A DNA stretch of 64,000 nucleotides from Candidatus Nomurabacteria bacterium (GTDB lineage: Bacteria > Patescibacteriota > Saccharimonadia > JAGOAT01): the NCBI GenBank assembly GCA_020639315.1, contig JACKGM010000001.1:18511-82510 (forward strand), given 5' to 3'. Below the pieces are notes generated by a model. It saw only the letters and a list, made by a program, of their open reading frames with translations, ran no database searches and had not been told where the DNA came from. Numbering within the stretch: the first letter of the stretch is position 1; every line of letters starts with the position of its first letter. Positions 1 to 64,000 of this stretch are shown one piece after another. The translations under genes were made by a program, and so were the position numbers.

Positions 1-466
1 AGCTGTACCCTAGATTACCAATCATGGTATTACGAAAGAAAGGCAATGCATAATAATAAGCCATACCTAATCCTGGCAAATCTTTTGTATACATATCACC
101 AAATGCCCAAACCGCAAAATTGGTCACCAAAAAGAATATCAATCCATTGATTAAAGCAAAGCTCGCTATACTGAGAATAGAACGATTATTTCTAAGGTAG
201 CTACTAGCAAGAGTAATCGCTAAAAGTGATCCATAGACTGACAGCATAATCTCTGCTTGATAAAATCCTAGCCAAAGGTCTCCGAGCAACATCCCTACTA
301 TTCCGACTACCCAAGCAAATCTTTTGCCCTGATAAATACTTGAAAGCATAATGATTGCGCCGACTGGTACCAGGTTGTAAGCGTGCGGTAATAATCTACT
401 TGCAACGATTATTGCTATCAAGATACTTCCTAGTAAAACCCGCCTTAAATCATACCGCTCAAACAT
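1..466 (-). CDS. Multi-pass membrane protein, C-terminus cut by window edge (ECF S-component/DUF6580-like is only a guess)
   Basis: Minus-strand frame is open from the ATG (rc of 464-466) to base 1. My translation MFERYDLRRVLLGSILIAIIVASRLLPHAYNLVPVGAIIMLSS... is a series of hydrophobic helices. It is absent from the ORF track because it runs off the window. Confidence 0.6.
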   Translation of the reverse strand, partial: MFERYDLRRVLLGSILIAIIVASRLLPHAYNLVPVGAIIMLSSIYQGKRFAWVVGIVGMLLGDLWLGFYQAEIMLSVYGSLLAITLASSYLRNNRSILSIASFALINGLIFFLVTNFAVWAFGDMYTKDLPGLGMAYYYALPFFRNTMIGNLGYS

Positions 467-590
467 TGCTTATTGCCTCCCTCAGCTTTGGTTATTTGGT
501 TATTTGGTTAATTGTCACTCAATTGTAACACATGTGGCATGCCCAAAACAAAACCAACCTTTTACCTCTTTCCCAAGACCTCAAAATTTT

Positions 591-650
591 CGGGGTCTGA
601 CCCCGAACTCGACATTGCTAACAGATATAAATCGTCGGGGTCTGACCCCG
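591..650 (+). repeat. Twin-palindrome module, type C (CGGGGTCTGACCCCG x2, 45-bp period, core AACAGATATAAA)
   Basis: Palindromes at 591-605 and 636-650. It lies in the divergent region upstream of the GalT-like gene. Confidence 0.9.
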
Positions 651-683
651 AAGTAGGGATTTTGGGGATGGGATGATAAAATA

Positions 684-1655
684 ATGCTTATGTCTAACTA
701 TTTGACGGACCTACCGAGTGACTTAGTCTACATTGACACGAACCCGGAGCTAAGACGAGGGTACTGGTTTGGTGAAGAGGTAGTAATTGCTCCCAAAAGA
801 GGCAAAAGACCCCACGAAGATAGCTCAAGTATCTCTGAACCCCAACTCAAACGCTCAGAAATCGGCCTTAAACTAATCGCTGAGCCAGCTATAGATCAGA
901 TTGAAGACATAGATGGCAACTGGCTGGTCAAGTCGATAGCCAACGGCTTCCCTACGATTACTGAAAATAACCCCAAGGCTAGAGGTCAGCAAGAGATTAT
1001 TATTGATACCCCAGAGATTGATAAAAACTTTGAAGATCTAGATATTGGACAATTGGTCAACCTGTTTAGCTTTTATCAGGCTCGATCCCGGGCCCTTAGC
1101 CGACTGCCTGACATTCGCTATGTCTCGATCTTTAAAAATCAAGGCATCCACGCTGGAGCTTCAATCGCTCACCCCCATACCCAGGTCTTTGCTCTCGAAT
1201 GGATACCAGAAAAAATCCAAAGACAACATCGTCAACTATCAAGAATAGACTCACCGAATCCGATCCAAGAGACGATAGAACAAGAACTTTCTAAGGCTAC
1301 AAGAATAGTCACACAGACTGAACGTTGGACTGTATTTTGTCCTTATGCAAGCATCAATCCGATGGAAGTCTGGCTAATCCCAGCCAGAGAAATTTTGGAA
1401 TTCTCCCACCTGGATCACCTTGAGATTACTCAACTCACTGGGTTGATTTCGCCTTTAGTCAAACGACTTGGAGACTCAGGAATAGACTTCAACCTGCTAA
1501 TCGAAAATGGGCTCATGAACCCTGATAGACTGATTATCAAGTTGATCCCCCGGGGACTAATCAACTCTGGAGGTTTTGAACTGGGTACCAATATTATTAT
1601 CAATCCTGTTTCCCCTGAATCAGCTACTAGCTGGTACAGACAAGGTTATTTGTGA
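684..1655 (+). CDS. Galactose-1-phosphate uridylyltransferase-like nucleotidyltransferase (HIT superfamily, GalT branch)
   Basis: 323-aa ORF with an HxHxQ motif (SIAHPHTQVFAL) and an N-terminal GEEVVIAPKRGKRP segment typical of GalT-type enzymes. TGATAAAAT at 674-682 suggests the functional start may be ATG 690. Confidence 0.6.
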   Translation: MLMSNYLTDLPSDLVYIDTNPELRRGYWFGEEVVIAPKRGKRPHEDSSSISEPQLKRSEIGLKLIAEPAIDQIEDIDGNWLVKSIANGFPTITENNPKARGQQEIIIDTPEIDKNFEDLDIGQLVNLFSFYQARSRALSRLPDIRYVSIFKNQGIHAGASIAHPHTQVFALEWIPEKIQRQHRQLSRIDSPNPIQETIEQELSKATRIVTQTERWTVFCPYASINPMEVWLIPAREILEFSHLDHLEITQLTGLISPLVKRLGDSGIDFNLLIENGLMNPDRLIIKLIPRGLINSGGFELGTNIIINPVSPESATSWYRQGYL

Positions 1656-1667
1656 TAAACTTACTTC

Positions 1668-2687
1668 ATGACCAAAGATAATTCACCTAGCTCTACAAAA
1701 CCCAGCAATAAATCCCCTTTGGGCCAAGATGATTACAAATTGCCAAAAATCACTCACCCCAACAAGGATGACCTGGAGCTTATGTTTAATCTAAACTTTA
1801 ATCACTTCCTGTCAAGATTTAACGAACATAATATTGATCAAGCTACTGTTGCCAAGCTGGTCACCAACCTCTACAAACAGTCCCGCAGAGACCAAGCCTA
1901 CAATGACTTGCGTAAACTATTAAAGAAAGCCAACCTAGATAAAAATGACTATAACTACTGGGCTGCAATTCGTGAATACCAATTACTTGATGATAATCTA
2001 ATCTACCTATATCAAGATCTCGATGGTCAAGCAGGATCCAAACTAGTCAATCGGATTGCTTGGCAGGCTGGCAAGACTGGTGTTAAGGAATTTGATGCCA
2101 AATCAACTTTTGAAAAGCTGGCTCAGGTCAACTTGGTGATTGAAACAATTACAGGGAATATGCTAGAGAGTGTCTATCAAGATTTTAAAGATAAAAAATC
2201 TAGCAATCAAAACAAAAAAGAATATGCCAGCTCAAGAGTATATATTTTAGAGCTTGCCTCAATCGCTCAAACTATCATCAACTGGCTAGTCAACCATGAC
2301 TATCAAATCATCGAGGATAACTCGGCCCAAAGACTAGCGGTCGCTTCATTGATTCTGGCAAACCAGCTCAATATCATTGTCAACCCAATGATGCCAAACT
2401 ACTATATTTATAATGACCTTCTGAATGCTCTAGAATATCCTACACCCGAAGAAGCGGACTTTAGATTGCAAGTACTGATGAAGGAATTAATCCAAAGCTC
2501 TCCTGCTATTGAGTTCCTACTTGCCAATTTGCCAACAGTACCAAAGCAGTGGCAAGAAATTATTGCAGAATATAGCAAAATCTTGGATTTAATTGACCCA
2601 AATAACCCCCCAGAGTTTCCCAAGCCTCAGCCCAAACAAAAGCCTGACGCTGATAAGAAAGTCAAGAAAAAATCAGATCAAAACTAG
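1668..2687 (+). CDS. Hypothetical protein
   Basis: 339-aa ORF starting 12 nt after the previous stop on the same strand. The C-terminus is Lys/Pro-rich (PEFPKPQPKQKPDADKKVKKK). No motif recognised. Confidence 0.6.
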   Translation: MTKDNSPSSTKPSNKSPLGQDDYKLPKITHPNKDDLELMFNLNFNHFLSRFNEHNIDQATVAKLVTNLYKQSRRDQAYNDLRKLLKKANLDKNDYNYWAAIREYQLLDDNLIYLYQDLDGQAGSKLVNRIAWQAGKTGVKEFDAKSTFEKLAQVNLVIETITGNMLESVYQDFKDKKSSNQNKKEYASSRVYILELASIAQTIINWLVNHDYQIIEDNSAQRLAVASLILANQLNIIVNPMMPNYYIYNDLLNALEYPTPEEADFRLQVLMKELIQSSPAIEFLLANLPTVPKQWQEIIAEYSKILDLIDPNNPPEFPKPQPKQKPDADKKVKKKSDQN

Positions 2688-2800
2688 TCCTAATACTGAG
2701 ATCAGATGCTGAATCTCCTATAATTTGCTCTAAAGGAAATTTGGTTTGGTGACGCTACGGGAAAACGATATTTTGGAAGATAACGAAAATATAGCACAAG

Positions 2801-3766
2801 CTAGCTAGAGATATCCCGAACCTCTTTACCGGCCTTGATATCATCAAAAATCCCAAAATAGATTTGATACTTATCTTCCAATTCAGCTAGCTGAGTATTA
2901 TGTTGATCGGCTAGAGCATTATACCTATCGACTTGATCATTATACCCAGCTACTCGACTATTGTACTCAGCAATCTGCCCCCCAGCCAGTAGTCGTTCTA
3001 ACTCGGCATTCTGAGTAGTAAGATCCTGATACCTAGCCTCAAGTAAAATACTGCTCTGGTCTAAATCACTAGCCAGGGTATTGATTTGATCTAAAATTGG
3101 TCGAAATATCCGATCAAACTGTCTAGAAGCATCGACAATTCCTTCCCTATTATCCAATATTTCTTGATAAGACTCTAGAATAACTGGATAAGCCTGATAT
3201 TGGGCGTCTTCTAGCTCTGATCCAGCAATCGCATACAATTCTCTATGCTGATCCTGCTCTGGCAGATCACTATAGCCAAGAAACCTTTGATCTCGATAAT
3301 CCGGATCCAGACTAGTCCAAAAATCATTCAACTCATTGTCAAGAGTCAGCTTTTCACTATCAGACTGCAATTGGTATTCGAAGTGTAATACCTCGTGTAC
3401 CAGCACAGCTAGCTGATAATCTTTGATTTCTGGCTCCTCAATATCAAGTAAATAAATCCTATACTGTGAGCCGTTGTCAGAAAAAAAACAGCCAAAGATT
3501 AACTCTGTCTCCCCTTCACTTCCTTCTGGGCATTTTTCCGTCAGAGTCTGGTAATCTACAATTTCAGGGTCTGATTGCAAAAATACTGACAGACCGTGAT
3601 GGCTAAGACCTGCTTTTTCTCCCAATTCAACAATCGATGCACTACCTTCATAGCTGTAGATGACAAACTGATCATATAGCCACTGTCTTCTTAAATATCC
3701 AAGAATAGCTAGCCCCATCAGGGTGATAATAAACAAATACTTTAAAGTTGTCGATAAGTACTTCAT
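2801..3766 (-). CDS. Membrane-anchored putative zinc metalloprotease-like protein
   Basis: 321-aa ORF with an N-terminal TM helix (LFIITLMGLAILGYL) and an HEXXH motif (VLVHEVLHFEY). The C-terminal third is Q/E/L-rich and coiled-coil-like. Confidence 0.5.
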   Translation of the reverse strand: MKYLSTTLKYLFIITLMGLAILGYLRRQWLYDQFVIYSYEGSASIVELGEKAGLSHHGLSVFLQSDPEIVDYQTLTEKCPEGSEGETELIFGCFFSDNGSQYRIYLLDIEEPEIKDYQLAVLVHEVLHFEYQLQSDSEKLTLDNELNDFWTSLDPDYRDQRFLGYSDLPEQDQHRELYAIAGSELEDAQYQAYPVILESYQEILDNREGIVDASRQFDRIFRPILDQINTLASDLDQSSILLEARYQDLTTQNAELERLLAGGQIAEYNSRVAGYNDQVDRYNALADQHNTQLAELEDKYQIYFGIFDDIKAGKEVRDISS

Positions 3767-3823
3767 GACTTCCTAATACTTAAGCCAATCTCCACTGATT
3801 TTCAACTCCAAAATAACCCAACA

Positions 3824-4354
3824 CTACCCTAGCCTTTCTGCCATCCAGTGCAACTCGTCTAGTGCTTGCCCTACTTCTTTTTGCTTGCTATCATCGATCG
3901 GTTCTCCAGTCTGCTCATCAAAAAATCCATAAGAATTACTAAAGTGAATATCAATTGACAACGCCACCATTCCCATCTGCCTGACAGCCGAAAGGATACT
4001 TTCTATTGCCCGAACGCCACCAAATCCTCCGACCGATACCCCAGCAAAAGCTACAGGTTTATGTAGATAATTTGACAACTCTGTATCTAGTAGCATTTTG
4101 AGACTACCTGCAAAACTGTGGTTATATTCTGGTAAGACCAAGAGGAAAGCATCTGCCCACTCAGTTAGCTTAGTATACCCAGGATTCTTATTATCAGGGT
4201 CATTGCCCTCGTGGGGACTAGGATAGTCTTCAGGACAAATTAGTTTGACCTTATATCTACCGTCTTTGCTAGCTAGTTTTTCAATATATTTGGCAGCGTA
4301 GATAGAGCGTCTTTTTTCTCTCACACTTCCTTCGATAATCAAAAGGTTTTTCAT
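3824..4354 (-). CDS. NAD(P)H-dependent FMN reductase family oxidoreductase
   Basis: Flavodoxin-like FMN_red pattern: MKNLLIIEGSVREKRRSIYAAKYI... and LVLPEYNHSFAGSLKMLLD. I place the start at MKNL (rc ATG 4352-4354), 1 nt after the glutaredoxin stop, rather than at the track start 4402. Confidence 0.75.
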   Translation of the reverse strand: MKNLLIIEGSVREKRRSIYAAKYIEKLASKDGRYKVKLICPEDYPSPHEGNDPDNKNPGYTKLTEWADAFLLVLPEYNHSFAGSLKMLLDTELSNYLHKPVAFAGVSVGGFGGVRAIESILSAVRQMGMVALSIDIHFSNSYGFFDEQTGEPIDDSKQKEVGQALDELHWMAERLG

Positions 4355-4355
4355 A

Positions 4356-4604
4356 TCACGATAATCCAAGAGCAATATCAAGCTTGGGCTTATCAAAGCC
4401 AAGGATACCGACTACAGAACCATCGTCTTGCTCTACCTTGATACATGGCACTCCCAGACTATTACAAGTCTTGATAGCCTCCTGTGCCTTTCCTGGATGA
4501 TCGTCGAGAAGTACTTCTTCGAAATCAACTTTTTTTGAGTTGAGATAGTCCTTTGCCAGATGGCAATAGGGACAGGTTTTGGTTGAATAAATTGTTACTT
4601 TCAC
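4356..4604 (-). CDS. Glutaredoxin/NrdH-like thiol-disulfide oxidoreductase
   Basis: 82 aa with a CPYC redox motif near the N-terminus (STKTCPYCHLAKDYL). Size is consistent with a thioredoxin fold. Confidence 0.8.
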   Translation of the reverse strand: MKVTIYSTKTCPYCHLAKDYLNSKKVDFEEVLLDDHPGKAQEAIKTCNSLGVPCIKVEQDDGSVVGILGFDKPKLDIALGLS

Positions 4605-4605
4605 T

Positions 4606-4911
4606 TTACTCCTTTCTACTAATTAAATTTTTATCCATACTGATGATTTGCGATATTTGTTGATATCCCTCAAAGCTCTGGCTGACCTGATAGCAGACTT
4701 TCTTACCTGCCCGAATATGCCTGATCAGGCCAGAGCTTTCCAAAATCCTTAGCTGCTGGGAAACAGCTGAGGTACTGACTCCTAGCTGGTTAGCCAGTTC
4801 ACTGACACAGATCCCAGGATGATTGTGCAGTAAACCATAGATTTGATAGCGAGACTGGTCACCTAGGGCCGAAAAAATAGTCTGGATTTCTAAGCTAATT
4901 GGTTTAGACAT
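4606..4911 (-). CDS. ArsR/SmtB family transcriptional regulator
   Basis: Winged-HTH signature ELANQLGVSTSAVSQQLRILESSGLIRHIRAGKKVCYQV. Start placed at MSKPISLE, because TATAAT (rc of 4918-4923) lies 6 nt upstream. Confidence 0.8.
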   Translation of the reverse strand: MSKPISLEIQTIFSALGDQSRYQIYGLLHNHPGICVSELANQLGVSTSAVSQQLRILESSGLIRHIRAGKKVCYQVSQSFEGYQQISQIISMDKNLISRKE

Positions 4912-4932
4912 ATTTTGATTATAAATCAAAAT
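4909..4932 (-). promoter_or_regulatory. arsR promoter with overlapping near-palindromic operator
   Basis: Minus strand reads TTTGATTTATAATCAAAAT-ATG. TATAAT lies 6 nt before the ATG and is embedded in the inverted repeat TTGAT-N5-ATCAA. Confidence 0.45.
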
Positions 4933-5080
4933 AACATTGAAGTAAATGCTTAAATCAAAAGGACAACCACTGGTTGTCTATTCCAGCAGAAGGTTTGTAT
5001 TTTCTGCCTAAGTGGTTGCCCATTTCAATTACAAACCACCTGGGGCAAAGCCCACATACTGGAATAGACTCTTCTAATGT

Positions 5081-5143
5081 AAAACTAGCTTTATAGACTC
5101 TAGAGTTGAATCGGAAGTCTGGTTTTGTTTTTAACTTACTATA
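5081..5143 (-). mobile_element. MITE family B, terminal fragment
   Basis: AAAACTAGCTTTATAGACTCTAGAGTTGAATCGGAAGTCTGGTTTTGTTTTTAACTTACTATA. It is preceded by an unrelated 94-bp foldback (4976-5069; GTCTATTCCAG...CTGGAATAGAC). Confidence 0.8.
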
Positions 5144-5167
5144 TAGGAATATTGGCTTAGAATTAAA

Positions 5168-7129
5168 CTAACTAGCAGCCATAGGTGTTTGATTGAGAGC
5201 AGCGGGCCTATCGTCCTCTCCCTTTAACTGCAGAGTACGTTTCCCAAACCCAGCTGGGTTGGCAAAGCTATGATTGAATGAGGGTGCATTCCTATGACGC
5301 CCTTTACCTTCTCTTCGAGTAACTGCCATACTTGTATATGCACCGCCATCACATATCTGTAAAATTCGACACATCTCCATAAAGGCATTTATTTGTTCAT
5401 CCGTTATTTGCTCTAAGCCATAAAATTTTTGTAGCGTCGAGATCGCTAACTCTCTCATTGCTTTTTCTGCATATTCATCAGCTCCTGCTACATTGATTTG
5501 AAATGCTAATTCTTCTCCATCTCCAATAACTGCAAGCAGTAGCTCCTTTAGCCCTGTATCTACTCCCAGCTTATCGAAGAAAGCATCTGCTTGGTTCACA
5601 TTATATTTTTTCTGTAGGTGCTTTTCATTACGAGCAGAAGCAGCAGGCTTTCCAAGGTCGTGAGCTAAAATTGCTAATCGTAATGGCTTGAGTAACTCAA
5701 CTGGTAATTTGTCCGCAAAGTTTTCATCAAAATTGCGCAAAACTGTTTCAGTATGTTCAGCAAGAGTGAATCCTTCCCAGTTGCCTGTCTCACTTCCGAA
5801 AATTTCACCATAACCCTCTAGCGTCCTTGCAGCCTCTACTAATCTTTCGGGTTTAACATGCAAATCATCGAGTAGACTTATAAGTAAGTGGTTTTCTCTC
5901 GGTTTTTCACCTAGTACGCCGATACTAATGGCCATATTGCCCAGTAGTCTCCATCTCTCTTTACGGCTAGCTTTCAGATCCTCTGTGGTAGTAGTTTTTT
6001 CTAAGTCAAAAAAGGTTACTATTGAAAACGATCGACCTAGAGTACCTGATTTAATATGCTGTCTAGCACCAACAATATGTGCTTCTCGTAGGAACCGCTG
6101 GATATATTCCATATTTATGGGTACTAACTGTTCCTGATCATTTATCTTAAGCTCGGCTGTGACTATACCATCTTGGTGCTCTAATAACTGATTAATGAAG
6201 TATATAGGATACCTACTAAGAAGAGAACGAGCGTTAACACTACCTGCTAGCTGTAATACAACCGATTCTTCTACATTCGCCATACTGGCTATCGAGGTGA
6301 TATCTTCGGCATTGAAGTAACCTTTTTGTGGTAGTTTTTGCATTGCAGTCGATATTGGCAGAGCCTTATCCCGATCTTCGAAATCAAGGGGTGACCCCTC
6401 AGCTACTGGTATGAGTAAGCTCTTCATTGCCTCCAAGTATTGTGTTTTTGCTTCTGGATCAAGCTTAGAAGGATTAAATGTAAAATCCATTACAGTGGCT
6501 TCAGTATCTGGGCTTGTAATCTGATGTAGTTCTACTTGGCTGCCAGGTACCACTTGCCTTAATAAATAATCTCTCTGCTCAGGGGATAACCGTTGCTCGA
6601 GATATTCGGCTTCACTATGCCTTCGGAGGTCACCAAACTCTAGTGGTATCAACTTACCATGTTGATCTAATAATCTATTATAATATTCAGTACTCACAAA
6701 CTCTGGATCTTGTTTAATTTTTTCCTGCAATCGTAGTTCACGTTCACGATTACTACGATCAAGCCACTCTTGCTTCTCTTCTGGTGTATAACTATCAACC
6801 TTATTTAAAAAATATTGATAATAAGCTCCGCCATCCTCTTGTCGTATACGGTGTTCAGCAAATTCTTTTGCTATATCACTATTTGCAGTATACAGTGCTG
6901 GTCGCTGATTTAGATTTAGGTTACCAGTATTATTCCCACCGTTGCTGAAATTAGGGTCAACCGTCCATTGATCTGGTTTATCCGTCTCGCCAACACGACC
7001 ATGGTATGTCTCAAGTTCGGATAGGGGTATAAGCACCCCTAGTTCCCTTAGCGTATGTAATGCACGAAATTTTTCGGCATCCTCCATACTGCGTGAATGC
7101 TCAGTTCTGGTTTGAAATTGTTCTGACAT
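5168..7129 (-). CDS. Large HD-domain protein with uncharacterised N-terminal two thirds
   Basis: About 653 aa from MSEQFQT. The C-terminal HD phosphohydrolase motifs are EHTETVLRNF...LAILAHDLGKPAA. The N-terminus contains YHGRVG...RPALYTANSDIAKEFAEHR, which recalls RES/ART-fold hallmarks (weak). Confidence 0.7.
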   Translation of the reverse strand: MSEQFQTRTEHSRSMEDAEKFRALHTLRELGVLIPLSELETYHGRVGETDKPDQWTVDPNFSNGGNNTGNLNLNQRPALYTANSDIAKEFAEHRIRQEDGGAYYQYFLNKVDSYTPEEKQEWLDRSNRERELRLQEKIKQDPEFVSTEYYNRLLDQHGKLIPLEFGDLRRHSEAEYLEQRLSPEQRDYLLRQVVPGSQVELHQITSPDTEATVMDFTFNPSKLDPEAKTQYLEAMKSLLIPVAEGSPLDFEDRDKALPISTAMQKLPQKGYFNAEDITSIASMANVEESVVLQLAGSVNARSLLSRYPIYFINQLLEHQDGIVTAELKINDQEQLVPINMEYIQRFLREAHIVGARQHIKSGTLGRSFSIVTFFDLEKTTTTEDLKASRKERWRLLGNMAISIGVLGEKPRENHLLISLLDDLHVKPERLVEAARTLEGYGEIFGSETGNWEGFTLAEHTETVLRNFDENFADKLPVELLKPLRLAILAHDLGKPAASARNEKHLQKKYNVNQADAFFDKLGVDTGLKELLLAVIGDGEELAFQINVAGADEYAEKAMRELAISTLQKFYGLEQITDEQINAFMEMCRILQICDGGAYTSMAVTRREGKGRHRNAPSFNHSFANPAGFGKRTLQLKGEDDRPAALNQTPMAAS

Positions 7130-7276
7130 ATTTTTATTTTTGAAATTATTTACAGATAAGCGTAACAAAGATTTTTAGACTTGTCAATCAAGTCAAATCC
7201 TCCAAAAGCGTGAAATATTATCGACAATTATTCATCCCTACTCTATTTTATCTTCAAGAATTCCACTCTTTCCTTT

Positions 7277-7360
7277 GTCACCAAACTAAATTTCCACTAT
7301 CTTCCTGGGTCACCAAATTAAAATCCTGCAAGGATTTATGGTAGATTCAGTATTTGAATT
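7277..7360 (+). repeat. Family-A hairpin repeat cluster (degenerate GTCACC variants)
   Basis: GTCACCAAACTAAATTTCCAC... and GTCACCAAATTAAAATCCTGCAAGGATTTATGGTAGATTCAGTATTTGAATT. Confidence 0.75.
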
Positions 7361-7412
7361 GAGGCCTTTGGGGGGGGTAACACTAATTACTCTGGGAAAA
7401 AAAATGCCAAAA

Positions 7413-7421
7413 TGGTAAAAT
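7413..7421 (+). promoter_or_regulatory. Extended -10 promoter (TGGTAAAAT) 6 nt before the pepN ATG; predicted leaderless mRNA
   Basis: Sequence TGGTAAAAT-CCTAAT-ATG. No purine-rich SD. Confidence 0.55.
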
Positions 7422-7427
7422 CCTAAT

Positions 7428-9989
7428 ATGACAAAATTATCAAAAATCCCTCGACTAAGCAAACTACTCAAAATAGATAATTACCAACTAGAGCTCAAGA
7501 TAGATAGACCAGATTTGAGCTACTCAGGCAAAGTAATAATTGACGCGATTAGCCTGAGAGAACAGCCCACTATCCAGCTTCACAGTAATGGATTAGAGAT
7601 AGAAGATGTAAGGCTATCTACAGATTATCTTGAGTTAAGATCAACTAGCTTCAATCTAACACCAAGTGAAGATCTGATCCAAGTCACTCATCCAGACAAA
7701 TCCTCAGTCTTTACCAAGCACCAAAATCTTACCCTTGAGATTAGTTTTCGACGCAAGATTTCTGACAGTCTCCATGGAATTTATCCTTGCAGATATAAGA
7801 CCGACCAAGGTCAACCCGACTGGCTACTAGCGACCCAAATGGAGAGTCATTATGCCAGAGAAGTTTTTGTCTGTCTTGATGAGCCAAATGCAAAGGCAAA
7901 ATTTGACCTCACCATTATCCATAGTCCAGATGATACCTGTCTGAGCAATACCCCAATGCTCGAATCTGAATTGATCGACCAAAACTGGCAAAAGACTAGA
8001 TTTGCTCAAACCCCACTAATGTCTACTTACCTACTGGCAATAGTAATTGGTCAGCTAGAATACTTAGAGACCACAGCTGAAAGTGGTGTAAAAATTCGTA
8101 CATATGCTTTGCCAGACAAAGTTAAACAGACTCAATTTGCTCTAAATATTGCGAAAAAAGTGCTTGACATCTATGAGAGATTTTTTGAAATACCTTACCC
8201 ACTGAGCAAGCTAGATATGGTGGCATTGCCAGAATTTGAGGCATGTGCCATGGAAAACTGGGGGCTGATTACCTACCGTGAAGTCTGTTTGATCTATGAT
8301 TCTAGCTCGACCAATGTTTTTATCGAACAATTTATTGTCGAAGTTATTGCTCATGAGATTGCCCATCAATGGTTTGGCAATCTTGTCACCATGGATTGGT
8401 GGGAGGATCTTTGGCTAAATGAAGGATTTGCTAGCTGGATGGCAATCTATGCTGCCGACCAAATTTACCCCGAATGGAATTATTTTGAGCAATTTGTCGG
8501 GCTAGAAAGACGGAGCGCAATCGAACTCGATAGCCTCAAAGACTCTCATCCAATTGAAGTCCAGATAGATCATCCCGAACAAATCAAAACTGCATTCGAC
8601 CAAATCAGCTACGGCAAAGGTGCAAGTATTATTCATATGCTAGTTCATTTTATTGGTCTAGAAACTTTTCGCAAAGGTATAGTACTATACCTAAATCAGT
8701 ATAGTTACAAAAATGCTACCACTAGCCAGCTATGGTCAGCCCTAGAGCAAGTATCCGGCCAACCAATTACAGACTTGATGCCAAATTGGACAGAACAATC
8801 AGGCTTTCCCCTGATATCGATTGAAATCAACCAAACTACAATGACCCTCAAACAAAACCAATTTTCCTATCAACCAAACAGCAATGACCAGACTTGGTCT
8901 ATCCCGCTCAATTTCTCAGACACATCTTATAACCAACTCCTGATTGGTAGACAAACTGAGATAGAGTTATTAAGCCCCTCGGAATTGCCCCCGACCATCA
9001 ACCCTAATCAAGTTGGCTATTATCTAGTAAAATCAGACTCAACCTATCAAGATAGTCTCAAATCCAGACTTCAGGATAATCAACTCAGCAATCTTGATAT
9101 CCAGGCGATAATTCTTGATCACCTAATCCTTAGTATTAGGGGGGATAATAGTATTATTGATATAGTACCTATCCTGGAAAATGTAGCTAATTCATCTACA
9201 AGTTTCCTGGTCTGGTCAGCAATATCTGAGGTGATTAGTGAACTCAGAATAAACTTTTACCCAGATAGATCCCAATTCGCCCCCCTATCAATCTGGGTTC
9301 AAAAATTGATCAAGTTGCCCCTCGACCAGCTAGCTTGGCAGCCCGTCCCCGAAGAGCCAAAAAACCTTGCCCAGCTAAGAACCTTACTGCTTGGACTGGC
9401 CCTTACGTACGATTATCAGCCGATAAAAGATTGGTTGAATCAACTACCTCTCCTAACCCATCCCGACTTAGACCGTCTTTCGCTAAAGGCAAAACTCAAG
9501 GCTCAGCCAGTCGAATTTCAAGCAGAGCTACTAAACATCTACACCCAGGAATCCAACCAACAAAAGACTTCCGACTACATTTCGGCTTTGTCCAGTCAGT
9601 CAGAATTAAATCAATTCGACCAACTCTGGCAATTTGTGATGTCTGACAGTGTGCGCAAACAGGACTTCCGTGCGTGGCTAACCAACCTCGGTAGCAACCT
9701 AAGCTTACAACCTGGCTACCTTGATAAAATGTTTTCTGACTACCCCCAAATCGTTACCAAGCTTGATGGCAAAGAGCCAATTGCCAGGATTTTTGATAGT
9801 ATTGCTAGGTTTTTTGCCAACCCCAAATCCTACAAATTATTCAAAAATTTTACCGACCAAGATAATCCTGCTATTCAAAGAAGCTATGACCAACTGATTG
9901 AGATGATTGAGCTAAGGTTGGAATTTCAAAAGCGTGAACGAGCCAGAGTGCTAGACTACTTAAATCAGCATGGACATCCCAATGAATAA
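7428..9989 (+). CDS. pepN: Aminopeptidase N (M1 family zinc metallopeptidase)
   Basis: 853 aa with a GAMEN-type motif (EACAMENWG) and the zinc site HEIAHQWFGNLVTMDWWEDLWLNEGFA. Confidence 0.92.
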   Translation: MTKLSKIPRLSKLLKIDNYQLELKIDRPDLSYSGKVIIDAISLREQPTIQLHSNGLEIEDVRLSTDYLELRSTSFNLTPSEDLIQVTHPDKSSVFTKHQNLTLEISFRRKISDSLHGIYPCRYKTDQGQPDWLLATQMESHYAREVFVCLDEPNAKAKFDLTIIHSPDDTCLSNTPMLESELIDQNWQKTRFAQTPLMSTYLLAIVIGQLEYLETTAESGVKIRTYALPDKVKQTQFALNIAKKVLDIYERFFEIPYPLSKLDMVALPEFEACAMENWGLITYREVCLIYDSSSTNVFIEQFIVEVIAHEIAHQWFGNLVTMDWWEDLWLNEGFASWMAIYAADQIYPEWNYFEQFVGLERRSAIELDSLKDSHPIEVQIDHPEQIKTAFDQISYGKGASIIHMLVHFIGLETFRKGIVLYLNQYSYKNATTSQLWSALEQVSGQPITDLMPNWTEQSGFPLISIEINQTTMTLKQNQFSYQPNSNDQTWSIPLNFSDTSYNQLLIGRQTEIELLSPSELPPTINPNQVGYYLVKSDSTYQDSLKSRLQDNQLSNLDIQAIILDHLILSIRGDNSIIDIVPILENVANSSTSFLVWSAISEVISELRINFYPDRSQFAPLSIWVQKLIKLPLDQLAWQPVPEEPKNLAQLRTLLLGLALTYDYQPIKDWLNQLPLLTHPDLDRLSLKAKLKAQPVEFQAELLNIYTQESNQQKTSDYISALSSQSELNQFDQLWQFVMSDSVRKQDFRAWLTNLGSNLSLQPGYLDKMFSDYPQIVTKLDGKEPIARIFDSIARFFANPKSYKLFKNFTDQDNPAIQRSYDQLIEMIELRLEFQKRERARVLDYLNQHGHPNE

Positions 9990-11292
9990 CTCCAATACCC
10001 CTTCCCTAGCTCGATCTACCCTCTTGGTGGTAATTTTAGCTTCTATTTTACCCTTTGGTCTTTTGATGGAAGGTACACTTGACTCAGGTCTTAGCTTTGC
10101 CGGATTAATGCTCAAGATCAGCTCAGTATCTGGGTTGATCGCCGGGGTATTATTGTTTTGGCAAATGCTGATTGGTAATCGGTTTTTTAGTATCCTAGTC
10201 ACAGATGACATCCTCTGGGTCAATCGAATTCATCGGCTAATCGGTAAGTATGGTGCAAGCTTTGCCTTAATCCATCCGATTGCAGTCACACTTGCTTATG
10301 GCAAGTCTCTAGCCTGGATAGTATTACCTGACCTGCCACTCAGCATAAATGATCCTTACCAACGGGCTTTGGCATTTGGTCGGATTGGACTTGCCCTGCT
10401 ACTAATTATCTGGTTATCAAGTGTCGCTCTTCGTTCGGCAATCAAATATCGTCCTTGGCTCTACTTGCACTATCTATCCTACCCAATGTTGGCCCTGATC
10501 CTGCTTCATGCCAAGGAGATCGGTAGCAGTATTGCGGTCTACCCAGTGCTTGAAGCAGCTTGGATCACTCTGATGATCTTATCGGTACTACTATTACTGG
10601 CTAGGATTTACCAGTCTACTAGTCTAGACAAAATACCTTATACAGTTGTTAAGACCCAAGCATCTGGAGATATTGTAGTATTGACATTAAAACCTCAAAA
10701 GCCTAACCGGCCTATCACCCCCAGCATTGGTCAGTATTGCTATATCCAATCTGGTAAATTTGCTAATTCCCATCCCTATAGTGTTCTCCATTATCAGGCA
10801 GATAATGGGCTACTTTATTTTGCCGTCAAGCAGATTGGCAAACAATCAGTAGCGCTTAATAACCTAAAGCTAGAATCCACACTCTATCTAGATGGTCCCT
10901 ATGGTAGCTTCCTGACCAGACTCGATAGCTCTATTCCCACCATTTCAATTGTCGGTTCAGTTGGAATCGCGCCATTGTTTGATCACGTTTTAAGCAACCC
11001 ATCTAACAATTATTTAATTTATTGCGGGATGCGCCAATCAGATTTGATTTTTGCCAATAAGCTTAAATCCAAACTTGGTAGTCACTACCAGCAAATTATT
11101 TCTGATGGGACTGATCCTTACAAAATTACCCCTGAGAAGATTGAGGATTTTTTAAGTAATCAAGGCTTAACAGTACCAGCAGTTCAGTTTTTGATTTGTG
11201 GTAGTCCAGGATTCAACCGTGGGATCAAGCAGATGGTTTGTCAGCTTGGCGCTAGTGAGGCTCAAATCCGAATCGAGGACTTCGGTCTATAA
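9970..11292 (+). CDS. NOX/ferric-reductase-like bis-haem transmembrane flavoprotein (FRD domain + FAD + NAD(P)H domains)
   Basis: 440 aa. Two TM His pairs show the NOX-type spacing (IHRLIGKYGASFALIH = 13 between; LHYLSYPMLALILLH = 12 between). It also has the FAD motif HPYSV, plus GPYG, GSVGIAPL and a C-terminal CGSPGF. Confidence 0.8.
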   Translation: MDIPMNNSNTPSLARSTLLVVILASILPFGLLMEGTLDSGLSFAGLMLKISSVSGLIAGVLLFWQMLIGNRFFSILVTDDILWVNRIHRLIGKYGASFALIHPIAVTLAYGKSLAWIVLPDLPLSINDPYQRALAFGRIGLALLLIIWLSSVALRSAIKYRPWLYLHYLSYPMLALILLHAKEIGSSIAVYPVLEAAWITLMILSVLLLLARIYQSTSLDKIPYTVVKTQASGDIVVLTLKPQKPNRPITPSIGQYCYIQSGKFANSHPYSVLHYQADNGLLYFAVKQIGKQSVALNNLKLESTLYLDGPYGSFLTRLDSSIPTISIVGSVGIAPLFDHVLSNPSNNYLIYCGMRQSDLIFANKLKSKLGSHYQQIISDGTDPYKITPEKIEDFLSNQGLTVPAVQFLICGSPGFNRGIKQMVCQLGASEAQIRIEDFGL

Positions 11293-11301
11293 GCACCCAC
11301 T

Positions 11302-11565
11302 GTCATCCTCCGAAACCCGCCCCTTGTCTTGTCATCCTCCGAAGCTCGGAGAGCTTACGGGGGATCTAGCATTTTGCATTTCCTATGACCAATTCAAATA
11401 CTGGATCTCCGGTATTACCCTTCGGGTAATCCGAAGATGACAGAGGAGAGAATTGTCATCCTCCGAAACCCGGAGGGTTTACGGGGGATCCAGTATTTCT
11501 GCATTGTGCGCCGTCATCCTCAAAGTCTAGCGACCTTCATCTGGAGCTAGACTTTGGGGATCCAG
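11302..11565. repeat. Family-A hairpin repeat cluster (5 units, both orientations) between convergent genes
   Basis: Units present: GTCATCCTCCGAAGCTCGGAGAGCTTACGGGGGATCTAG; rc GTCATCTTCGGATTACCCGAAGGGTAATACCGGAGATCCAGTATTTGAAT; GTCATCCTCCGAAACCCGGAGGGTTTACGGGGGATCCAGTATT; GTCATCCTCAAAGTCTAGC...GCTAGACTTTGGGGATCCAG. Confidence 0.92.
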
Positions 11566-11628
11566 AACTCAGAATGATGAATTGAGTTCATCCAGTTTCG
11601 TTTGCGTTTGTTATTTGTAACAGAGTTA

Positions 11629-12519
11629 CTAAAGCTCATCGAATAAACTATTTCTAGGATATCTAGTCTGATAATCTTGATCAATGACTAGATAATCCAA
11701 ATCAAATTTTTTAGATAATTCTAGTTGTTCTTTACCTGAGATCATGGTGAAAGTAGTAGCAAATATATCAGATTCCAATGCAGTTTTAGCAATCACCATA
11801 CTCGCTAGCTTGATTTCTCCATTATTGCCTAAGAGGTGATTATAGACCTCACCGGTCTTGAGCTTCCATTTGCGCTTGGCGGGAGACGAACAAGCAAGGG
11901 CCTGCCGGGACAATGCCACTTCTCCTAGAAAACTATTCTGCTTCCAAGGATCTTCCAGAGCAAGCTTAATCAAGTCACCCCCAAGATCTCCGACTAATAT
12001 ATCTCCCCCTCCATTGATCAGATATTGATTAATATGGTATTCTTCTTCCAAAATCCTAGCTAGCTTATCGATTAGATAGCCCTTGCCAAAACCCCCGAAG
12101 TCCAAGTGTCTGTCCCCGGCAAGCGTCACACCCGACCGATCAAGCCGCACAATCTGATCCAGCCTACTATCTAGATCCTTGGTAGGAGTCTTAGTAAGAC
12201 CATAACCCTGATCAATCAATCTGTGGACTTGACTAATATCAAAAATCCTAAAAGTCACTTGATAATATTGTAGTGCTATTTTCAACATCTCTTCCAATTC
12301 TAGATTTGGCTCTGTCCTTCGATTTTGATTGAGTTTGCTTAGGATTGAGTCTGGCTTAAATCTAGAATAATCGTCGTCAAACTGATCTATAGTATAAGTT
12401 ATTTGTTCTTTAAGGGATTGCCAGTCAGTGACTTGTTCAAAAATCTCCAGACGCCAAATAGTACCCAGTCCCCTATGGGTTAGTTGGTACCGAGTAGTAA
12501 GGTTAGTTTGCTCTGCCAA
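11629..12519 (-). CDS. apbE: FAD:protein FMN transferase (ApbE family)
   Basis: 296 aa with the ApbE hallmark DFGGFGKGYLIDKL and ...INGGGDILV. Confidence 0.85.
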   Translation of the reverse strand: MAEQTNLTTRYQLTHRGLGTIWRLEIFEQVTDWQSLKEQITYTIDQFDDDYSRFKPDSILSKLNQNRRTEPNLELEEMLKIALQYYQVTFRIFDISQVHRLIDQGYGLTKTPTKDLDSRLDQIVRLDRSGVTLAGDRHLDFGGFGKGYLIDKLARILEEEYHINQYLINGGGDILVGDLGGDLIKLALEDPWKQNSFLGEVALSRQALACSSPAKRKWKLKTGEVYNHLLGNNGEIKLASMVIAKTALESDIFATTFTMISGKEQLELSKKFDLDYLVIDQDYQTRYPRNSLFDEL

Positions 12520-12537
12520 ACTTACTCTCTAGGCTTC

Positions 12538-13077
12538 TTATTGAGCTTCTGTAGCTATATCCTGCAAAGCGAGACTGAAGGCATCAGTAGTCAGGCTAGC
12601 CCCGGCTACTCGACTCAGGCTAATCTGGTCTAGGCTCTTACCAACTACCTTACTAGAGATCTGAGATTCAAACCTCGATAGATACTGACTAGATTCATGA
12701 TCTGAAGCCTGATAAGTCAAATCCATGCTTTCTACTATGTCTTGACTCAGGGTTAACTCCAGTGCTAGGCTAGCCGTGCCTCCTGGTACTCTATATGTCT
12801 GACTAGATTGATAAGTACCGTCTTGATAGGTATTACTAGCCTGAGTATTACTACTGCTATCTGAGCTAGAGCTAGACGAGTCAGTGGTCGCAGACTCTGA
12901 CTGAGTGCTGGTGCCTGAATCAGTCTCATCACTACTCCGATCGATTGAGGTACTAACTGTCTGCTGACTACTACTTATACTATCATCCTGATCACTAATC
13001 AAGGTAATATATACGATTACAAACAAGCCTACACTAACTCCTGCTATTGCTAAGATCTTTACTAAACGATTGTTCAT
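12538..13077 (-). CDS. Membrane-anchored FMN-binding domain protein (predicted ApbE substrate)
   Basis: 179 aa with an N-terminal TM helix, a long Ser/Thr-rich linker and a C-terminal FMN_bind-like domain. The flavinylation-type motif is SRVAGASLTT. GGAG lies 6 nt upstream of the ATG. Confidence 0.7.
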   Translation of the reverse strand: MNNRLVKILAIAGVSVGLFVIVYITLISDQDDSISSSQQTVSTSIDRSSDETDSGTSTQSESATTDSSSSSSDSSSNTQASNTYQDGTYQSSQTYRVPGGTASLALELTLSQDIVESMDLTYQASDHESSQYLSRFESQISSKVVGKSLDQISLSRVAGASLTTDAFSLALQDIATEAQ

Positions 13078-13156
13078 ATTGTCTCCATTGTATTAATATC
13101 TATCCCCATCATTTAGATTTTAATCCAAGCTTAAGTAATTTGCAATCCGCGATACT

Positions 13157-13320
13157 TATAGCAAGTTAAAAACAAAACCAGACTTTTGACCCAACTATAG
13201 AGTCTATAAAGCTAGTTTTCTTACTCACCATATCTATGGATATGGCTCTTAAGAAGAACTAACTTTCTAGTTCTCTATAGTACAGCTCAAATTGTCCGGT
13301 TTTGTTTTGAGCTTGCTATA
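13157..13320 (+). mobile_element. MITE family B, full copy (164 bp foldback)
   Basis: Termini are TATAGCAAGTTAAAAACAAAACCAGAC...CCGGTTTTGTTTTGAGCTTGCTATA. The whole element is an imperfect palindrome centred on CCATATCTATGGATATGG. Confidence 0.9.
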
Positions 13321-13350
13321 CCCTGGGTGGAACCTGACTAATTTATAGTC

Positions 13351-14217
13351 CTAGACAGCCAGATCGAATTGGTATGGTTCACCATTGACGTCGACTATCT
13401 CACTATCTCCAATCTCACCTTCGCTCAGAACTGCCAATGTCGCCCTGAATAAGTCGATCAAAATACTCTTGGCAATTTTGAGTTGATCTTGGTTGTATCC
13501 TAGTCTTTCTCGATACAGATTGAGCACACTGCCGAGGTCCAAAACGAAGTGCGTATCATCACCCATCTCTGCTCTGTCAGCATATAGCTCGGGATTATCA
13601 ATAATCAGACCTTTGGTAGCAGTATGCTCCCCTTTTAGTGTCCTGAGCTTTACTCCACTATCGGCCTTGACAGTAAACCTTTCCACTAACTCACCTGGCT
13701 GATAACCTTCCAGGTCTATCTGAGTCAAATTAAACCCCTTGGTGTATCTACCTGCTTCTGGATTTGACTTGTAGTTAATTAGAATATCGTTTAATCTAGC
13801 TAAAAAACCACATCCTAGGTACTGACTCTCACCCTTGGTATCTTGGTGTAAACAAAAGTCCAAATCTTTAACGGTGCCCTGACTACTACTAAATCTATCT
13901 AGGAATTGTCCCACTATTTCCATAGGGCTACAAACCGCAAACACATATTCTTGACCATCTTTACCAGATCTGCCGACTGCCCGCCGGTCGTACAGATCAG
14001 AGTTGATCATATAGTCAACCAAGGCAAACCCAGCAAGCCCCCCAGGTACACTGGCTAGCACCCCCTCTAGCTCTTTCCTGCCGAGCCTCTCGTCTACACA
14101 GCCTATAGCCCGCTTTGCATCTGGCCCAACTTCTTTGATAAAACTAAGCCTTGGCTTTTCTAGTTCAGCAGGACTCACCCCCCCCTCAGGATAAACTTCT
14201 TCATTATTAATCATCAC
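13351..14217 (-). CDS. Hypothetical protein
   Basis: Long ORF (track 13351..14235 begins with TTG). GGGAG precedes the GTG/ATG at 14217/14214, so the start is uncertain. No family recognised. Confidence 0.6.
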   Translation of the reverse strand: MMINNEEVYPEGGVSPAELEKPRLSFIKEVGPDAKRAIGCVDERLGRKELEGVLASVPGGLAGFALVDYMINSDLYDRRAVGRSGKDGQEYVFAVCSPMEIVGQFLDRFSSSQGTVKDLDFCLHQDTKGESQYLGCGFLARLNDILINYKSNPEAGRYTKGFNLTQIDLEGYQPGELVERFTVKADSGVKLRTLKGEHTATKGLIIDNPELYADRAEMGDDTHFVLDLGSVLNLYRERLGYNQDQLKIAKSILIDLFRATLAVLSEGEIGDSEIVDVNGEPYQFDLAV

Positions 14218-14312
14218 TAAACTTTCTCCCTTCAAATATTATATTCCAACCAGATATTTTAGCAGATCTGTTTCAATATATCAATAAAAAATTTACCCCC
14301 AGTTACCCCCTT

Positions 14313-14475
14313 AGACTTGTTCCCCAATAAGGTTTTCGGACCCAAACCGCCTATTTTGGACTATAATAATCTTTTCACTTCATCACCTTAACTCTGTTAG
14401 GGCTCTTTACGAAAAGACTATTCTAGTCTCAAACTAGGCAATCTTGGTCTCAAAAATTATTGGGGAAACAAGTCT
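14313..14475. mobile_element. MITE family H (163 bp), single copy in window
   Basis: Perfect 18-bp TIR AGACTTGTTCCCCAATAA / TTATTGGGGAAACAAGTCT. Confidence 0.75.
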
Positions 14476-14557
14476 TTTGTCATCCGCCCTTTGACTGAAG
14501 GAAAAGTCGATAATCCAGATTTCTTGAACACATTGCGTTATTTACTTTTGTTTTATT

Positions 14558-14718
14558 AACCCTGTTGCCATATAACCTCACGGCTTCAAAACTGCCATTT
14601 TTGCTCCAGACTAGCAAAACACTTCGCAGCGTAACTCCTGTTATGCTTTGTCGTGTTTTGGTATTCTGGAATAAAAATCATCAGCTTTGAACTCGCAAGT
14701 TTATATGGCAACAGGGTT
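14558..14718 (+). mobile_element. MITE family F (161-bp core, ATT on both flanks)
   Basis: Perfect 18-bp TIR AACCCTGTTGCCATATAA / TTATATGGCAACAGGGTT. It is 159/161 identical to the copy at 35363-35523. Confidence 0.92.
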
Positions 14719-14756
14719 ATTGTTAGTTTTCTTGAGTATCTGAAGGCGTAAAAGTG

Positions 14757-14803
14757 CGAGATCCTGGATCCCCCGTAAGTTCTTCGAACTTGGGAGGATG
14801 ACA
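14757..14803 (-). repeat. Family-A unit
   Basis: The rc reads GTCATCCTCCCAAGTTCGAAGAACTTACGGGGGATCCAGGATCTCGC. Confidence 0.85.
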
Positions 14804-14806
14804 GGA

Positions 14807-14845
14807 GTTGGGTCAAAAGTCTGGTTTTGTTTTTAACTTGCTATA
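14807..14845 (-). mobile_element. MITE family B, terminal fragment
   Basis: GTTGGGTCAAAAGTCTGGTTTTGTTTTTAACTTGCTATA. Confidence 0.8.
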
Positions 14846-14866
14846 TATACTCATAATTTGTTACTT

Positions 14867-14926
14867 CGGGGTCAGACCCCGTCAATTTATATCTGTTAAG
14901 GATGCCAACTTCGGGGTCAGACCCCG
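14867..14926 (-). repeat. Twin-palindrome module, type C
   Basis: CGGGGTCAGACCCCG at 14867-14881 and 14912-14926 (45-bp period). The core TTTATATCTGTT lies between them. Confidence 0.9.
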
Positions 14927-14962
14927 AATAATAGATACCAAAAAAATGAGGGGTCGTGCTTA

Positions 14963-14971
14963 TGGTAAAAT
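14963..14971 (+). promoter_or_regulatory. Extended -10 (TGGTAAAAT) 7 nt before ATG 14979
   Basis: TGGTAAAAT-ATGAAAT-ATG. Confidence 0.5.
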
Positions 14972-14978
14972 ATGAAAT

Positions 14979-15296
14979 ATGGACAATTATAAGGATCTTC
15001 AAAGCAGGAAGAACGATAAAGATATTTGGTTTAAGCGTCGTCGATATGGATATGGATGGATACCAGTAACACGAGAGGGATGGATAGTAGTAGTCATATT
15101 CTTGGTCGCAGTTATTTCAGGAGCCTTCTTGATCGGGGATCAGCCCGACAACGAGCTAACCCCGGCCGTAGTCGCCTACCTTGCTACTGTAGCATTCGGT
15201 GCTATCATTTTGATCTGGATCTCTTACAAGAAAGGACCCAGACCAAAATGGCGCTGGGGCAAGAACCCTGATGATCACCCAGAAGAAGACTGGTAG
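14979..15296 (+). CDS. Small membrane protein
   Basis: 105 aa with two hydrophobic helices (WIVVVIFLVAVISGAFLI, VVAYLATVAFGAIILIWI). TGGTAAAAT at 14963-14971 lies 7 nt before the ATG. Confidence 0.6.
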   Translation: MDNYKDLQSRKNDKDIWFKRRRYGYGWIPVTREGWIVVVIFLVAVISGAFLIGDQPDNELTPAVVAYLATVAFGAIILIWISYKKGPRPKWRWGKNPDDHPEEDW

Positions 15297-15303
15297 AATC
15301 ATC

Positions 15304-15942
15304 ATGAGTACTACCAGCCAACCCAAATTTGCTATCTATGACTTGATCCTTGCTGTCTTTGCTGTCCTATTCTTGATCTCAAATCTATCTGCTACCAAAC
15401 TAGTATCATTTGGCCCAATTATTACTGATGGAGGAGCAGTCCTCTTCCCTCTTACCTATATCCTAGGGGATGTCTTGACTGAGGTCTATGGTTATAAATA
15501 TGCCAAAAAAGCGATCTGGGTAGGGTTCGGAGTAATGCTATTAGGGGTGGTAGCATTTACAATAGTCAGATACTTGCCAGCGGCTCCTGAATATACTGAT
15601 CAGCAAGCCTTTGAAACCATCCTAGGGTTTTTCCCTAGAATCGTCTTTGCTAGCCTTTCAGCCTTCCTGGTAGGATCTTTGCTCAACTCAATCAGCCTGC
15701 TCAAGATTAGATCGGCCACTGATGGCAAGGCTCTCTGGGCTAGACTAATTGGATCCACCTTGATCGGTGAATTCTTCGATACATTGATCTTTGGAGTTGT
15801 AGCATTCACTGGAATCCTTAGTAGCTATGACCTATTTAAGTTCATTCTGATCGGGTGGGCTTTCAAGACTGGTACAGAAATACTGCTTTTACCAGTGACA
15901 TATCGAGTAATTGATTGGGTCAAACGAGTTGAGATACAGTAG
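15304..15942 (+). CDS. yhhQ: Queuosine-precursor transporter (YhhQ/DUF165 family)
   Basis: Multi-TM protein with the family-typical VLFPLTYILGDVLTEVYGYKYAKK segment. Start placed at MSTTSQPKF (ATG 15304). Confidence 0.75.
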   Translation: MSTTSQPKFAIYDLILAVFAVLFLISNLSATKLVSFGPIITDGGAVLFPLTYILGDVLTEVYGYKYAKKAIWVGFGVMLLGVVAFTIVRYLPAAPEYTDQQAFETILGFFPRIVFASLSAFLVGSLLNSISLLKIRSATDGKALWARLIGSTLIGEFFDTLIFGVVAFTGILSSYDLFKFILIGWAFKTGTEILLLPVTYRVIDWVKRVEIQ

Positions 15943-16197
15943 ACTGTATTTGTCCAATCATAAAGTTGTAATCAACAAAAATAATTTTAAGTGCCCCTAT
16001 ATCCTTGTTATCAACACTGTCAACCTGACAGAATAAACATATAACAAGCTAAAAACAAAATCAGCATTCTAATCACTGCCAATGAGCAAATATTAATCGA
16101 CAGAGATATCTAACCGTATTAACAGATATTGTATTTGATACAGCTTTCAGAATTAATTTTATACAAGCGTTAAAGTAATGTATAATACGCAGTTAAT

Positions 16198-16806
16198 ATG
16201 ATAGATGAAAAATTTGTAATAATTGGTGCCTTGCTAAACATGATGGGTAGCGGGACTTATGTCTACAATACTCTTAGAGGTAAGACTAAGCCTAATCGTG
16301 TTACGTGGTTCTTATGGGCACTAGCCCCCTTGATAGCTGTTAGTGCTCAATGGTTAGAGGGTGTTACGTGGGCAGCACTTATGACATTCATGGTGGGTTT
16401 CGGACCCTTTATTATTCTCTTGTCATCCTTTGTTAACCGAAAAGCATACTGGAAAATTACTAAACTCGATATTATCTGTGGATCCATATCGATATCGGCA
16501 TTGATACTCTGGTTGGTCACAGGACAAGGTGTGGTTGCAATAATTTTTAGTATCTTGGCTGACTTGGTAGCTGGCATTCCAACTCTGATCAAAGCATTCA
16601 ATAAACCTGAGACTGAACATTATATTGTATTTAGAAATGGAGCTATTAGTGCAGGCATTACACTTTTGACCATCAAAGAATGGGGTTTTGTAAATTATGG
16701 GTTTGCGCTTTACATATTACTTATATGTTTGACTCTCTATATTTTTATAAGGTTTAAGGTAGGCAAGAAATATTTTAAAACTGACACTGCAAAGGAAGTT
16801 GCTTAA
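16198..16806 (+). CDS. Membrane protein, possibly PQ-loop-like internal duplication
   Basis: 202 aa with about 6-7 TM helices. Two similar loop motifs (YNTLRGKTKPN and IPTLIKAFNKPETE) weakly resemble PQ-loop repeats. Confidence 0.55.
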   Translation: MIDEKFVIIGALLNMMGSGTYVYNTLRGKTKPNRVTWFLWALAPLIAVSAQWLEGVTWAALMTFMVGFGPFIILLSSFVNRKAYWKITKLDIICGSISISALILWLVTGQGVVAIIFSILADLVAGIPTLIKAFNKPETEHYIVFRNGAISAGITLLTIKEWGFVNYGFALYILLICLTLYIFIRFKVGKKYFKTDTAKEVA

Positions 16807-16947
16807 TAGCCCACCGTCTAAGCCAACAACACCCCCTAATCCACCAATGTACAAAACATAATTTACTCTTATATGTTAACTACTTGAATAACCATGATTA
16901 TCTGAAGATCTTTTTAGGCTATTTGGATATAATTAATTGGTATATCT

Positions 16948-18272
<1,325 letters not shown>

Positions 18273-18289
18273 TTAGTTATCCTAACACA

Positions 18290-18657
18290 TAGGATTGAAT
18301 TCTGGTAATGCGAAATACTGGATCCCCCGTAATCCTCTATGAGGATTCGGAGGATGACAATACACCCCAGTCATCTTCCAAAATCCTGTAAGGATTTATG
18401 GGAGATCCATCTCCCCAGCGTCATCCTCGACTTTTCCGCCCTTCATTTGAAGGAAAAGTTGGGGATCCAGACTTCTAGATAATGGGTTAGGGTTTAGGTA
18501 ATACAGTTACTTTTTATGCTTATTGTTAGTTTTCTGGATACCCAGAGCAAGCTCTGAGTATGACGGATGCAAATGCAGAGATACTGGATCCCCCGTAAGT
18601 TCTCCGAACTTCGGAGGATGACAGAAGAGGAGTAGGTTTCGGAGGATGACAAGACAA
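18290..18657 (+). repeat. 368-bp direct repeat, copy 1 (itself a cluster of family-A hairpin units)
   Basis: I read it base for base as identical to 20559-20926 (offset 2269 bp), running from TAGGATTGAATTCTGGTAATGCG to GGAGGATGACAAGACAA. Confidence 0.93.
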
Positions 18658-18855
18658 TGACACTAACTTAATACTTTGTAAGTTCTATTCAATATACAAA
18701 TTAAGCATTAGTAGGATCCCAAAAGGTACTGACTTCTCCTTAAGCTAATAGCATTGGGATGACAACATATAGCCGCCTACAACAAAACCTGTTTGTTCTG
18801 GGTGATAGATTATCGATCTAGAGTTGTCGCTATTGTGACAAGTCATATCCGTAGA

Positions 18856-19021
18856 TATAGCAAGCTCAAACCAAAACTAGACAATTTGAGCTGTACTATA
18901 GAGAACTATAAAGGTAGTTCTTCTTAAGAGCCATATCCATATAGGTATGGTGAGTAAGAAAACTAGCTTGATAGACTCTAGAGTTGGGTCAAAAGTCTGG
19001 TTTTGTTTTTAACTTGCTATA
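18856..19021 (-). mobile_element. MITE family B, full copy (inverted relative to 13157-13320)
   Basis: TATAGCAAGCTCAAACCAAAACTAGAC...GGTTTTGTTTTTAACTTGCTATA, collinear with the other copies. Confidence 0.9.
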
Positions 19022-19108
19022 CGATGAGGAGCAATAGTGGCAGTTATAGACCATAAGATACAGTCAAAAGTACAGGTTTTGTTTTTCGGGGGCTATAGAA
19101 TTATCATG

Positions 19109-20347
19109 CTACAAACCTAACCCAGTCGCTACTCTTAATACCCGGCCAGCCAACCTAGCCACTACAGAACTATACCCTCCAACATTATCATAACCAATCT
19201 CTATACCTATTACTGTAGTCCCACTACCCAAATGGTCTACACTAATCCCCAGTATCACACTACTAGTGTCAGAACCGACTACATCTAGTTTGGTACTAGG
19301 CCGATAACCTTCGCTATTATAACCTTTGCCAAACTGGGAAACACCACTCAGCCTATCGTCATCACTCATTGCTTCCCTTAGTAATTTCTCGATGTCATTA
19401 GAACCAACCTTCCCTTTAATATCACAAATGATACTCAAATGCGCTATACTACCAGTCGCAACATCGGCCCTAGTAGATATTACTTGCCCGATATTACTTG
19501 CCAATACAGGGTACAGTATTGCCAACTCTTGACTTGCACCCGAACTACCAGATCTGAATGTTTGCCCAATTTCACTTACTCTATCACTATTAGTTTTGGC
19601 ATGGCTAAGGTTTAAACCAATAACCTTGATTGAGTCAACGCCAACCTTATCAGCCACTACCCCAAGTACAGGCGCTACCGCGTTGGTAGTACAAGAACTT
19701 GCTGAAAACATACCTTGATCAATAGCTTCTGCTATGTCAGATTCCCCATCCTTGGCCCCCGATACTATTAAGGGTGGTCTACTATCGCTATCACCCAATT
19801 TCCAAGGACAAGTAATCATTACGATGCCATCAGGATACATCTCATAAAAAGATTGATATACTTCCCTAACTCTTTCTGGAGTCTTGAACGCTCCTGTGGC
19901 ATCAACAACCATCTTACTACCTGAACCAAACCCAAACCCTGTTATTTGGTTTGGATCCCTGGTCATAGTAGCCGTTACTGGCTGACCATCAAATAATACT
20001 TCTTTTTTTTCTCCCAAAGTATAGCCTACTGGAAGCACCTGACCCATCGAAGCATAGACCGGGTGATACAATGTACCATGCTCAAACTTTCCCTGAGGAA
20101 ATCTTCCTGATACATTTGAAAAATTAGCCCCAAATAATCGTGCAACATCAATATCGCCAACCGTAGCCGTATTCGGATCATCTTTACCAAGTAATCCCCC
20201 TGAGAAGTTAGCTCCTACTACCGATAGACCTGCTTGTCTACCTCCTTGGTTGTTATTACTTGCGACTTTTGCAGCAACTGCAGATCCTATATCACCCAAA
20301 GCCCCGTTGATAAATATTCCAACCTCACTGCTATGCATAGCTTCCAA
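19109..20347 (-). CDS. Divergent, elongated glyceraldehyde-3-phosphate dehydrogenase family protein
   Basis: 412 aa. It has a Rossmann start GIFINGALGDIGSAVAAKV, an active-site-like SASSCTTNAVAPVLGVV (canonical S-C-T-T-N) and a downstream SHAKTNSD. It is about 75 aa longer than typical GAPDH. GGGGG lies before a TTG start at 20347; the alternative ATG is at 20338. Confidence 0.65.
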   Translation of the reverse strand: MEAMHSSEVGIFINGALGDIGSAVAAKVASNNNQGGRQAGLSVVGANFSGGLLGKDDPNTATVGDIDVARLFGANFSNVSGRFPQGKFEHGTLYHPVYASMGQVLPVGYTLGEKKEVLFDGQPVTATMTRDPNQITGFGFGSGSKMVVDATGAFKTPERVREVYQSFYEMYPDGIVMITCPWKLGDSDSRPPLIVSGAKDGESDIAEAIDQGMFSASSCTTNAVAPVLGVVADKVGVDSIKVIGLNLSHAKTNSDRVSEIGQTFRSGSSGASQELAILYPVLASNIGQVISTRADVATGSIAHLSIICDIKGKVGSNDIEKLLREAMSDDDRLSGVSQFGKGYNSEGYRPSTKLDVVGSDTSSVILGISVDHLGSGTTVIGIEIGYDNVGGYSSVVARLAGRVLRVATGLGL

Positions 20348-20440
20348 GAAACCCCCTTACTATATAACTTAATTGGTCTTTATATATTGACTATAACAGT
20401 CTTGAGAAAAATAGTCCACAGAACCAACCTTGCTACAAAA

Positions 20441-20530
20441 GCCATATCCAAAGATATGGTGAGGAAGAAAACTAGCTTTATAGACTCTAGAGTTGGGTCA
20501 AAAGTCTGATTTTGTTTTTAACTTGCTATA
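20441..20530 (-). mobile_element. MITE family B, right half only
   Basis: GCCATATCCAAAGATATGGTGAGGAAGAAAACTAGCTTTATAGACTCTAGAGTTGGGTCAAAAGTCTGATTTTGTTTTTAACTTGCTATA. Confidence 0.85.
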
Positions 20531-20558
20531 GCTTCATGACAACGGGGTTAGTAGATTC

Positions 20559-20926
20559 TAGGATTGAATTCTGGTAATGCGAAATACTGGATCCCCCGTA
20601 ATCCTCTATGAGGATTCGGAGGATGACAATACACCCCAGTCATCTTCCAAAATCCTGTAAGGATTTATGGGAGATCCATCTCCCCAGCGTCATCCTCGAC
20701 TTTTCCGCCCTTCATTTGAAGGAAAAGTTGGGGATCCAGACTTCTAGATAATGGGTTAGGGTTTAGGTAATACAGTTACTTTTTATGCTTATTGTTAGTT
20801 TTCTGGATACCCAGAGCAAGCTCTGAGTATGACGGATGCAAATGCAGAGATACTGGATCCCCCGTAAGTTCTCCGAACTTCGGAGGATGACAGAAGAGGA
20901 GTAGGTTTCGGAGGATGACAAGACAA
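20559..20926 (+). repeat. 368-bp direct repeat, copy 2
   Basis: Identical to 18290-18657. It is followed (20927-20996) by extra tandem family-A half units. Confidence 0.93.
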
Positions 20927-21016
20927 GGGGCGGGTTTCGGAGGATGATAGGAGAGAGATGGGTTTCGGAGAATGACAGAAAGGGAGTAGGGTTTCAAAAA
21001 CTAGACTTCAATCAAC

Positions 21017-21904
21017 TCAAGTAATCGATGCTTGATAAATGCCCTGGATAGTATCAGCCAATTTTTGGTTAAACTGCTCATCTGACTGATCAGCTGACAG
21101 ACCTTCGGCCAAGGCTCGACTAAAGCTAGCTATTAGACCTATGTTGCTACTAAGTCGCTGATTGGCAAGCTCCCGATCATACCCTCCAGAAAGTGCTACC
21201 ACTCGTACGACATTGGGATGACCCATCAAATCTTGGTACAAATTGTCACCCTCGGGTATGGTCAGCTTGAGCATTACCAACTGATCAGGCGTGAGCTTGC
21301 CCAACTCTTCAAGTAGTAATCCATGCAGGATCGACTCTATCTCTCCCTTGTCTTCGGCATTGATATCTACCTCTGGCTCAATGATTGGGACTAAATCAGC
21401 AGCACTAATCACCCGTGCTAGCTCAAACTGTTGCTCGACTACCTCTCTAATGCCTTCTGGGTTATTCTGCTTGATCACTGAACGCATCTTGGTACCAAAG
21501 ATATTTTTGGCGTTTGCTTCATCTAAGATTTGGTCAAGATTAACGATTGGCTTCATCAGCTGGACTCCATTTTCAAGCTCGGCCAGCCCCAAATCAATCT
21601 TGAGAAATGGGACAATATGTTTTCTCTCCCAAAGATAATCAGCAGTATCTATCCCCTCGATCTGGCTAATCATAGTTTGCCTAAAAAGGATTGCCCCCAA
21701 GATATAGTCATTAGAAAAAGCTGGACTAGTGATAATCCTGGTACGCATTTGGTGGACGAGATCATACATCTCGGCTTCAGTGCTATAGCTATCCTCGCTC
21801 ACCCCATATGACAAGAGAGCCTTGGGGGTAGAGCCACCACTTTGATCTAATGCAGCGATAAAGCCTTGGTTGTTTTTGATTTGATTGAGTTGTGTTTTAT
21901 TCAT
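21017..21904 (-). CDS. fba: Fructose-bisphosphate aldolase, class I
   Basis: [30 protein letters not shown]..., LMKP, IIEPEV and MLKLTIPE closely follow Gram-positive class I FBA. Start placed at MNKTQL (rc ATG 21902-21904), with TGTTATAAT 6 nt upstream. Confidence 0.88.
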
Positions 21905-21910
21905 GACTTT

Positions 21911-21928
21911 ATTATAACATGATAAAAT
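21911..21928. promoter_or_regulatory. Back-to-back divergent extended -10 boxes (fba on minus, 56-aa ORF on plus)
   Basis: Minus strand: TGTTATAAT (rc 21911-21919), then AAAGTC, then ATG 21904. Plus strand: TGATAAAAT (21920-21928), then GAGCAG, then ATG 21935. Confidence 0.5.
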
Positions 21929-21934
21929 GAGCAG

Positions 21935-22105
21935 ATGGAAAAAAATACCCCGCACGAAAGCGAAGTGTCACTCGAAACCGTACAGGGACAATTCAATAAA
22001 GATTTATGGGAGCAACCAGAGTGGAGACAAATCCTAGCAAACATTAGCGGTCGAAAGCTTTCTTCTCTAGGTCAAGATACCCCCCTCTTTCAATTGAGCC
22101 AATGA
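21935..22105 (+). CDS. Small hypothetical protein (56 aa, below track cut-off)
   Basis: My translation is [65 protein letters not shown] at 21920-21928 lies 6 nt before the ATG. The stop TGA overlaps the next ATG (ATGA at 22102-22105). Confidence 0.45.
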
Positions 22106-22467
22106 TTGATTTATCAACCTACCCAAGAATAACTTTATATATCCAGATCGAGGATGAGGTTAGTCGATCAATAGATGAGATTCCAATTGCTACATTTGAG
22201 GATCAATATTACGAACAGCATTATGAAAAAAATGCACCAGAACTAGATCAATTACTCTGGTCTCCTCTATATCTTCCTGAGGCTAGTAGCATGGAGCCAA
22301 CAAATGATTTGATAGAAATAACAGACGAATATGATCTAGACCCTCAGTTGCAACTTGAAACCATAATCAATATAATCAGCCGATATTACTGGTCAGCTAT
22401 CAAATGTTCTAACTTTAATCATGAGACTGGGATACTTGAGCCTTTGATTAGAAAAGTTGACCATTGA
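22102..22467 (+). CDS. Hypothetical acidic protein
   Basis: 121-aa ORF, translationally coupled on both sides. No motif recognised. Confidence 0.55.
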   Translation: MIDLSTYPRITLYIQIEDEVSRSIDEIPIATFEDQYYEQHYEKNAPELDQLLWSPLYLPEASSMEPTNDLIEITDEYDLDPQLQLETIINIISRYYWSAIKCSNFNHETGILEPLIRKVDH

Positions 22468-22468
22468 A

Positions 22469-22969
22469 ATGAACATCCTAGTCATCCTCGACAATATCCG
22501 TAGCTGTCACAATGTCGGAGCAATCTTGCGGACTGCAGATGGAGCTGGAATCACCCGAGTAATCTGCACTGGCTTTACCCCTTATCCAGAGATAGTCGAC
22601 GATACTCGTGACCCCAGAATAATTACTAAGAATTCTCACCGAATATCCAAGACTGCCCTAGGTGCAGAGAAAACAATAGACATAAGATATGATGAAGATA
22701 TTAATACTACGATTGACCACTTGAAGTCGGTAGGCTATACCCTGATATCCCTCGAAGAAACACCAGAAGCAGTCGACCTCTATTCTAGCCTCTCCGAACT
22801 AAAGTCTTATCCAAAAATTGCCCTAATAGTAGGCAATGAAGTGACTGGTGTTCAACAATCTGTACTCAATAGATCCGATCAGATAATCTGCCTACCCCAG
22901 ATGGGAGACAAAAACTCCCTCAATGTTTCAGTAGCGACTGGGATTGCCCTGTATAGCTTACGGTTTTAA
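22469..22969 (+). CDS. SpoU/TrmH family RNA 2'-O-methyltransferase
   Basis: NIRSCHNVGAILRTADGAGI, LIVGNEVTGV and SLNVSVATGIALY are SPOUT motifs. The ATG at 22469 directly follows the upstream stop; the track start 22457 is TTG. Confidence 0.82.
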   Translation: MNILVILDNIRSCHNVGAILRTADGAGITRVICTGFTPYPEIVDDTRDPRIITKNSHRISKTALGAEKTIDIRYDEDINTTIDHLKSVGYTLISLEETPEAVDLYSSLSELKSYPKIALIVGNEVTGVQQSVLNRSDQIICLPQMGDKNSLNVSVATGIALYSLRF

Positions 22970-23039
22970 GATTCTAAGAGTTGAGCAGAAGTCTTCTTTG
23001 CTAAATTCTGATCAAAAGTCATTAGTGTCTTAGCTTCAC

Positions 23040-23363
23040 TTAGTTCGGCTTGTGCTGTAAGCATACAATCTTCGAAAGATAGCCCAGAGAAAGTAATAAA
23101 ATACTCGATTGTAGTCTCAGCTTTGGATTAAGAGAAAGTTTGCCAAACAATTGTTTGATGGCTATCCTTGGCATTTGATAATACCTCTCCAGGACAAAAA
23201 CTGTTTCAGCAATTGCTAGGTCAGCAATATATACCTGGTGGCAACTATTTACCAGATTGATTGCAATCTCCTGCTGATACTTAACATCCCCTACTACCAA
23301 CCGGACCAGCACATTAGTATCTATGGCAACCTTCTTTAGTAGCTTGCCCTGTTTAACTCTGGC
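23040..23363 (-). CDS. vapC: PIN-domain toxin (VapC-like), short
   Basis: The VAIDTNVLVRLVVGD N-terminal acidic motif is typical of PIN domains. The gene overlaps the upstream antitoxin gene by 11 nt. From MARVKQG it is only about 107 aa, so it may be degenerate. Confidence 0.6.
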   Translation of the reverse strand, partial: ARVKQGKLLKKVAIDTNVLVRLVVGDVKYQQEIAINLVNSCHQVYIADLAIAETVFVLERYYQMPRIAIKQLFGKLSLNPKLRLQSSILLLSLGYLSKIVCLQHKPN

Positions 23364-23613
23364 CATTAGAAACTGGGCGATTTTTTTGATAATACTCAGC
23401 GGGGTCTTTGAGAGGTTTGACCTTAGCAATATTTGATTGAACAAACTGACTAATATCTTTGAAGCTTTCTGGCCGAGAAATTATAACCTTGCGACCAGAC
23501 TCATCAAAGTCTATAGTCAATCTATCCCCAAGCTTGTTTACCCCTAGCTGCTGGCGAAACTTAATGGGCATAGTGAATGTACCCTTGCTAGTCATTGTGA
23601 TAGTATCTACCAT
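23353..23613 (-). CDS. vapB: AbrB/SpoVT-type antitoxin (VapB/MazE-like)
   Basis: 86 aa with an N-terminal swapped-hairpin-type segment, TMTSKGTFTMPIKFRQQLGV. TATAAT (rc 23621-23626) lies 7 nt before the ATG. Confidence 0.65.
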   Translation of the reverse strand: MVDTITMTSKGTFTMPIKFRQQLGVNKLGDRLTIDFDESGRKVIISRPESFKDISQFVQSNIAKVKPLKDPAEYYQKNRPVSNGQS

Positions 23614-23666
23614 GGTAAGAATTATATAGCTAGTAAGAATTTATTGTAAAGTATGACTATGAGTGT

Positions 23667-24275
23667 CTAGATAGTAAGAAACCCCATCACTCGATCATAG
23701 GTGTCTTGATCTATCCTGCCCTGATCTCGAAGAATCTGGATTACTTCCTCGACTAGCATCATCCGATGCAAACTATAACCTTTGTCCTCAAGTAACTTAG
23801 TTGCACCTCGATTATAATCTAAAATTACAGCAAAATCTTCGACCACCAATCCCGAACTTTCAAAAGACACTAGAGATTCCAACTTTGAGCCCCCTGTAGT
23901 GACTAGATCATCCACGATCAATATCCTTTGACCAGTTTCAAATTCACCAATCAAATCCTTGCCCATCCCATAGTTCTTCGACTCTTTGCGGGCACAAATC
24001 CAAGGAATATTAGCCTCTAACGAGAAAGCCGATGCGACACCGATCGCACCATAGGGTATTGCCCCAATCTGATCAAAAACTAGCTCACTAGTAATAGTCT
24101 GATAGTGCCTAGCAATCTGCTTGGCAAACTCAGGATAAGATACAAAATTCCTTAAGTTACAATACATTGGAGACTTAATCCCCGAGTGGAGTGTAAAATC
24201 CCCAAACTTAATCATATTGTGATCAAACAAACCTAGTGCAATTTCTAGCTTATCGGTTTGGCCTAACTTACTCAT
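23667..24275 (-). CDS. pyrE: Orotate phosphoribosyltransferase
   Basis: 202 aa with the PRPP-binding motif RILIVDDLVTTGGSKLE. It sits in the pyr operon. Confidence 0.88.
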   Translation of the reverse strand: MSKLGQTDKLEIALGLFDHNMIKFGDFTLHSGIKSPMYCNLRNFVSYPEFAKQIARHYQTITSELVFDQIGAIPYGAIGVASAFSLEANIPWICARKESKNYGMGKDLIGEFETGQRILIVDDLVTTGGSKLESLVSFESSGLVVEDFAVILDYNRGATKLLEDKGYSLHRMMLVEEVIQILRDQGRIDQDTYDRVMGFLTI

Positions 24276-25012
24276 ACTACCTCCTCTAGTATTAATTCTA
24301 ATGCCTTTCTGATCCCCCCAATCTTAGCTGGTGGGCTAGTGATTGGTCGACCAATTACTAGATAATCTACCCCGAAGCTCAAGGCTTCGGTAGGGGTCAA
24401 GGATCTCACTTGATCATTGTGACTAGCCCAGTCTGGTCGAATACCCGGAGTAACCAATAATAATCCTTCAGTATCTTGGTTGGACCGAAGCATCTGAGCC
24501 TCTTTGGCCGAACAAACTACCCCATCCAAGCCTACTTTGGCAGCCAAACTGGCAAACTGTAATACTTTCTGATCCAGACTCCCGCCATAAATCTCTTGAG
24601 ATTCTCGGTCGGAAATTGATGTCAGGACTGTTACCCCTAGAATAATTGGCCTATTGGTAATATGATAATCAGCCAAAGACTGTTCTCTACCCTCTATAGA
24701 CGCCTGGATTGCAGCCTGGTTATTATCAATCATAATATTAAAAAACTCCGGCTGGTATCGAGTAATAGATCGAGCTGACTTCCCCACAGTATTCGGTATA
24801 TCTTTAAATTTGGTATCAGCAAAAAACCTAAGTCCTCGCTCCTTAACCAGTCTCGCCACCTTCTCCCAGCCGGCATAAGTTGCCAACTGATTGCCAACCT
24901 TGATCGTTACACCAGTACCATCTATCTGATCCAAAATTACTCTAGCTTGATCTAGCTCATCCACATCCAAAGCAACCATTATTTTGCTCTGGGGTTTAAT
25001 CTCAAACTTCAT
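24272..25012 (-). CDS. pyrF: Orotidine 5'-phosphate decarboxylase
   Basis: 246 aa with IMVALDV...DTKFKDIPNTV and VIGRPI motifs. It overlaps its neighbours by 4 nt. Confidence 0.88.
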   Translation of the reverse strand: MKFEIKPQSKIMVALDVDELDQARVILDQIDGTGVTIKVGNQLATYAGWEKVARLVKERGLRFFADTKFKDIPNTVGKSARSITRYQPEFFNIMIDNNQAAIQASIEGREQSLADYHITNRPIILGVTVLTSISDRESQEIYGGSLDQKVLQFASLAAKVGLDGVVCSAKEAQMLRSNQDTEGLLLVTPGIRPDWASHNDQVRSLTPTEALSFGVDYLVIGRPITSPPAKIGGIRKALELILEEVV

Positions 25013-25872
25013 TTTTGACAGAGTTCATTTATTGCCTGATGCCCATCACGGACTATTAAAGTAGCTGCCTGGACACTACTAGCCCCAGCTTCAAAATATT
25101 GATTTAGATCCTCGTAAGTTTCAATTCCACCTACCCCAATCACTGCCATCGTATCGGGCAGTAATTGTCTGAATTGAAATACCTGACCAAGGGCAAAGGG
25201 CATTACGGCCTTGCCACTCATGCCTGCCAACCCTGCCCCAATCACTGACTTGCCCTTATCCAATACAAGAGCATTAGGAATGGTGTTCATCGTCACGACC
25301 CCGACTAGCCGATCGTACTCTTGGTGCAACAAAGCAAGCTTATCAGCCACTATCTTCAATAAATTGGGGTCAGTATAGGGTGAAACTTTGACTGTTACCT
25401 TGACGCTACTAGTAACATCCAAGACTACTTTGACAATCTCTCCAACCAATTCAGGATCGAAGCTAACAATCTTGCCATGATCAGTATTCGGACAGCTTAG
25501 GTTGAGCTCCAGGTAATCCACTTTCATTTCATCGGCAAATTCAGCTAATGCACGGTACTCCTCTACGCTAAACCCAGCTACACTGATCATAAACTCTTTA
25601 CCTTTTTGATGTGCAAGTTCTAGCACTTCGGGGATAAATTGAGCATTGGCTTTAATGCCGGGATTGGGCAACCCAAACGAGTTGAGTCCAAATAATCCCC
25701 CATCATACCAGTTTGGGGCTGGATTAGGATCCCTTGGCTCTACAGTCATAGAACCCATCAAGACAATATCTACCTTGGTATCACAAAGAGCAAGCATATC
25801 TTCTCTGCTCTTTGCGACCGCACAAGCTGCATTCATTACCAATCGATCAAGCAACCGATTATTACTTGCCAT
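25009..25872 (-). CDS. pyrD: Dihydroorotate dehydrogenase, class 1
   Basis: 287 aa with the ELNLSCPN active-site loop and GVGGI...A. No pyrK-like partner is adjacent. Confidence 0.85.
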   Translation of the reverse strand: MASNNRLLDRLVMNAACAVAKSREDMLALCDTKVDIVLMGSMTVEPRDPNPAPNWYDGGLFGLNSFGLPNPGIKANAQFIPEVLELAHQKGKEFMISVAGFSVEEYRALAEFADEMKVDYLELNLSCPNTDHGKIVSFDPELVGEIVKVVLDVTSSVKVTVKVSPYTDPNLLKIVADKLALLHQEYDRLVGVVTMNTIPNALVLDKGKSVIGAGLAGMSGKAVMPFALGQVFQFRQLLPDTMAVIGVGGIETYEDLNQYFEAGASSVQAATLIVRDGHQAINELCQK

Positions 25873-26914
25873 AAATCACCTTTCCCTCGCCTGGATTAAT
25901 CAAAAATTCTCCCCCAGAATAAATCACTTGATTGGATTTTGTGACTTGACTAACCTTTCCTGGTACTACCATACCCGCAAAGGGACTCCACTGAGCCTTA
26001 CTAAAGAATTGGCTAGGGTCAAGCTCGTAGCTCTCCATCTTGATACTGATTAGATAATCTTCCGGCTCTAAGTTAAATATCTCTTTCGGTCTAGTATGGC
26101 ACTTATCTATTATTTGTTCGATGCTAATCTTACCCTGTTTGTACGCACTTAAGAGTAAGGGCAAAGTCGTCTCAAGCCCGGGCACACCAAATGCTCCTCC
26201 TACCTTATCCTCAAGTGTATGAGGAGCGTGATCAGACTCGACAATATCAATCTGGTCAAAATTCTCCCATAGATAATCTTGATCCCGTTCTGATTTGAGG
26301 CTAGGCAACATCTTAGCGTGATCACCAATCCTGCCTGTATCAAGTTCGCTTAAAAATAAATGATGAGGCGTAACGCCACAGGTCAGATTGTAACCTTGAC
26401 GCTTAGCCTTGATAATCTTTTCAAGCACTTCCTTGCTCGGCATATGACAGATATGGACTGGACGATTAAGACCTCTTAGCGACTCGAGTGCCAAGTCAAT
26501 AGTATCTTCCTCGCTATGGAGTAAGACGACCTTATCCTCCGGCCAAGCTTGATAAATCTTGCGCAGGTGTTCTATATCTAGCAAATACCCTCCAGTAGTC
26601 TTATTGAGGTATAGCTTAAGTCCGATCGCCAAATCACTGACCCCTGGGAATTGATCTAGATTGTCACCAAGAGAACCGAAGTGAAACCCAAGCTCAACCA
26701 AGGTTTTACCCTTGGCGATTGTGATTTTTTCTTCTAGCTTTTCTAGGCTAGTAATGGGCTGAGCATTGTTTGGCATATCGACGATGGTCGTGAACCCTCC
26801 AGCTAGGGCTGCCTTTGTGCCAGAGATAAAGTCTTCCTTAGTAGTCTGCCCAGGATCACGCAAGTGTACATGGACATCGATTAGGCCTGGTAGTAGTATT
26901 TTATCCTGGCTCAT
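25862..26914 (-). CDS. pyrC: Dihydroorotase
   Basis: Metal-binding LIDVHVHLRDPG, plus HLF and ESDHAPH motifs. Start placed at MSQDKILLPG (rc ATG 26912-26914), because the track N-terminal extension runs into a MITE fragment. Confidence 0.88.
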   Translation of the reverse strand: MSQDKILLPGLIDVHVHLRDPGQTTKEDFISGTKAALAGGFTTIVDMPNNAQPITSLEKLEEKITIAKGKTLVELGFHFGSLGDNLDQFPGVSDLAIGLKLYLNKTTGGYLLDIEHLRKIYQAWPEDKVVLLHSEEDTIDLALESLRGLNRPVHICHMPSKEVLEKIIKAKRQGYNLTCGVTPHHLFLSELDTGRIGDHAKMLPSLKSERDQDYLWENFDQIDIVESDHAPHTLEDKVGGAFGVPGLETTLPLLLSAYKQGKISIEQIIDKCHTRPKEIFNLEPEDYLISIKMESYELDPSQFFSKAQWSPFAGMVVPGKVSQVTKSNQVIYSGGEFLINPGEGKVIYGK

Positions 26915-26929
26915 TAATTTTAATTGTAT

Positions 26930-26970
26930 CATAGTTAAAAACAAAACCGGACAATGTGAGCTGTACTATA
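26930..26970 (-). mobile_element. MITE family B, terminal fragment abutting pyrC start
   Basis: CATAGTTAAAAACAAAACCGGACAATGTGAGCTGTACTATA matches the first 42 bp or so of the copies at 18856 and 36115. Confidence 0.75.
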
Positions 26971-27091
26971 ACCCCAGGGCTTACAAACCGCCCATGCTTG
27001 CAACTATTGGGATTTGGGGCTAATCTGAGATTATACTTACTTTAAATAACCTAGGCTTTAAGGCCTAAGATTCAAGGAATACTTAAAAATA

Positions 27092-28594
27092 ATGCTTACT
27101 CTAATACATAGCACTGCTCATATGGGGCTAGATAGCAAAGTGATCGATATCGAGACTCATGTCTCCAGTCGAGGACTTCCCAATATCATTGTAGTTGGAC
27201 TCGGAGATAAGGCAATCGAAGAAGCTAGAGAGCGGGTCAGTGCTGCGATTCGCAACTCGGGACTTCAGATACCTCAGAGCCGGATCACGATCAACCTTGC
27301 TCCAGCTGACTTACCCAAGACTGGTTCTAGTTTTGATTTGGCCTTAGCGATCGGGATTCTGTCTTCTAGTGAACAACTCTACTTGCCTAATAGTAAATCC
27401 CTTTTCATCGGAGAGCTATCACTCAATGGCAACTTACGCTCGACCAATTCGATTGTAGCCAGTACTCATCTGGCGCTAGAGCAAAACTTTGATGCGATCT
27501 ACCTTCCAGCCCCCAATGCCGAGCAAGCTTCGATTGTCCCCCAGATCAAAATCTATCCAGTCCAAAATCTTGCCCAACTAACCGATCACCTGACAGGTAA
27601 GACCCTGATAGAGCCGATCAAGACCAAACAACCAATTATCACTAGACCCAAGCCAAACCCTGATTTTGCTGAAATTTATGGTCAAGAAGCTGCCAAACGG
27701 GCGATGCTAATCGCCATCGCAGGGGGTCACAATATCTTACTGAGTGGGACACCAGGCGCTGGTAAGACCATGCTCGCTAAGGCTGCTAGAGGCATTTTAC
27801 CCCCGATGAATAAATCTGAAATGATGGAGGTCAATAAGATTCACTCTCTGACTAGAGACTTGACTAGCCTAATCACCGATCGACCTTTTCGCTCCCCTCA
27901 TCATACAGCTAGCAACATTTCTTTGATCGGTGGGGGCAAGATTCCTCGACCCGGTGAGGTCAGCCTCGCCCACAATGGTATCCTGTTTCTTGATGAGTTA
28001 CCAGAATTTCCCAAGACTGCTCTCGAAGTCTTGCGTCAGCCCCTAGAAGATGGGCATGTCAGTATTGCTAGAGCTCAGGCTAGCCTGAGCTTTCCAGCTG
28101 ATTTTATCCTGATCGCTACTCAAAATCCCTGTCCTTGTGGCTACTACGGAGACAATCTCAAAGAATGTATCTGCAATCTCGCCCAAATCCAACGGTACCA
28201 GAAGAAGATCTCTGGCCCACTTCTGGATAGAATTGATCTTTTGGTCAAAATTGATCGAGTCTCGATCGATCAGATGCATGGTAAGCAAGATGGAGAGAAT
28301 TCTGAGCGATTGCGTGACCAGATTATCAATGTTCGAAAAATCCAAGCTAGTCGTTATCGGGACTCACAAATCACCCTGAATAGCCAGCTGACCAATCGAA
28401 TGATTCAGCAATTCTGCCCCCTCGATCAATCCTGCCTTGATTTGACTTATCAAGCTCAATCTAGGCTAAAGTTGACTGGCAGGAGCTACCAGAGAGTGAT
28501 CCGAGTAGCCCGAACAATCGCTGATCTAGCAGGCTCGAGCAAGATCACTACCGATCATTTGCTCGAAGCTCTTAGCTACCGCCCGGCTTCCTGA
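27092..28594 (+). CDS. comM: YifB/ComM family Mg-chelatase-like AAA+ ATPase
   Basis: 500 aa with a Lon-like N-terminal domain, Walker A LSGTPGAGKTMLAK, GILFLDELPEF and a C-terminal ChlI-type region. Confidence 0.9.
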   Translation: MLTLIHSTAHMGLDSKVIDIETHVSSRGLPNIIVVGLGDKAIEEARERVSAAIRNSGLQIPQSRITINLAPADLPKTGSSFDLALAIGILSSSEQLYLPNSKSLFIGELSLNGNLRSTNSIVASTHLALEQNFDAIYLPAPNAEQASIVPQIKIYPVQNLAQLTDHLTGKTLIEPIKTKQPIITRPKPNPDFAEIYGQEAAKRAMLIAIAGGHNILLSGTPGAGKTMLAKAARGILPPMNKSEMMEVNKIHSLTRDLTSLITDRPFRSPHHTASNISLIGGGKIPRPGEVSLAHNGILFLDELPEFPKTALEVLRQPLEDGHVSIARAQASLSFPADFILIATQNPCPCGYYGDNLKECICNLAQIQRYQKKISGPLLDRIDLLVKIDRVSIDQMHGKQDGENSERLRDQIINVRKIQASRYRDSQITLNSQLTNRMIQQFCPLDQSCLDLTYQAQSRLKLTGRSYQRVIRVARTIADLAGSSKITTDHLLEALSYRPAS

Positions 28595-28620
28595 TAAGAT
28601 CTACTACATGGAGAGACTGT

Positions 28621-29048
28621 ATTTGTATCCGTCATACTCAGAGCTTGCTCTGGGTATCCAGAAAACTAACAACCAACATTAAAAGTAACTGGGTTAACTC
28701 AATACATTCAATCCATTATCTAGAGTTCTGGATCCCCAACTTTTCCTTCAAATCAAGGGCGGAAAAGTCGAGGATGACCCAAACTCCTGTCATCCTCCGA
28801 AACCCGTCCCTCTCTTGTCATCCTCCGAAACCCGCTCCTTGTCTTTGTTATCCTCCGAAGCTCGGAGAGCTTACGGGGGATCCAGTATTCCTGCATTGCC
28901 TTGAGATTCAATTCAAATACTGGATCTCCGGTATTTCTCTAAAGAGAAATCCGAATATGACACGAAGGGGGGCGGAAATTTGGGCTGTTGGCAGAGAAGG
29001 GATTGTCATCCTCCGAAACCCGGAGGGTTTACGGGGGACCTTGTATTG
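28621..29048. repeat. Family-A hairpin repeat cluster
   Basis: Begins GTCATACTCAGAGCTTGCTCTGGGTATCCAG and includes tandem half units and head-to-head doublets. It ends GTCATCCTCCGAAACCCGGAGGGTTTACGGGGGACC. Confidence 0.92.
28789..28935 (+). repeat. 147-bp direct repeat, copy 1 (family-A composite) left of the RelE/DinJ cassette
   Basis: 144/147 identical to 29750-29896. The differences are two G/A changes in CCGAAACCC versus CCAAAACCC, and GTTATCC versus GTCATCC. Confidence 0.9.
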
Positions 29049-29070
29049 CTACTTTATAAACATCTATCCC

Positions 29071-29331
29071 CTACCTGTAGAGCTGACTATGTGTGCCGAC
29101 AGCTACAAAGAGTACCTTACTTTCAGTTATGACTTGAAAATGTAGCCTTAAATCGCCTCCTGCACTTATAGAACGAAACCCTAACCACTCCCCTTTTAAC
29201 CCGTGATTACGAAGCGAGGGATTGGCTACGTCTTGTAAAAATAAAGCAACAGCAGCTCTAGCCTGTTGCTGTTTCTTGAGAGGTAGTTTCTCGAATTGTT
29301 TATTGAACACTTTAGTAAAATCAATGTCCAT
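29071..29331 (-). CDS. RelE/ParE superfamily toxin (YafQ-like)
   Basis: 86 aa. FNKQFEKLPLKKQQQ...LRNHGLKGEWLGFRSISAGGDLRLHF matches the RelE/ParE fold pattern. It lies 8 nt downstream of the antitoxin gene. Confidence 0.7.
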   Translation of the reverse strand: MDIDFTKVFNKQFEKLPLKKQQQARAAVALFLQDVANPSLRNHGLKGEWLGFRSISAGGDLRLHFQVITESKVLFVAVGTHSQLYR

Positions 29332-29338
29332 AATTTTG

Positions 29339-29620
29339 CTATTTCATTAAGCTATCCAGGTGGGCTAATGCCCCTTTTGCCCCCTTAGTATGTGTAATAT
29401 CACGGTCAGCTACATAATCGGCTTTAGCGTCCCTCATGATCTGTTCTAGGTAGGGAGTAGGCTCTAGGTTAGTACTCAAAACGACACGCCTATCTCGTAA
29501 AGTCTGTTTTACGACCATATTTACAAGAGCGGTACTAGACACACCTAACTCGGTAGCAAAAGTCTTTAGCTCCTGTTTGGTTTTCTCGTCAATCTTAATA
29601 CTTAACTGTACGCTACCCAT
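29339..29620 (-). CDS. RelB/DinJ-like ribbon-helix-helix antitoxin
   Basis: 93 aa. The N-terminal VQLSIKIDEKTKQELKTFATELGVSSTALVNMVVKQTL is an RHH-type segment like DinJ. Confidence 0.65.
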   Translation of the reverse strand: MGSVQLSIKIDEKTKQELKTFATELGVSSTALVNMVVKQTLRDRRVVLSTNLEPTPYLEQIMRDAKADYVADRDITHTKGAKGALAHLDSLMK

Positions 29621-29749
29621 AGTATAGTCATTGTATATCTATCGTATATGTATGTCAATACGATCGATATTGCTTTACAGCCCATAGTATATTCAATGGG
29701 GCCTGAAAGTATCTATCCTGATAACGACTTTAGTGAACGGTATTGTACC

Positions 29750-29896
29750 GTCATCCTCCAAAACCCGTCCCTCTCTTGTCATCCTCCAAAACCCGCTCCT
29801 TGTCTTTGTCATCCTCCGAAGCTCGGAGAGCTTACGGGGGATCCAGTATTCCTGCATTGCCTTGAGATTCAATTCAAATACTGGATCTCCGGTATT
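29750..29896 (+). repeat. 147-bp direct repeat, copy 2, right of the RelE/DinJ cassette
   Basis: See copy 1. The offset is 961 bp. Confidence 0.9.
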
Positions 29897-30103
29897 ACCC
29901 TTCGGGTAATCCGAAGATGACACGGGAAGGGATTGTCATCCTCCGAAACCCGGAGGGTTTACGGGGGATCCAGTATTCCTGCATTGCCTTGAGATTCAAT
30001 TCAAATACTGGATCTCCGGTATTACCCTTCGGGTAATCCGAAGATGACACGGGAAGGGATTGTCATCCTCCGAAGTTCGGAGAACTTACGGGGGACCTTG
30101 TAT
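29750..30103. repeat. Family-A hairpin repeat cluster with an internal ~100-bp tandem duplication
   Basis: The block ...CCAGTATTCCTGCATTGCCTTGAGATTCAATTCAAATACTGGATCTCCGGTATTACCCTTCGGGTAATCCGAAGATGACACGGGAAGGGATTGTCATCCTCCGAA... occurs twice in tandem. Confidence 0.92.
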
Positions 30104-30129
30104 CTCGTACTCCTACCAGGAGGCCACCC

Positions 30130-30456
30130 CTAAAGGGTAAAGAATTCAACCATCTGGCTACCCAGGCTGGTTTTTTCAAGCACTAGATAAGTCACCAGAT
30201 AAAACACCCCGACAATCGCTACCATGGTCAGCGACCGTTTGATCTCCCGATTGACATAATGTAGTCTCTGATCGATATAGACCTTGTCATGCTCGGCTTT
30301 GGCAGAAAGCTTCGGATTATCTTTGGGTTTGCTTATCTTAGCTGACTTCTTAGAAACCACTTCTTGGTCTGAGGCAGTCGCTTGATCGTTACTGACCTTT
30401 GAGGCTACAGGGCGAGCCTGAGACTTTTGCTTCTTCTTGATATGGGATTTTGGCAT
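30130..30456 (-). CDS. Small Lys-rich protein with C-terminal TM helix
   Basis: 108-aa ORF with a basic disordered N-terminus and the helix LTMVAIVGVFYLVTYLVL. TGCTACAAT (rc 30463-30471) lies 6 nt before the ATG. Confidence 0.55.
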   Translation of the reverse strand: MPKSHIKKKQKSQARPVASKVSNDQATASDQEVVSKKSAKISKPKDNPKLSAKAEHDKVYIDQRLHYVNREIKRSLTMVAIVGVFYLVTYLVLEKTSLGSQMVEFFTL

Positions 30457-30491
30457 AAGACTATTGTAGCATATGATATGATTAATAACAT

Positions 30492-30965
30492 ATGGAGAGG
30501 ATTGTTCTAACTATCGCTATACTGAGCTTGGCATTGTCAGCTTTCGCAATCAAGCAGCTTCATGACCTTAGAACAGTCTACAATAAGATTTTTGCCTACA
30601 ATAAGTCTGGTGGTGAAAAAACCGACCTAAGGCATCAGCTGGAACAGTACAGCTCTGAAGTCCAAAAGTGCCTAGATCAATTGGATCAATTGGCTGGGTA
30701 CACCGCCAAGCTCCACAAACAGATCCAAACCAGCTCCCAAAAGATTGGCCTGATTCGTTTCAATCCCTTTAAGGATACAGGTGGTGATCAAAGCTTTTGC
30801 CTGACTATTCTCGATGCCCACAATACAGGCTACTGCCTTTCTAGTATTCATACCCGTTCTGGCACCAGAGTCTATTGTAAAGAAATCCAAAAAGGTAAGA
30901 GCCTCCATCACCTTTCAGAAGAAGAACAAGCTTCTATCACGAAGGCAATCAGTGTAAAATATTAG
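30492..30965 (+). CDS. DUF4446 family protein
   Basis: 157 aa with an N-terminal TM helix, a coiled-coil segment and a C-terminal LIRFNPFKDTGGDQSFCLTILD...SIHTRSGTRVY pattern that I associate with DUF4446. Confidence 0.6.
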   Translation: MERIVLTIAILSLALSAFAIKQLHDLRTVYNKIFAYNKSGGEKTDLRHQLEQYSSEVQKCLDQLDQLAGYTAKLHKQIQTSSQKIGLIRFNPFKDTGGDQSFCLTILDAHNTGYCLSSIHTRSGTRVYCKEIQKGKSLHHLSEEEQASITKAISVKY

Positions 30966-30969
30966 CTGT

Positions 30970-31347
30970 ATGTTATTTCATAAAAAACTTAGACCCAGCA
31001 AGCAGAGTGAGCCAACAGCAGTATTATTCGAAACTCTACTGGGTGACAACCTAGATAGTGAAGGCACTATCACTAGTGACACTGACATCACAATCAGCTC
31101 GAAATTTCGAGGTCAGATTAAGACCTCAGCCAAGCTAACAATTGACCAAAATGCCGAAGTCGATGCCGAAGTCGAGGCTCAGGACCTAACTGTACTTGGC
31201 AAGCTCAATGGTAAAGCTGTAGTCAGCGGTCAGTCTGTACTTCACAATTCTGCCATCGCCAATGCCAATATCCGGACTGGTACCTTGAAGATTGAGACAG
31301 GTGCAGTCCTGATCGGCAAAATCTCTACTGCAGTAGTGGGTAAATAG
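30970..31347 (+). CDS. Bactofilin family cytoskeletal protein
   Basis: 125 aa of beta-helical repeat character (GQIKTSAKLTIDQNAEVDAEVEAQDLTVLGKLNGKAVV...GTLKIETGAVLIGKI). Confidence 0.7.
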   Translation: MLFHKKLRPSKQSEPTAVLFETLLGDNLDSEGTITSDTDITISSKFRGQIKTSAKLTIDQNAEVDAEVEAQDLTVLGKLNGKAVVSGQSVLHNSAIANANIRTGTLKIETGAVLIGKISTAVVGK

Positions 31348-31348
31348 G

Positions 31349-32167
31349 ATGTACGCTTTCTTAATCGATACCACAGTCAAAGTAGCCAAAAAGCAAGAAC
31401 TAATCAAAAAGATTCGTCAAGCTGCTGCCAAACAGTCCGTATTTGGTGCAAATTTCGCATTGGCCGATGAGACTCGGGCTGGTCAAGAGATTGCTTCCTT
31501 TATCAAACAAGTCAAGAAGGACTATCAGACTATTGTAGTAGTGGGAGATGACTGGACATTAGAAAGTGTGATCAATGAAATTCACTCCCAACAAGCCGAG
31601 ATTACTCTTGGATTTATCCCTCTGATCAAAACATCACATTATGCTGAATTGCTCAAGCTTGGCAATTGGAAACAAGCGATCAAGATTCTTCCCCAAAGAA
31701 GGACTATCAGTCTCAATCTCTGCTCGATCAACAATGAGCTTTTCTTGGACCAAGCAAAGCTCAGAGTGGTCAATACCTCATCTGACCTCTTGCCTCATCT
31801 AAAATTTCAGTTTGATGACAAACTGACGACCAAAGCCAGCACCGTCTGGGGCATCAGGGTAGTCAATAACAACCTTTGGAGAACCGAAACCCTAGACCAG
31901 TACCAAAGAAATCTCTTGATCGAAGGTTATGGAGGAGACCAGACCGGTAAAATCATGGGGACTAAGCTACTCAAGCGACTTAATACCCCCTTGAAACCTC
32001 AACTCAGTGACCAGCTGATCAATATTCACGCCGACAAGCTAGAGATTACGATTCGCAATGGGCATTTCCAGTATCAAGGTCAGGAACTTAGTGTCAACAA
32101 GATCCTGATTGGCGAGAGTTATCCAAAGCTCAATTTTATCGTGCCAAAAAAGACATTGCAGGGTTAG
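31349..32167 (+). CDS. Diacylglycerol/lipid kinase (DAGK_cat)-like protein, motif degenerate
   Basis: 272 aa. TIVVVGDDWTLESVINEI aligns to the GGDGT loop, but the motif is altered (GDDWT), so activity is uncertain. Confidence 0.4.
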   Translation: MYAFLIDTTVKVAKKQELIKKIRQAAAKQSVFGANFALADETRAGQEIASFIKQVKKDYQTIVVVGDDWTLESVINEIHSQQAEITLGFIPLIKTSHYAELLKLGNWKQAIKILPQRRTISLNLCSINNELFLDQAKLRVVNTSSDLLPHLKFQFDDKLTTKASTVWGIRVVNNNLWRTETLDQYQRNLLIEGYGGDQTGKIMGTKLLKRLNTPLKPQLSDQLINIHADKLEITIRNGHFQYQGQELSVNKILIGESYPKLNFIVPKKTLQG

Positions 32168-32204
32168 AGATTGTCCAAATTCCTCGATCCATCCTCTATG
32201 TCTT

Positions 32205-32372
32205 GTCATCCTCCGAAGTTCGGAGAACTTACGGGGGATCCAGCATTTCTGTATTACTGGGCAACTAATTCAAATACTGGATCTCCGGTATTACCCTCCG
32301 GGTAATCCGAAGATGACGAGGAGAGGGTTGTCATCCTCCGAAGTTCGGAGAACTTACGGGGGATCCAGTATT
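32205..32372. repeat. Family-A hairpin repeat cluster between convergent genes
   Basis: GTCATCCTCCGAAGTTCGGAGAACTTACGGGGGATCCAG occurs twice, flanking an inverted GGTATTACCCTCCGGGTAATCCGAAGATGAC unit. Confidence 0.92.
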
Positions 32373-32409
32373 CCTGTATTTAATCGGTATTCACTTCAAA
32401 TACCAAGCA

Positions 32410-34143
32410 CTACCCTATCTGATCAAACCCGACCAGCTCCACGCGATCTTGATCTCGATGCTTGAGCTCAACCTGATCACTAGCTAATGTCTTAGCACTA
32501 ATAACCAAGCGAATCGGATTACCAATCAAATCCGCATCGGCAAACTTCTCCCCTGCCCGAATATCAAGACGATCATCCCAGAGTACCTCAAGTCCTTGAC
32601 TAGTCATCGACTGGTATAATTCCTCCGCCTTGGTGTAAGCTGGCTCCTCTACACTCCTAGCTAACGAGATCAGATGATATCTGTATGGTGCTACCACTTC
32701 AGGCCAAATTATTCCCTTCTCATCATGATCAAGCTCGACTATTGTAGCAATAGTTCTACCTACCCCTATCCCGTAACATCCCATATAGTATGGCTTTCTA
32801 TCTCCATTCTGATCGGTATAATTGGCATTATCCATCAGTGATGAATAATGATACCCTAGCTGGAAAATATTCCCAACCTCTACACCTTTCTTGCCTTCAA
32901 GTGGTCCCCCTGAGACTGCAATATACCCTGGCTGAGCCAAGGCAATATCTGCGACCTTATCAGCTATAAAATCACGCTGATAATTGATGCCAAGATAGTC
33001 AAAATTATCCTGATTGGAGCCGCTGGCAGCATTGACCATCTTGACGACCGAATCATCGATTACTACTGTCAAATCTTCATCCTCTGGCAAGTTATCTCTA
33101 ATATCGACTGGAGAAATAAAGCCTGGGTAGCTACCTAATCGCTCGATTACTTCTTGGTCGGTCAATGGTTCGATCTGGCTGACATCTACCTGATGCGCGA
33201 GCTTTACTTCATTGACATCCAAATCTGCCCTGATGCAAGCCAAGACTAGTCGATTCTTGCCGGTCTTGTAGGCAACATTTTTGATATGATTGATTAGACT
33301 CAATTGATGGAATTCTACTCCATCTGCCATAGTCTTACCTCGCTTGGCTTCTACCAATTTAAGCTGTTGAGGCTCACTACCTGAACTGATCTTCTCTGGC
33401 TTTGGTCCACTATAATCATAGCTTTTATCAAAAACTGCTACATCCTGATGAGCCTGATAAGAGCCAGATTGATCGACTAGATAGTCACTTTCTCCTGCCT
33501 CGGTGTCAACAATATACTCGTGACAATACTCACCCCCGATATAGCCATTGTCAGACTCTACGCGGTGAGCATCGAGACCCAGTCTAGTGAAGATCGCCTG
33601 ATAAGCATCAGACATAGATTGATACTCTTTGGCAAAATCAGCCTCAGAACTATGAAAAGAATAAGCGTCCTTCATAATAAACTCCCGGACCCGCAGCAAC
33701 CCTCCCCTAGCCCTCAATTCATCTCGAAACTTCATCGAAAATTGGTAGAGATTGAGTGGCAAATCTCGATAGCTAATGTTAAATTTCCTGATCAGATCGA
33801 CTACCATTTCTTCAGCCGTACCCCCCAAGACAAATCTTGCTCCTCTCCTATCTTCGACCTGCATCAGCTCGAAGCCCGCTGCCTGATCTCGATTGGTCTC
33901 CTGCCAGAGATCCAGCGAGTGCAAGACTGGGGTGATAATTTCTTGAGCACCCCTCTTGTCCATTTCTGAGCGGATTACTTCGATCAATTTGTGCTGCACC
34001 CTGATCCCAAGTGGCAGTAAATAATACCTTCCAGCACTAGACTCCCTGATAAACCCTGCTTGAGTCAGGAGCCTGTGTGAATCGACTTTGTAATCCAGCC
34101 CAACTTCCTTACTGGGTTTGGCAAAAAGCTTTGAAAATTTCAT
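32410..34143 (-). CDS. proS: Proline--tRNA ligase
   Basis: 577 aa with class II aaRS motifs (FRDELRARGGLLRVREFIMKDAYSF; GCYGIGVGR) and an internal editing-domain-sized insertion. Confidence 0.92.
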   Translation of the reverse strand: MKFSKLFAKPSKEVGLDYKVDSHRLLTQAGFIRESSAGRYYLLPLGIRVQHKLIEVIRSEMDKRGAQEIITPVLHSLDLWQETNRDQAAGFELMQVEDRRGARFVLGGTAEEMVVDLIRKFNISYRDLPLNLYQFSMKFRDELRARGGLLRVREFIMKDAYSFHSSEADFAKEYQSMSDAYQAIFTRLGLDAHRVESDNGYIGGEYCHEYIVDTEAGESDYLVDQSGSYQAHQDVAVFDKSYDYSGPKPEKISSGSEPQQLKLVEAKRGKTMADGVEFHQLSLINHIKNVAYKTGKNRLVLACIRADLDVNEVKLAHQVDVSQIEPLTDQEVIERLGSYPGFISPVDIRDNLPEDEDLTVVIDDSVVKMVNAASGSNQDNFDYLGINYQRDFIADKVADIALAQPGYIAVSGGPLEGKKGVEVGNIFQLGYHYSSLMDNANYTDQNGDRKPYYMGCYGIGVGRTIATIVELDHDEKGIIWPEVVAPYRYHLISLARSVEEPAYTKAEELYQSMTSQGLEVLWDDRLDIRAGEKFADADLIGNPIRLVISAKTLASDQVELKHRDQDRVELVGFDQIG

Positions 34144-34149
34144 AGCCTA

Positions 34150-34158
34150 ATTGTATCA
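34150..34158 (-). promoter_or_regulatory. Extended -10 (TGATACAAT) 6 nt before the proS ATG
   Basis: Minus strand reads TGATACAAT-TAGGCT-ATG. Confidence 0.55.
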
Positions 34159-34211
34159 CCTTTCTCCACAGTAAGACATTCCCCTAAAAGTGACCCCCAT
34201 TTTTGCCATTT

Positions 34212-34270
34212 CAAGGGCACCCCTTGAGCATTTATATCTGTAAAAAAATTATTTTCAAGGGCACCCCTTG
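34212..34270 (-). repeat. Twin-palindrome module, type D (CAAGGGCACCCCTTG x2)
   Basis: Palindromes at 34212-34226 and 34256-34270 (44-bp period), with core TTTATATCTGT. It lies between divergent proS and infC. Confidence 0.9.
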
Positions 34271-34360
34271 AAAATAGCAAAAGCCCTAGAAGGTTGGATT
34301 TGTGTATTTTTAAGAAATATGATAAGTTAGGTAATGAATAAATGATGAAGATTATCAAGT

Positions 34361-34897
34361 TTGAATAACAAAGCGTCACAACCTAGGCGTAACTTCGTGC
34401 GGATCAACCAGCAGATCCGTGCTGATCAAGTGCGAGTATTGTCTGAAGATAAAGAGATGCTGGGGGTAATGAGTGTATCCGAAGCTCTTAATAGAGCCAA
34501 AGAGTCTGAACTAGACTTGGTAGAGATATCTCCAAATGCCAAACCTCCTGTGGTACGCATCGTCGACTGGGGTAAATACCGCTATGAAAAAGAAAAACAA
34601 GCCAAGCAAAATCAGAAAAATCAAAAGCAACAGGAGCTCAAACAAATCCGCTTGAGTCTCAAGATTAGTCCTCACGATCTAGATATCAAGATCGGCCAAG
34701 CCAAAAAGTTTTTGACCAAAGGTCACAAAGTCAAGCTAACCGTCAGGCTCAAAGGGCGCGAGATGCATCATAGCTACCTTGGTAAAGAGGTATTGGAGAA
34801 ATCTCTGGAAATCCTTGCTGACTCTGCCAAAGCCGATAGCACCGTCCGTAAATCAGGTCGGGAGTTCTCGATCACGGTCTCACCTGTCAAGAAGTAG
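34361..34897 (+). CDS. infC: Translation initiation factor IF-3
   Basis: 178 aa with RINQQIRADQVRVLSEDKEMLGVMS and KPPVVRIVDWGKYRYE. The only in-frame start after the upstream stop (34346-34348) is TTG 34361, consistent with the atypical starts known for infC. Confidence 0.9.
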   Translation: MNNKASQPRRNFVRINQQIRADQVRVLSEDKEMLGVMSVSEALNRAKESELDLVEISPNAKPPVVRIVDWGKYRYEKEKQAKQNQKNQKQQELKQIRLSLKISPHDLDIKIGQAKKFLTKGHKVKLTVRLKGREMHHSYLGKEVLEKSLEILADSAKADSTVRKSGREFSITVSPVKK

Positions 34898-34901
34898 TCT
34901 T

Positions 34902-35126
34902 CTACCAGATATTTGGGTCACGATTTAGTAAAGCTTTCCAGAAATCGAATATTCTTTTCGCTCTACCCCTCATACCTTCAGCATTCTTGCCTAACCTACT
35001 AAACAGATGTGTCTTAATGCTGTCGATAAGGGCTGTCGCCCTAGATGAACCCACATTAAGATCTAACCCTGATTCTCCACGATAATCATCTTTAAAGATG
35101 CCTAAATTGGGCTTAATATCCCTCAT
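34902..35126 (-). CDS. Hypothetical small protein
   Basis: 74-aa ORF starting 2 nt after the upstream ORF stop. No motif recognised. Confidence 0.4.
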   Translation of the reverse strand: MRDIKPNLGIFKDDYRGESGLDLNVGSSRATALIDSIKTHLFSRLGKNAEGMRGRAKRIFDFWKALLNRDPNIW

Positions 35127-35128
35127 TT

Positions 35129-36072
35129 CTAACTCACCTCCTGCCCTAGTGCTGCTCGTATTACAAACCTTGTGACCCCTGTATTACCTAGATCTAATGG
35201 GGCTACATAGCCCCTGGGTACCCTATAATCTTCCCTCGTATCGACAATCTGCCGCCTTACCCTATCTGGCACTTTCTCAACCTCTGATTTCCTATTACGA
35301 TAGTTCACTACTCTAGAGAGACCAACTGCCCCTAAGAAGGCACCTAGCCCGGCAAATCTATTAACCCTGTTGCCATATAACCTCACGGCTTCAAAACTGC
35401 CATTTTTGCCCCAGACTAGCAAAACACTTCGCAGCGTAACTCCTGTTATGCTTTGTCGTGTTTTGGTATTCTGGAATAAAAATCATCAGCTTTGACCTCG
35501 CAAGTTTATATGGCAACAGGGTTATTGCTCGAAATATCATTAACCCCCAGCCCAGCCATTCCACTAGTAGGAATATCTACAAACCAGTCCCTCAGCCTTT
35601 GGCGATTTTGATATTTTCTTATAGTCTCTGGATATTTTTTGGATTCAGCATAAAACTTCAATCCGTTGATTAGGGCTTGCATCAAGCGCTGATTGTATCT
35701 TATAGTGAACTCTTCCCACTCTAATTTCTCCTCAGAATCTAGGTCGGGCAATAGCTTTAAGTAGATTTGACCTAAAGAGACCAATAACCTTGCATTATCA
35801 CCATCTTGCTCTGGTTGAATAAACTGCCAACTATCACCTTCATCGTCTACTGACAGGCCAGTAAAGACAATCTCTAGTTCTGATAAATCTGGCTTATCCT
35901 CAATATTGGGCAGCCCAAAAGCATCATAATACCCTCTCAAGTATTGAAGGAGATCCTTTTGCCATTCTTCCTCAACTAAACCCTCACCAAATAGCATATG
36001 AAGTGCTGGACTATCCTCAATGGTAATCTTAGGTAGTTTTCTCTCGTAACTATTGTTTGTTTCAGGGGTCAT
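35129..36072 (-). pseudogene. Orphan gene split by a 161-bp MITE (track ORFs 35506..36072 and 35129..35422)
   Basis: The MITE core 35363-35523 sits between the two ORFs. It supplies the stop of the upstream part and the first 20 codons of the downstream part. Removing 161, 164 or 167 bp joins them in frame (...GVNDISS-N-RFAGLGAFLG...), giving about 259 aa. Confidence 0.7.
35363..35523 (+). mobile_element. MITE family F inserted in a coding region
   Basis: Same TIRs, flanked by ATT (35360-35362 and 35524-35526). It separates two same-strand ORFs that become one on excision. Confidence 0.92.
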
Positions 36073-36114
36073 ATTCCCACAGCCTCTCCTTTATTAATAA
36101 CCACTAATCTAACA

Positions 36115-36278
36115 TATAGCAAGCTCAAAACAAAACCGGACAATTTGAGCTGTACTATAGAGAACTAGAAAGGTAGTTATTCTTAAGAGCCATATTCATA
36201 GATATGGTGAGTAAGAAAACTAGCTTTATAGACTCTAGAGTTGGGTCAAAAGTCTGGTTTTGTTTTTAACTTACTATA
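36115..36278 (-). mobile_element. MITE family B, full copy
   Basis: TATAGCAAGCTCAAAACAAAACCGGACAATTTGAGCTG...GGTCAAAAGTCTGGTTTTGTTTTTAACTTACTATA. Confidence 0.9.
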
Positions 36279-36330
36279 AATACGAACAAACTGCAAGCAT
36301 AAGCCTAATTAACCCCAGACCAATAACTAT

Positions 36331-37299
36331 CTAACCATCACTTTTTGTCAGCCTAGGATGACCCACCCTAAGGCAAATCACTACACCTCCTAAATCAGCC
36401 TGACCTATTGGATCACCTTCTTCACTGTCATCCTTATGCTCTTCCTTATACTTTAGAGAAATAGGCATTACGGCTACTCGACTCTCCCTACCCTCTCTAC
36501 CCATCATCCACTCCACTAGCCTCGATAATCTGCGTTTCCTCTCTATCTCTATCTTGATACGGGCACTATCGACTACGCCCTCGATTAACGCCTTATTCAA
36601 CCAACCATCAAAATTTAAGGCATCTTGCTCAGAAATATAACCAGAATTAGCCATGATATATTTTTCACAGATACCAAAAAACTGCGTTCTATTATTTCCC
36701 TCAAGTCCTGCCGCATCTGCAGTCGCCTCTGCTTGACTCATGCCCCCTGATACATACTCATTATAATCTAGATTCTTAGAAGCTGCATGCTGATCAGTGA
36801 ATTCAAACCACTGGTCTAGCTTTTCTTTCTGCCCGATATCCAGCTTACTCACTAGTGATGTATACTCTAGCCTGATTGTTTCTAGTGACAGTTCAAGCTT
36901 ACTATCAGCCAATGCATTTTGATAAACCTTCGGTAAAGATATGACTAGGATTGACCTATCCTCCAACTGCTGTTTAGCCATACCTAGCCCACCCAGTCTC
37001 TCAATAAGTTCAGCACTTTGATCAGAATGACCCCGCCTATCACAGGGGTGTATTTCTGCTATGCTACCCCCGCTCAACTCCCCACTATCAAAAAACACGA
37101 TCAACTGATCTAGCCCCAAAATACCCTTTTTGGATTCAGCGTCTATAGCCTCATTAACGAATCTCCAAAAAGCCTCTTCCAATCGATCAAAGTCAATAAC
37201 TCGCCCCAAGGCTTGATTGCTACTATCTATACAGATAGCCACTTCAGACGTTGGTCTTTTCTCGCCAGTACCAGTATTTGCCCCTTCCCCATTTACCAT
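36331..37299 (-). CDS. Hypothetical protein
   Basis: About 322 aa from MVNGEG (rc ATG 37297-37299), preceded by GAGGGAG 5 nt upstream. The track start 37317 is TTG. No motif recognised. Confidence 0.6.
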   Translation of the reverse strand: MVNGEGANTGTGEKRPTSEVAICIDSSNQALGRVIDFDRLEEAFWRFVNEAIDAESKKGILGLDQLIVFFDSGELSGGSIAEIHPCDRRGHSDQSAELIERLGGLGMAKQQLEDRSILVISLPKVYQNALADSKLELSLETIRLEYTSLVSKLDIGQKEKLDQWFEFTDQHAASKNLDYNEYVSGGMSQAEATADAAGLEGNNRTQFFGICEKYIMANSGYISEQDALNFDGWLNKALIEGVVDSARIKIEIERKRRLSRLVEWMMGREGRESRVAVMPISLKYKEEHKDDSEEGDPIGQADLGGVVICLRVGHPRLTKSDG

Positions 37300-37400
37300 G
37301 CTACTCCCTCTTGCCAATTATTAATAGCTGTATTTAACCTCTAATATACCATGTAATTCAATGTTTTGCAAGCATCAGGCTTACCTCAACCTAGCTTAAG

Positions 37401-37429
37401 TTGCTATTTATCCAAATATAAGATATAAT
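37401..37429 (+). promoter_or_regulatory. Sigma70-type promoter of rpmI-rplT (TTGCTA-17-TATAAT), -10 ends 7 nt before the ATG
   Basis: TTGCTA at 37401-37406, a 17-nt spacer, TATAAT at 37424-37429, then CACCATT and ATG 37437. No SD. Confidence 0.6.
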
Positions 37430-37436
37430 CACCATT

Positions 37437-37631
37437 ATGCCAAAATTGAAGACTAGCAAAACCGCCAAGAAGCGAATCAAGGTCACCTCGAGTGGACTTT
37501 TGATGCGTCGCAGAGCTACTCGCGCTCACAAATTGTCAATCAAATCAGGTGCTAGAAAGCGGGAATTTACCAAAGAGTTTGTGTTAAACAATACCGAAAC
37601 CAAGAAAATCAAGAAATTAATCGGAGTCTAA
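37437..37631 (+). CDS. rpmI: 50S ribosomal protein L35
   Basis: 64 aa: MPKLKTSKTAKKRIKVTSSGLLMRRRATRAHKL. Confidence 0.95.
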   Translation: MPKLKTSKTAKKRIKVTSSGLLMRRRATRAHKLSIKSGARKREFTKEFVLNNTETKKIKKLIGV

Positions 37632-37632
37632 T

Positions 37633-37977
37633 ATGAGAGTCAAGAGAGGTACCACTGCTCGCAAGCGACACAAGAAGATGATTAAAGCCGTTAAAGGCTA
37701 TAGCCATATCCGTAGATCAAGCTATCGCAAAGCCAAAGAAGCCTGGATCAAGGCTCAAACCTACGCCTACCGTGACCGTAGAAACCGCAAGCGAGATTTT
37801 CGTGGTCTCTGGATCACTAGGATTAATGCGGCTGCCAGACAAAATGGTCTTAGCTATTCACAACTAATCAACCTGCTTGCTAAAAGTAATATCAAGCTAG
37901 ATCGTAAGATCCTTTCCGAAGTAGCATTCAACCACCCAGAAAGCTTCAAGGCGATTGTTGATACTGTCAAAAAATAG
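37633..37977 (+). CDS. rplT: 50S ribosomal protein L20
   Basis: 114 aa: MRVKRGTTARKRHKKMIKAVKGY...YAYRDRRNRKRDFRGLWITRINAAAR. Confidence 0.95.
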   Translation: MRVKRGTTARKRHKKMIKAVKGYSHIRRSSYRKAKEAWIKAQTYAYRDRRNRKRDFRGLWITRINAAARQNGLSYSQLINLLAKSNIKLDRKILSEVAFNHPESFKAIVDTVKK

Positions 37978-37989
37978 TCTTATCATCGC

Positions 37990-38384
37990 GTCACCAAACC
38001 AAAACCCCGCAGGGATTTATGGGAGACCCACCTCCTCTGTCATCTTCGGATTACTCTTTAGAGTAATACCGGAGATCCAGTATTTGAGTTAGCCACAGGC
38101 AATATGGAATGCTGGATCCCCCGTAAGTTCTCCAAACTTCGGAGGATGACAATACAATACACAATGCCGAATACTGGATCCCCCGTAAACCCTCTGGGTT
38201 TCGGAGGATGACAAGACAATGCCATTAACTTAAGAAAAAGCCAGTATCTTTTGACATCCTATTAAAGCTTGATTTGTACATTGAATAAAACTTGCAAAAG
38301 CTTAAGTTAATGGCATTGAGATGACAGGAGAAGGACGGGTTTCGGAGGATGACAATCCTCTCCTCCGTCATCTCCGGTATTTGA
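37990..38384. repeat. Family-A hairpin repeat cluster downstream of rplT
   Basis: Includes GTCACCAAACCAAAACCCCGCAGGGATTTATGGGAGACCC, GTCATCTTCGGATTACTCTTTAGAGTAATACCGGAGATCCAGTATTTGAG and several inverted units. Confidence 0.9.
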
Positions 38385-38388
38385 ATTA

Positions 38389-39054
38389 CTAACCAAAAAT
38401 CAACTGGATAAAGTCCTGACTAGCTTGTTCTAGCTGGCCTTCTCTATTGATAACAAAATCAAACCAACCCTGACCCTGATTCTTCCTCGCCCATTCAAGC
38501 TCAGTCTTTGTAGTGCCCAGCCTAGTAGCTAGCTTACCCCTATCTATCTCATCTCCACTCTCCTGCCAACGCCTGAGAATTCTACGCTCAAGTATCTGAA
38601 GATTACTGTCCAGATCATTTAATGGTGCAGGAGCAATGAATATTACTTTCAAATCAAGCTCCCTTCTAATAATCTCGATGCCTTGATATTCTATCTCGAG
38701 TAGTACCTTCCTGCCCGCCTCAAGCGGTCTTAGGATTGATAAAATCGGTGTACCATAGTAATTGCCATGTGCCATGGCATATTCCAGGAATTCACCCTGA
38801 TCAATCTTTTGCTCAAACTCAGCTTTGCTCAAGTGGCAATACGCTTTGTATGGTCTGATGTCACCAATCTCGGCCACTTGATCTCGTTGCTCTCTAGCTC
38901 TAGAAGTAGCACTGACTGGAATCACCAATTTTTGATCACCCTCTAGCCTGGAATTGACCATCTGTTCCAGCGCATTCTTCCCAGCTCCCGACGGGCTGAC
39001 GATCGCATACAGATTACCTTGACTCAACTCTCTTAGGTGATCTATGTCTGACAT
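38389..39054 (-). CDS. gmk: Guanylate kinase
   Basis: P-loop IVSPSGAGKNAL and FLEYAMAHGNYYGT. Start placed at MSDIDHL (rc ATG 39052-39054), because the track extension runs into a MITE terminus. Confidence 0.8.
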   Translation of the reverse strand: MSDIDHLRELSQGNLYAIVSPSGAGKNALEQMVNSRLEGDQKLVIPVSATSRAREQRDQVAEIGDIRPYKAYCHLSKAEFEQKIDQGEFLEYAMAHGNYYGTPILSILRPLEAGRKVLLEIEYQGIEIIRRELDLKVIFIAPAPLNDLDSNLQILERRILRRWQESGDEIDRGKLATRLGTTKTELEWARKNQGQGWFDFVINREGQLEQASQDFIQLIFG

Positions 39055-39060
39055 AGAGAG

Positions 39061-39066
39061 ATTATA
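39061..39066 (-). promoter_or_regulatory. -10 box TATAAT formed at a MITE-B terminus, 6 nt before the gmk ATG
   Basis: Minus strand reads ...GTATGCTATAAT-CTCTCT-ATG. TATA (39063-39066) is the MITE end and AT (39061-39062) is flank. Confidence 0.5.
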
Positions 39067-39226
39067 GCATACCCAAAACAAAACCGGACAATTTGGGATT
39101 ACTAATAAAGAGCTAGAAAGTTAGTTCTTTATATGAACCTTACTTATAAGTAAGGTGAATAGAAAAACTAGATTTGTAGACTTTAGTAGTGGGTCAAAAG
39201 GCTGGTTTTGTTTTGAGTATGCTATA
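39063..39226 (-). mobile_element. MITE family B, subfamily 2, full copy
   Basis: TATAGCATACCCAAAACAAAACCGGACAATTTGGG...GGGTCAAAAGGCTGGTTTTGTTTTGAGTATGCTATA. Its left terminus abuts the gmk start. Confidence 0.9.
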
Positions 39227-39258
39227 TATCATAGGATTTGTGACTATACTGAGCATTT

Positions 39259-39363
39259 CCAGGGGATCTCTGATCCAATTTGCTAAGGAAATTTGAAAGA
39301 TGACAGAAGGAGGGTGCATTGTCATCCTCCGAAACCCAGAGGGTTTACGGGGGATCCAGTATT
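39259..39363. repeat. Family-A head-to-tail pair
   Basis: An inverted unit ...GATCCAATTTGCTAAGGAAATTTGAAAGATGAC, then GTCATCCTCCGAAACCCAGAGGGTTTACGGGGGATCCAGTATT. Confidence 0.88.
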
Positions 39364-39374
39364 TAAAACTAATC

Positions 39375-40829
39375 CTAATTCAGCCCAAACTTAAAACCAA
39401 GCAGTTGGTCAGTATCAAGATCGGTAGTATACACTACCGACCGATCAGGCTGGCTGAAGTAGGCTGGATCATCAGCATTGGTGACCAGCCCCTCCAAGGA
39501 AAACTTATCTGGGGGAAAAATCTGAATAGTATATTGGCTAGACTTCTGTCCGACCGACCTTTGCAGTAAAAATTCAAAATCAAAGTCCTTGGTCAGATCC
39601 AGCTTGGTAGGCAAAATATACCTAAACTTCGCTTTGCTAGTACTAAGGACTTTGGTATCGAGCTTAAACTGGTAGATATCTCGCTCTGCTTCTCGATGTG
39701 AAGTAATCTCATCTGGTGAGATACTACTTGCTACCAGCTTACTACCTCGCGGAATTGCGATCTCAGAATAGTTGATATTGTCACTAATCAGCCAGGTATC
39801 AAATCCGTGGACGGGATCTGTATAAAGACCGGCTCTATCAGAAGTATGCTCCCTTTCAATCAACAAGTCTACCGTCACTTGACCAGTCTGATCGATCCTA
39901 ATCTGCTGCTTAATCTCTTGACCAAGATAATACGCTGACTTATTGGCCGCATAAGTCAGTTCACTGACTGCAAGATAATTATCAAAACCAGGCTCAAGCT
40001 CTCCTGTCATGTTGAGATTCTGAAAGGCTTGATTGATCTTAGGGTTGGTTGAATATCCTACTAATTGTTTACTAGCAATCTGACTTGTCACGATATTCTG
40101 AGCTAATTGAGAGATTGTACTAATATTTAGATCAAGTATTCTTGTAATGATTGCATTTGACAATACTCCTAATATCGTCTTCGGATCATCCCCCTCAGCC
40201 TTATCCTGACCAGACTCGACTTCTAGCTGGACTACAGTCCGAAAATTATCGGCGCTAACTTCTAAGCCATATTGATCTAGGTATATTGGACCAGTAACCC
40301 TTAAGATATCTATTAGAACGTCTGGTGTAATTTGCAAAACAGTATCAAACTCTTGTCCGGTATTTACCTCCATTGCCTCCAGAGCAAGCTTTGCGCTATC
40401 AGGCCAATTCATATATAGTCCTGAGTTTCGCAAAAAACCCTTGCCAGTAAAATTGCCCGGGCCAATCTCACTAGAGATATCAATCACCGGATAAACAGCC
40501 TCGTTATTGATCCAGTCGTAGTAATATACACTACGTATATCCTCCACCTGCATCTGGCCTTCTCCGTTTTCAATAATACCTACTGTCCCAATAAATCCTC
40601 CCCCAAATCTCTGCTCAGCATTATTGGCGAATAAGATAAGTACCCTTTTACTATTGGTCTTGATATTTGAAAGCAAGCTAGCAAATTGCTGGGTATCGGA
40701 CTGACCAAAAAATAGTGGCAAGTGATAGATCGCACTGCCAGTCAGTACTAGCCCAACATAGGCGATAAACACTATCCCAGATATAAAAAAAGACCTAAAG
40801 CTTATTAACCCTTTTGATACTCTAAACAT
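39375..40829 (-). CDS. DUF4012-like membrane-anchored envelope protein
   Basis: 484 aa with an N-terminal TM helix and the segment LILFANNAEQRFGGGFIGTVGIIENGEG, which I associate with DUF4012. It sits downstream of glycosyltransferase genes. Confidence 0.55.
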   Translation of the reverse strand: MFRVSKGLISFRSFFISGIVFIAYVGLVLTGSAIYHLPLFFGQSDTQQFASLLSNIKTNSKRVLILFANNAEQRFGGGFIGTVGIIENGEGQMQVEDIRSVYYYDWINNEAVYPVIDISSEIGPGNFTGKGFLRNSGLYMNWPDSAKLALEAMEVNTGQEFDTVLQITPDVLIDILRVTGPIYLDQYGLEVSADNFRTVVQLEVESGQDKAEGDDPKTILGVLSNAIITRILDLNISTISQLAQNIVTSQIASKQLVGYSTNPKINQAFQNLNMTGELEPGFDNYLAVSELTYAANKSAYYLGQEIKQQIRIDQTGQVTVDLLIEREHTSDRAGLYTDPVHGFDTWLISDNINYSEIAIPRGSKLVASSISPDEITSHREAERDIYQFKLDTKVLSTSKAKFRYILPTKLDLTKDFDFEFLLQRSVGQKSSQYTIQIFPPDKFSLEGLVTNADDPAYFSQPDRSVVYTTDLDTDQLLGFKFGLN

Positions 40830-41947
40830 TTGTCCTCGGTGTATTGCCTAACCTCAGCAATAAATCTTTGCTCAGAAAAAGACTGAGCATGCTTAATAAT
40901 CTTCTCTACATTAAAATTGATCTTGGGAAATTCAAGAATAGCGCTGACGACTGACTCAACTGACTGAGTATCAAAGAATATCCCAGTCTTGGCGGGGACA
41001 ATCGTTTCGGTCGCACCACCTTGGCGGTAAGCAATCACTGGCAATCCTAGTGCCATTGCTTCCAATGGCACTATCCCAAAGTCCTCTTCGCCAGGAAAGA
41101 TCAAAGCCTTGGCCTTACTAGCCAAATAACTAACCTCTGAATCAGAAGCCTCCCTTAAAAATCTGATCTGCGTACTACCCTGAGCAAGCTCTACTAGTCT
41201 CGAGTATTCGGGACCATTACCGACCACTAGTAAGTTCTGGTTGGTGATCAGGCAAGCCCGCAATGCTAAATCAATTCTTTTATAAGGTACTAAGCGGGAA
41301 AAGCAGATAAAATAATTCTTGAAGTTGCTTAAGCTAGAGACAGGACTCTTAGCTTTTAATCGCTCTAGATCTACAGGTGGATAAATCACCTTGCTATCAC
41401 GGTGATAATACTGCTTGATCCTAGATCTGGTATTGCGTGAATTGGCGATCAAATAATCTGGTCTTTGACCCGCCTGGTAATCCCAACTCTGGCTAGATTT
41501 GAGGAGCAACTGATTGGCTTTTCCTGCAATTAACCCCAACCCTCCGATACCTGGACTTTGACTATACTGCTGACTATGACTCCAGTAATAACGGGTAGGA
41601 GTATGAATATATGAGATATGAACAGTCTCTGTCGGCACTATTATACCTTTGGCTTCTGCACTACTGTCGGATAATACCAAATCGTAATCCTTAAAATCAA
41701 AGCTCTCAAAAGCAAACCTCCTGAGGATCGGGTACAGTTGGTGCCTAGATTTTGCTAACGGCCAGCTATTGATAAAACTCGTGATCACATTTTTGTCAGC
41801 TAGCTCTGGAAATAGCTTAGGGTTATAGGCACTAGTATAGATATCGGCATCTGGATAAGCCTTAGACAGACTGACTAAAACCCTTTCAGCCCCACCCCGG
41901 CTAGTCAACCAATCATGGACCAAGGCTACCCTGATCTTAGACCCCAT
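40805..41947 (-). CDS. Glycosyltransferase family 4
   Basis: KIRVALVHDWLTSRGGAERV N-terminus and a C-terminal EEDFGIVPLEAMALGLPVIAYRQGGATETI (GT4 E-x7-E region). Confidence 0.85.
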   Translation of the reverse strand: MGSKIRVALVHDWLTSRGGAERVLVSLSKAYPDADIYTSAYNPKLFPELADKNVITSFINSWPLAKSRHQLYPILRRFAFESFDFKDYDLVLSDSSAEAKGIIVPTETVHISYIHTPTRYYWSHSQQYSQSPGIGGLGLIAGKANQLLLKSSQSWDYQAGQRPDYLIANSRNTRSRIKQYYHRDSKVIYPPVDLERLKAKSPVSSLSNFKNYFICFSRLVPYKRIDLALRACLITNQNLLVVGNGPEYSRLVELAQGSTQIRFLREASDSEVSYLASKAKALIFPGEEDFGIVPLEAMALGLPVIAYRQGGATETIVPAKTGIFFDTQSVESVVSAILEFPKINFNVEKIIKHAQSFSEQRFIAEVRQYTEDKCLEYQKG

Positions 41948-43379
41948 CTCCACCCCGTATCATGATTAGAACTGTCCTAATAATAATCTTAATATCCAGC
42001 CAAGGTGACCAGTGTTCGGCATAATATATTTCTAACCTCAGTCGATCCTGATAATCTAGCTGATTTCTGCCTGAGACTTGCCAAAGACCAGTCAGGCCTG
42101 GCTTGATCATCAATACCTTGTCTTTGCTCTGTTTGTGAGCATTGAGTTCGTCTGGCAAATGAGGCCTGGGACCAACCACACTAAGTTGCCCTAGTACTAC
42201 ATTGACAAACTGGGGCCACTCATCGACCCCCAGTCTTCTAAACAATGCAGTTGCTGGGTTGATCCTAGGGTCAGGATTGAGCTTATGATCTCTTTTGTAG
42301 ACCGGTATCAGATCTGCCCTACCCATTCTGGTCAATGTCTGGACTGGATCCGAATTTGGGTAACCCTTACCATCAGAATACCTATATAGCATTGTACGAA
42401 ATTTATAGACTCCAATCTCCTTACCCCCCCTACCAAGCCTCTTGGTCTGATAGATTACTCCACCCTTGGGATCAGATAGCTTGATAACAATTGCCATCAG
42501 TATCATGACCGGAAATCCCAACACCAAAGCACCCAAGCCAAAGACTGTATCAAACACCCTTTTGCCAATCAATTGAAATCCGGTCAACGGAGTGGGGTCG
42601 ATCTGGCTGATGATTTGACCGCCAAAATATTGATTGGTAATTCTACCTTGATAAAGGTTTTGAGTAGTTGGTAGGTATTGATAAATCTTACTAGCCTGGT
42701 GAACGATCTCTACTAGCTCCCACTGTATACTCTTACTGATCGATCCCCCTATCTCAATGATCAAATCTATCTGATCATCCCTGACACCCTGAAGCACTTG
42801 ATCGACTATCTCTTCTCGATCAAGCTGATCGACAATCAGTAGCTTGACCTCTACAATCTGCTGATCCTGCTGAATAGATTGCCTGAGACTCTCAAGATGC
42901 TTGGGCTGCTTGCTACTAGCAATAATCATTGCTCTTCTTAACCCATAACGTTTGAGATAGAGTAGTTGACGCAATTGGCCGACAAAGTATCTCCCGATAA
43001 AAAGTAGCAATACTGCAAATACCCAGGCTAGTACTGGCACTAACTTTGAAGGAAATAGAGGCTCAACTGTGAAATAATCTATCAGGATAGTTAGAACAAT
43101 ACTAGATAGACTAGCTAGTAACAAGCGGCCAAACTGATGTCTGCGACCTCGGGCTGGAGTAGTATATAGTCCAGTAGCAAAGAAGATAATTATCCAGAGC
43201 GGAATCACTGGCAAGATCAGCTTCAAATACTCTTGACCACTGATCGCGAAGGCAAATGGCTTGTCTGAGTAATCTCCTCTGACTAGATAGGCCAAAACAA
43301 ACCCCCCAAGCATTGCTAGGAAATCTACCCCGACTTGAAGCAGGTTGACTAGTTGCTCGCTTCTTTTTTGCATAGTCAT
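41937..43379 (-). CDS. Polyprenyl glycosylphosphotransferase (WbaP/EpsL-type priming sugar transferase)
   Basis: TM-rich N-terminal half and a C-terminal bacterial sugar transferase domain (VFDTVFGL...IYQTKRLGRGGKEIGVYKFRTM...GPRPHLP...KPGLTGLWQVSGRN). Start placed at MTMQKRSEQ (43379, or 43373). The track N-terminal 77 aa are translated repeats. Confidence 0.85.
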   Translation of the reverse strand: MTMQKRSEQLVNLLQVGVDFLAMLGGFVLAYLVRGDYSDKPFAFAISGQEYLKLILPVIPLWIIIFFATGLYTTPARGRRHQFGRLLLASLSSIVLTILIDYFTVEPLFPSKLVPVLAWVFAVLLLFIGRYFVGQLRQLLYLKRYGLRRAMIIASSKQPKHLESLRQSIQQDQQIVEVKLLIVDQLDREEIVDQVLQGVRDDQIDLIIEIGGSISKSIQWELVEIVHQASKIYQYLPTTQNLYQGRITNQYFGGQIISQIDPTPLTGFQLIGKRVFDTVFGLGALVLGFPVMILMAIVIKLSDPKGGVIYQTKRLGRGGKEIGVYKFRTMLYRYSDGKGYPNSDPVQTLTRMGRADLIPVYKRDHKLNPDPRINPATALFRRLGVDEWPQFVNVVLGQLSVVGPRPHLPDELNAHKQSKDKVLMIKPGLTGLWQVSGRNQLDYQDRLRLEIYYAEHWSPWLDIKIIIRTVLIMIRGGDGV

Positions 43380-43400
43380 ATTATAGCATTCCCCCGATGT

Positions 43401-43460
43401 CGCGAACTGTTCGCGGTTTTTGCCACTTTGCCAGATTAGAAATGTCGCGAACTGTTCGCG
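43401..43460 (-). repeat. Twin-palindrome module, type E (CGCGAACTGTTCGCG x2)
   Basis: Palindromes at 43401-43415 and 43446-43460 (45-bp period). The spacer is GTTTTTGCCACTTTGCCAGATTAGAAATGT. It lies 13 nt from the -10 of the sugar transferase gene. Confidence 0.9.
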
Positions 43461-43543
43461 GTTTTTGCGCCAGTGCTTAGTGTTTCTTATAAACTCGATA
43501 AGTGCCGTATCTTGCCCCATACTCTTCATGAGTTTTGCAACTT

Positions 43544-43603
43544 CGGGGTCAGACCCCGTTATTTTATATCTGTTGGGAAGGTCAGTTTCGGGGTCAGACC
43601 CCG
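43544..43603 (-). repeat. Twin-palindrome module, type C
   Basis: CGGGGTCAGACCCCG at 43544-43558 and 43589-43603 (45-bp period), with core TTTATATCTGTT. It lies upstream of the sugar transferase operon. Confidence 0.9.
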
Positions 43604-43665
43604 ACAACACAAAAACAAAGAGGGACGGTTATGGGGTGGTGAGGTTATAAGGGAGTAGGTCTATT

Positions 43666-44934
43666 CTACCAAGACAAGGTAGCGAAATAATCCTCACGAG
43701 TCTGGGGCCGACGAATCATTTTAATTTCTCCATCTGGCTCCAAAAGATACTCCCCAGCACGCAATTTACCATTGTAATTAAATCCCATTGCGTGAGAGTG
43801 AGCACCAGCATCCCTAATCACTACTATATCTCCAGCTTCCATCTCTGGCAAAGGTCGATATTTGGCATCCTTGCCAGTAAAGAAATCATTATTTTCACAG
43901 AGACTTCCGACCACTGCTTGATCAACTATTCGGCGACCTTCGGGATTCAAAACTTCAATCCCGTGATAAGCATCATACATGCCTGGACGCATCAAATCAG
44001 CCATCGTGGCATCCACCCCGACAAACCTTCTACCTTCATACCCCAGCTTGACACTTCGAACCTGGGTCACTAGATAACCGTGAGGCCCAGTAATATGCCG
44101 ACCGTTTTCTGTCATAATTCTGAGAGGTGGTAAGCCTTTATCTAGAATCATTTCTCTATATACAGATTCTAGTCCGCTAGAAAGCGCTTTGTAATCAATC
44201 GGTTTCTGATCTGGATGATATGCCACGCCCAACCCTCCTCCTAGATTGACAAACTTTATCCCAATCCCTGCTTGTGCCAGCTCAGCTACCTTGGAAAAAA
44301 GGATTCTAGCAGTATCTATATGTTGAGCAACATCAAGCTCATTGGAAACCAACATAGTATGGATACCAAAATGTTTAGCTCCGTATTTAGAAGCCAGCTG
44401 ATAAGCTTCGATTAAATCATGCTCTGGCAAACCAAATTTGGAGTCTTCAGGCCTACCAATAATACTATTATGACCAGCCTTTCTACTTGAGCCTGGATTG
44501 TAACGAAAAGATATTGTCTCAGGAAACTCACTTCCTAATGCGGATCTAAGTACCTCAATCTGATTAATATCATCGAGATTGATAATGGCCCCTTGCCTAT
44601 AGGCCTCCCGGTATTCTTCAGGATCTACATTATTGGCAGTAAACATTACTGCCTCACCTGTCATATCTGCCATCCTAGCTAGCTCTAGCTCTGGACCGGA
44701 GCTAGCATCTGCTCCCATCCCTTCCTCTCTTAATATATCTAAAATATGAGGGTTGGGATTAGCTTTGACTGCAAAATAGTTCTGGTAATCGAACCCTGTA
44801 TTTGACAGCGCCATAGACAAGCTACCGGCAGTCTGCTTGATACCTACTTGATCATACAAATAATATGGTGTCGGGAAATCATTAGCCTTGATTGCCCTTA
44901 GGATCCTGGGTGGTAATTGAATCTGACTACTCAT
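43666..44934 (-). CDS. lysA: Diaminopimelate decarboxylase-like PLP enzyme (Orn/DAP/Arg decarboxylase family)
   Basis: 422 aa with YFAVKANPNPHILDILREEGMGADASSGPELELA, NLGGGLGV and GSLCENNDFF. Confidence 0.75.
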   Translation of the reverse strand: MSSQIQLPPRILRAIKANDFPTPYYLYDQVGIKQTAGSLSMALSNTGFDYQNYFAVKANPNPHILDILREEGMGADASSGPELELARMADMTGEAVMFTANNVDPEEYREAYRQGAIINLDDINQIEVLRSALGSEFPETISFRYNPGSSRKAGHNSIIGRPEDSKFGLPEHDLIEAYQLASKYGAKHFGIHTMLVSNELDVAQHIDTARILFSKVAELAQAGIGIKFVNLGGGLGVAYHPDQKPIDYKALSSGLESVYREMILDKGLPPLRIMTENGRHITGPHGYLVTQVRSVKLGYEGRRFVGVDATMADLMRPGMYDAYHGIEVLNPEGRRIVDQAVVGSLCENNDFFTGKDAKYRPLPEMEAGDIVVIRDAGAHSHAMGFNYNGKLRAGEYLLEPDGEIKMIRRPQTREDYFATLSW

Positions 44935-45029
44935 ATCGTATGTTATAATTTTACCATGAGTATTACTCCTCTAAACCAGCAATCCTCTGCGAGTCTAGTG
45001 GGAGCAAAAGCGGACAATCTTTGGCTACT

Positions 45030-45193
45030 TATAGCAAGTTAAAAACAAAACCAGACTTTTGACCCAACTCTAGAGTCTATAAAGCTAGTTTTCTTCTTCA
45101 CCATATCTATGGATATGGCTCTTAAGAAGAACTAACTTTCTAGTTCTCTATAGTACAGCTCAAATTATCCGGTTTTGTTTTGAGCTTGCTATA
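45030..45193 (+). mobile_element. MITE family B, full copy
   Basis: Near-identical to 13157-13320 over its full length. Confidence 0.9.
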
Positions 45194-45279
45194 CTACCCT
45201 AGGGTACAAGACACCCAAATTTTGTTTTAAAGAGTCTATACAAATAACCTTGAGCCAGCTGAAGTAATCAGACTATTAC

Positions 45280-45711
45280 CTATAAATGATTTTTGAAGTA
45301 TTCTTGCAACATCCTAACTTCTGACTCTAATATATCAATATCTACAGAGTTACTAGGATCCAGCCATAGATAATGGTCATGCTCATCGCTCAATATTACT
45401 TGCGTGGACTCAGCTTTGCATAAAAAATAGATGCCCACTATTTGATTTCTTATACCTTTGATAACTGGTCTCCATTCCCGAACAAAAATTGGTTTAATAA
45501 TCTCAACATTAAGCCCAGTCTCCTCCTTGACTTCCCGATATAAGCCATCTTCAACTTGCTCGCCAATCTCCAGGCGTCCACCTGGAATAGAGTACTTACC
45601 TATATTCGTACCTTCGGTGTAAGTACTAGCTTCCCTCAGTAATAAATACTGACCATCGTCATTAATAATCAATGCCTTAGTGGCGATTCTTTGTAAATCA
45701 ACGGTACTCAT
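45280..45711 (-). CDS. NUDIX hydrolase
   Basis: Nudix box GGRLEIGEQVEDGLYREVKEETGL. Confidence 0.85.
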   Translation of the reverse strand: MSTVDLQRIATKALIINDDGQYLLLREASTYTEGTNIGKYSIPGGRLEIGEQVEDGLYREVKEETGLNVEIIKPIFVREWRPVIKGIRNQIVGIYFLCKAESTQVILSDEHDHYLWLDPSNSVDIDILESEVRMLQEYFKNHL

Positions 45712-45736
45712 GATTAATCTATCTTACCACAATAAA

Positions 45737-45898
45737 CTCGACTTACACAAAATCCTTAAGTCTCCAGGATCGCCTCCGAAGTCCAGAACTACTTTTTTAC
45801 GCTGTCACCGATGCATCAGCATCGCTTCCATCAGACAAAATAACTTCTGAGTCTTTGGAAGGCAATCATGGGGTATCCGAGGTTTTGCGTAAGTCGAG
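45737..45898. mobile_element. Foldback element family G (162 bp), single copy in window
   Basis: TIR is CTCGACTTACACAAAATCC / GGTTTTGCGTAAGTCGAG (16 of 18 match). The arms stay partly complementary inward (TCCAGGATCGCCTCCGAAGTCCAGAA versus TTCTGAGTCTTTGGAAGGCAATCATGGGG). Confidence 0.7.
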
Positions 45899-45945
45899 TA
45901 TTTACTAGACTTATTCCTTGAGTAGGATTAACTTCACTAACCTAT

Positions 45946-46746
45946 TCAAGCCACGCTCTTGCGATAACCTGCCGGTTTTTGCCTATTTTGACTTCGGCTC
46001 TTGATTACTGGCTTTGGGCTGGTTTTGATGCCTGCAGGCTTGTCGCTACTGGACGATTGAGATCTGCTGGATTGATTAGATTTTGACTGCTGTTTGGGTC
46101 TAGTAGATTGGTTGTCAGGGTTAGCTACAGTCTGGGCTGGCTGGTTAGCGATCGGAGTCCAACCATCTGGTTTATTGGCTGTTTTCTTAGATTGGGTTCG
46201 ATTGTTGTCACTTGACCGCGTTGCCCGAGAAGCCTGAGGCCTGCTATCACTTCGCCTATTGTACGGCTTATACTCAATCTGCCTTCTTAGATCACTGACA
46301 AAGCTGATTTCAACTGTAGCATTCTTGAGCAGAGCTGAATAATTCCTCTGACTAGGAACCAATAGGTGAGCTAGCTTATTACGCTTGCCCAAATATTCGA
46401 CCAAGCAATAGAAGTCCCCGTCACCTGTGACTAGAACTGCTTGGTCATAATTATCAATATCTGTCATTGCCTGAAGTACCATCTCAGCATCAGTATTGCC
46501 CTTGATATCCCCCGCTTGATTTTCAAGAGTTGGCTTAAACATCAAAATAAATCCTGCCTCTTGCAATCCCTTATAAAGATCTGAATTGCTATCAACAAAA
46601 CCAATAAACATATAGGCTTTGGTAACCTGGTAGGTATCTTCCAAATATTTGCGAAACTTACGATAATCCAGCTTCCAGCCATGGCTGCGAATCGCCATAT
46701 TTAAGTTTTGACTATCAACAAAAGCGTAATTGTATACTTGACTCAT
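45946..46746 (-). CDS. NYN/LabA-like domain protein with disordered basic C-terminus
   Basis: N-terminal YAFVDSQNLNMAI...AVLVTGDGDFYCLVEYL. The C-terminal 100 aa or so are S/Q/K/R-rich. Confidence 0.7.
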   Translation of the reverse strand: MSQVYNYAFVDSQNLNMAIRSHGWKLDYRKFRKYLEDTYQVTKAYMFIGFVDSNSDLYKGLQEAGFILMFKPTLENQAGDIKGNTDAEMVLQAMTDIDNYDQAVLVTGDGDFYCLVEYLGKRNKLAHLLVPSQRNYSALLKNATVEISFVSDLRRQIEYKPYNRRSDSRPQASRATRSSDNNRTQSKKTANKPDGWTPIANQPAQTVANPDNQSTRPKQQSKSNQSSRSQSSSSDKPAGIKTSPKPVIKSRSQNRQKPAGYRKSVA

Positions 46747-46754
46747 CTGATAGT

Positions 46755-46763
46755 ATTATACCA
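46755..46763 (-). promoter_or_regulatory. Extended -10 (TGGTATAAT) 8 nt before the ATG of the NYN-domain gene
   Basis: Minus strand reads TGGTATAAT-ACTATCAG-ATG. Confidence 0.5.
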
Positions 46764-46831
46764 TGCTCAAAGAAGCCTGCTTGTAGAGTTAGGATAATAC
46801 CCTAACTTACACCAAAAGGAGATACGAACTA

Positions 46832-47530
46832 TCAGATAATCATCCAAAACCTACCCTCAGGCTCACCCCTCATCTGTGATCTACGGTGAGAAAACTGATC
46901 AACATTACTAAAAGTATCATAGCTATAGTCGATCAACTGACCACTACCAATACCAAGTGTCGATAATTGGTCTAATATATTTGCCTTGACATCATAGCAA
47001 AGCTGACCATCCGATCGTCTAGTCAGATACTCGGGGTTCATCCCTGGTTGTTCTTGATCAAACAAGTAGCTTTCTTTAGATATACCAGGACCCAACACGA
47101 ACTTTAGATCTACTAATTCAAATCCTCGGCTAGATAAATCCTCAGTGACTTGCCTAAGTAAGCCCAACTCTGTACCAAATCTCCCTAGATGTAAAATACC
47201 CTTTACTCCTTCAGCCCAAAAAGCCAACCCAAAACAGTCGGCTATTGGTAAAACTAAACTTATATTATCAGAGTTCGTGACTAGTCCGTCACAAGTTACA
47301 GGATCCAGACCGGCAACTCCCCTACCTCCATCATCGCGATCAACCCAAATATACCGATCCTTTTGCTCACAAAAAATTACAACCACCTCCTCAGGCACTA
47401 AAGCTAATCGATCAAGCAATTTTGCTCGATTAGCCTCAACCTGACTAGACTTACCAAACCGATAATCCAGATTGCCATCACCTTGATCTGTTATAACAAT
47501 CCGCTGGCTACCCTGCTGATAGGTAATCAT
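46832..47530 (-). CDS. pgeF: YfiH/PgeF (DUF152) family protein
   Basis: 232 aa with PIADCFGLAF, GILHLGRFG and FSHRRS motifs resembling the DUF152 Cys/His site. Confidence 0.6.
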   Translation of the reverse strand: MITYQQGSQRIVITDQGDGNLDYRFGKSSQVEANRAKLLDRLALVPEEVVVIFCEQKDRYIWVDRDDGGRGVAGLDPVTCDGLVTNSDNISLVLPIADCFGLAFWAEGVKGILHLGRFGTELGLLRQVTEDLSSRGFELVDLKFVLGPGISKESYLFDQEQPGMNPEYLTRRSDGQLCYDVKANILDQLSTLGIGSGQLIDYSYDTFSNVDQFSHRRSQMRGEPEGRFWMII

Positions 47531-47946
47531 AACAACTCAGCATCAAGGCACTGATTGACCATTGCATCAGCCGATTTATTCTTGTCCCGCAAGACATGCT
47601 CAAACTTCACCCTAAGCCCCTTGTCACTTATCTCTCTGAGGATTTTGGCCACCAGTGGCTTGATATCTGGATGCTTGACCTTCCAATTGCCACTCAGTTG
47701 CTCAACTACTAGCTTGCTATCCATATAAAAGTAATAGCTCTCAGCCGGATACCTATCGAGATTTTCTAGTGCCAAGATCACTGCATCATATTCAGCCTGA
47801 TTGTTGGTAGTATGCCCGAGAAATCGACTATACTCTCCGAGTACCGTACCGTCTGGCAAACTGAATACAATACCTGAAGCAGCAGGTCCTGGATTACCCC
47901 TAGATCCGCCATCGCCATTGATCACTACTAGCTTGTGCTTATTCAT
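47527..47946 (-). CDS. rnhA: Ribonuclease HI
   Basis: VINGDGGSRGNPGPAASG...TNNQAEYDAVILALE...DSKLVVEQL...NKSADAMVNQ (DEDD residues). Start placed at MNKHKL; the track start is TTG. Confidence 0.85.
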   Translation of the reverse strand: MNKHKLVVINGDGGSRGNPGPAASGIVFSLPDGTVLGEYSRFLGHTTNNQAEYDAVILALENLDRYPAESYYFYMDSKLVVEQLSGNWKVKHPDIKPLVAKILREISDKGLRVKFEHVLRDKNKSADAMVNQCLDAELL

Positions 47947-47957
47947 CTCATATAGTC

Positions 47958-47963
47958 TATAAT
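47958..47963 (+). promoter_or_regulatory. -10 box TATAAT 6 nt before ATG 47970
   Basis: TATAAT-ACAACT-ATG. Confidence 0.45.
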
Positions 47964-47969
47964 ACAACT

Positions 47970-48566
47970 ATGAGCGAACGCAACTGGGGTAATGGTAATT
48001 TGCCTAAACGCCCAAACCTACACCTAGTACCAGATTTGGTATACGAACAAACCCCTCAAGGTGTTGATGCTATATTCTTGAAGCTATTGCTAAGACCAAC
48101 TAATACTGAAGCTGTTACAGAAATACTCGATAACTTAGTTTTACGAAAGAAGGAAAACGAAAAAGCACCAATAGTAATCTCGGCTCCCCCCAAAGAACCC
48201 GGTGATGATGTTTTTGACCAAGCTGCTAGACAGTATTTCCCAGATGAGAAACTACTTGGCAACGTACTTAATTCCGAATCCGAAGAAAAAGAGACTATAC
48301 TTGTATGCTACCTTGCAATCAATTATCATCCTAAACCCGACTCATCAGGGGAGCCCACATCCTATCCACTTAAAATTCATGTGGGAAACCATTTCTTTAT
48401 ACCAAAAACTAAAAGGTCGTACTATCTGTTCTGTCCACCTGGACTATATACACCTATAAGCCCTGTTCTTAGCCCGCCAAACCCCTTTAATACCAGAGCT
48501 ATAATTTATAACCCCCGACTAAGGCATCCTAGCCATCTACCTCCGACACCTCCTAGAGCTAGCTAG
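47970..48566 (+). CDS. Hypothetical protein with Pro-rich C-terminus
   Basis: 198-aa ORF. TATAAT at 47958-47963 lies 6 nt before the ATG. No motif recognised. Confidence 0.55.
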   Translation: MSERNWGNGNLPKRPNLHLVPDLVYEQTPQGVDAIFLKLLLRPTNTEAVTEILDNLVLRKKENEKAPIVISAPPKEPGDDVFDQAARQYFPDEKLLGNVLNSESEEKETILVCYLAINYHPKPDSSGEPTSYPLKIHVGNHFFIPKTKRSYYLFCPPGLYTPISPVLSPPNPFNTRAIIYNPRLRHPSHLPPTPPRAS

Positions 48567-48849
48567 ATTTACGTCTGGGCATTGTGTCAAGCAAGTCTAA
48601 TATTATTTTTGTAACAGCTCTCATAGATCTATCTGTAGGCTCTCCTATGCCTTTCTCTATATCTGAATCGTAACTACTAGGACTGAAATACTTATCATTA
48701 GTCACCAACAGTATTCCTCCTTTTGGGGTAAGGGCGTCAAGCCTCCATGAATAAATTGTTCCACTAGAAAATCCACACATCACATAATGCAGATCCAGAT
48801 CGATATTACTCATATCTGAGCCTAAATCCACCACTATACTATAACTCAT
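48559..48849 (-). CDS. Hypothetical protein
   Basis: 96-aa ORF, convergent with the previous gene and overlapping its 3' end by 8 nt. Confidence 0.4.
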   Translation of the reverse strand: MSYSIVVDLGSDMSNIDLDLHYVMCGFSSGTIYSWRLDALTPKGGILLVTNDKYFSPSSYDSDIEKGIGEPTDRSMRAVTKIILDLLDTMPRRKSS

Positions 48850-49252
48850 TACTACTACTCCATCTGGAGTCTCATGCAGTAAAGAATAAGCTGTAGCCCG
48901 TCATATCTTTTAACATTACTATTCAAATTAAGTTGCCAAAGTGCCAAATCAAACCCCAGTCTCGTTTCTTCTGTGGGAGGCTAGATCACCAACGTTGAAG
49001 TCCTCTGGGAATACTAGCTCACTATTCATATCCATACTGATATTGTAACACCTTGGCAAGAAATAAAATATTAGATACATAAACGGGATACTCGCCACTC
49101 GTTGCTTACATCAAATCACTATCGAATTGAATACAAGTCTTGAATATCCCGTATTTACAATTCGATATTGGCTAGTGCGCCGATATTAATGTGATGTAAG
49201 CAAATTAATCCTAGCATAGTGCTTACGCTTCTAGCAACCATTTCACCCATTT

Positions 49253-49311
49253 CAAGGGCACCCCTTGCAGTTTTCTATCTGTAAGAGATGCTTTTTCAAG
49301 GGCACCCCTTG
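49253..49311 (-). repeat. Twin-palindrome module, type D
   Basis: Palindromes at 49253-49267 and 49297-49311 (44-bp period), with core TTTCTATCTGT. Confidence 0.9.
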
Positions 49312-49403
49312 CATTATAATTCTCACTTCTCCCCAGTCATTACCTATACCCACCCTACTAGCCCTGGCAGCATTGGACCGAGATCACAGATATTCTAAAA
49401 TAT

Positions 49404-49535
49404 ATTACTGGATCCCCCGTAAACTCCTTCGGAGTTTCGGAGGATGACAGGAGAGGGGCGAGTTTTGAATATGATAGGAGTTGGGTCACCAAACCAAAAT
49501 CCCACAAAGATTTATGGGATATCCAGTATTTGAAT
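49404..49535. repeat. Family-A hairpin repeat cluster
   Basis: rc GTCATCCTCCGAAACTCCGAAGGAGTTTACGGGGGATCCAGTAAT, and GTCACCAAACCAAAATCCCACAAAGATTTATGGGATATCCAGTATTTGAATT. Confidence 0.9.
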
Positions 49536-49543
49536 TAGGATTG

Positions 49544-50362
49544 CTATTTACTCAAATAAATAAAGGGCATACTACCATCTGTGCTGATCCTATCTCCCCC
49601 ACTATTGATAGTATGATATGCATCTGTAAAATGCGTGATTATCTCTATATCTTTGACCTGTCCATTATCTTCCAAATTCTGGATGATATAATCTCTCTCT
49701 TCGTCAATATTCTCAGCAATCTTGTGGTTGAGCTGAACTGTCAGCCAGGTGATCCCAACGCTCCTATCATAGGTCGCTGCACCCACCCAATCTGCTTTAT
49801 GTCCTCCAGGCATCCGCCAACCATCTGGCGTTTTCCAGAGTCTAAGATGATGCCTACTCCTAGGATTGGCATCCACTTCTTTCTGAAATACAAGATCTGG
49901 TTTCTTACCAAATAAATAGCTATCACTAACTGGGGCTGTCGGATAACTCCGCTTGAGCAAACCAGCATACAAGATCTTGGCATAGCTTAGCAAATTTTTT
50001 TGATCTGCCTGATGCCAACCACTTATCCTGAATGCATTTAAGACTTGCTCTTGTTCCCCAAACAAAACTAGATTGATCGGGTCCGAAAGTAATCCATCAG
50101 CTGTGCGTGTTCTACCAATATAATAATCTGGTAGATAAATCTTGGTCAAAATTCGATGAATCCTTGGTAGTGTGATATAAGCAGTGATCAACCAAAGTAG
50201 CAAGAAGGGCAAAATCGGGTTCCAGTCGTCCACCAGATCATCGATCAAACTTCGATAGACCAAGTAGCCCAAAATAACCAACCCGATAAAATACAGCACC
50301 CTCTGCCCTATGAGGATAGTGTTGATAGTCAAACCCTTGACTCGCCCTAGTTTTCCAAACAT
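49544..50362 (-). CDS. Membrane protein with LssY_C-like C-terminal domain
   Basis: 272 aa with two N-terminal TM helices and PRSRHHLRLWKTPDGW...WVGAATYD, which resembles the LssY C-terminal family (from memory). TAAAAT (rc 50370-50375) lies 7 nt before the ATG. Confidence 0.5.
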   Translation of the reverse strand: MFGKLGRVKGLTINTILIGQRVLYFIGLVILGYLVYRSLIDDLVDDWNPILPFLLLWLITAYITLPRIHRILTKIYLPDYYIGRTRTADGLLSDPINLVLFGEQEQVLNAFRISGWHQADQKNLLSYAKILYAGLLKRSYPTAPVSDSYLFGKKPDLVFQKEVDANPRSRHHLRLWKTPDGWRMPGGHKADWVGAATYDRSVGITWLTVQLNHKIAENIDEERDYIIQNLEDNGQVKDIEIITHFTDAYHTINSGGDRISTDGSMPFIYLSK

Positions 50363-50424
50363 CCCTTGTATTTTATGCTCAAAAAGTCACCTTTTCAAGG
50401 AGGGAGGGCTAGGTTGGCTAGTCC

Positions 50425-50750
50425 GTAGTTTCCCCTGGAACCTTGGGAGATGACAATAACCTCTGCTGTCATTTTCCAAAATCCCGCCCCTATTCTCGTT
50501 ATCTTCCAAATTTCCTTTAGGAAATTATGGGAGCTCCACCCTCCTCCTGTCATCTTCGGATTACCCCTTGGGGTAATACCGGAGATCCAGTATTTGAATT
50601 AGACCCATAATAATGCAAAATACTGGATCCCCCGCAAGTTCTCCGAACTTCGGAGGATAACAATGCTCCCTCTGTCATCTTCCAAATTTCCGTAGGAAGT
50701 TATGGGGCACTTTCCTATTACTATTTAAGAGATCCAGTATTTGAATTTGG
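50425..50750. repeat. Family-A hairpin repeat cluster in a divergent intergenic region
   Basis: Includes GTCATCTTCGGATTACCCCTTGGGGTAATACCGGAGATCCAGTATTTGAATT, rc GTTATCCTCCGAAGTTCGGAGAACTTGCGGGGGATCCAGTATT, and GTCATCTTCCAAATTTCCGTAGGAAGTTATGGGG. Confidence 0.9.
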
Positions 50751-50813
50751 CATTAGGGCAATGCAAGAACGGCAGACTAAGTGGGAACAAATCCTATGGT
50801 AAGATCGAGGTGA

Positions 50814-52136
50814 TTGGTGTACGCTATGGGTATGAAAATACTTAAAAAACTTGGCTTGATATTAACTTTCATAATCTACCTTATACCGACGGCCGTCTAT
50901 GGTACATCTGAGCCTGTCTTCACCCAGCCAGCAATCGCACCAGATTCAGCCAATGTCAAATCTATTGATCGACTACCTAGCAATCAAGCTCAAGACTACA
51001 ATCTATACCTAAGAAGCGATGGAAAGATCGAGACCAAAGCAAGAATAGTGTTTGACAACACACTTAATCAAGAGCAAAACTCAATCCAATTCACCCTGGA
51101 CAGGGAGATTGAGATAACCTCAGCTTACCAACAAGTCATTAGCATAGATTGCCCAGAAGAAGAGCTGGACTACTGTCCTAGCTACCCCGAATATACTACA
51201 GACTACTATTATAATCCTTATCTTAAAAGTGAATTTTTTGAGATAACTCCCAGTATAGATGGCCAAACACTCACTTTAACCTTCCAAAAGCCAGTAGTCA
51301 GCTCAAGCCAATCAGCAATCTATTTGGTTTATGATTATCCCCAACCTACTAGCAAAGATTCATTTGGTAGATACCAGCTAGACTGGGTTAACCTTCAAAC
51401 CGAGCAAAAAATTGATAGTATTAACCTTAGTATTACTACAGACAACAAAGTTCATCTAAGCAACCTGGATCAACGCTATCAATATATCAATAATGATTCC
51501 TATTATCCCGAAGCTACACCAGCTAGTGGGGATGCTGGTTATCAAAGATCTAGCCTGGATACTACAATAGTAGGCCTCAACTATCCAAGCCAATCTAGCT
51601 ACCAACTATCCTTTGCCAACCTATCACATAATGAAACTGTGACTGTCCATGCAGATTTTAGTGCTAGCTGGTGGAGGATAAATCTAAATCAGATCCTCTG
51701 GTCACTAGGGCTAATTATTATTGTGATTGCTTGTTTATCTATCCTAGTTAGAAAACTAACCAAAGATAAGAATACTGCCAAGTCCCCGGAGCTAGTCTCA
51801 ATCCTAGCAGGGATTACAGCAGGGATATTGACTCCAGCAATAATCTCGCTATTGCTCTGGATCGTCAAACAGATTGGCTATAACCGTGGTTTTAGTAATA
51901 ACCCCGACATCTTCTACCCCTTGGTATTTCTTTTGCTACTAATCATTGGCTTTATCCTGATCGCTTCCAGCCTGCTTTTGATCCCTTTTCTGATTTGGAA
52001 ACACTTTAGTTGGCGAGGGTTAATCATTACCGTAGTGACGACTTCAATCGTCTTGATTATCGGACTAACCTTGCTACTAATCGTATCTGGTACTAGCCAG
52101 ATCGACCAGCCGGTGATTGAGCCGATGATGTATTAA
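50814..52136 (+). CDS. Hypothetical envelope protein (signal peptide, large exodomain, C-terminal multi-TM region)
   Basis: 440-aa ORF with a TTG start at 50814; ATG alternatives are at 50826/50832 (MKILKKLGLILTFIIYL). There are four or more C-terminal TM helices. Confidence 0.6.
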   Translation: MVYAMGMKILKKLGLILTFIIYLIPTAVYGTSEPVFTQPAIAPDSANVKSIDRLPSNQAQDYNLYLRSDGKIETKARIVFDNTLNQEQNSIQFTLDREIEITSAYQQVISIDCPEEELDYCPSYPEYTTDYYYNPYLKSEFFEITPSIDGQTLTLTFQKPVVSSSQSAIYLVYDYPQPTSKDSFGRYQLDWVNLQTEQKIDSINLSITTDNKVHLSNLDQRYQYINNDSYYPEATPASGDAGYQRSSLDTTIVGLNYPSQSSYQLSFANLSHNETVTVHADFSASWWRINLNQILWSLGLIIIVIACLSILVRKLTKDKNTAKSPELVSILAGITAGILTPAIISLLLWIVKQIGYNRGFSNNPDIFYPLVFLLLLIIGFILIASSLLLIPFLIWKHFSWRGLIITVVTTSIVLIIGLTLLLIVSGTSQIDQPVIEPMMY

Positions 52137-52150
52137 TGGGGCTATATTAG

Positions 52151-52367
52151 ACTGGATCCCCCGTAAGTTCCCCGAACCTCGGAGGATGACAGAAGTCGAG
52201 TCACCAGCCCAAATTTCCACCCTACTTTCGTGTCATCTTCCAAATTTCCATAGGAAATTATGGGATCCAATATTTGAGTTGAATCCCGAGGAATGCAAAA
52301 TACTGGATCCCCAGTAAACCCTCTGGGTTTCGGAGGATGACAAGAGAGGGGCGGGTTTCGGAGAGTA
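52151..52367. repeat. Family-A hairpin repeat cluster between convergent genes
   Basis: Includes GTCATCTTCCAAATTTCCATAGGAAATTATGGGATCCAATATTTGAG and two inverted GGATCC...GGAGGATGAC units. Confidence 0.9.
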
Positions 52368-52382
52368 ATTAAAAAATCAGAT

Positions 52383-52787
52383 CTAAGCAACTAGATCGTA
52401 GCTATCTGGATTATTAGAATCCTCAACCCTAGCTCTCCCCACCCCCAGAAGCCTGGCTACGAGCTCAGCGCGTACCTTAAAACGACCCCATTGTTCCTGA
52501 GTAAGCCCTTCTGGTATACCCACAGAATCTCCAAACATAGTTCTTAATACCTCAATGGTAAAGGGCCTACCATCCCCACCCTGAGAAGGTATTTCGACAG
52601 GTTGGCTACTTCCAGCTTTTCTTTCAGAGTTGTTGAATAATCTTCCTACGGTGGCTACAGAAAATCTATTACCCTTGAGTTTTTTTAATGGTTCCCCACT
52701 GTAAGGCAAGCCCCCTGGATTATAAGGGTCACGATTATATGATTCATTAGGTAGTTCTGGGCTGTGGTAATTATTCATTCCATCCAT
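52383..52787 (-). CDS. Hypothetical protein
   Basis: 134-aa ORF. No motif recognised. Confidence 0.5.
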   Translation of the reverse strand: MDGMNNYHSPELPNESYNRDPYNPGGLPYSGEPLKKLKGNRFSVATVGRLFNNSERKAGSSQPVEIPSQGGDGRPFTIEVLRTMFGDSVGIPEGLTQEQWGRFKVRAELVARLLGVGRARVEDSNNPDSYDLVA

Positions 52788-53236
52788 TTGGGGTTTTCTA
52801 CTTATAAAAATAATGAAGAAGTTCTCACCAGAATACCCCTACCAGTGAGAACAGTTTTGTTTGAACACTTTGTCTTGATAATATATATATCATAAATGTC
52901 ACAATATGTCAAACATAATGTCAATAGATAGGCTTTCTACCTCCTGCCGTCAGCCCTATTTGTCAATTCTATAATAATGCGTACTAAGCAGTGTATAAAA
53001 AGGTTCCCACATCCTCATAGCTTTTTTGTGGGTCAGAGTGTTAAGCTTGACCAAGCTATAGCAACTGCAATCACAAATATAGCAAGTTAAAAACAAAATC
53101 AGACATTTCTATCGATCGCAATTCCTGACTAGATTCCAGATTGTAACCCGCTCATGCTTGCATTTCAAATCATTTTTGCTAAGATGTAATCAATCCCCTC
53201 TATCTTTTATCAAAGTGAGGACAGCAGCAAAAACCT

Positions 53237-53542
53237 TTACTCCATTTTGTTATCTATGATTTGCTGCTTGTCCTCATCTTTGAGATTAATGCAACCTTCA
53301 CTCATCAATCTCTGTCGCTTAGTATTTGACCCACCCAGACGATTATACTGGCCCACCTGACCATTGGATCGAATTACTCGATGACAAGGCACATCTGGGT
53401 CAAAGTTTGCCTTCATAATACTACCGACTGACCGATAAGCTCTCGGGCTACCAGCCAATCTAGCCACTTCTTGATAGCTCAAAGTCTCTCCCGAAGGAAT
53501 CGATTTAACTACTGCCAATACCTTTGACTTAAATTTGGACAT
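53237..53542 (-). CDS. ogt: Methylated-DNA--protein-cysteine methyltransferase (DNA-binding/active-site domain only)
   Basis: SYQEVARLAGSPRAYRSVGSIMKAN...VPCHRVIRSNGQVGQY (PCHRV active site). Start placed at MSKFKSK. Confidence 0.85.
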   Translation of the reverse strand: MSKFKSKVLAVVKSIPSGETLSYQEVARLAGSPRAYRSVGSIMKANFDPDVPCHRVIRSNGQVGQYNRLGGSNTKRQRLMSEGCINLKDEDKQQIIDNKME

Positions 53543-54149
53543 ATAAACCATGCTGATTAATGTATCTAAGTACCCTAGGATCCAAATTATTCCTCCCAAA
53601 CTCCTCCAGATCTGCTCTGATCCTGGTAGAAGATACTTCTGGTATCCCTATCTCTGCTAGATTATACCGGATAGTACCTTGCTTGACACTATACTTGGTA
53701 TAACAATTATCGAGAAATTGCCTGACCTGATCTGCCCCATGACCACTACCCTCTCTAATAAAAACCTCAAACCTGATTAGCTCAATCAAATTCTGCCAAC
53801 TAGGCCAACTAGTCAGGCTGGCAAAGCTATCTGAACCAAGACAAAATACTAGATCGCTCTCACGGTATCCTCCAGCCCTCAGCTCTCTAACCGTATCAAT
53901 CGTATCAGTTGGGCCGACTCGATCTATCTCCATACTCGAAATCACCAATCTATCTGATAATCCAGACGTAGCAATTCCAATCATCGCCAGCCGATGCTCA
54001 CTATTACTGGCCATACGCCCTTTGTGCAAAGGTAAACCAGTCGGCATGACGATCACCCGATCGTAATCCTGACCCAATAAATAGTGGATGATTTTTTGAT
54101 GCCCGATATGAATTGGGTCAAAACTACCACCATAAATCGCTACTTTCAT
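53529..54149 (-). CDS. nadD: Nicotinate-nucleotide adenylyltransferase
   Basis: MKVAIYGGSFDPIHIGHQKII (the (H/T)xGH motif) and C-terminal SSTRIR. Start at rc ATG 54147-54149. Confidence 0.88.
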   Translation of the reverse strand: MKVAIYGGSFDPIHIGHQKIIHYLLGQDYDRVIVMPTGLPLHKGRMASNSEHRLAMIGIATSGLSDRLVISSMEIDRVGPTDTIDTVRELRAGGYRESDLVFCLGSDSFASLTSWPSWQNLIELIRFEVFIREGSGHGADQVRQFLDNCYTKYSVKQGTIRYNLAEIGIPEVSSTRIRADLEEFGRNNLDPRVLRYINQHGLYVQI

Positions 54150-54156
54150 AGATCCT

Positions 54157-55995
54157 CTATTCCACCGTGACTGATTTGGCCAAATTGCGTGGCTGATCGA
54201 CATCCCTACCCAAATCTACAGCTACATAGTAAGCGATTAGCTGAGAAACAACATTAAAAATTAGTCCCTGAGTCCAGTCACTGACTCGTTTGACCCTAAT
54301 CACATCGATTGTGCCCCGTGCTAAATCTTGCTCCTCACTATCGGTAACGACTAGGATATTACTAGTCCTGGCCTTGACTTCGGCTAGATTGGACTTCGCC
54401 TTGTCGTACAAAAAATTATTAGACAAAAAGAACACTACCAGCAAATCATCACCCAGTAAGGCATTTGCCCCGTGCTTCATCTCTCCGGCGGGATAAGCTT
54501 CCGCCTGAATATAGCTTACCTCTTTGAGCTTATGCGAACCTTCAATCGCGATTGGGTAGAGACTATCACGACCGAGATACATCATATGTCCAAACTTAGC
54601 AATCTTACTAGCAAGAAGTTTGATCTCTTGATCCAGACTTAGTACTCCCTCAATATCATTAGCCAGACTACCCAAGGCCTGAATCACCTCCATCGAACGC
54701 TCGATCGAGAGCTGACGATATCTACCTATCTCCAGACCTAGTAAAAGTGTAGCAATCGACATCGAGCTAAAGGCTTTGGTCGAAGCTACCGATATCTCAG
54801 GTCCCGCATGGAGATAAATCCCCCCGTCAACTTCTCTAGCAATTGTTGACCCAGCAGTATTAATAATACCCAGTGTCAACATACCCCTACGCTTCATTTC
54901 ACGCAGTGAAGCTAAGCTATCAGCAGTCTCCCCAGACTGGGAATAGACTACTCCAAGCGTATTTTTACTAGTAGCTGGGTCACGATAGCGAAACTCTGAG
55001 GCCATTTCGACATCTACTGGTATATTGAGCATTTTCTCAAGCAAATATTTACCGAGCAAACCTGCATAGTAGGCAGTCCCACAGGCTACTATCAAAATCC
55101 TATCTATTTTCCTAAAATAATCATCTGGAAGATTCAACCCCCCAAGGTGCGAGCTGAAGTTTTGTTTGTCTATTCTACCCCTCAAGACATTGATTACAGC
55201 TTCGGGTTGCTCCATGATCTCTTTGATCAAAAAGTGATCATAGCCAGATTTCTGGATCTGACCAGGATCAAGCTCGATAGTCTCTGGAGTGACATCACGA
55301 AGATTGTGATCAAAATCATATACCTGATAGCTACCAGCCCCTAATACTGCATACTCTTTGTCCTCGAGATAAATTATTCGATCGGTATAGCTAATAATCG
55401 CCATTGGATCACTTGCGATATAAGTGGCATGATCTGACAAGCCTATTAGCAGTGGACTGGCTTGTCTAGCTACAATCAGCTGATCGGGTTGATCTTCGGC
55501 AATAATTGCTAGCCCATAAGCCCCCTTGAGTCTAGTAAGTGCTTGCCTGACCGCCCCTACGAAATCAAGATCGGATTGCTGGTAATAATAATTGATCAAT
55601 TGTGCCACTACTTCACTATCGGTCTCAGAGCTAAACTCACAGCCGAGCTCAATCAATTCTTGTTTGAGCTCTTGATAGTTTTCAATAATCCCATTGTGAA
55701 CTATTGAGATCTTACCTACCGTATGCGGGTGAGCATTGATTTCACTAGGATCACCATGAGTAGCCCAACGAGTATGCCCAATCCCAAGCTTGGTCGATTC
55801 CAAACTCTGACCGAGCTTATCCTCTAGGCTAGCGATCTTACCCTTTGAACGAACAGTCTTGATCTGATTACCCGCCATAAATGCTATCCCGGCTGAGTCA
55901 TACCCTCGATACTCCATCCGCTTGAGTCCTAAGACTAGTGCCTCGATATTGTTTGGGCTAGACTTACTAGCTATTAGTCCAATAATTCCACACAT
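54157..55995 (-). CDS. glmS: Glutamine--fructose-6-phosphate aminotransferase
   Basis: MCGIIGLIA N-terminal nucleophile, two SIS domains and a C-terminal ...RNLAKSVTVE. GGGGA lies 5 nt upstream of the ATG. Confidence 0.93.
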   Translation of the reverse strand: MCGIIGLIASKSSPNNIEALVLGLKRMEYRGYDSAGIAFMAGNQIKTVRSKGKIASLEDKLGQSLESTKLGIGHTRWATHGDPSEINAHPHTVGKISIVHNGIIENYQELKQELIELGCEFSSETDSEVVAQLINYYYQQSDLDFVGAVRQALTRLKGAYGLAIIAEDQPDQLIVARQASPLLIGLSDHATYIASDPMAIISYTDRIIYLEDKEYAVLGAGSYQVYDFDHNLRDVTPETIELDPGQIQKSGYDHFLIKEIMEQPEAVINVLRGRIDKQNFSSHLGGLNLPDDYFRKIDRILIVACGTAYYAGLLGKYLLEKMLNIPVDVEMASEFRYRDPATSKNTLGVVYSQSGETADSLASLREMKRRGMLTLGIINTAGSTIAREVDGGIYLHAGPEISVASTKAFSSMSIATLLLGLEIGRYRQLSIERSMEVIQALGSLANDIEGVLSLDQEIKLLASKIAKFGHMMYLGRDSLYPIAIEGSHKLKEVSYIQAEAYPAGEMKHGANALLGDDLLVVFFLSNNFLYDKAKSNLAEVKARTSNILVVTDSEEQDLARGTIDVIRVKRVSDWTQGLIFNVVSQLIAYYVAVDLGRDVDQPRNLAKSVTVE

Positions 55996-56101
55996 ACTTT
56001 CCCCTAGTGTTAATGTCTTATGAGTTTTTATTATATCGCACACTGCTAATATATCCCAATAAACCTGGCCCAGCAACAAACTTGCCCTCTAGCCAAACTG
56101 T

Positions 56102-56161
56102 GGCGAACTGTTCGCGGTTTTTGCCACTTTACCAGATTGGAGATGTCGCGAACTGTTCGCG
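56102..56161 (-). repeat. Twin-palindrome module, type E
   Basis: GGCGAACTGTTCGCG at 56102-56116 and CGCGAACTGTTCGCG at 56147-56161 (45-bp period). The spacer is GTTTTTGCCACTTTACCAGATTGGAGATGT. It lies upstream of glmS. Confidence 0.9.
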
Positions 56162-56171
56162 ACAATACGTC

Positions 56172-57299
56172 TCAAATCACCAAGTCCTTAGGGGACTTGG
56201 CTAAATTGATTGAACCCTGCTCAGTCACTACTAAGGTATCCTCGATCCTTACTCCCCCGACTACCCCCAGAGTATTGGCCTTGGGATCGGTATAGTATAG
56301 TCCCGGCTCAATCGTAATCACTTGATTTTGCCACAGCACTTCACCCGGAGTAGGGTTTGGCTGCTCGTGGATATCTAGACCAACTCCATGACCTAAGCCA
56401 TGGAAATAACCTTGCTGATGACCGTCTTGACCCAACTTCGTTTCAAAGCCCTGCTTGACAAACTTTTTCCTAATCGCTTGGTCGATCTCATAGTAGCTTG
56501 CCCGTTGCTTGACCTTTTTTATTGCCTTGGTCTGGGCTTGGTAGACAGCATCATAAAGGGCCAGCTGGCCATCTGTAGCCTGCCCCCTGATCACTGTCCT
56601 ACTCATATCAGTATAGTATAAGCTCTCAATCGACCTCGGGAAGATATCAAACACGATAAATTGATTGGCTAAGATTGGCCCACTACCTTGACAGTGAGGG
56701 TCAGCGGTATCTAAACCTGATGATAGTATCATACCCTCTGGGTTATCATAGCCGAGCCTAGCTAGCTCGACTCGCAAAAGCTGTTTGACCATTTCACTGG
56801 TAACAATCTGATCCCCTCGATAAAGGTATTGGCCACGAATCTTAGCCTGACTAAGGAAATCGATCGCTTGGGCGTATACCAGATCGACCGCTACTTGTGC
56901 CTGACGAATATAGGCAATGTCTTGATCTGACTTAACCTCCCTCTGATCGAGGAAGCTATCATAAATTTTATCCAAAATAAGATCAGGAAACTCTTGTCTC
57001 AAATGCATATAGTATTGCAGATCGATTGACCCGTCTAGCCAGAGCTTGCCAATCTTATACTCCTTGAGGTACCCGATAATAGAACCAATCAGCCCAGATT
57101 GAGCTCCCTTATAAAAATCTACCACTAAATCTGCCTTGGAAGTAGCTTTCGCTATATCATACTCTAGAGGACTGATAAAAAGAACTTTTTTATCATCGTG
57201 AATCAACAACCCAAATGGGTCAGGTGAATCGAACCCTGATAAATAATAGAGGTTTGAATCCTGCCTAGATCGACCGATATAGAGATTTGCACTCTTCAT
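56172..57299 (-). CDS. Xaa-Pro aminopeptidase / M24 family peptidase
   Basis: 375 aa with M24 metal ligands in FDIFP...DMSRT...HGLGHGVGLDIHE...TIEPG...GGVRIEDT. Confidence 0.85.
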   Translation of the reverse strand: MKSANLYIGRSRQDSNLYYLSGFDSPDPFGLLIHDDKKVLFISPLEYDIAKATSKADLVVDFYKGAQSGLIGSIIGYLKEYKIGKLWLDGSIDLQYYMHLRQEFPDLILDKIYDSFLDQREVKSDQDIAYIRQAQVAVDLVYAQAIDFLSQAKIRGQYLYRGDQIVTSEMVKQLLRVELARLGYDNPEGMILSSGLDTADPHCQGSGPILANQFIVFDIFPRSIESLYYTDMSRTVIRGQATDGQLALYDAVYQAQTKAIKKVKQRASYYEIDQAIRKKFVKQGFETKLGQDGHQQGYFHGLGHGVGLDIHEQPNPTPGEVLWQNQVITIEPGLYYTDPKANTLGVVGGVRIEDTLVVTEQGSINLAKSPKDLVI

Positions 57300-57313
57300 A
57301 CTATATAACTATA

Positions 57314-57346
57314 CAACAAAAAACCGCCTAGTTGAGAGGCGGTTTC
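57314..57346 (-). terminator. Rho-independent terminator downstream of padR
   Basis: Minus strand reads AAACCGCCTCTCAACTAGGCGGTTTTTTGTTG, i.e. a stem AAACCGCCT/AGGCGGTTT followed by a T-run. Confidence 0.75.
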
Positions 57347-57396
57347 TAATTTAGTGGCTAGCATCTCTGGGCTAGCTAAAAGTATTGTAGAGCACG

Positions 57397-57774
57397 TTAG
57401 TTGAAGTTGATGGTTTTGTTAGTTTTGTTAGTTGAGCGCTTGAGATTTTTTGAAAGTAGCTGAACAGCTTGGTTCATCTCTTCCCAATTACTCTCAATAA
57501 AAGCGAGATATTGTCTGCCCTGTCTGGTCATCTCGTAATACTTACGGGGTGGACCAGCGCTTGACTCCTGCCACTTATGGGCAACAGCCTTGATCTTAAG
57601 AAGTCGTTTCAGGAGTGGATATAGCGTCCCTTCCGAAACTGTAATTCCTACAGACTCTAGCTTGTCAATGATCTCGTTTGCGTAGCTTTCCTTGGCTCCG
57701 ATCACTTGGAGGACACAGAGCTCAAGAGTACCTTTACGCATCTGTGCAAGATTACTTTGTATACTATCTTGCAT
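57397..57774 (-). CDS. PadR family transcriptional regulator
   Basis: MRKGTLELCVLQVIGAKESYANEIIDKL...SEGTLYPLLKRL...PPRKYYEMTRQG. Start likely MQDSIQS (57774), given TTGACG-18-TATGAT upstream. Confidence 0.85.
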   Translation of the reverse strand: MQDSIQSNLAQMRKGTLELCVLQVIGAKESYANEIIDKLESVGITVSEGTLYPLLKRLLKIKAVAHKWQESSAGPPRKYYEMTRQGRQYLAFIESNWEEMNQAVQLLSKNLKRSTNKTNKTINFN

Positions 57775-57945
57775 CACAAGTACAATCATATACCGAGCTA
57801 CCTTGTATCGTCAAGTACTTAGCATAAGTTTTATAGCAAAACTTGTGGATAACTTCTACCGTGTCGCAGAATAACTGTTCGGTATAGCCCCCTTCCCTTG
57901 TTCGGTACCGAACACTCTCCCTCCAAAAAATCACAAGCACTTCTG

Positions 57946-58005
57946 CAAGGGGTGCCCTTGAAAATCACTATGTCAACAGATATAAAATTGCAAGGGGTGC
58001 CCTTG
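57946..58005 (+). repeat. Twin-palindrome module, type D
   Basis: CAAGGGGTGCCCTTG at 57946-57960 and 57991-58005 (45-bp period), with core AACAGATATAAA. It lies between divergent padR and rsmI. Confidence 0.9.
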
Positions 58006-58008
58006 AAA

Positions 58009-58017
58009 TGGTAAAAT
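58009..58017 (+). promoter_or_regulatory. Extended -10 (TGGTAAAAT) 7 nt before the rsmI ATG, immediately after the second type-D palindrome
   Basis: CCCTTGAAA-TGGTAAAAT-TGGGGGT-ATG. Confidence 0.5.
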
Positions 58018-58024
58018 TGGGGGT

Positions 58025-58726
58025 ATGTTAGTTGTGATTCCGACCCCTCTAGGCAACCTAGAGGATATTAGTATTCGTCAGCTTAAAGCGATCTATCAAT
58101 CAGACTTGCTATTGGCTGAGGATACTAGGGTGGCAAAAAACTTAATCACAAAGCTAGCTAGGTATGCTACTCCTCTCGGGGTTGAGCTCAGCCAGCACCA
58201 AGAGGTTGTCTCATACTTTGAAGGCAATGAAAAAAGGAGGCTCAACCAGACACTGGAAGCACTGACGGATAATAAAATTGTTGGTCTGATCAGTGAGGCT
58301 GGTAGCCCAGCGATTAATGATCCTGGTCAAATCCTGATTCGTGAGGTAATTAGTAAAGAAATGGAAATAGATATCTTGCCAGGCCCAAGTGCAGTCACTA
58401 CATCACTCCTTTATCACCCCTATAAATTTAAGCAGTTTATGTTTATTGGTTTCTTACCCAAGGGTCAGGACCGGATCAAAAGAACACTAGATAAGCTAGC
58501 CGAGGTATCTGCTATTTTTAGGTACACAAACTTCGTCGCCTTTGAGTCACCCCATAGGGTTGCCAAAACGCTAGCGGCAATCCAGTCGACTGGACAATGG
58601 GATCTGACTCTTGCCAGAGAGCTCAGCAAACTTCACCAAGAAATCCTCCAATCAAATGCCGACCAGTCTATTCCTGATATCCAGTACAGGGGCGAGATTT
58701 GTCTGGTGCTCAGCCCTAGACACTAA
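58025..58726 (+). CDS. rsmI: 16S rRNA (cytidine1402-2'-O)-methyltransferase
   Basis: LVVIPTPLGNLEDISIRQLKAIYQSDLLLAEDTR and SEAGSPAINDPG. Confidence 0.88.
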   Translation: MLVVIPTPLGNLEDISIRQLKAIYQSDLLLAEDTRVAKNLITKLARYATPLGVELSQHQEVVSYFEGNEKRRLNQTLEALTDNKIVGLISEAGSPAINDPGQILIREVISKEMEIDILPGPSAVTTSLLYHPYKFKQFMFIGFLPKGQDRIKRTLDKLAEVSAIFRYTNFVAFESPHRVAKTLAAIQSTGQWDLTLARELSKLHQEILQSNADQSIPDIQYRGEICLVLSPRH

Positions 58727-59787
58727 TTAACAATCTGGGTGGGTTTTTTGATTGACTTCTTTACTCCATAATCAAAGGGTTTAATCTCAAGTCGATAATT
58801 CAATTCACTATAGGTGGTAGTAGCTTCAAAGGAGTTATTTTCGTTACTTGTATCATTGGTATCAATCGCCGAAACTGGAAGTTGGGAATCTCCCTCAAAT
58901 GCTACATCTGTCATATTCAAATCTAGTAATATATTATTAATCTTATGGTCATGGTCAACATAAACTACAGCTGCTGTATCCGGACTAAGCTTCATTGATT
59001 CAAAACTAAGTTTACTAAGATAGTTATCCTCGAAGCAATTGTCAATATCCCTAGATAGATTGACTAGATCGTTGCGTAATTTTGTCTCAAATTCATCACC
59101 AGAAATTGTAACTTTATACCTATCCAGTGACTCGCCATCAATAGTAACCGTACCTTGATTTGCCACACTGATTTGACTAGCCAAATCATCGAGGAATATC
59201 TGAAAGGTAAATTCTTTGACCATATTTCCATACTCGAGCAGTGAGCAATTGTAATCGTCTATATATGGATAGATATCACTTGCCTGATTACCATCAAGTG
59301 ATATCCACGAATCATCATCTGTATCCTGAGTAAAAATACTATTGCCAGCACCATCTTGGGCATAATTTATAAAATCTGCATTGGTTCTCAGGTAATACTT
59401 ATCACTGTAACGCAAAAGGTCAAGGTCAGCATAGCGTGAACTAACATTCATACTAAAGTCTGAGTTTGGATCAGAGTAAATGGTCGAATCAAATTCCAAT
59501 GGTTCTTGGCCAACAATATTGTCACCAATTGTCTGCTTGATATCTAGACTAAAAGGTTGATCAGCCCCAGGAAAAAGCTTCAAAGGATCGCTACTCTGAT
59601 CAAAAAGCATAACCCCACTGTCAAACAATATGCCACCCAGACTTCTGGTATATGTTTCTTCTGCCGACTTATTAGCAATCACACTCCCTGAGACCAGCCC
59701 AAGACCCACCAAGAATACTGCTAGCACGACAAACATCAAGCGCTTATTATTACTAACAATATGATTGAATCTACCCATTTTACACAA
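58723..59787 (-). CDS. Hypothetical secreted/membrane-anchored protein
   Basis: 354-aa ORF with an N-terminal TM/signal segment (LMFVVLAVFLVGLGLVSGSVIA). The protein is Asp/Asn/Ser-rich. No motif recognised. Confidence 0.6.
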   Translation of the reverse strand: MCKMGRFNHIVSNNKRLMFVVLAVFLVGLGLVSGSVIANKSAEETYTRSLGGILFDSGVMLFDQSSDPLKLFPGADQPFSLDIKQTIGDNIVGQEPLEFDSTIYSDPNSDFSMNVSSRYADLDLLRYSDKYYLRTNADFINYAQDGAGNSIFTQDTDDDSWISLDGNQASDIYPYIDDYNCSLLEYGNMVKEFTFQIFLDDLASQISVANQGTVTIDGESLDRYKVTISGDEFETKLRNDLVNLSRDIDNCFEDNYLSKLSFESMKLSPDTAAVVYVDHDHKINNILLDLNMTDVAFEGDSQLPVSAIDTNDTSNENNSFEATTTYSELNYRLEIKPFDYGVKKSIKKPTQIVN

Positions 59788-59820
59788 GCTCCTAATTTAC
59801 TTTTATTATATGCATAAATG

Positions 59821-61113
59821 TTACAGTTTAGTGAAAACAGTGCCAAGATCCTTATGGCTATCCACTACTGTCAAAATACTATTGGCGGGTTGAATATAAC
59901 GCTTGGCGGTAGCTAAAATACTGTCAATATCAAAATCCCGATAAATATTGATTACTTGGTCAGGACTCTGGAATTCCCTACCATAGACAAAATCATCTCG
60001 ATAAAATCTAGCTAAATCCTCTGGCAATTGAAAGCTTCTCTGCAAACTACCCAGTATAAACCCTTTAGCCCTGGCAAATTCATATTTATTGATATCCCCA
60101 TTGAGTAGCCTGTCTAGCTCTAAAATCATCAGCTGATAAAGATCTGGTAACTTTACAGCAATCGTCTCATCTGACAAAGTAAAGCTGGCATAATCCAAAG
60201 TCTGGCTATAACTACTAGAAGGACCGTAGCTAAGACCTGCACTCCTCGCTTTTTCAAATAGCCTCGAGGCAAATCCTCCATTGTAAATAATATTGAAAAA
60301 ATTCATTGGATAACGATCATCCAGACTATAATCTCGCAACAGATAATCCAATTCAAAATTGGCCTGTTGCTGACGGACTGATTTCAGATGATTAACTATT
60401 GCCTGATCTTGGCTACTACCATAGGCCTGCTCCAAGCTCAAAAGTGATCCTCCAGTCAGTCCAGCATTTTCAAAAGCTTTGCCAATCTGATCAATTTTGC
60501 TATCAAGGTCCACCACAGACAAATCCCCAGCCAAAATAATCATTGTATTAGCCGAAGTATGAGTCTTGTGGTAATACGCCAAAATATCCTCTCTAGATAT
60601 TTGCCTCATCTGACCAACTCTAGTCTTAAGCTCGGGCCACTTAAAAGGGCTAGACAACTGCAGATTGAGATATCCAGCTCGATAATTATCATCCTCCAGA
60701 TATCGCGACAATTCATTGTCTATCACTTCCTTCTCATTGTCGATATCAATCTGCCTAAACAATGGCTGGCAGTACTGTGCCAAAGCTAGATCAATAATAT
60801 CTTCAGTCTCACTACAGACTCCATCATAATAATATTTGATTAGATTGGTAGAAGTTGTAGCGTTTTGGTAAACCCCTCGCTTCTCAATCTCAAACATATA
60901 CTTTTCTTTCTCTGGGTACTGCTGGTTGCCATCAAATGCCAAATGTTCCAATAGATGGGGTAGCTCGAATTGATCAGACTTAGCGATCCGATACCCTCCT
61001 CGATTGATAACTTCTAGCTTGAAGGTTACAGCCCCCTTGACATCGATCAAGAGTAGCCTCAGACCATTATTAAGTTCCCTGACTTCAATCTTGTGTTTGA
61101 CTACCATTATCAT
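59821..61113 (-). CDS. M16 (pitrilysin/insulinase) family peptidase
   Basis: 430 aa with an inverted zinc motif HxxEH (LPHLLEHLAFDG). Confidence 0.7.
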   Translation of the reverse strand: MIMVVKHKIEVRELNNGLRLLLIDVKGAVTFKLEVINRGGYRIAKSDQFELPHLLEHLAFDGNQQYPEKEKYMFEIEKRGVYQNATTSTNLIKYYYDGVCSETEDIIDLALAQYCQPLFRQIDIDNEKEVIDNELSRYLEDDNYRAGYLNLQLSSPFKWPELKTRVGQMRQISREDILAYYHKTHTSANTMIILAGDLSVVDLDSKIDQIGKAFENAGLTGGSLLSLEQAYGSSQDQAIVNHLKSVRQQQANFELDYLLRDYSLDDRYPMNFFNIIYNGGFASRLFEKARSAGLSYGPSSSYSQTLDYASFTLSDETIAVKLPDLYQLMILELDRLLNGDINKYEFARAKGFILGSLQRSFQLPEDLARFYRDDFVYGREFQSPDQVINIYRDFDIDSILATAKRYIQPANSILTVVDSHKDLGTVFTKL

Positions 61114-62140
61114 TAATAATTATAGCACGGAATGCTTCCCAGACAGAATCTTCTCCTCTAGTCTTGAGGTAATACCACCACTCACCACCCCAAAGGTAAG
61201 CTTCCTTGATCCCAGTCTTTCCCAGATAACGCAATCTACTTCCCACTTCGTCCGAATCGATATATCCCAACTGCTGCTCAATCGTCATTTCAGATATTGG
61301 CTTATCGCCCCAGGGCTCAAGCTGAAACTCATGGACAAAGACCTCCCGCCTATCTACCAGTCCGACTAGCCCCGCCCTAATCGTATGCCAATAGCTTGGC
61401 AAAATAAACTGCCAACTATTGGTCCTACCAAACAAATCAAAATGTGCCTGAAAGTAAATCGAGAAACCGACCTGATCACCAATTGGTTTTCTAATCGGTA
61501 TCCCACTCTGATTGCTGACATTGATTCTGACTGGATGCTCCGGATCAATTGATTTGACTAAGTCATACTCAGCTTGGAGTCTAGTATTGCTCCGATCATA
61601 ATCACAATCCCCAAAGTGCTTATTACTATATTCGTTTTCCAGCTGGTAGGCACTAAGGGCAGGGTTATTTTGGTAACGCTCAACTACCCTAGAGATAAAC
61701 TGATCTAGTTTCTGATCCCTCTGATCGTAATCTAGACTACTGACCCAATCTGGTTGATGACATTCTGGCCAACGGGGTTGCCTGAGGCCGATTGCAAGAT
61801 CAATCTTAGCTCCAAATTTCTCGGCTTGTTCAAACTGCCAATCCAAATCAGCAAAATCATACTGATCCGGACTCTTTTCGATCAAGTCCCAATAGCTCAT
61901 CAATCGCAAATCTCGAAACCCCAAATCTTCTAATAATGCCAAATAGTTCTCTTGCCAATCTAAACCAAAGCCCTGACTTGCCTTGATCGAGAAACTGACC
62001 CCTAGTCGCCTGGCTTGATCCTTGCTCTGAGTTAAGTAGTACCTATCCACTAGTATCCCTACTGTTACCAGTAGTAAAATGACCGTGAATAATCCACCTA
62101 TATAATATAGACTACTTGATGGTGGTTTAAAATTTACCAT
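61085..62140 (-). CDS. Membrane-anchored clan GH-A-like glycoside hydrolase
   Basis: 351 aa with an N-terminal TM helix and a TIM-barrel-like pattern. A candidate acid/base is YQLENEYS; the family is unassigned. Confidence 0.45.
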   Translation of the reverse strand: MVNFKPPSSSLYYIGGLFTVILLLVTVGILVDRYYLTQSKDQARRLGVSFSIKASQGFGLDWQENYLALLEDLGFRDLRLMSYWDLIEKSPDQYDFADLDWQFEQAEKFGAKIDLAIGLRQPRWPECHQPDWVSSLDYDQRDQKLDQFISRVVERYQNNPALSAYQLENEYSNKHFGDCDYDRSNTRLQAEYDLVKSIDPEHPVRINVSNQSGIPIRKPIGDQVGFSIYFQAHFDLFGRTNSWQFILPSYWHTIRAGLVGLVDRREVFVHEFQLEPWGDKPISEMTIEQQLGYIDSDEVGSRLRYLGKTGIKEAYLWGGEWWYYLKTRGEDSVWEAFRAIIINDNGSQTQD

Positions 62141-62218
62141 TTATCATTTAGTAGCAACTGCCTGGATAAATATAGGGCTTTTGGGGGTTCCCAAAAAGTG
62201 CAAAATACTTAAATGCGA

Positions 62219-62291
62219 GATATTAGATCCCCCGTAATCCCCTATGAGGATTTGGAGGATGACAAAAGAGAGGCGGGTTCCGAAGGACGAC
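62219..62291 (-). repeat. Family-A unit plus half unit
   Basis: The rc reads GTCATCCTCCAAATCCTCATAGGGGATTACGGGGGATCTAATATCTCGC. Confidence 0.85.
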
Positions 62292-62315
62292 AATGTGAAG
62301 GCGGTAGATACATCA

Positions 62316-63368
62316 CTAATCACCAGCTTTAGCCTGGTGATGTCTTTTGAGATATTGACTGATTGACTCCTGAATCACACCTGCCACTGGCAAAGCCAAA
62401 AAGGCTCCCATCGGACCAGCAATCGAATTGCCAATAATAGCTGAGATGAAAGCTATCATCGGGTGCAATTCCATAGTCTTGGCAGTAATCTTGGGAGAAA
62501 TATAATAATTTTCCAATTGTTGATAAAGGATGATATAAACCACCACCACAATCATTGTGACTGGATTACCAGAAACTACCGCTACGATGATTGGCAAAAT
62601 TGCTGCTAGGTAAGTACCAATACTAGGAATAAACTGTGAGATAAACCCAAGCCAAATCGCCAAAGGTAAGGCAAAGTCTAGCCCCACCAGTATGAAGACA
62701 ACTAGCGCACAAATAGCCGAGATACTTCCGAGCAAAATTCGTGAATAAAAATATCCACCAGTCTTATCGATTGCAATTTCCCAGATTTCCAACAAAGTCT
62801 TCCGTCTTGCAGATGGCAAAAACTTTAAGATAAACCTTCTGAGCTTTGGAGCCTCAGCTGTCAAATAAAAGGTAAACATATATATAGTCAGAAATTGAAA
62901 AATTGAACTCAACATTTGCGACACCAGATCTACTGCACTAGTAGTAATACTCCCCGCATAACTTCGTAGATTGATATTCAGCCCCTCTGCTTCGGTCACT
63001 AGCTGATTAAGATCTAAATTATAGTCAAAGTGTTTATCCAAAAAATCCTGAATCGTAACAATAGTGTCTGGTAATTTATCAATTATACTACGCGCCTGGC
63101 TAATCAAGATTGGAATTACACCGATCACGATCACCATTATTAATCCTATACCCAGTGTCATACCAGCAAAAGTAGCCAATCCTCGCTTCCAGCCTTTATT
63201 TTCCAAGTAATTGACTAAGGGTTCTAGGGCTAGAGAAAAGATTGCCGAAATCACCAGCCAACTAATCAACCCTAGGTTGCGACCCAAAACCCACCAGAGG
63301 ATTAGCATTACTCCAGTAATAAAATAAAAGTTTACAATATACTTACGAAATAAACCTATGCTAATCAT
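62316..63368 (-). CDS. AI-2E family transporter (PerM/UPF0118)
   Basis: Multi-TM protein with a C-terminal ISPKITAKTMELHPMIAFISAIIGNSIAGPMGAFLALPVAGVI. Start placed at MISIGLF (63368), because TGATACAAT (rc 63377-63385) lies 8 nt upstream. Confidence 0.8.
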   Translation of the reverse strand: MISIGLFRKYIVNFYFITGVMLILWWVLGRNLGLISWLVISAIFSLALEPLVNYLENKGWKRGLATFAGMTLGIGLIMVIVIGVIPILISQARSIIDKLPDTIVTIQDFLDKHFDYNLDLNQLVTEAEGLNINLRSYAGSITTSAVDLVSQMLSSIFQFLTIYMFTFYLTAEAPKLRRFILKFLPSARRKTLLEIWEIAIDKTGGYFYSRILLGSISAICALVVFILVGLDFALPLAIWLGFISQFIPSIGTYLAAILPIIVAVVSGNPVTMIVVVVYIILYQQLENYYISPKITAKTMELHPMIAFISAIIGNSIAGPMGAFLALPVAGVIQESISQYLKRHHQAKAGD

Positions 63369-63622
63369 TTGATTAAATTGTATCATACATTGCAAGTTAA
63401 AAACTAATTGACCTAATATTTTGTACATTTCATACAGCTTGGGTTTGGCAGCAAGCTAGTTGTCCTCTTATCTACCAATCCTTGCTCGGTACTACCTACA
63501 GGTAAAAATTAACAACTCTAGTATTTAATGAATAAGTATTTTACTCTTATCAAAAATGCTGACTCTAGTCTGGGTGGTCAATTTACCAGCTTGATAGCTA
63601 CTACCCTACTACCCTATCAACT

Positions 63623-63786
63623 TATAGCATACCCAAAACAAAACCAGATAATTTGGGACTACTAATAAAGAGCTAGAAAGTTAGTTCTTTTTTGTGAACC
63701 TTACTTATAGTAAGGTGAATAGAAAAACTAGATTTGTAGACTTTAGTAGTGGGTCAAAAGGCTGGTTTTGTTTTGAGTATGCTATA
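63623..63786 (-). mobile_element. MITE family B, subfamily 2, full copy
   Basis: Near-identical to 39063-39226, with a handful of substitutions and a 1-nt indel in the centre. Confidence 0.9.
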
Positions 63787-64000
63787 CTACTATTATAACA
63801 TTTGGCTTAGGATTTTTATCAAAAAAGCAAACAATTTTGGCTAGATAATAAACTAAGTGACCAACAATCTGCCTAACTTTTGGCAAAAATAATAATGCCG
63901 TTGCTTGTAAAACAGCTCACAAAAGTATGATCGTAAATCGTCCAAATAAACACAACCAAAAACTTTCGACCAATTGGGGAATTCTTGGGGATCCAGAACT

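What the first reader, a model, noticed from the sequence alone, without database searches (positions are those of the whole stretch)
57946..58005. Twin-palindrome modules: two identical 15-bp (7-1-7) palindromes exactly 44-45 bp apart, in three sequence types sharing one architecture
There are eight modules.
- Type C (CGGGGTCTGACCCCG) is at 591-650, 14867-14926 and 43544-43603.
- Type D (CAAGGGGTGCCCTTG) is at 34212-34270, 49253-49311 and 57946-58005.
- Type E (CGCGAACAGTTCGCG) is at 43401-43460 and 56102-56161.

Start-to-start spacing is 45 bp in six modules and 44 bp in two. Types C and D have unrelated palindromes but share the inner layout: a palindrome (followed by GAA), about 14 variable nt, (A)ACAGATATAAA, 4 nt, then the palindrome again followed by GAA(A/G)T. 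In type D the first palindrome ends in TTGAAA, and 17 nt later comes TATAAA, so the module contains a sigma70-like promoter of its own.

All modules lie in 5' intergenic regions: GalT-like gene, proS/infC, padR/rsmI, sugar transferase and glmS. They usually sit 15-50 nt upstream of the gene-proximal -10 box. A swapped palindrome inside a fixed scaffold looks like either a family of paired operators for paralogous dimeric regulators or a mobile promoter/regulatory cassette. I do not recognise it as a described element.
Basis: partly seen in the sequence, partly recalled or inferred. Interest (0 to 1): 0.75.

Follow-up and report, generated by a model that had tools for sequence, protein, structure and literature searches.

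The report
Twin-palindrome promoter-side repeat elements
A small uncultured (CPR/Patescibacteria) bacterium carries, next to gene starts, many copies of a 60-80-bp DNA element made of two identical short palindromes 45 bp apart; the palindromes stay identical within a genome but differ between two sister species, so they look like a new type of dispersed regulatory repeat, though what they do is not yet known.

Summary
Eight modules sit at the stated coordinates, each with two copies of a 15-bp dyad-symmetric site 44-45 bp apart, against a chance expectation of about 0. Small corrections: type D is 6-3-6, not 7-1-7; one E2 copy has a mismatch; D2 has a variant core.

The genome is a Patescibacteria MAG that uses leaderless mRNAs with extended -10 boxes (TGGTAAAAT).

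A sister genome (ProS 89% identical, about 74% DNA identity) has a module of the same type at 3 of 3 testable orthologous loci. Its palindromes differ by 2-3 nt, and the change is the same in both copies and at every locus. This is concerted evolution, and it includes one symmetric G:C to A:T swap. Two sister copies are 100% identical over about 75 bp with sharp edges, which indicates a copy-paste event. More distant relatives and the public collections hold none.

The inner TATAAA is not a convincing promoter. In D3 the real promoter (TTGCAA-18-TAAAAT, TG-extended) has the second palindrome in its spacer, and the sister genome keeps this arrangement.

Best reading: a lineage-specific dispersed repeat family that supplies paired, type-specific protein-binding sites at promoters. 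Its main rival is a REP/IS200-like hairpin element. Neither binding nor mobility has been shown.

The parts
57946..58005 (+). Module D3 (the finding). P1 is 57946-57960, the core ACAGATATAAA is 57976-57986, and P2 is 57991-58005. It lies in the padR-rsmI divergent spacer.
   Evidence: the orthologous module in the sister genome is at L033:9806-9865
57988..58017 (+). rsmI promoter, TTGCAA-18-TAAAAT with TG (TGGTAAAAT at 58009-58017). P2 fills its spacer. The ATG at 58025 lies 7 nt after the -10 box, so the mRNA is leaderless.
   Evidence: the promoter scan calls it; the sister genome keeps TTGCAA..TGCTAAAAT-7 nt-ATG; the same TGGTAAAAT box sits 6-14 nt before three other ATGs
34212..34270 (-). 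Module D1, 44-bp spacing, in the infC-proS divergent spacer. Its right extension is AAATGGCAAAAAT. The proximal leaderless proS promoter TACAAT lies 56 nt further on.
   Evidence: orthologue at L010:3342-3401
49253..49311 (-). Module D2, 44-bp spacing, variant core ACAGATAGAAA. It lies downstream of the LssY-like gene and is followed by a 400-nt ORF-free stretch.
591..650 (+). Module C1. It lies 26 nt upstream of the TAAAAT box of the GalT-like gene, in a divergent spacer. Its right extension AAGTAGGGATTTTGGGG is shared with the sister genome's C' elements.
14867..14926 (-). Module C2, in a divergent spacer. P1 lies 53 nt from the ATG of gene 14979(+). On the P2 side it is followed by a truncated MITE and a second-family repeat.
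   Evidence: orthologue at L031:12197-12256
43544..43603 (-). Module C3. It lies 62 nt after the lysA stop codon and in tandem with E1, upstream of the polyprenyl glycosylphosphotransferase gene.
43401..43460 (-). Module E1. The repeat unit extends to 27 bp (GCAAAAAC-P-ACAT). P2 is centred near -35 of the TATAAT box of the leaderless sugar-transferase promoter.
56102..56161 (-). Module E2. It starts 10 nt after the pepQ-like stop codon and lies about 105 nt upstream of the glmS ATG. The gene-proximal copy has one mismatch.

Best explanation
Each module is one copy of a lineage-specific dispersed repeat family of about 60 bp, or 75-85 bp with its right extension.

Anatomy. The element carries two identical copies, in direct orientation, of a 15-bp dyad-symmetric site with 5-7-bp arms, an asymmetric centre and a following GAA. 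The two sites bracket 29-30 bp. This interval holds a free-to-vary stretch of about 12 nt, a conserved core (A)ACAGATATAAA, and 4 variable nt.

Proposed mechanism. I propose that the palindromes are double-stranded binding sites for a sequence-specific dimeric protein, one protein per palindrome type (C, D, E). Two dimers bound 45 bp apart, with the core as a bend or a third contact, would form a small complex on or just upstream of the extended -10 promoters that fire this organism's leaderless mRNAs. Where the downstream site lies inside the promoter, occupancy should exclude RNA polymerase and so repress. This is the case in D3, where P2 sits between TTGCAA and TGGTAAAAT, and in E1, where P2 is centred near -35.

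Homogeneity. The family is kept uniform within a genome, and differs between genomes, through copy-and-paste or gene conversion together with co-evolution with its binding protein. REP/BIME and Correia-type repeats behave in the same way.

Shown: the anatomy, the position relative to promoters, the conservation pattern, the concerted evolution and one copy event.

Inferred: protein binding, the direction of regulation and the homogenising mechanism.
For: - The palindromes and the core are invariant while the stretch between them is not. There are no substitutions in 6x15 nt of type C or of type D, whereas the 12-14-nt variable part differs by about 30-60% between copies.
- In A1, the alignment of ten C/D-type modules from both genomes, the invariant columns are C1, G4, G5, T8, C11, C12 and G15 of each palindrome, GAA, and ACAGAT..AAA.
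- Symmetric covariation holds across types and species. Positions 2:14 and 3:13 run GG/CC (C), GA/TC (C') and AA/TT (D, D').
- Modules of the same type sit at 3 of 3 testable orthologous loci (proS, rsmI, the C2 locus), although the two genomes share only about 74% nucleotide identity.
- In D3, P2 lies in the spacer of the only promoter the scan calls. That arrangement, including TGnTAAAAT and the 7 nt to the ATG, is conserved in the sister genome.
- In all four co-directional contexts the module points the same way as the flanking genes: 3 spacers in the window and 1 in the sister.
- Palindrome types loosely track function. E sits at glmS and the sugar-phosphate transferase; D sits at proS and rsmI.
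- P1 and P2 are direct copies, including their asymmetric centres. Selection is therefore for two identical sites rather than for P1:P2 complementarity.
Against: - Full identity over 15 nt plus GAA in every copy carries far more information than a regulon of this size needs. Real operator sets are degenerate.
- The asymmetric centre (GTG, CTG, CAG) is conserved although a symmetric dimer should not read it. This fits hairpin-loop recognition better.
- Genome-wide concerted change of dozens of sites is hard to explain by point mutation plus selection.
- The distance from P2 to the proximal start site is not fixed (about -27, -35, -47, -76, -82).
- A centre-to-centre distance of 45 bp is 4.3 helical turns, so the two sites are not on the same face of the helix.
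- No candidate binding protein was identified. The window holds only a PadR and an ArsR/MarR-like protein, and PadR has its own conserved palindrome.
- The enrichment near gene starts is weak statistically (P about 0.1).
Confidence: 0.4

Rival explanations
1. The module is a REP/PATE-like non-autonomous mobile element. On this reading the palindromes act as single-stranded DNA hairpins (6-bp stem, 3-nt loop, followed by GAA). An HUH tyrosine transposase (a RAYT or an IS200/IS605 TnpA-like enzyme) encoded elsewhere in the genome recognises them, with one enzyme per type. Any promoter effect is incidental or was acquired later.
For: - Copies are perfectly identical within a genome, including the loop bases, and the variants are genome-specific.
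- Two sister-genome copies 2.3 kb apart are 100% identical over about 75 bp, with sharp edges at the start of P1 and 15 nt after P2. The window has no module upstream of TGT.
- The two hairpins lie on the same strand, as the left and right ends of IS200/IS605 do.
- Several families with one shared architecture parallel the three REPIN/RAYT pairs of Pseudomonas fluorescens SBW25 (my own knowledge, not tested here).
- Short-read contigs end inside modules.
- The genome is rich in repeats, including a 164-bp MITE and a family of more than 27 hairpin copies.
- The family is restricted to this lineage.
Against: - Three of three orthologous loci are occupied by the same type, so mobility is low.
- The ORFs scanned in the window (Pfam and NCBIfam) gave no transposase or HUH hit.
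- There is no conserved target sequence left of P1 and no target-site duplication.
- The pairs are direct, whereas BIME/REPIN pairs are inverted.
- The modules sit at gene 5' ends, whereas REPs favour 3' ends.
- The variable stretch is not homogenised along with the palindromes.
Confidence: 0.27
2. The module acts at the RNA level. When transcribed, P1 pairs with P2 into a 12-14-bp stem around a 30-nt loop, or forms two small hairpins. This structure would serve as a terminator or insulator, a processing site (RNase III-like), or a single-unit guide RNA of the TIGR stem-loop kind.
For: - The predicted minimum-free-energy folds pair P1 with P2. Energies run from -24 to -38 kcal/mol, with z-scores down to -5.4 for type C.
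- On the opposite strand, P2 followed by TTTATAT is called terminator-like.
- TIGR stem-loop units are palindromes flanking two short spacers and a loop, are common in CPR bacteria, and can act as repressors (PMC12045711; doi 10.64898/2026.09.09.750476).
- The 29-30-nt interval here is close to the 26-30 nt I estimate for such a unit from the dual-repeat dimensions in PMC12045711 (9-nt spacers, 8-12-nt repeats).
Against: - P1 and P2 are direct copies, so their centres mismatch when they pair.
- The changes seen in the sister genome are not compensatory for P1:P2 pairing or for the D hairpin (G6 to A breaks a pair).
- D1, D3, C1 and C2 lie in divergent spacers with no upstream co-directional transcription, and D3 lies upstream of a leaderless start site, so it is probably not transcribed.
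- No U-tract follows the stem on the sense strand.
- The variable layout (about 12 nt, then 11-12 conserved, then 4) does not give two 8-12-nt spacers.
- No Nop/Tas hit was found among the window ORFs.
- Rfam finds nothing.
Confidence: 0.1
3. The module is a self-contained sigma70 promoter cassette. The -35 box is the TTGAAA at the end of P1, the -10 box is the inner TATAAA, and transcription starts in P2.
For: - TTGAAA-16/17-TATAAA is present in D1 and D3; D2 has TTGAAA-16-TAGAAA.
- The 29-30-bp interval equals the length of a core promoter.
Against: - TATAAA lacks the -7 T found in all good -10 boxes of this genome, and the scan does not call it.
- Type C has no -35 at the right distance.
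- Type E lacks the motif altogether.
- In the sister genome the motif is TCAAAA in both D' modules.
- A start inside P2 would give short leaders with no usable ribosome-binding site in a genome that relies on leaderless starts.
Confidence: 0.07

Closest known systems
REP / BIME elements, including BIME-1 (RIP/RIB: REP - IHF site - REP), and the REPIN-RAYT systems of Proteobacteria
   Same: - They are short, extragenic, palindromic units in many copies.
- Two units bracket a conserved linker that binds a protein.
- Several families coexist in one genome.
- Consensus sequences are species-specific and evolve in concert.
- Elements persist at orthologous positions.
   Different: - The units here are 15 bp, against 20-40 bp for REPs.
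- The two units here are direct copies, not inverted ones.
- The conserved flank here is a 3' GAA, not a 5' GTAG.
- The elements here sit at gene 5' ends and overlap promoters, rather than lying at 3' ends.
- No RAYT gene was seen.
- The host is a CPR/Patescibacteria bacterium.
Correia elements (CREE/NEMIS) of Neisseria, a MITE with an IHF site and outward promoters
   Same: - It is a small non-coding dispersed element in intergenic DNA.
- It has terminal repeats around a central protein-binding motif.
- It can supply a promoter for the adjacent gene, as D3 supplies the spacer and the extended -10 box of rsmI.
- The terminal repeats can pair in RNA.
   Different: - Correia elements are 100-155 bp long, with 26-bp inverted terminal repeats and a TA target duplication.
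- The elements here are 60-85 bp long, have direct copies of a self-complementary site, and show no target duplication.
- The elements here come in three palindrome types on one scaffold.
Paired or auxiliary operators that bracket a promoter (for example lac O1/O3, gal OE/OI, controller-protein C-boxes)
   Same: - Two identical dyad-symmetric sites flank or overlap a core promoter.
- Both half-sites covary symmetrically.
- The type is conserved at a given gene across species.
   Different: - Known operator sets are degenerate and gene-specific.
- Here the sites are identical at every locus, always paired at 44-45 bp, embedded in a shared scaffold, and copied between loci.
TIGR-Tas stem-loop guide RNA units (Faure et al. 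2025, PMC12045711; Xu et al. 2026 preprint)
   Same: - Palindromic sequences flank an interval of similar length (29-30 nt here; about 26-30 nt by my estimate from the dual-repeat dimensions).
- The systems are common in CPR bacteria.
- Nuclease-dead versions repress transcription.
   Different: - There are no two variable 8-12-nt spacers around a roughly 9-nt loop.
- No box C/D pattern is recognisable.
- The units are not arranged in arrays.
- No Tas gene is nearby.
- The palindromes here are identical, whereas those of TIGR units vary.

Membership tests
REP/BIME (RAYT-associated) | A multi-copy, extragenic, imperfect palindrome able to form a hairpin | tested here: met
   There are 16 copies in 64 kb, all intergenic, with 6-bp stems and 3-nt loops. 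They are shorter (15 nt) than typical REPs.
REP/BIME (RAYT-associated) | A conserved GTAG tetranucleotide at the 5' foot of the hairpin | tested here: not met
   The 4 nt before each palindrome vary. The conserved flank is a 3' GAA(A/G).
REP/BIME (RAYT-associated) | Units paired in inverted orientation (BIME/REPIN) | tested here: not met
   P1 and P2 carry the same asymmetric centre and the same 3' GAA on the same strand, so they are direct copies.
REP/BIME (RAYT-associated) | A RAYT gene in the genome, usually flanked by REPs | not testable with these tools
   No Y1 transposase hit among the window ORFs scanned with Pfam or NCBIfam. The rest of the genome, including the 445-kb contig, could not be fetched.
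MITE / Correia-like | Terminal inverted repeats plus a target-site duplication | tested here: not met
   No duplication flanks any module, nor the fresh copy in the sister genome. By contrast, a true MITE with 23-bp inverted terminal repeats is present in the window.
MITE / Correia-like | A discrete unit copied to new sites | tested here: met
   The copies at L031:9879 and L031:12197 are 100% identical over about 75 bp with sharp edges, and the window has no module at the TGT locus. Gene conversion into an older module cannot be excluded.
IS200/IS605-derived element (PATE) | Subterminal hairpins on the same strand at both ends | tested here: met
   The two palindromes are in direct orientation.
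IS200/IS605-derived element (PATE) | Insertion 3' of a conserved 4-5-nt target | tested here: not met
   The left flanks are TTTT, TATT, TTGT, TTTT, AATG, TCTG, AAAC, TTGT, GCCA and TCGG. They tend to be T-rich, but no fixed word is shared.
CRISPR mini-array | Repeats of at least 23 nt, unrelated spacers, and a leader or cas genes nearby | tested here: not met
   The repeat is 17-20 nt, the 'spacer' holds a conserved 11-nt core, and the window has no cas gene. The sister genome's CRISPR (Cas12d) has an unrelated repeat.
TIGR stem-loop tigRNA | Two variable 8-12-nt spacers with box C/D motifs around a roughly 9-nt loop, flanked by palindromes, and a Tas (Nop-domain) gene | tested here: not met
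   The layout is 2 conserved + 12 variable + 12 conserved + 4 variable nt. Pfam gives no Nop hit in the window. The feature definitions come from PMC12045711.
Transcription-factor operator pair | Dyad symmetry with symmetric covariation of the half-sites | tested here: met
   Positions 2:14 and 3:13 covary across C, C', D and D'.
Transcription-factor operator pair | Overlap with, or a fixed register to, the regulated promoter | tested here: inconclusive
   P2 lies inside the promoter in D3, where the arrangement is conserved, and in E1. In C1, D1 and E2 it is centred 47-82 nt upstream of the predicted start (26-62 nt before the -10 box).
Transcription-factor operator pair | A cognate DNA-binding protein | not testable with these tools
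   The window holds only a PadR and an ArsR/MarR-like protein. No binding data exist.
sigma70 promoter inside the module | A -35 and a -10 box with A at -11 and T at -7, conserved in relatives | tested here: not met
   The scan does not call it. TATAAA has become TCAAAA in the sister genome.

The most novel reading that the evidence does not exclude
The modules are a natural 'standard part' system. One promoter-side cassette is copied to many housekeeping genes, and swapping both palindromes assigns a gene to one of several paralogous regulators. Regulator specificity and all of its sites then drift together genome-wide, through copy-paste rather than site-by-site mutation. If so, a reduced CPR genome would run much of its transcription control through a mobile, co-evolving operator library. 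No such mode of regulon evolution has been described.
Probability: 0.2. Interest if true: 0.8.

Novelty: new variant of a known kind. Interest (0 to 1): 0.55.

Why it matters
Almost nothing is known about how CPR/Patescibacteria bacteria control transcription. These modules are compact, sharply defined and lie beside promoters, and they show clear signs of selection: invariant sites next to free-to-vary bases, symmetric covariation, and the same type kept at orthologous genes. They therefore offer a direct handle for testing regulation in these organisms.

They also show concerted evolution of dispersed 15-bp sites between two genomes. This bears on an open question for REP-like elements: how short repeats and the proteins that read them stay matched. 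The modules also break short-read assemblies of this lineage, which matters for anyone assembling genomes from metagenomes.

Tried and rejected
- **Type D 18-mer in 185,579 species genomes.** It gave 9 single hits, and the three loci inspected showed no twin module. The two in a Gottesmanbacteria contig pair it with an inverted partner only 6-7 bp away, inside what look like coding regions. The sister loci were reached instead through 90%-identity cluster members.\n- **Variable stretch as a guide.** No complementarity beyond chance was found to downstream genes or anywhere else in the window.\n- **Rfam.** No match reached any family's gathering score across the window, and permissive scans of the C2 and D2 regions gave only weak chance-level hits.\n- **Modules as ends of a larger transposon.** Orientations and partners do not pair up, and the genes between them are housekeeping genes. 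Rejected.\n- **CRISPR mini-array and TIGR unit.** Both rejected on anatomy (see the membership tests).\n- **Intrinsic terminator on the sense strand.** No U-tract follows the stem.\n- **Small ORF inside D3 (14 aa).** It is absent from the sister genome, so it was dropped.\n- **Empty-site comparison for the extra sister copy upstream of TGT.** The locus is rearranged in the window, so no clean empty site was available.

Full report
**Observation**

The sequence at 57946-58005 reads CAAGGGGTGCCCTTG, then AAAATCACTATGTCAACAGATATAAAATTG, then CAAGGGGTGCCCTTG, and continues AAATGGTAAAATTGGGGGTATG into rsmI.

- Pattern searches find the type D 15-mer six times (0.11 expected by chance), the type C palindrome at six sites (0.02 expected) and the type E palindrome at four sites (0.00 expected). 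All hits are at the stated coordinates and nowhere else.
- Scans that do not assume the sequence recover these eight pairs. One looked for any direct repeat 20-120 bp apart. The other looked for pairs with at least 13/15 identity, spacing 35-55 bp and hairpin-like symmetry, and found no further twin-palindrome module.
- The core ACAGATATAAA, allowing one mismatch, occurs seven times. Six of these are inside the C and D modules.
- Small corrections apply:
  - Type D is 6-3-6 with an asymmetric GTG centre.
  - One E2 copy has a mismatch that a closely related strain lacks.
  - D2 has ACAGATAGAAA.
  - The distance from the second palindrome to the gene-proximal -10 box ranges from 6 to about 62 nt.

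**Organism and promoter grammar**

- The window's ProS is 100% identical to a protein named 'Candidatus Saccharibacteria bacterium'. Other window proteins carry the name 'Candidatus Nomurabacteria bacterium' and lie on a 445,775-bp contig. The genome is therefore a CPR/Patescibacteria MAG.
- The next ProS is 89% identical (GCA_017983775.1). All further ones are 59% or less.
- The upstream regions of first genes show a -10 box (TAAAAT, TACAAT, TATAAT, often preceded by TGn) ending 5-8 nt before the ATG at many genes. The organism therefore makes many leaderless mRNAs from extended -10 promoters.
- TGGTAAAAT occurs four times in the window, each time just upstream of a gene start: 6-7 nt before three of the ATGs and 14 nt before lysA.

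**Anatomy of the modules**

A1, an alignment of ten C/D-type modules from both genomes, gives these invariant columns:

- C1, G4, G5, T8, C11, C12 and G15 of each palindrome;
- the following GAA;
- ACAGAT..AAA in the core.

The roughly 12 nt after the first GAA and the 4 nt before the second palindrome vary freely. Types C and D are therefore one family on a shared scaffold.

Their palindromes differ mainly at positions 2:14 and 3:13. These covary symmetrically: GG/CC in C, GA/TC in the sister genome's C', and AA/TT in D.

- Type D carries a conserved right extension, AAATGG-n-AAAAT-GG.
- C1 and the sister genome's C' share another right extension, AA(G/A)T(A)GGGATTTT(T)GG.
- Type E has the same geometry but a different interior.

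**Position relative to promoters**

- In D3 the scan calls one promoter on the plus strand, TTGCAA-18-TAAAAT preceded by TG (57988-58017). P2 fills its spacer, and the rsmI ATG follows 7 nt after the box.
- The inner TTGAAA-17-TATAAA is not called, because it lacks the -7 T.
- In E1, P2 is centred near -35 of a TATAAT box that lies 6 nt before the ATG.
- In C1, D1 and E2 the module lies 26-62 nt upstream of the proximal -10 box.
- All eight modules are in spacers that hold a gene start, four in divergent spacers and four in tandem spacers. However, 0 of 10 convergent gaps (27% of intergenic bases) is only P about 0.11.
- In all four co-directional contexts the module points the same way as the flanking genes: three spacers in the window and one in the sister genome.

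**Comparison with the sister genome**

Three loci of GCA_017983775.1 were fetched (L010, L031, L033). They hold five modules, all with 45-bp spacing.

- The infC-proS and padR-rsmI spacers hold D-type modules. In both, the palindrome is CAAGGAGTCCCCTTG (twice) and the core is ACAGATCAAAAA.
- The spacer orthologous to C2 holds a C-type module with CGAGGTCTAACCTCG.
- All three window loci that could be tested therefore carry a module of the same type in the sister genome. This holds although rsmI DNA is only 74% identical between the two genomes.
- Within each genome the copies are identical, bar single mismatches in one window copy and one sister copy. Between genomes they differ by 2-3 nt, and the difference is the same in both copies of a module and at all loci.
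- Neither genome holds the other's variant, and neither holds a solo palindrome.
- In type C the change at position 3 (G to A) is matched at position 13 (C to T), which keeps the symmetry. The central changes do not keep the symmetry.
- The 4 nt before P2 (ATTG) and the extended -10 box are retained at rsmI. This argues for descent at the locus rather than re-insertion.

**Evidence for copying**

- Two C' modules in L031 lie 2.3 kb apart. One is upstream of TGT, where the window has no module. They are 100% identical from the start of P1 to 15 nt after P2, with unrelated flanks.
- At the C2 locus the right extension differs in kind between the two genomes, which suggests replacement by another family member.
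- A separate 180-bp inverted duplication in L010 is a segmental duplication of the proS promoter region. It includes the first proS codons, so it is not element mobility.
- Contigs from short-read assemblies of the window's own species start or end inside modules.
- More distant relatives (ProS 55-58% identical) have no twin repeats.
- Scans of species genomes and metagenomes found no further twin-palindrome modules.

**What this implies**

The palindromes and the core are functional where they sit. They stay invariant beside bases that diverge at near-neutral rates, and the type is conserved at a given gene.

P1 and P2 are direct copies, including their asymmetric centres. Selection therefore acts on two identical sites read in one orientation, not on P1:P2 complementarity. 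This holds even though the predicted RNA or single-strand fold pairs P1 with P2.

A trans-acting factor that reads sequence must exist for each type. It must differ between the two genomes.

Two arguments point to copying or gene conversion as well as selection:

- Each site carries much more information than a regulon of this size needs (my estimate is about 15 bits for some 70 sites in a 1-Mb genome).
- The change between the two genomes is concerted across all loci.

My best reading is a dispersed, promoter-side repeat family that supplies paired binding sites for type-specific DNA-binding proteins, repressive where P2 lies inside the promoter (confidence 0.4). The main rival is a REP/IS200-like element read as single-stranded hairpins by an HUH enzyme (0.27). 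The conserved loop bases and the copy event favour this rival. The direct orientation of the pair, the lack of a target word, the 5' location and the stable orthologous positions speak against it. RNA-level readings (0.1) and the inner-promoter reading (0.07) fare worse.

**Comparison with known systems**

- REP/BIME-1 and Correia elements share the plan 'palindrome, protein site, palindrome', the multi-copy extragenic habit and species-specific consensus sequences. The defining GTAG, the inverted pairing, the terminal inverted repeats with target duplication, and the size are not met.
- TIGR stem-loop guide units were considered because CPR bacteria carry them and nuclease-dead versions repress transcription (PMC12045711; doi 10.64898/2026.09.09.750476). 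They share palindromic edges, and by my estimate from the dual-repeat dimensions (about 26-30 nt) a similar interval length. The two variable spacers are missing, and no Tas gene was seen.
- Promoter-coupled terminators were also considered (doi 10.64898/2026.08.19.745784). They offer a precedent for a stem-loop sequence serving as the upstream half of a promoter, as P2 does in D3. They do not explain the twin.
- I found no description of this element in the paper library.

**Verdict**

The feature is real, restricted to this lineage and under selection. It is best filed as a new variant of dispersed intergenic palindromic repeats with a promoter-side role. The mechanism is unresolved. The decisive tests are a whole-genome census, 5'-end mapping, and binding assays that compare double-stranded and hairpin DNA.

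Noticed in passing
window 11300-11540, 14760-14800, 18310-18650, 20580-20970, 28770-29030, 29750-30110, 32200-32375, 38070-38350, 39320-39360, 49405-49450, 50580-50680, 52150-52340, 62220-62265; also L010:14882, L031:5723: A second and far more abundant repeat family has at least 27 copies in 64 kb. Its form is TTGTCATCCTCCGAA-[6-7-bp stem with a 3-nt loop]-TTACGGGGGATCCAGTATTyCTGCATT. The inner stem covaries freely between copies (GTTC/GAAC, ACCC/GGGT, GCTC/GAGC, TCCTC/GAGGA, ACTCC/GGAGT). Copies lie mostly at gene 3' ends and are often preceded by 1-3 truncated 28-29-bp tandem units. It has no meaningful Rfam match. It looks like a structured RNA or single-strand element and deserves its own study.
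   Followed up: partly
window 45030-45193, 13157-13320, about 18860-19021, about 20370-20530, about 36115-36280, about 39070-39245, about 63630-63790; truncated copy at 14807-14845: A 164-bp MITE with 23-bp terminal inverted repeats (TATAGCAAGTTAAAAACAAAACC ... GGTTTTGTTTTGAGCTTGCTATA) folds into a long hairpin. There are 8 copies in two subfamilies. The copy next to C2 is cut by an insertion of the second repeat family. From memory only, and not tested: its first 14 nt (ATAGCAAGTTAAAA) match the S. pyogenes tracrRNA.
   Followed up: partly
window 14557-14719 and 35359-35527: A 169-bp segment is about 75% self-complementary. It is present twice at 99% identity, once in the ORF-free stretch downstream of C2.
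   Followed up: no
L010:9375-14704 (= L031:216-5545): The sister genome has Cas1, a CRISPR array (26-nt repeat CCCCGAAAAATATGGGGAAAAAGGC, 17-18-nt spacers, at least 12 repeats) and a 1160-aa Cas12d/CasY (NCBIfam E = 0). The system is inserted between the DUF4446 and ChlI-like genes, and the window lacks it at the syntenic spot. It is a known system type. Its 43-44-bp period matching the module spacing is a coincidence.
   Followed up: yes
window 57899-57914 (and a half-site at about 57883-57895); L033 intergenic 9786-10001: A perfect 16-bp palindrome, TGTTCGGTACCGAACA, plus an upstream TGTTCGGTA half-site lie between padR and D3. Both are fully conserved in the sister genome. This is probably PadR's own operator, and it is distinct from the module palindromes.
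   Followed up: partly
window-wide; for example 7413-7427, 14963-14978, 30457-30475, 34144-34160, 47950-47969, 58009-58024: Many first genes have a -10 box (often TGnTAnAAT) ending 5-8 nt before the ATG and no Shine-Dalgarno sequence. Leaderless expression therefore seems common in this CPR lineage. glmS is an exception, with a 38-nt leader and GGGGAAAG.
   Followed up: partly
L010:3250-3430 versus L010:6835-7015: In the sister genome, about 180 bp of the infC-proS spacer is duplicated in inverted orientation after an extra 535-aa membrane-protein gene that the window lacks. The duplicated piece includes the module and the first proS codons.
   Followed up: yes
L037:1-60, L038:2865-2891, L032:1-77: Short-read contigs of the same species or its sister start or stop inside modules. 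The modules therefore fragment assemblies of this lineage.
   Followed up: partly
window 14236-14866 and 48850-49252: Two ORF-free stretches of 630 and 400 nt lie downstream of C2 and D2. The first is a mosaic of repeats. The second has no match in the window or in Rfam, so an unrecognised RNA gene or a decayed gene is possible.
   Followed up: partly
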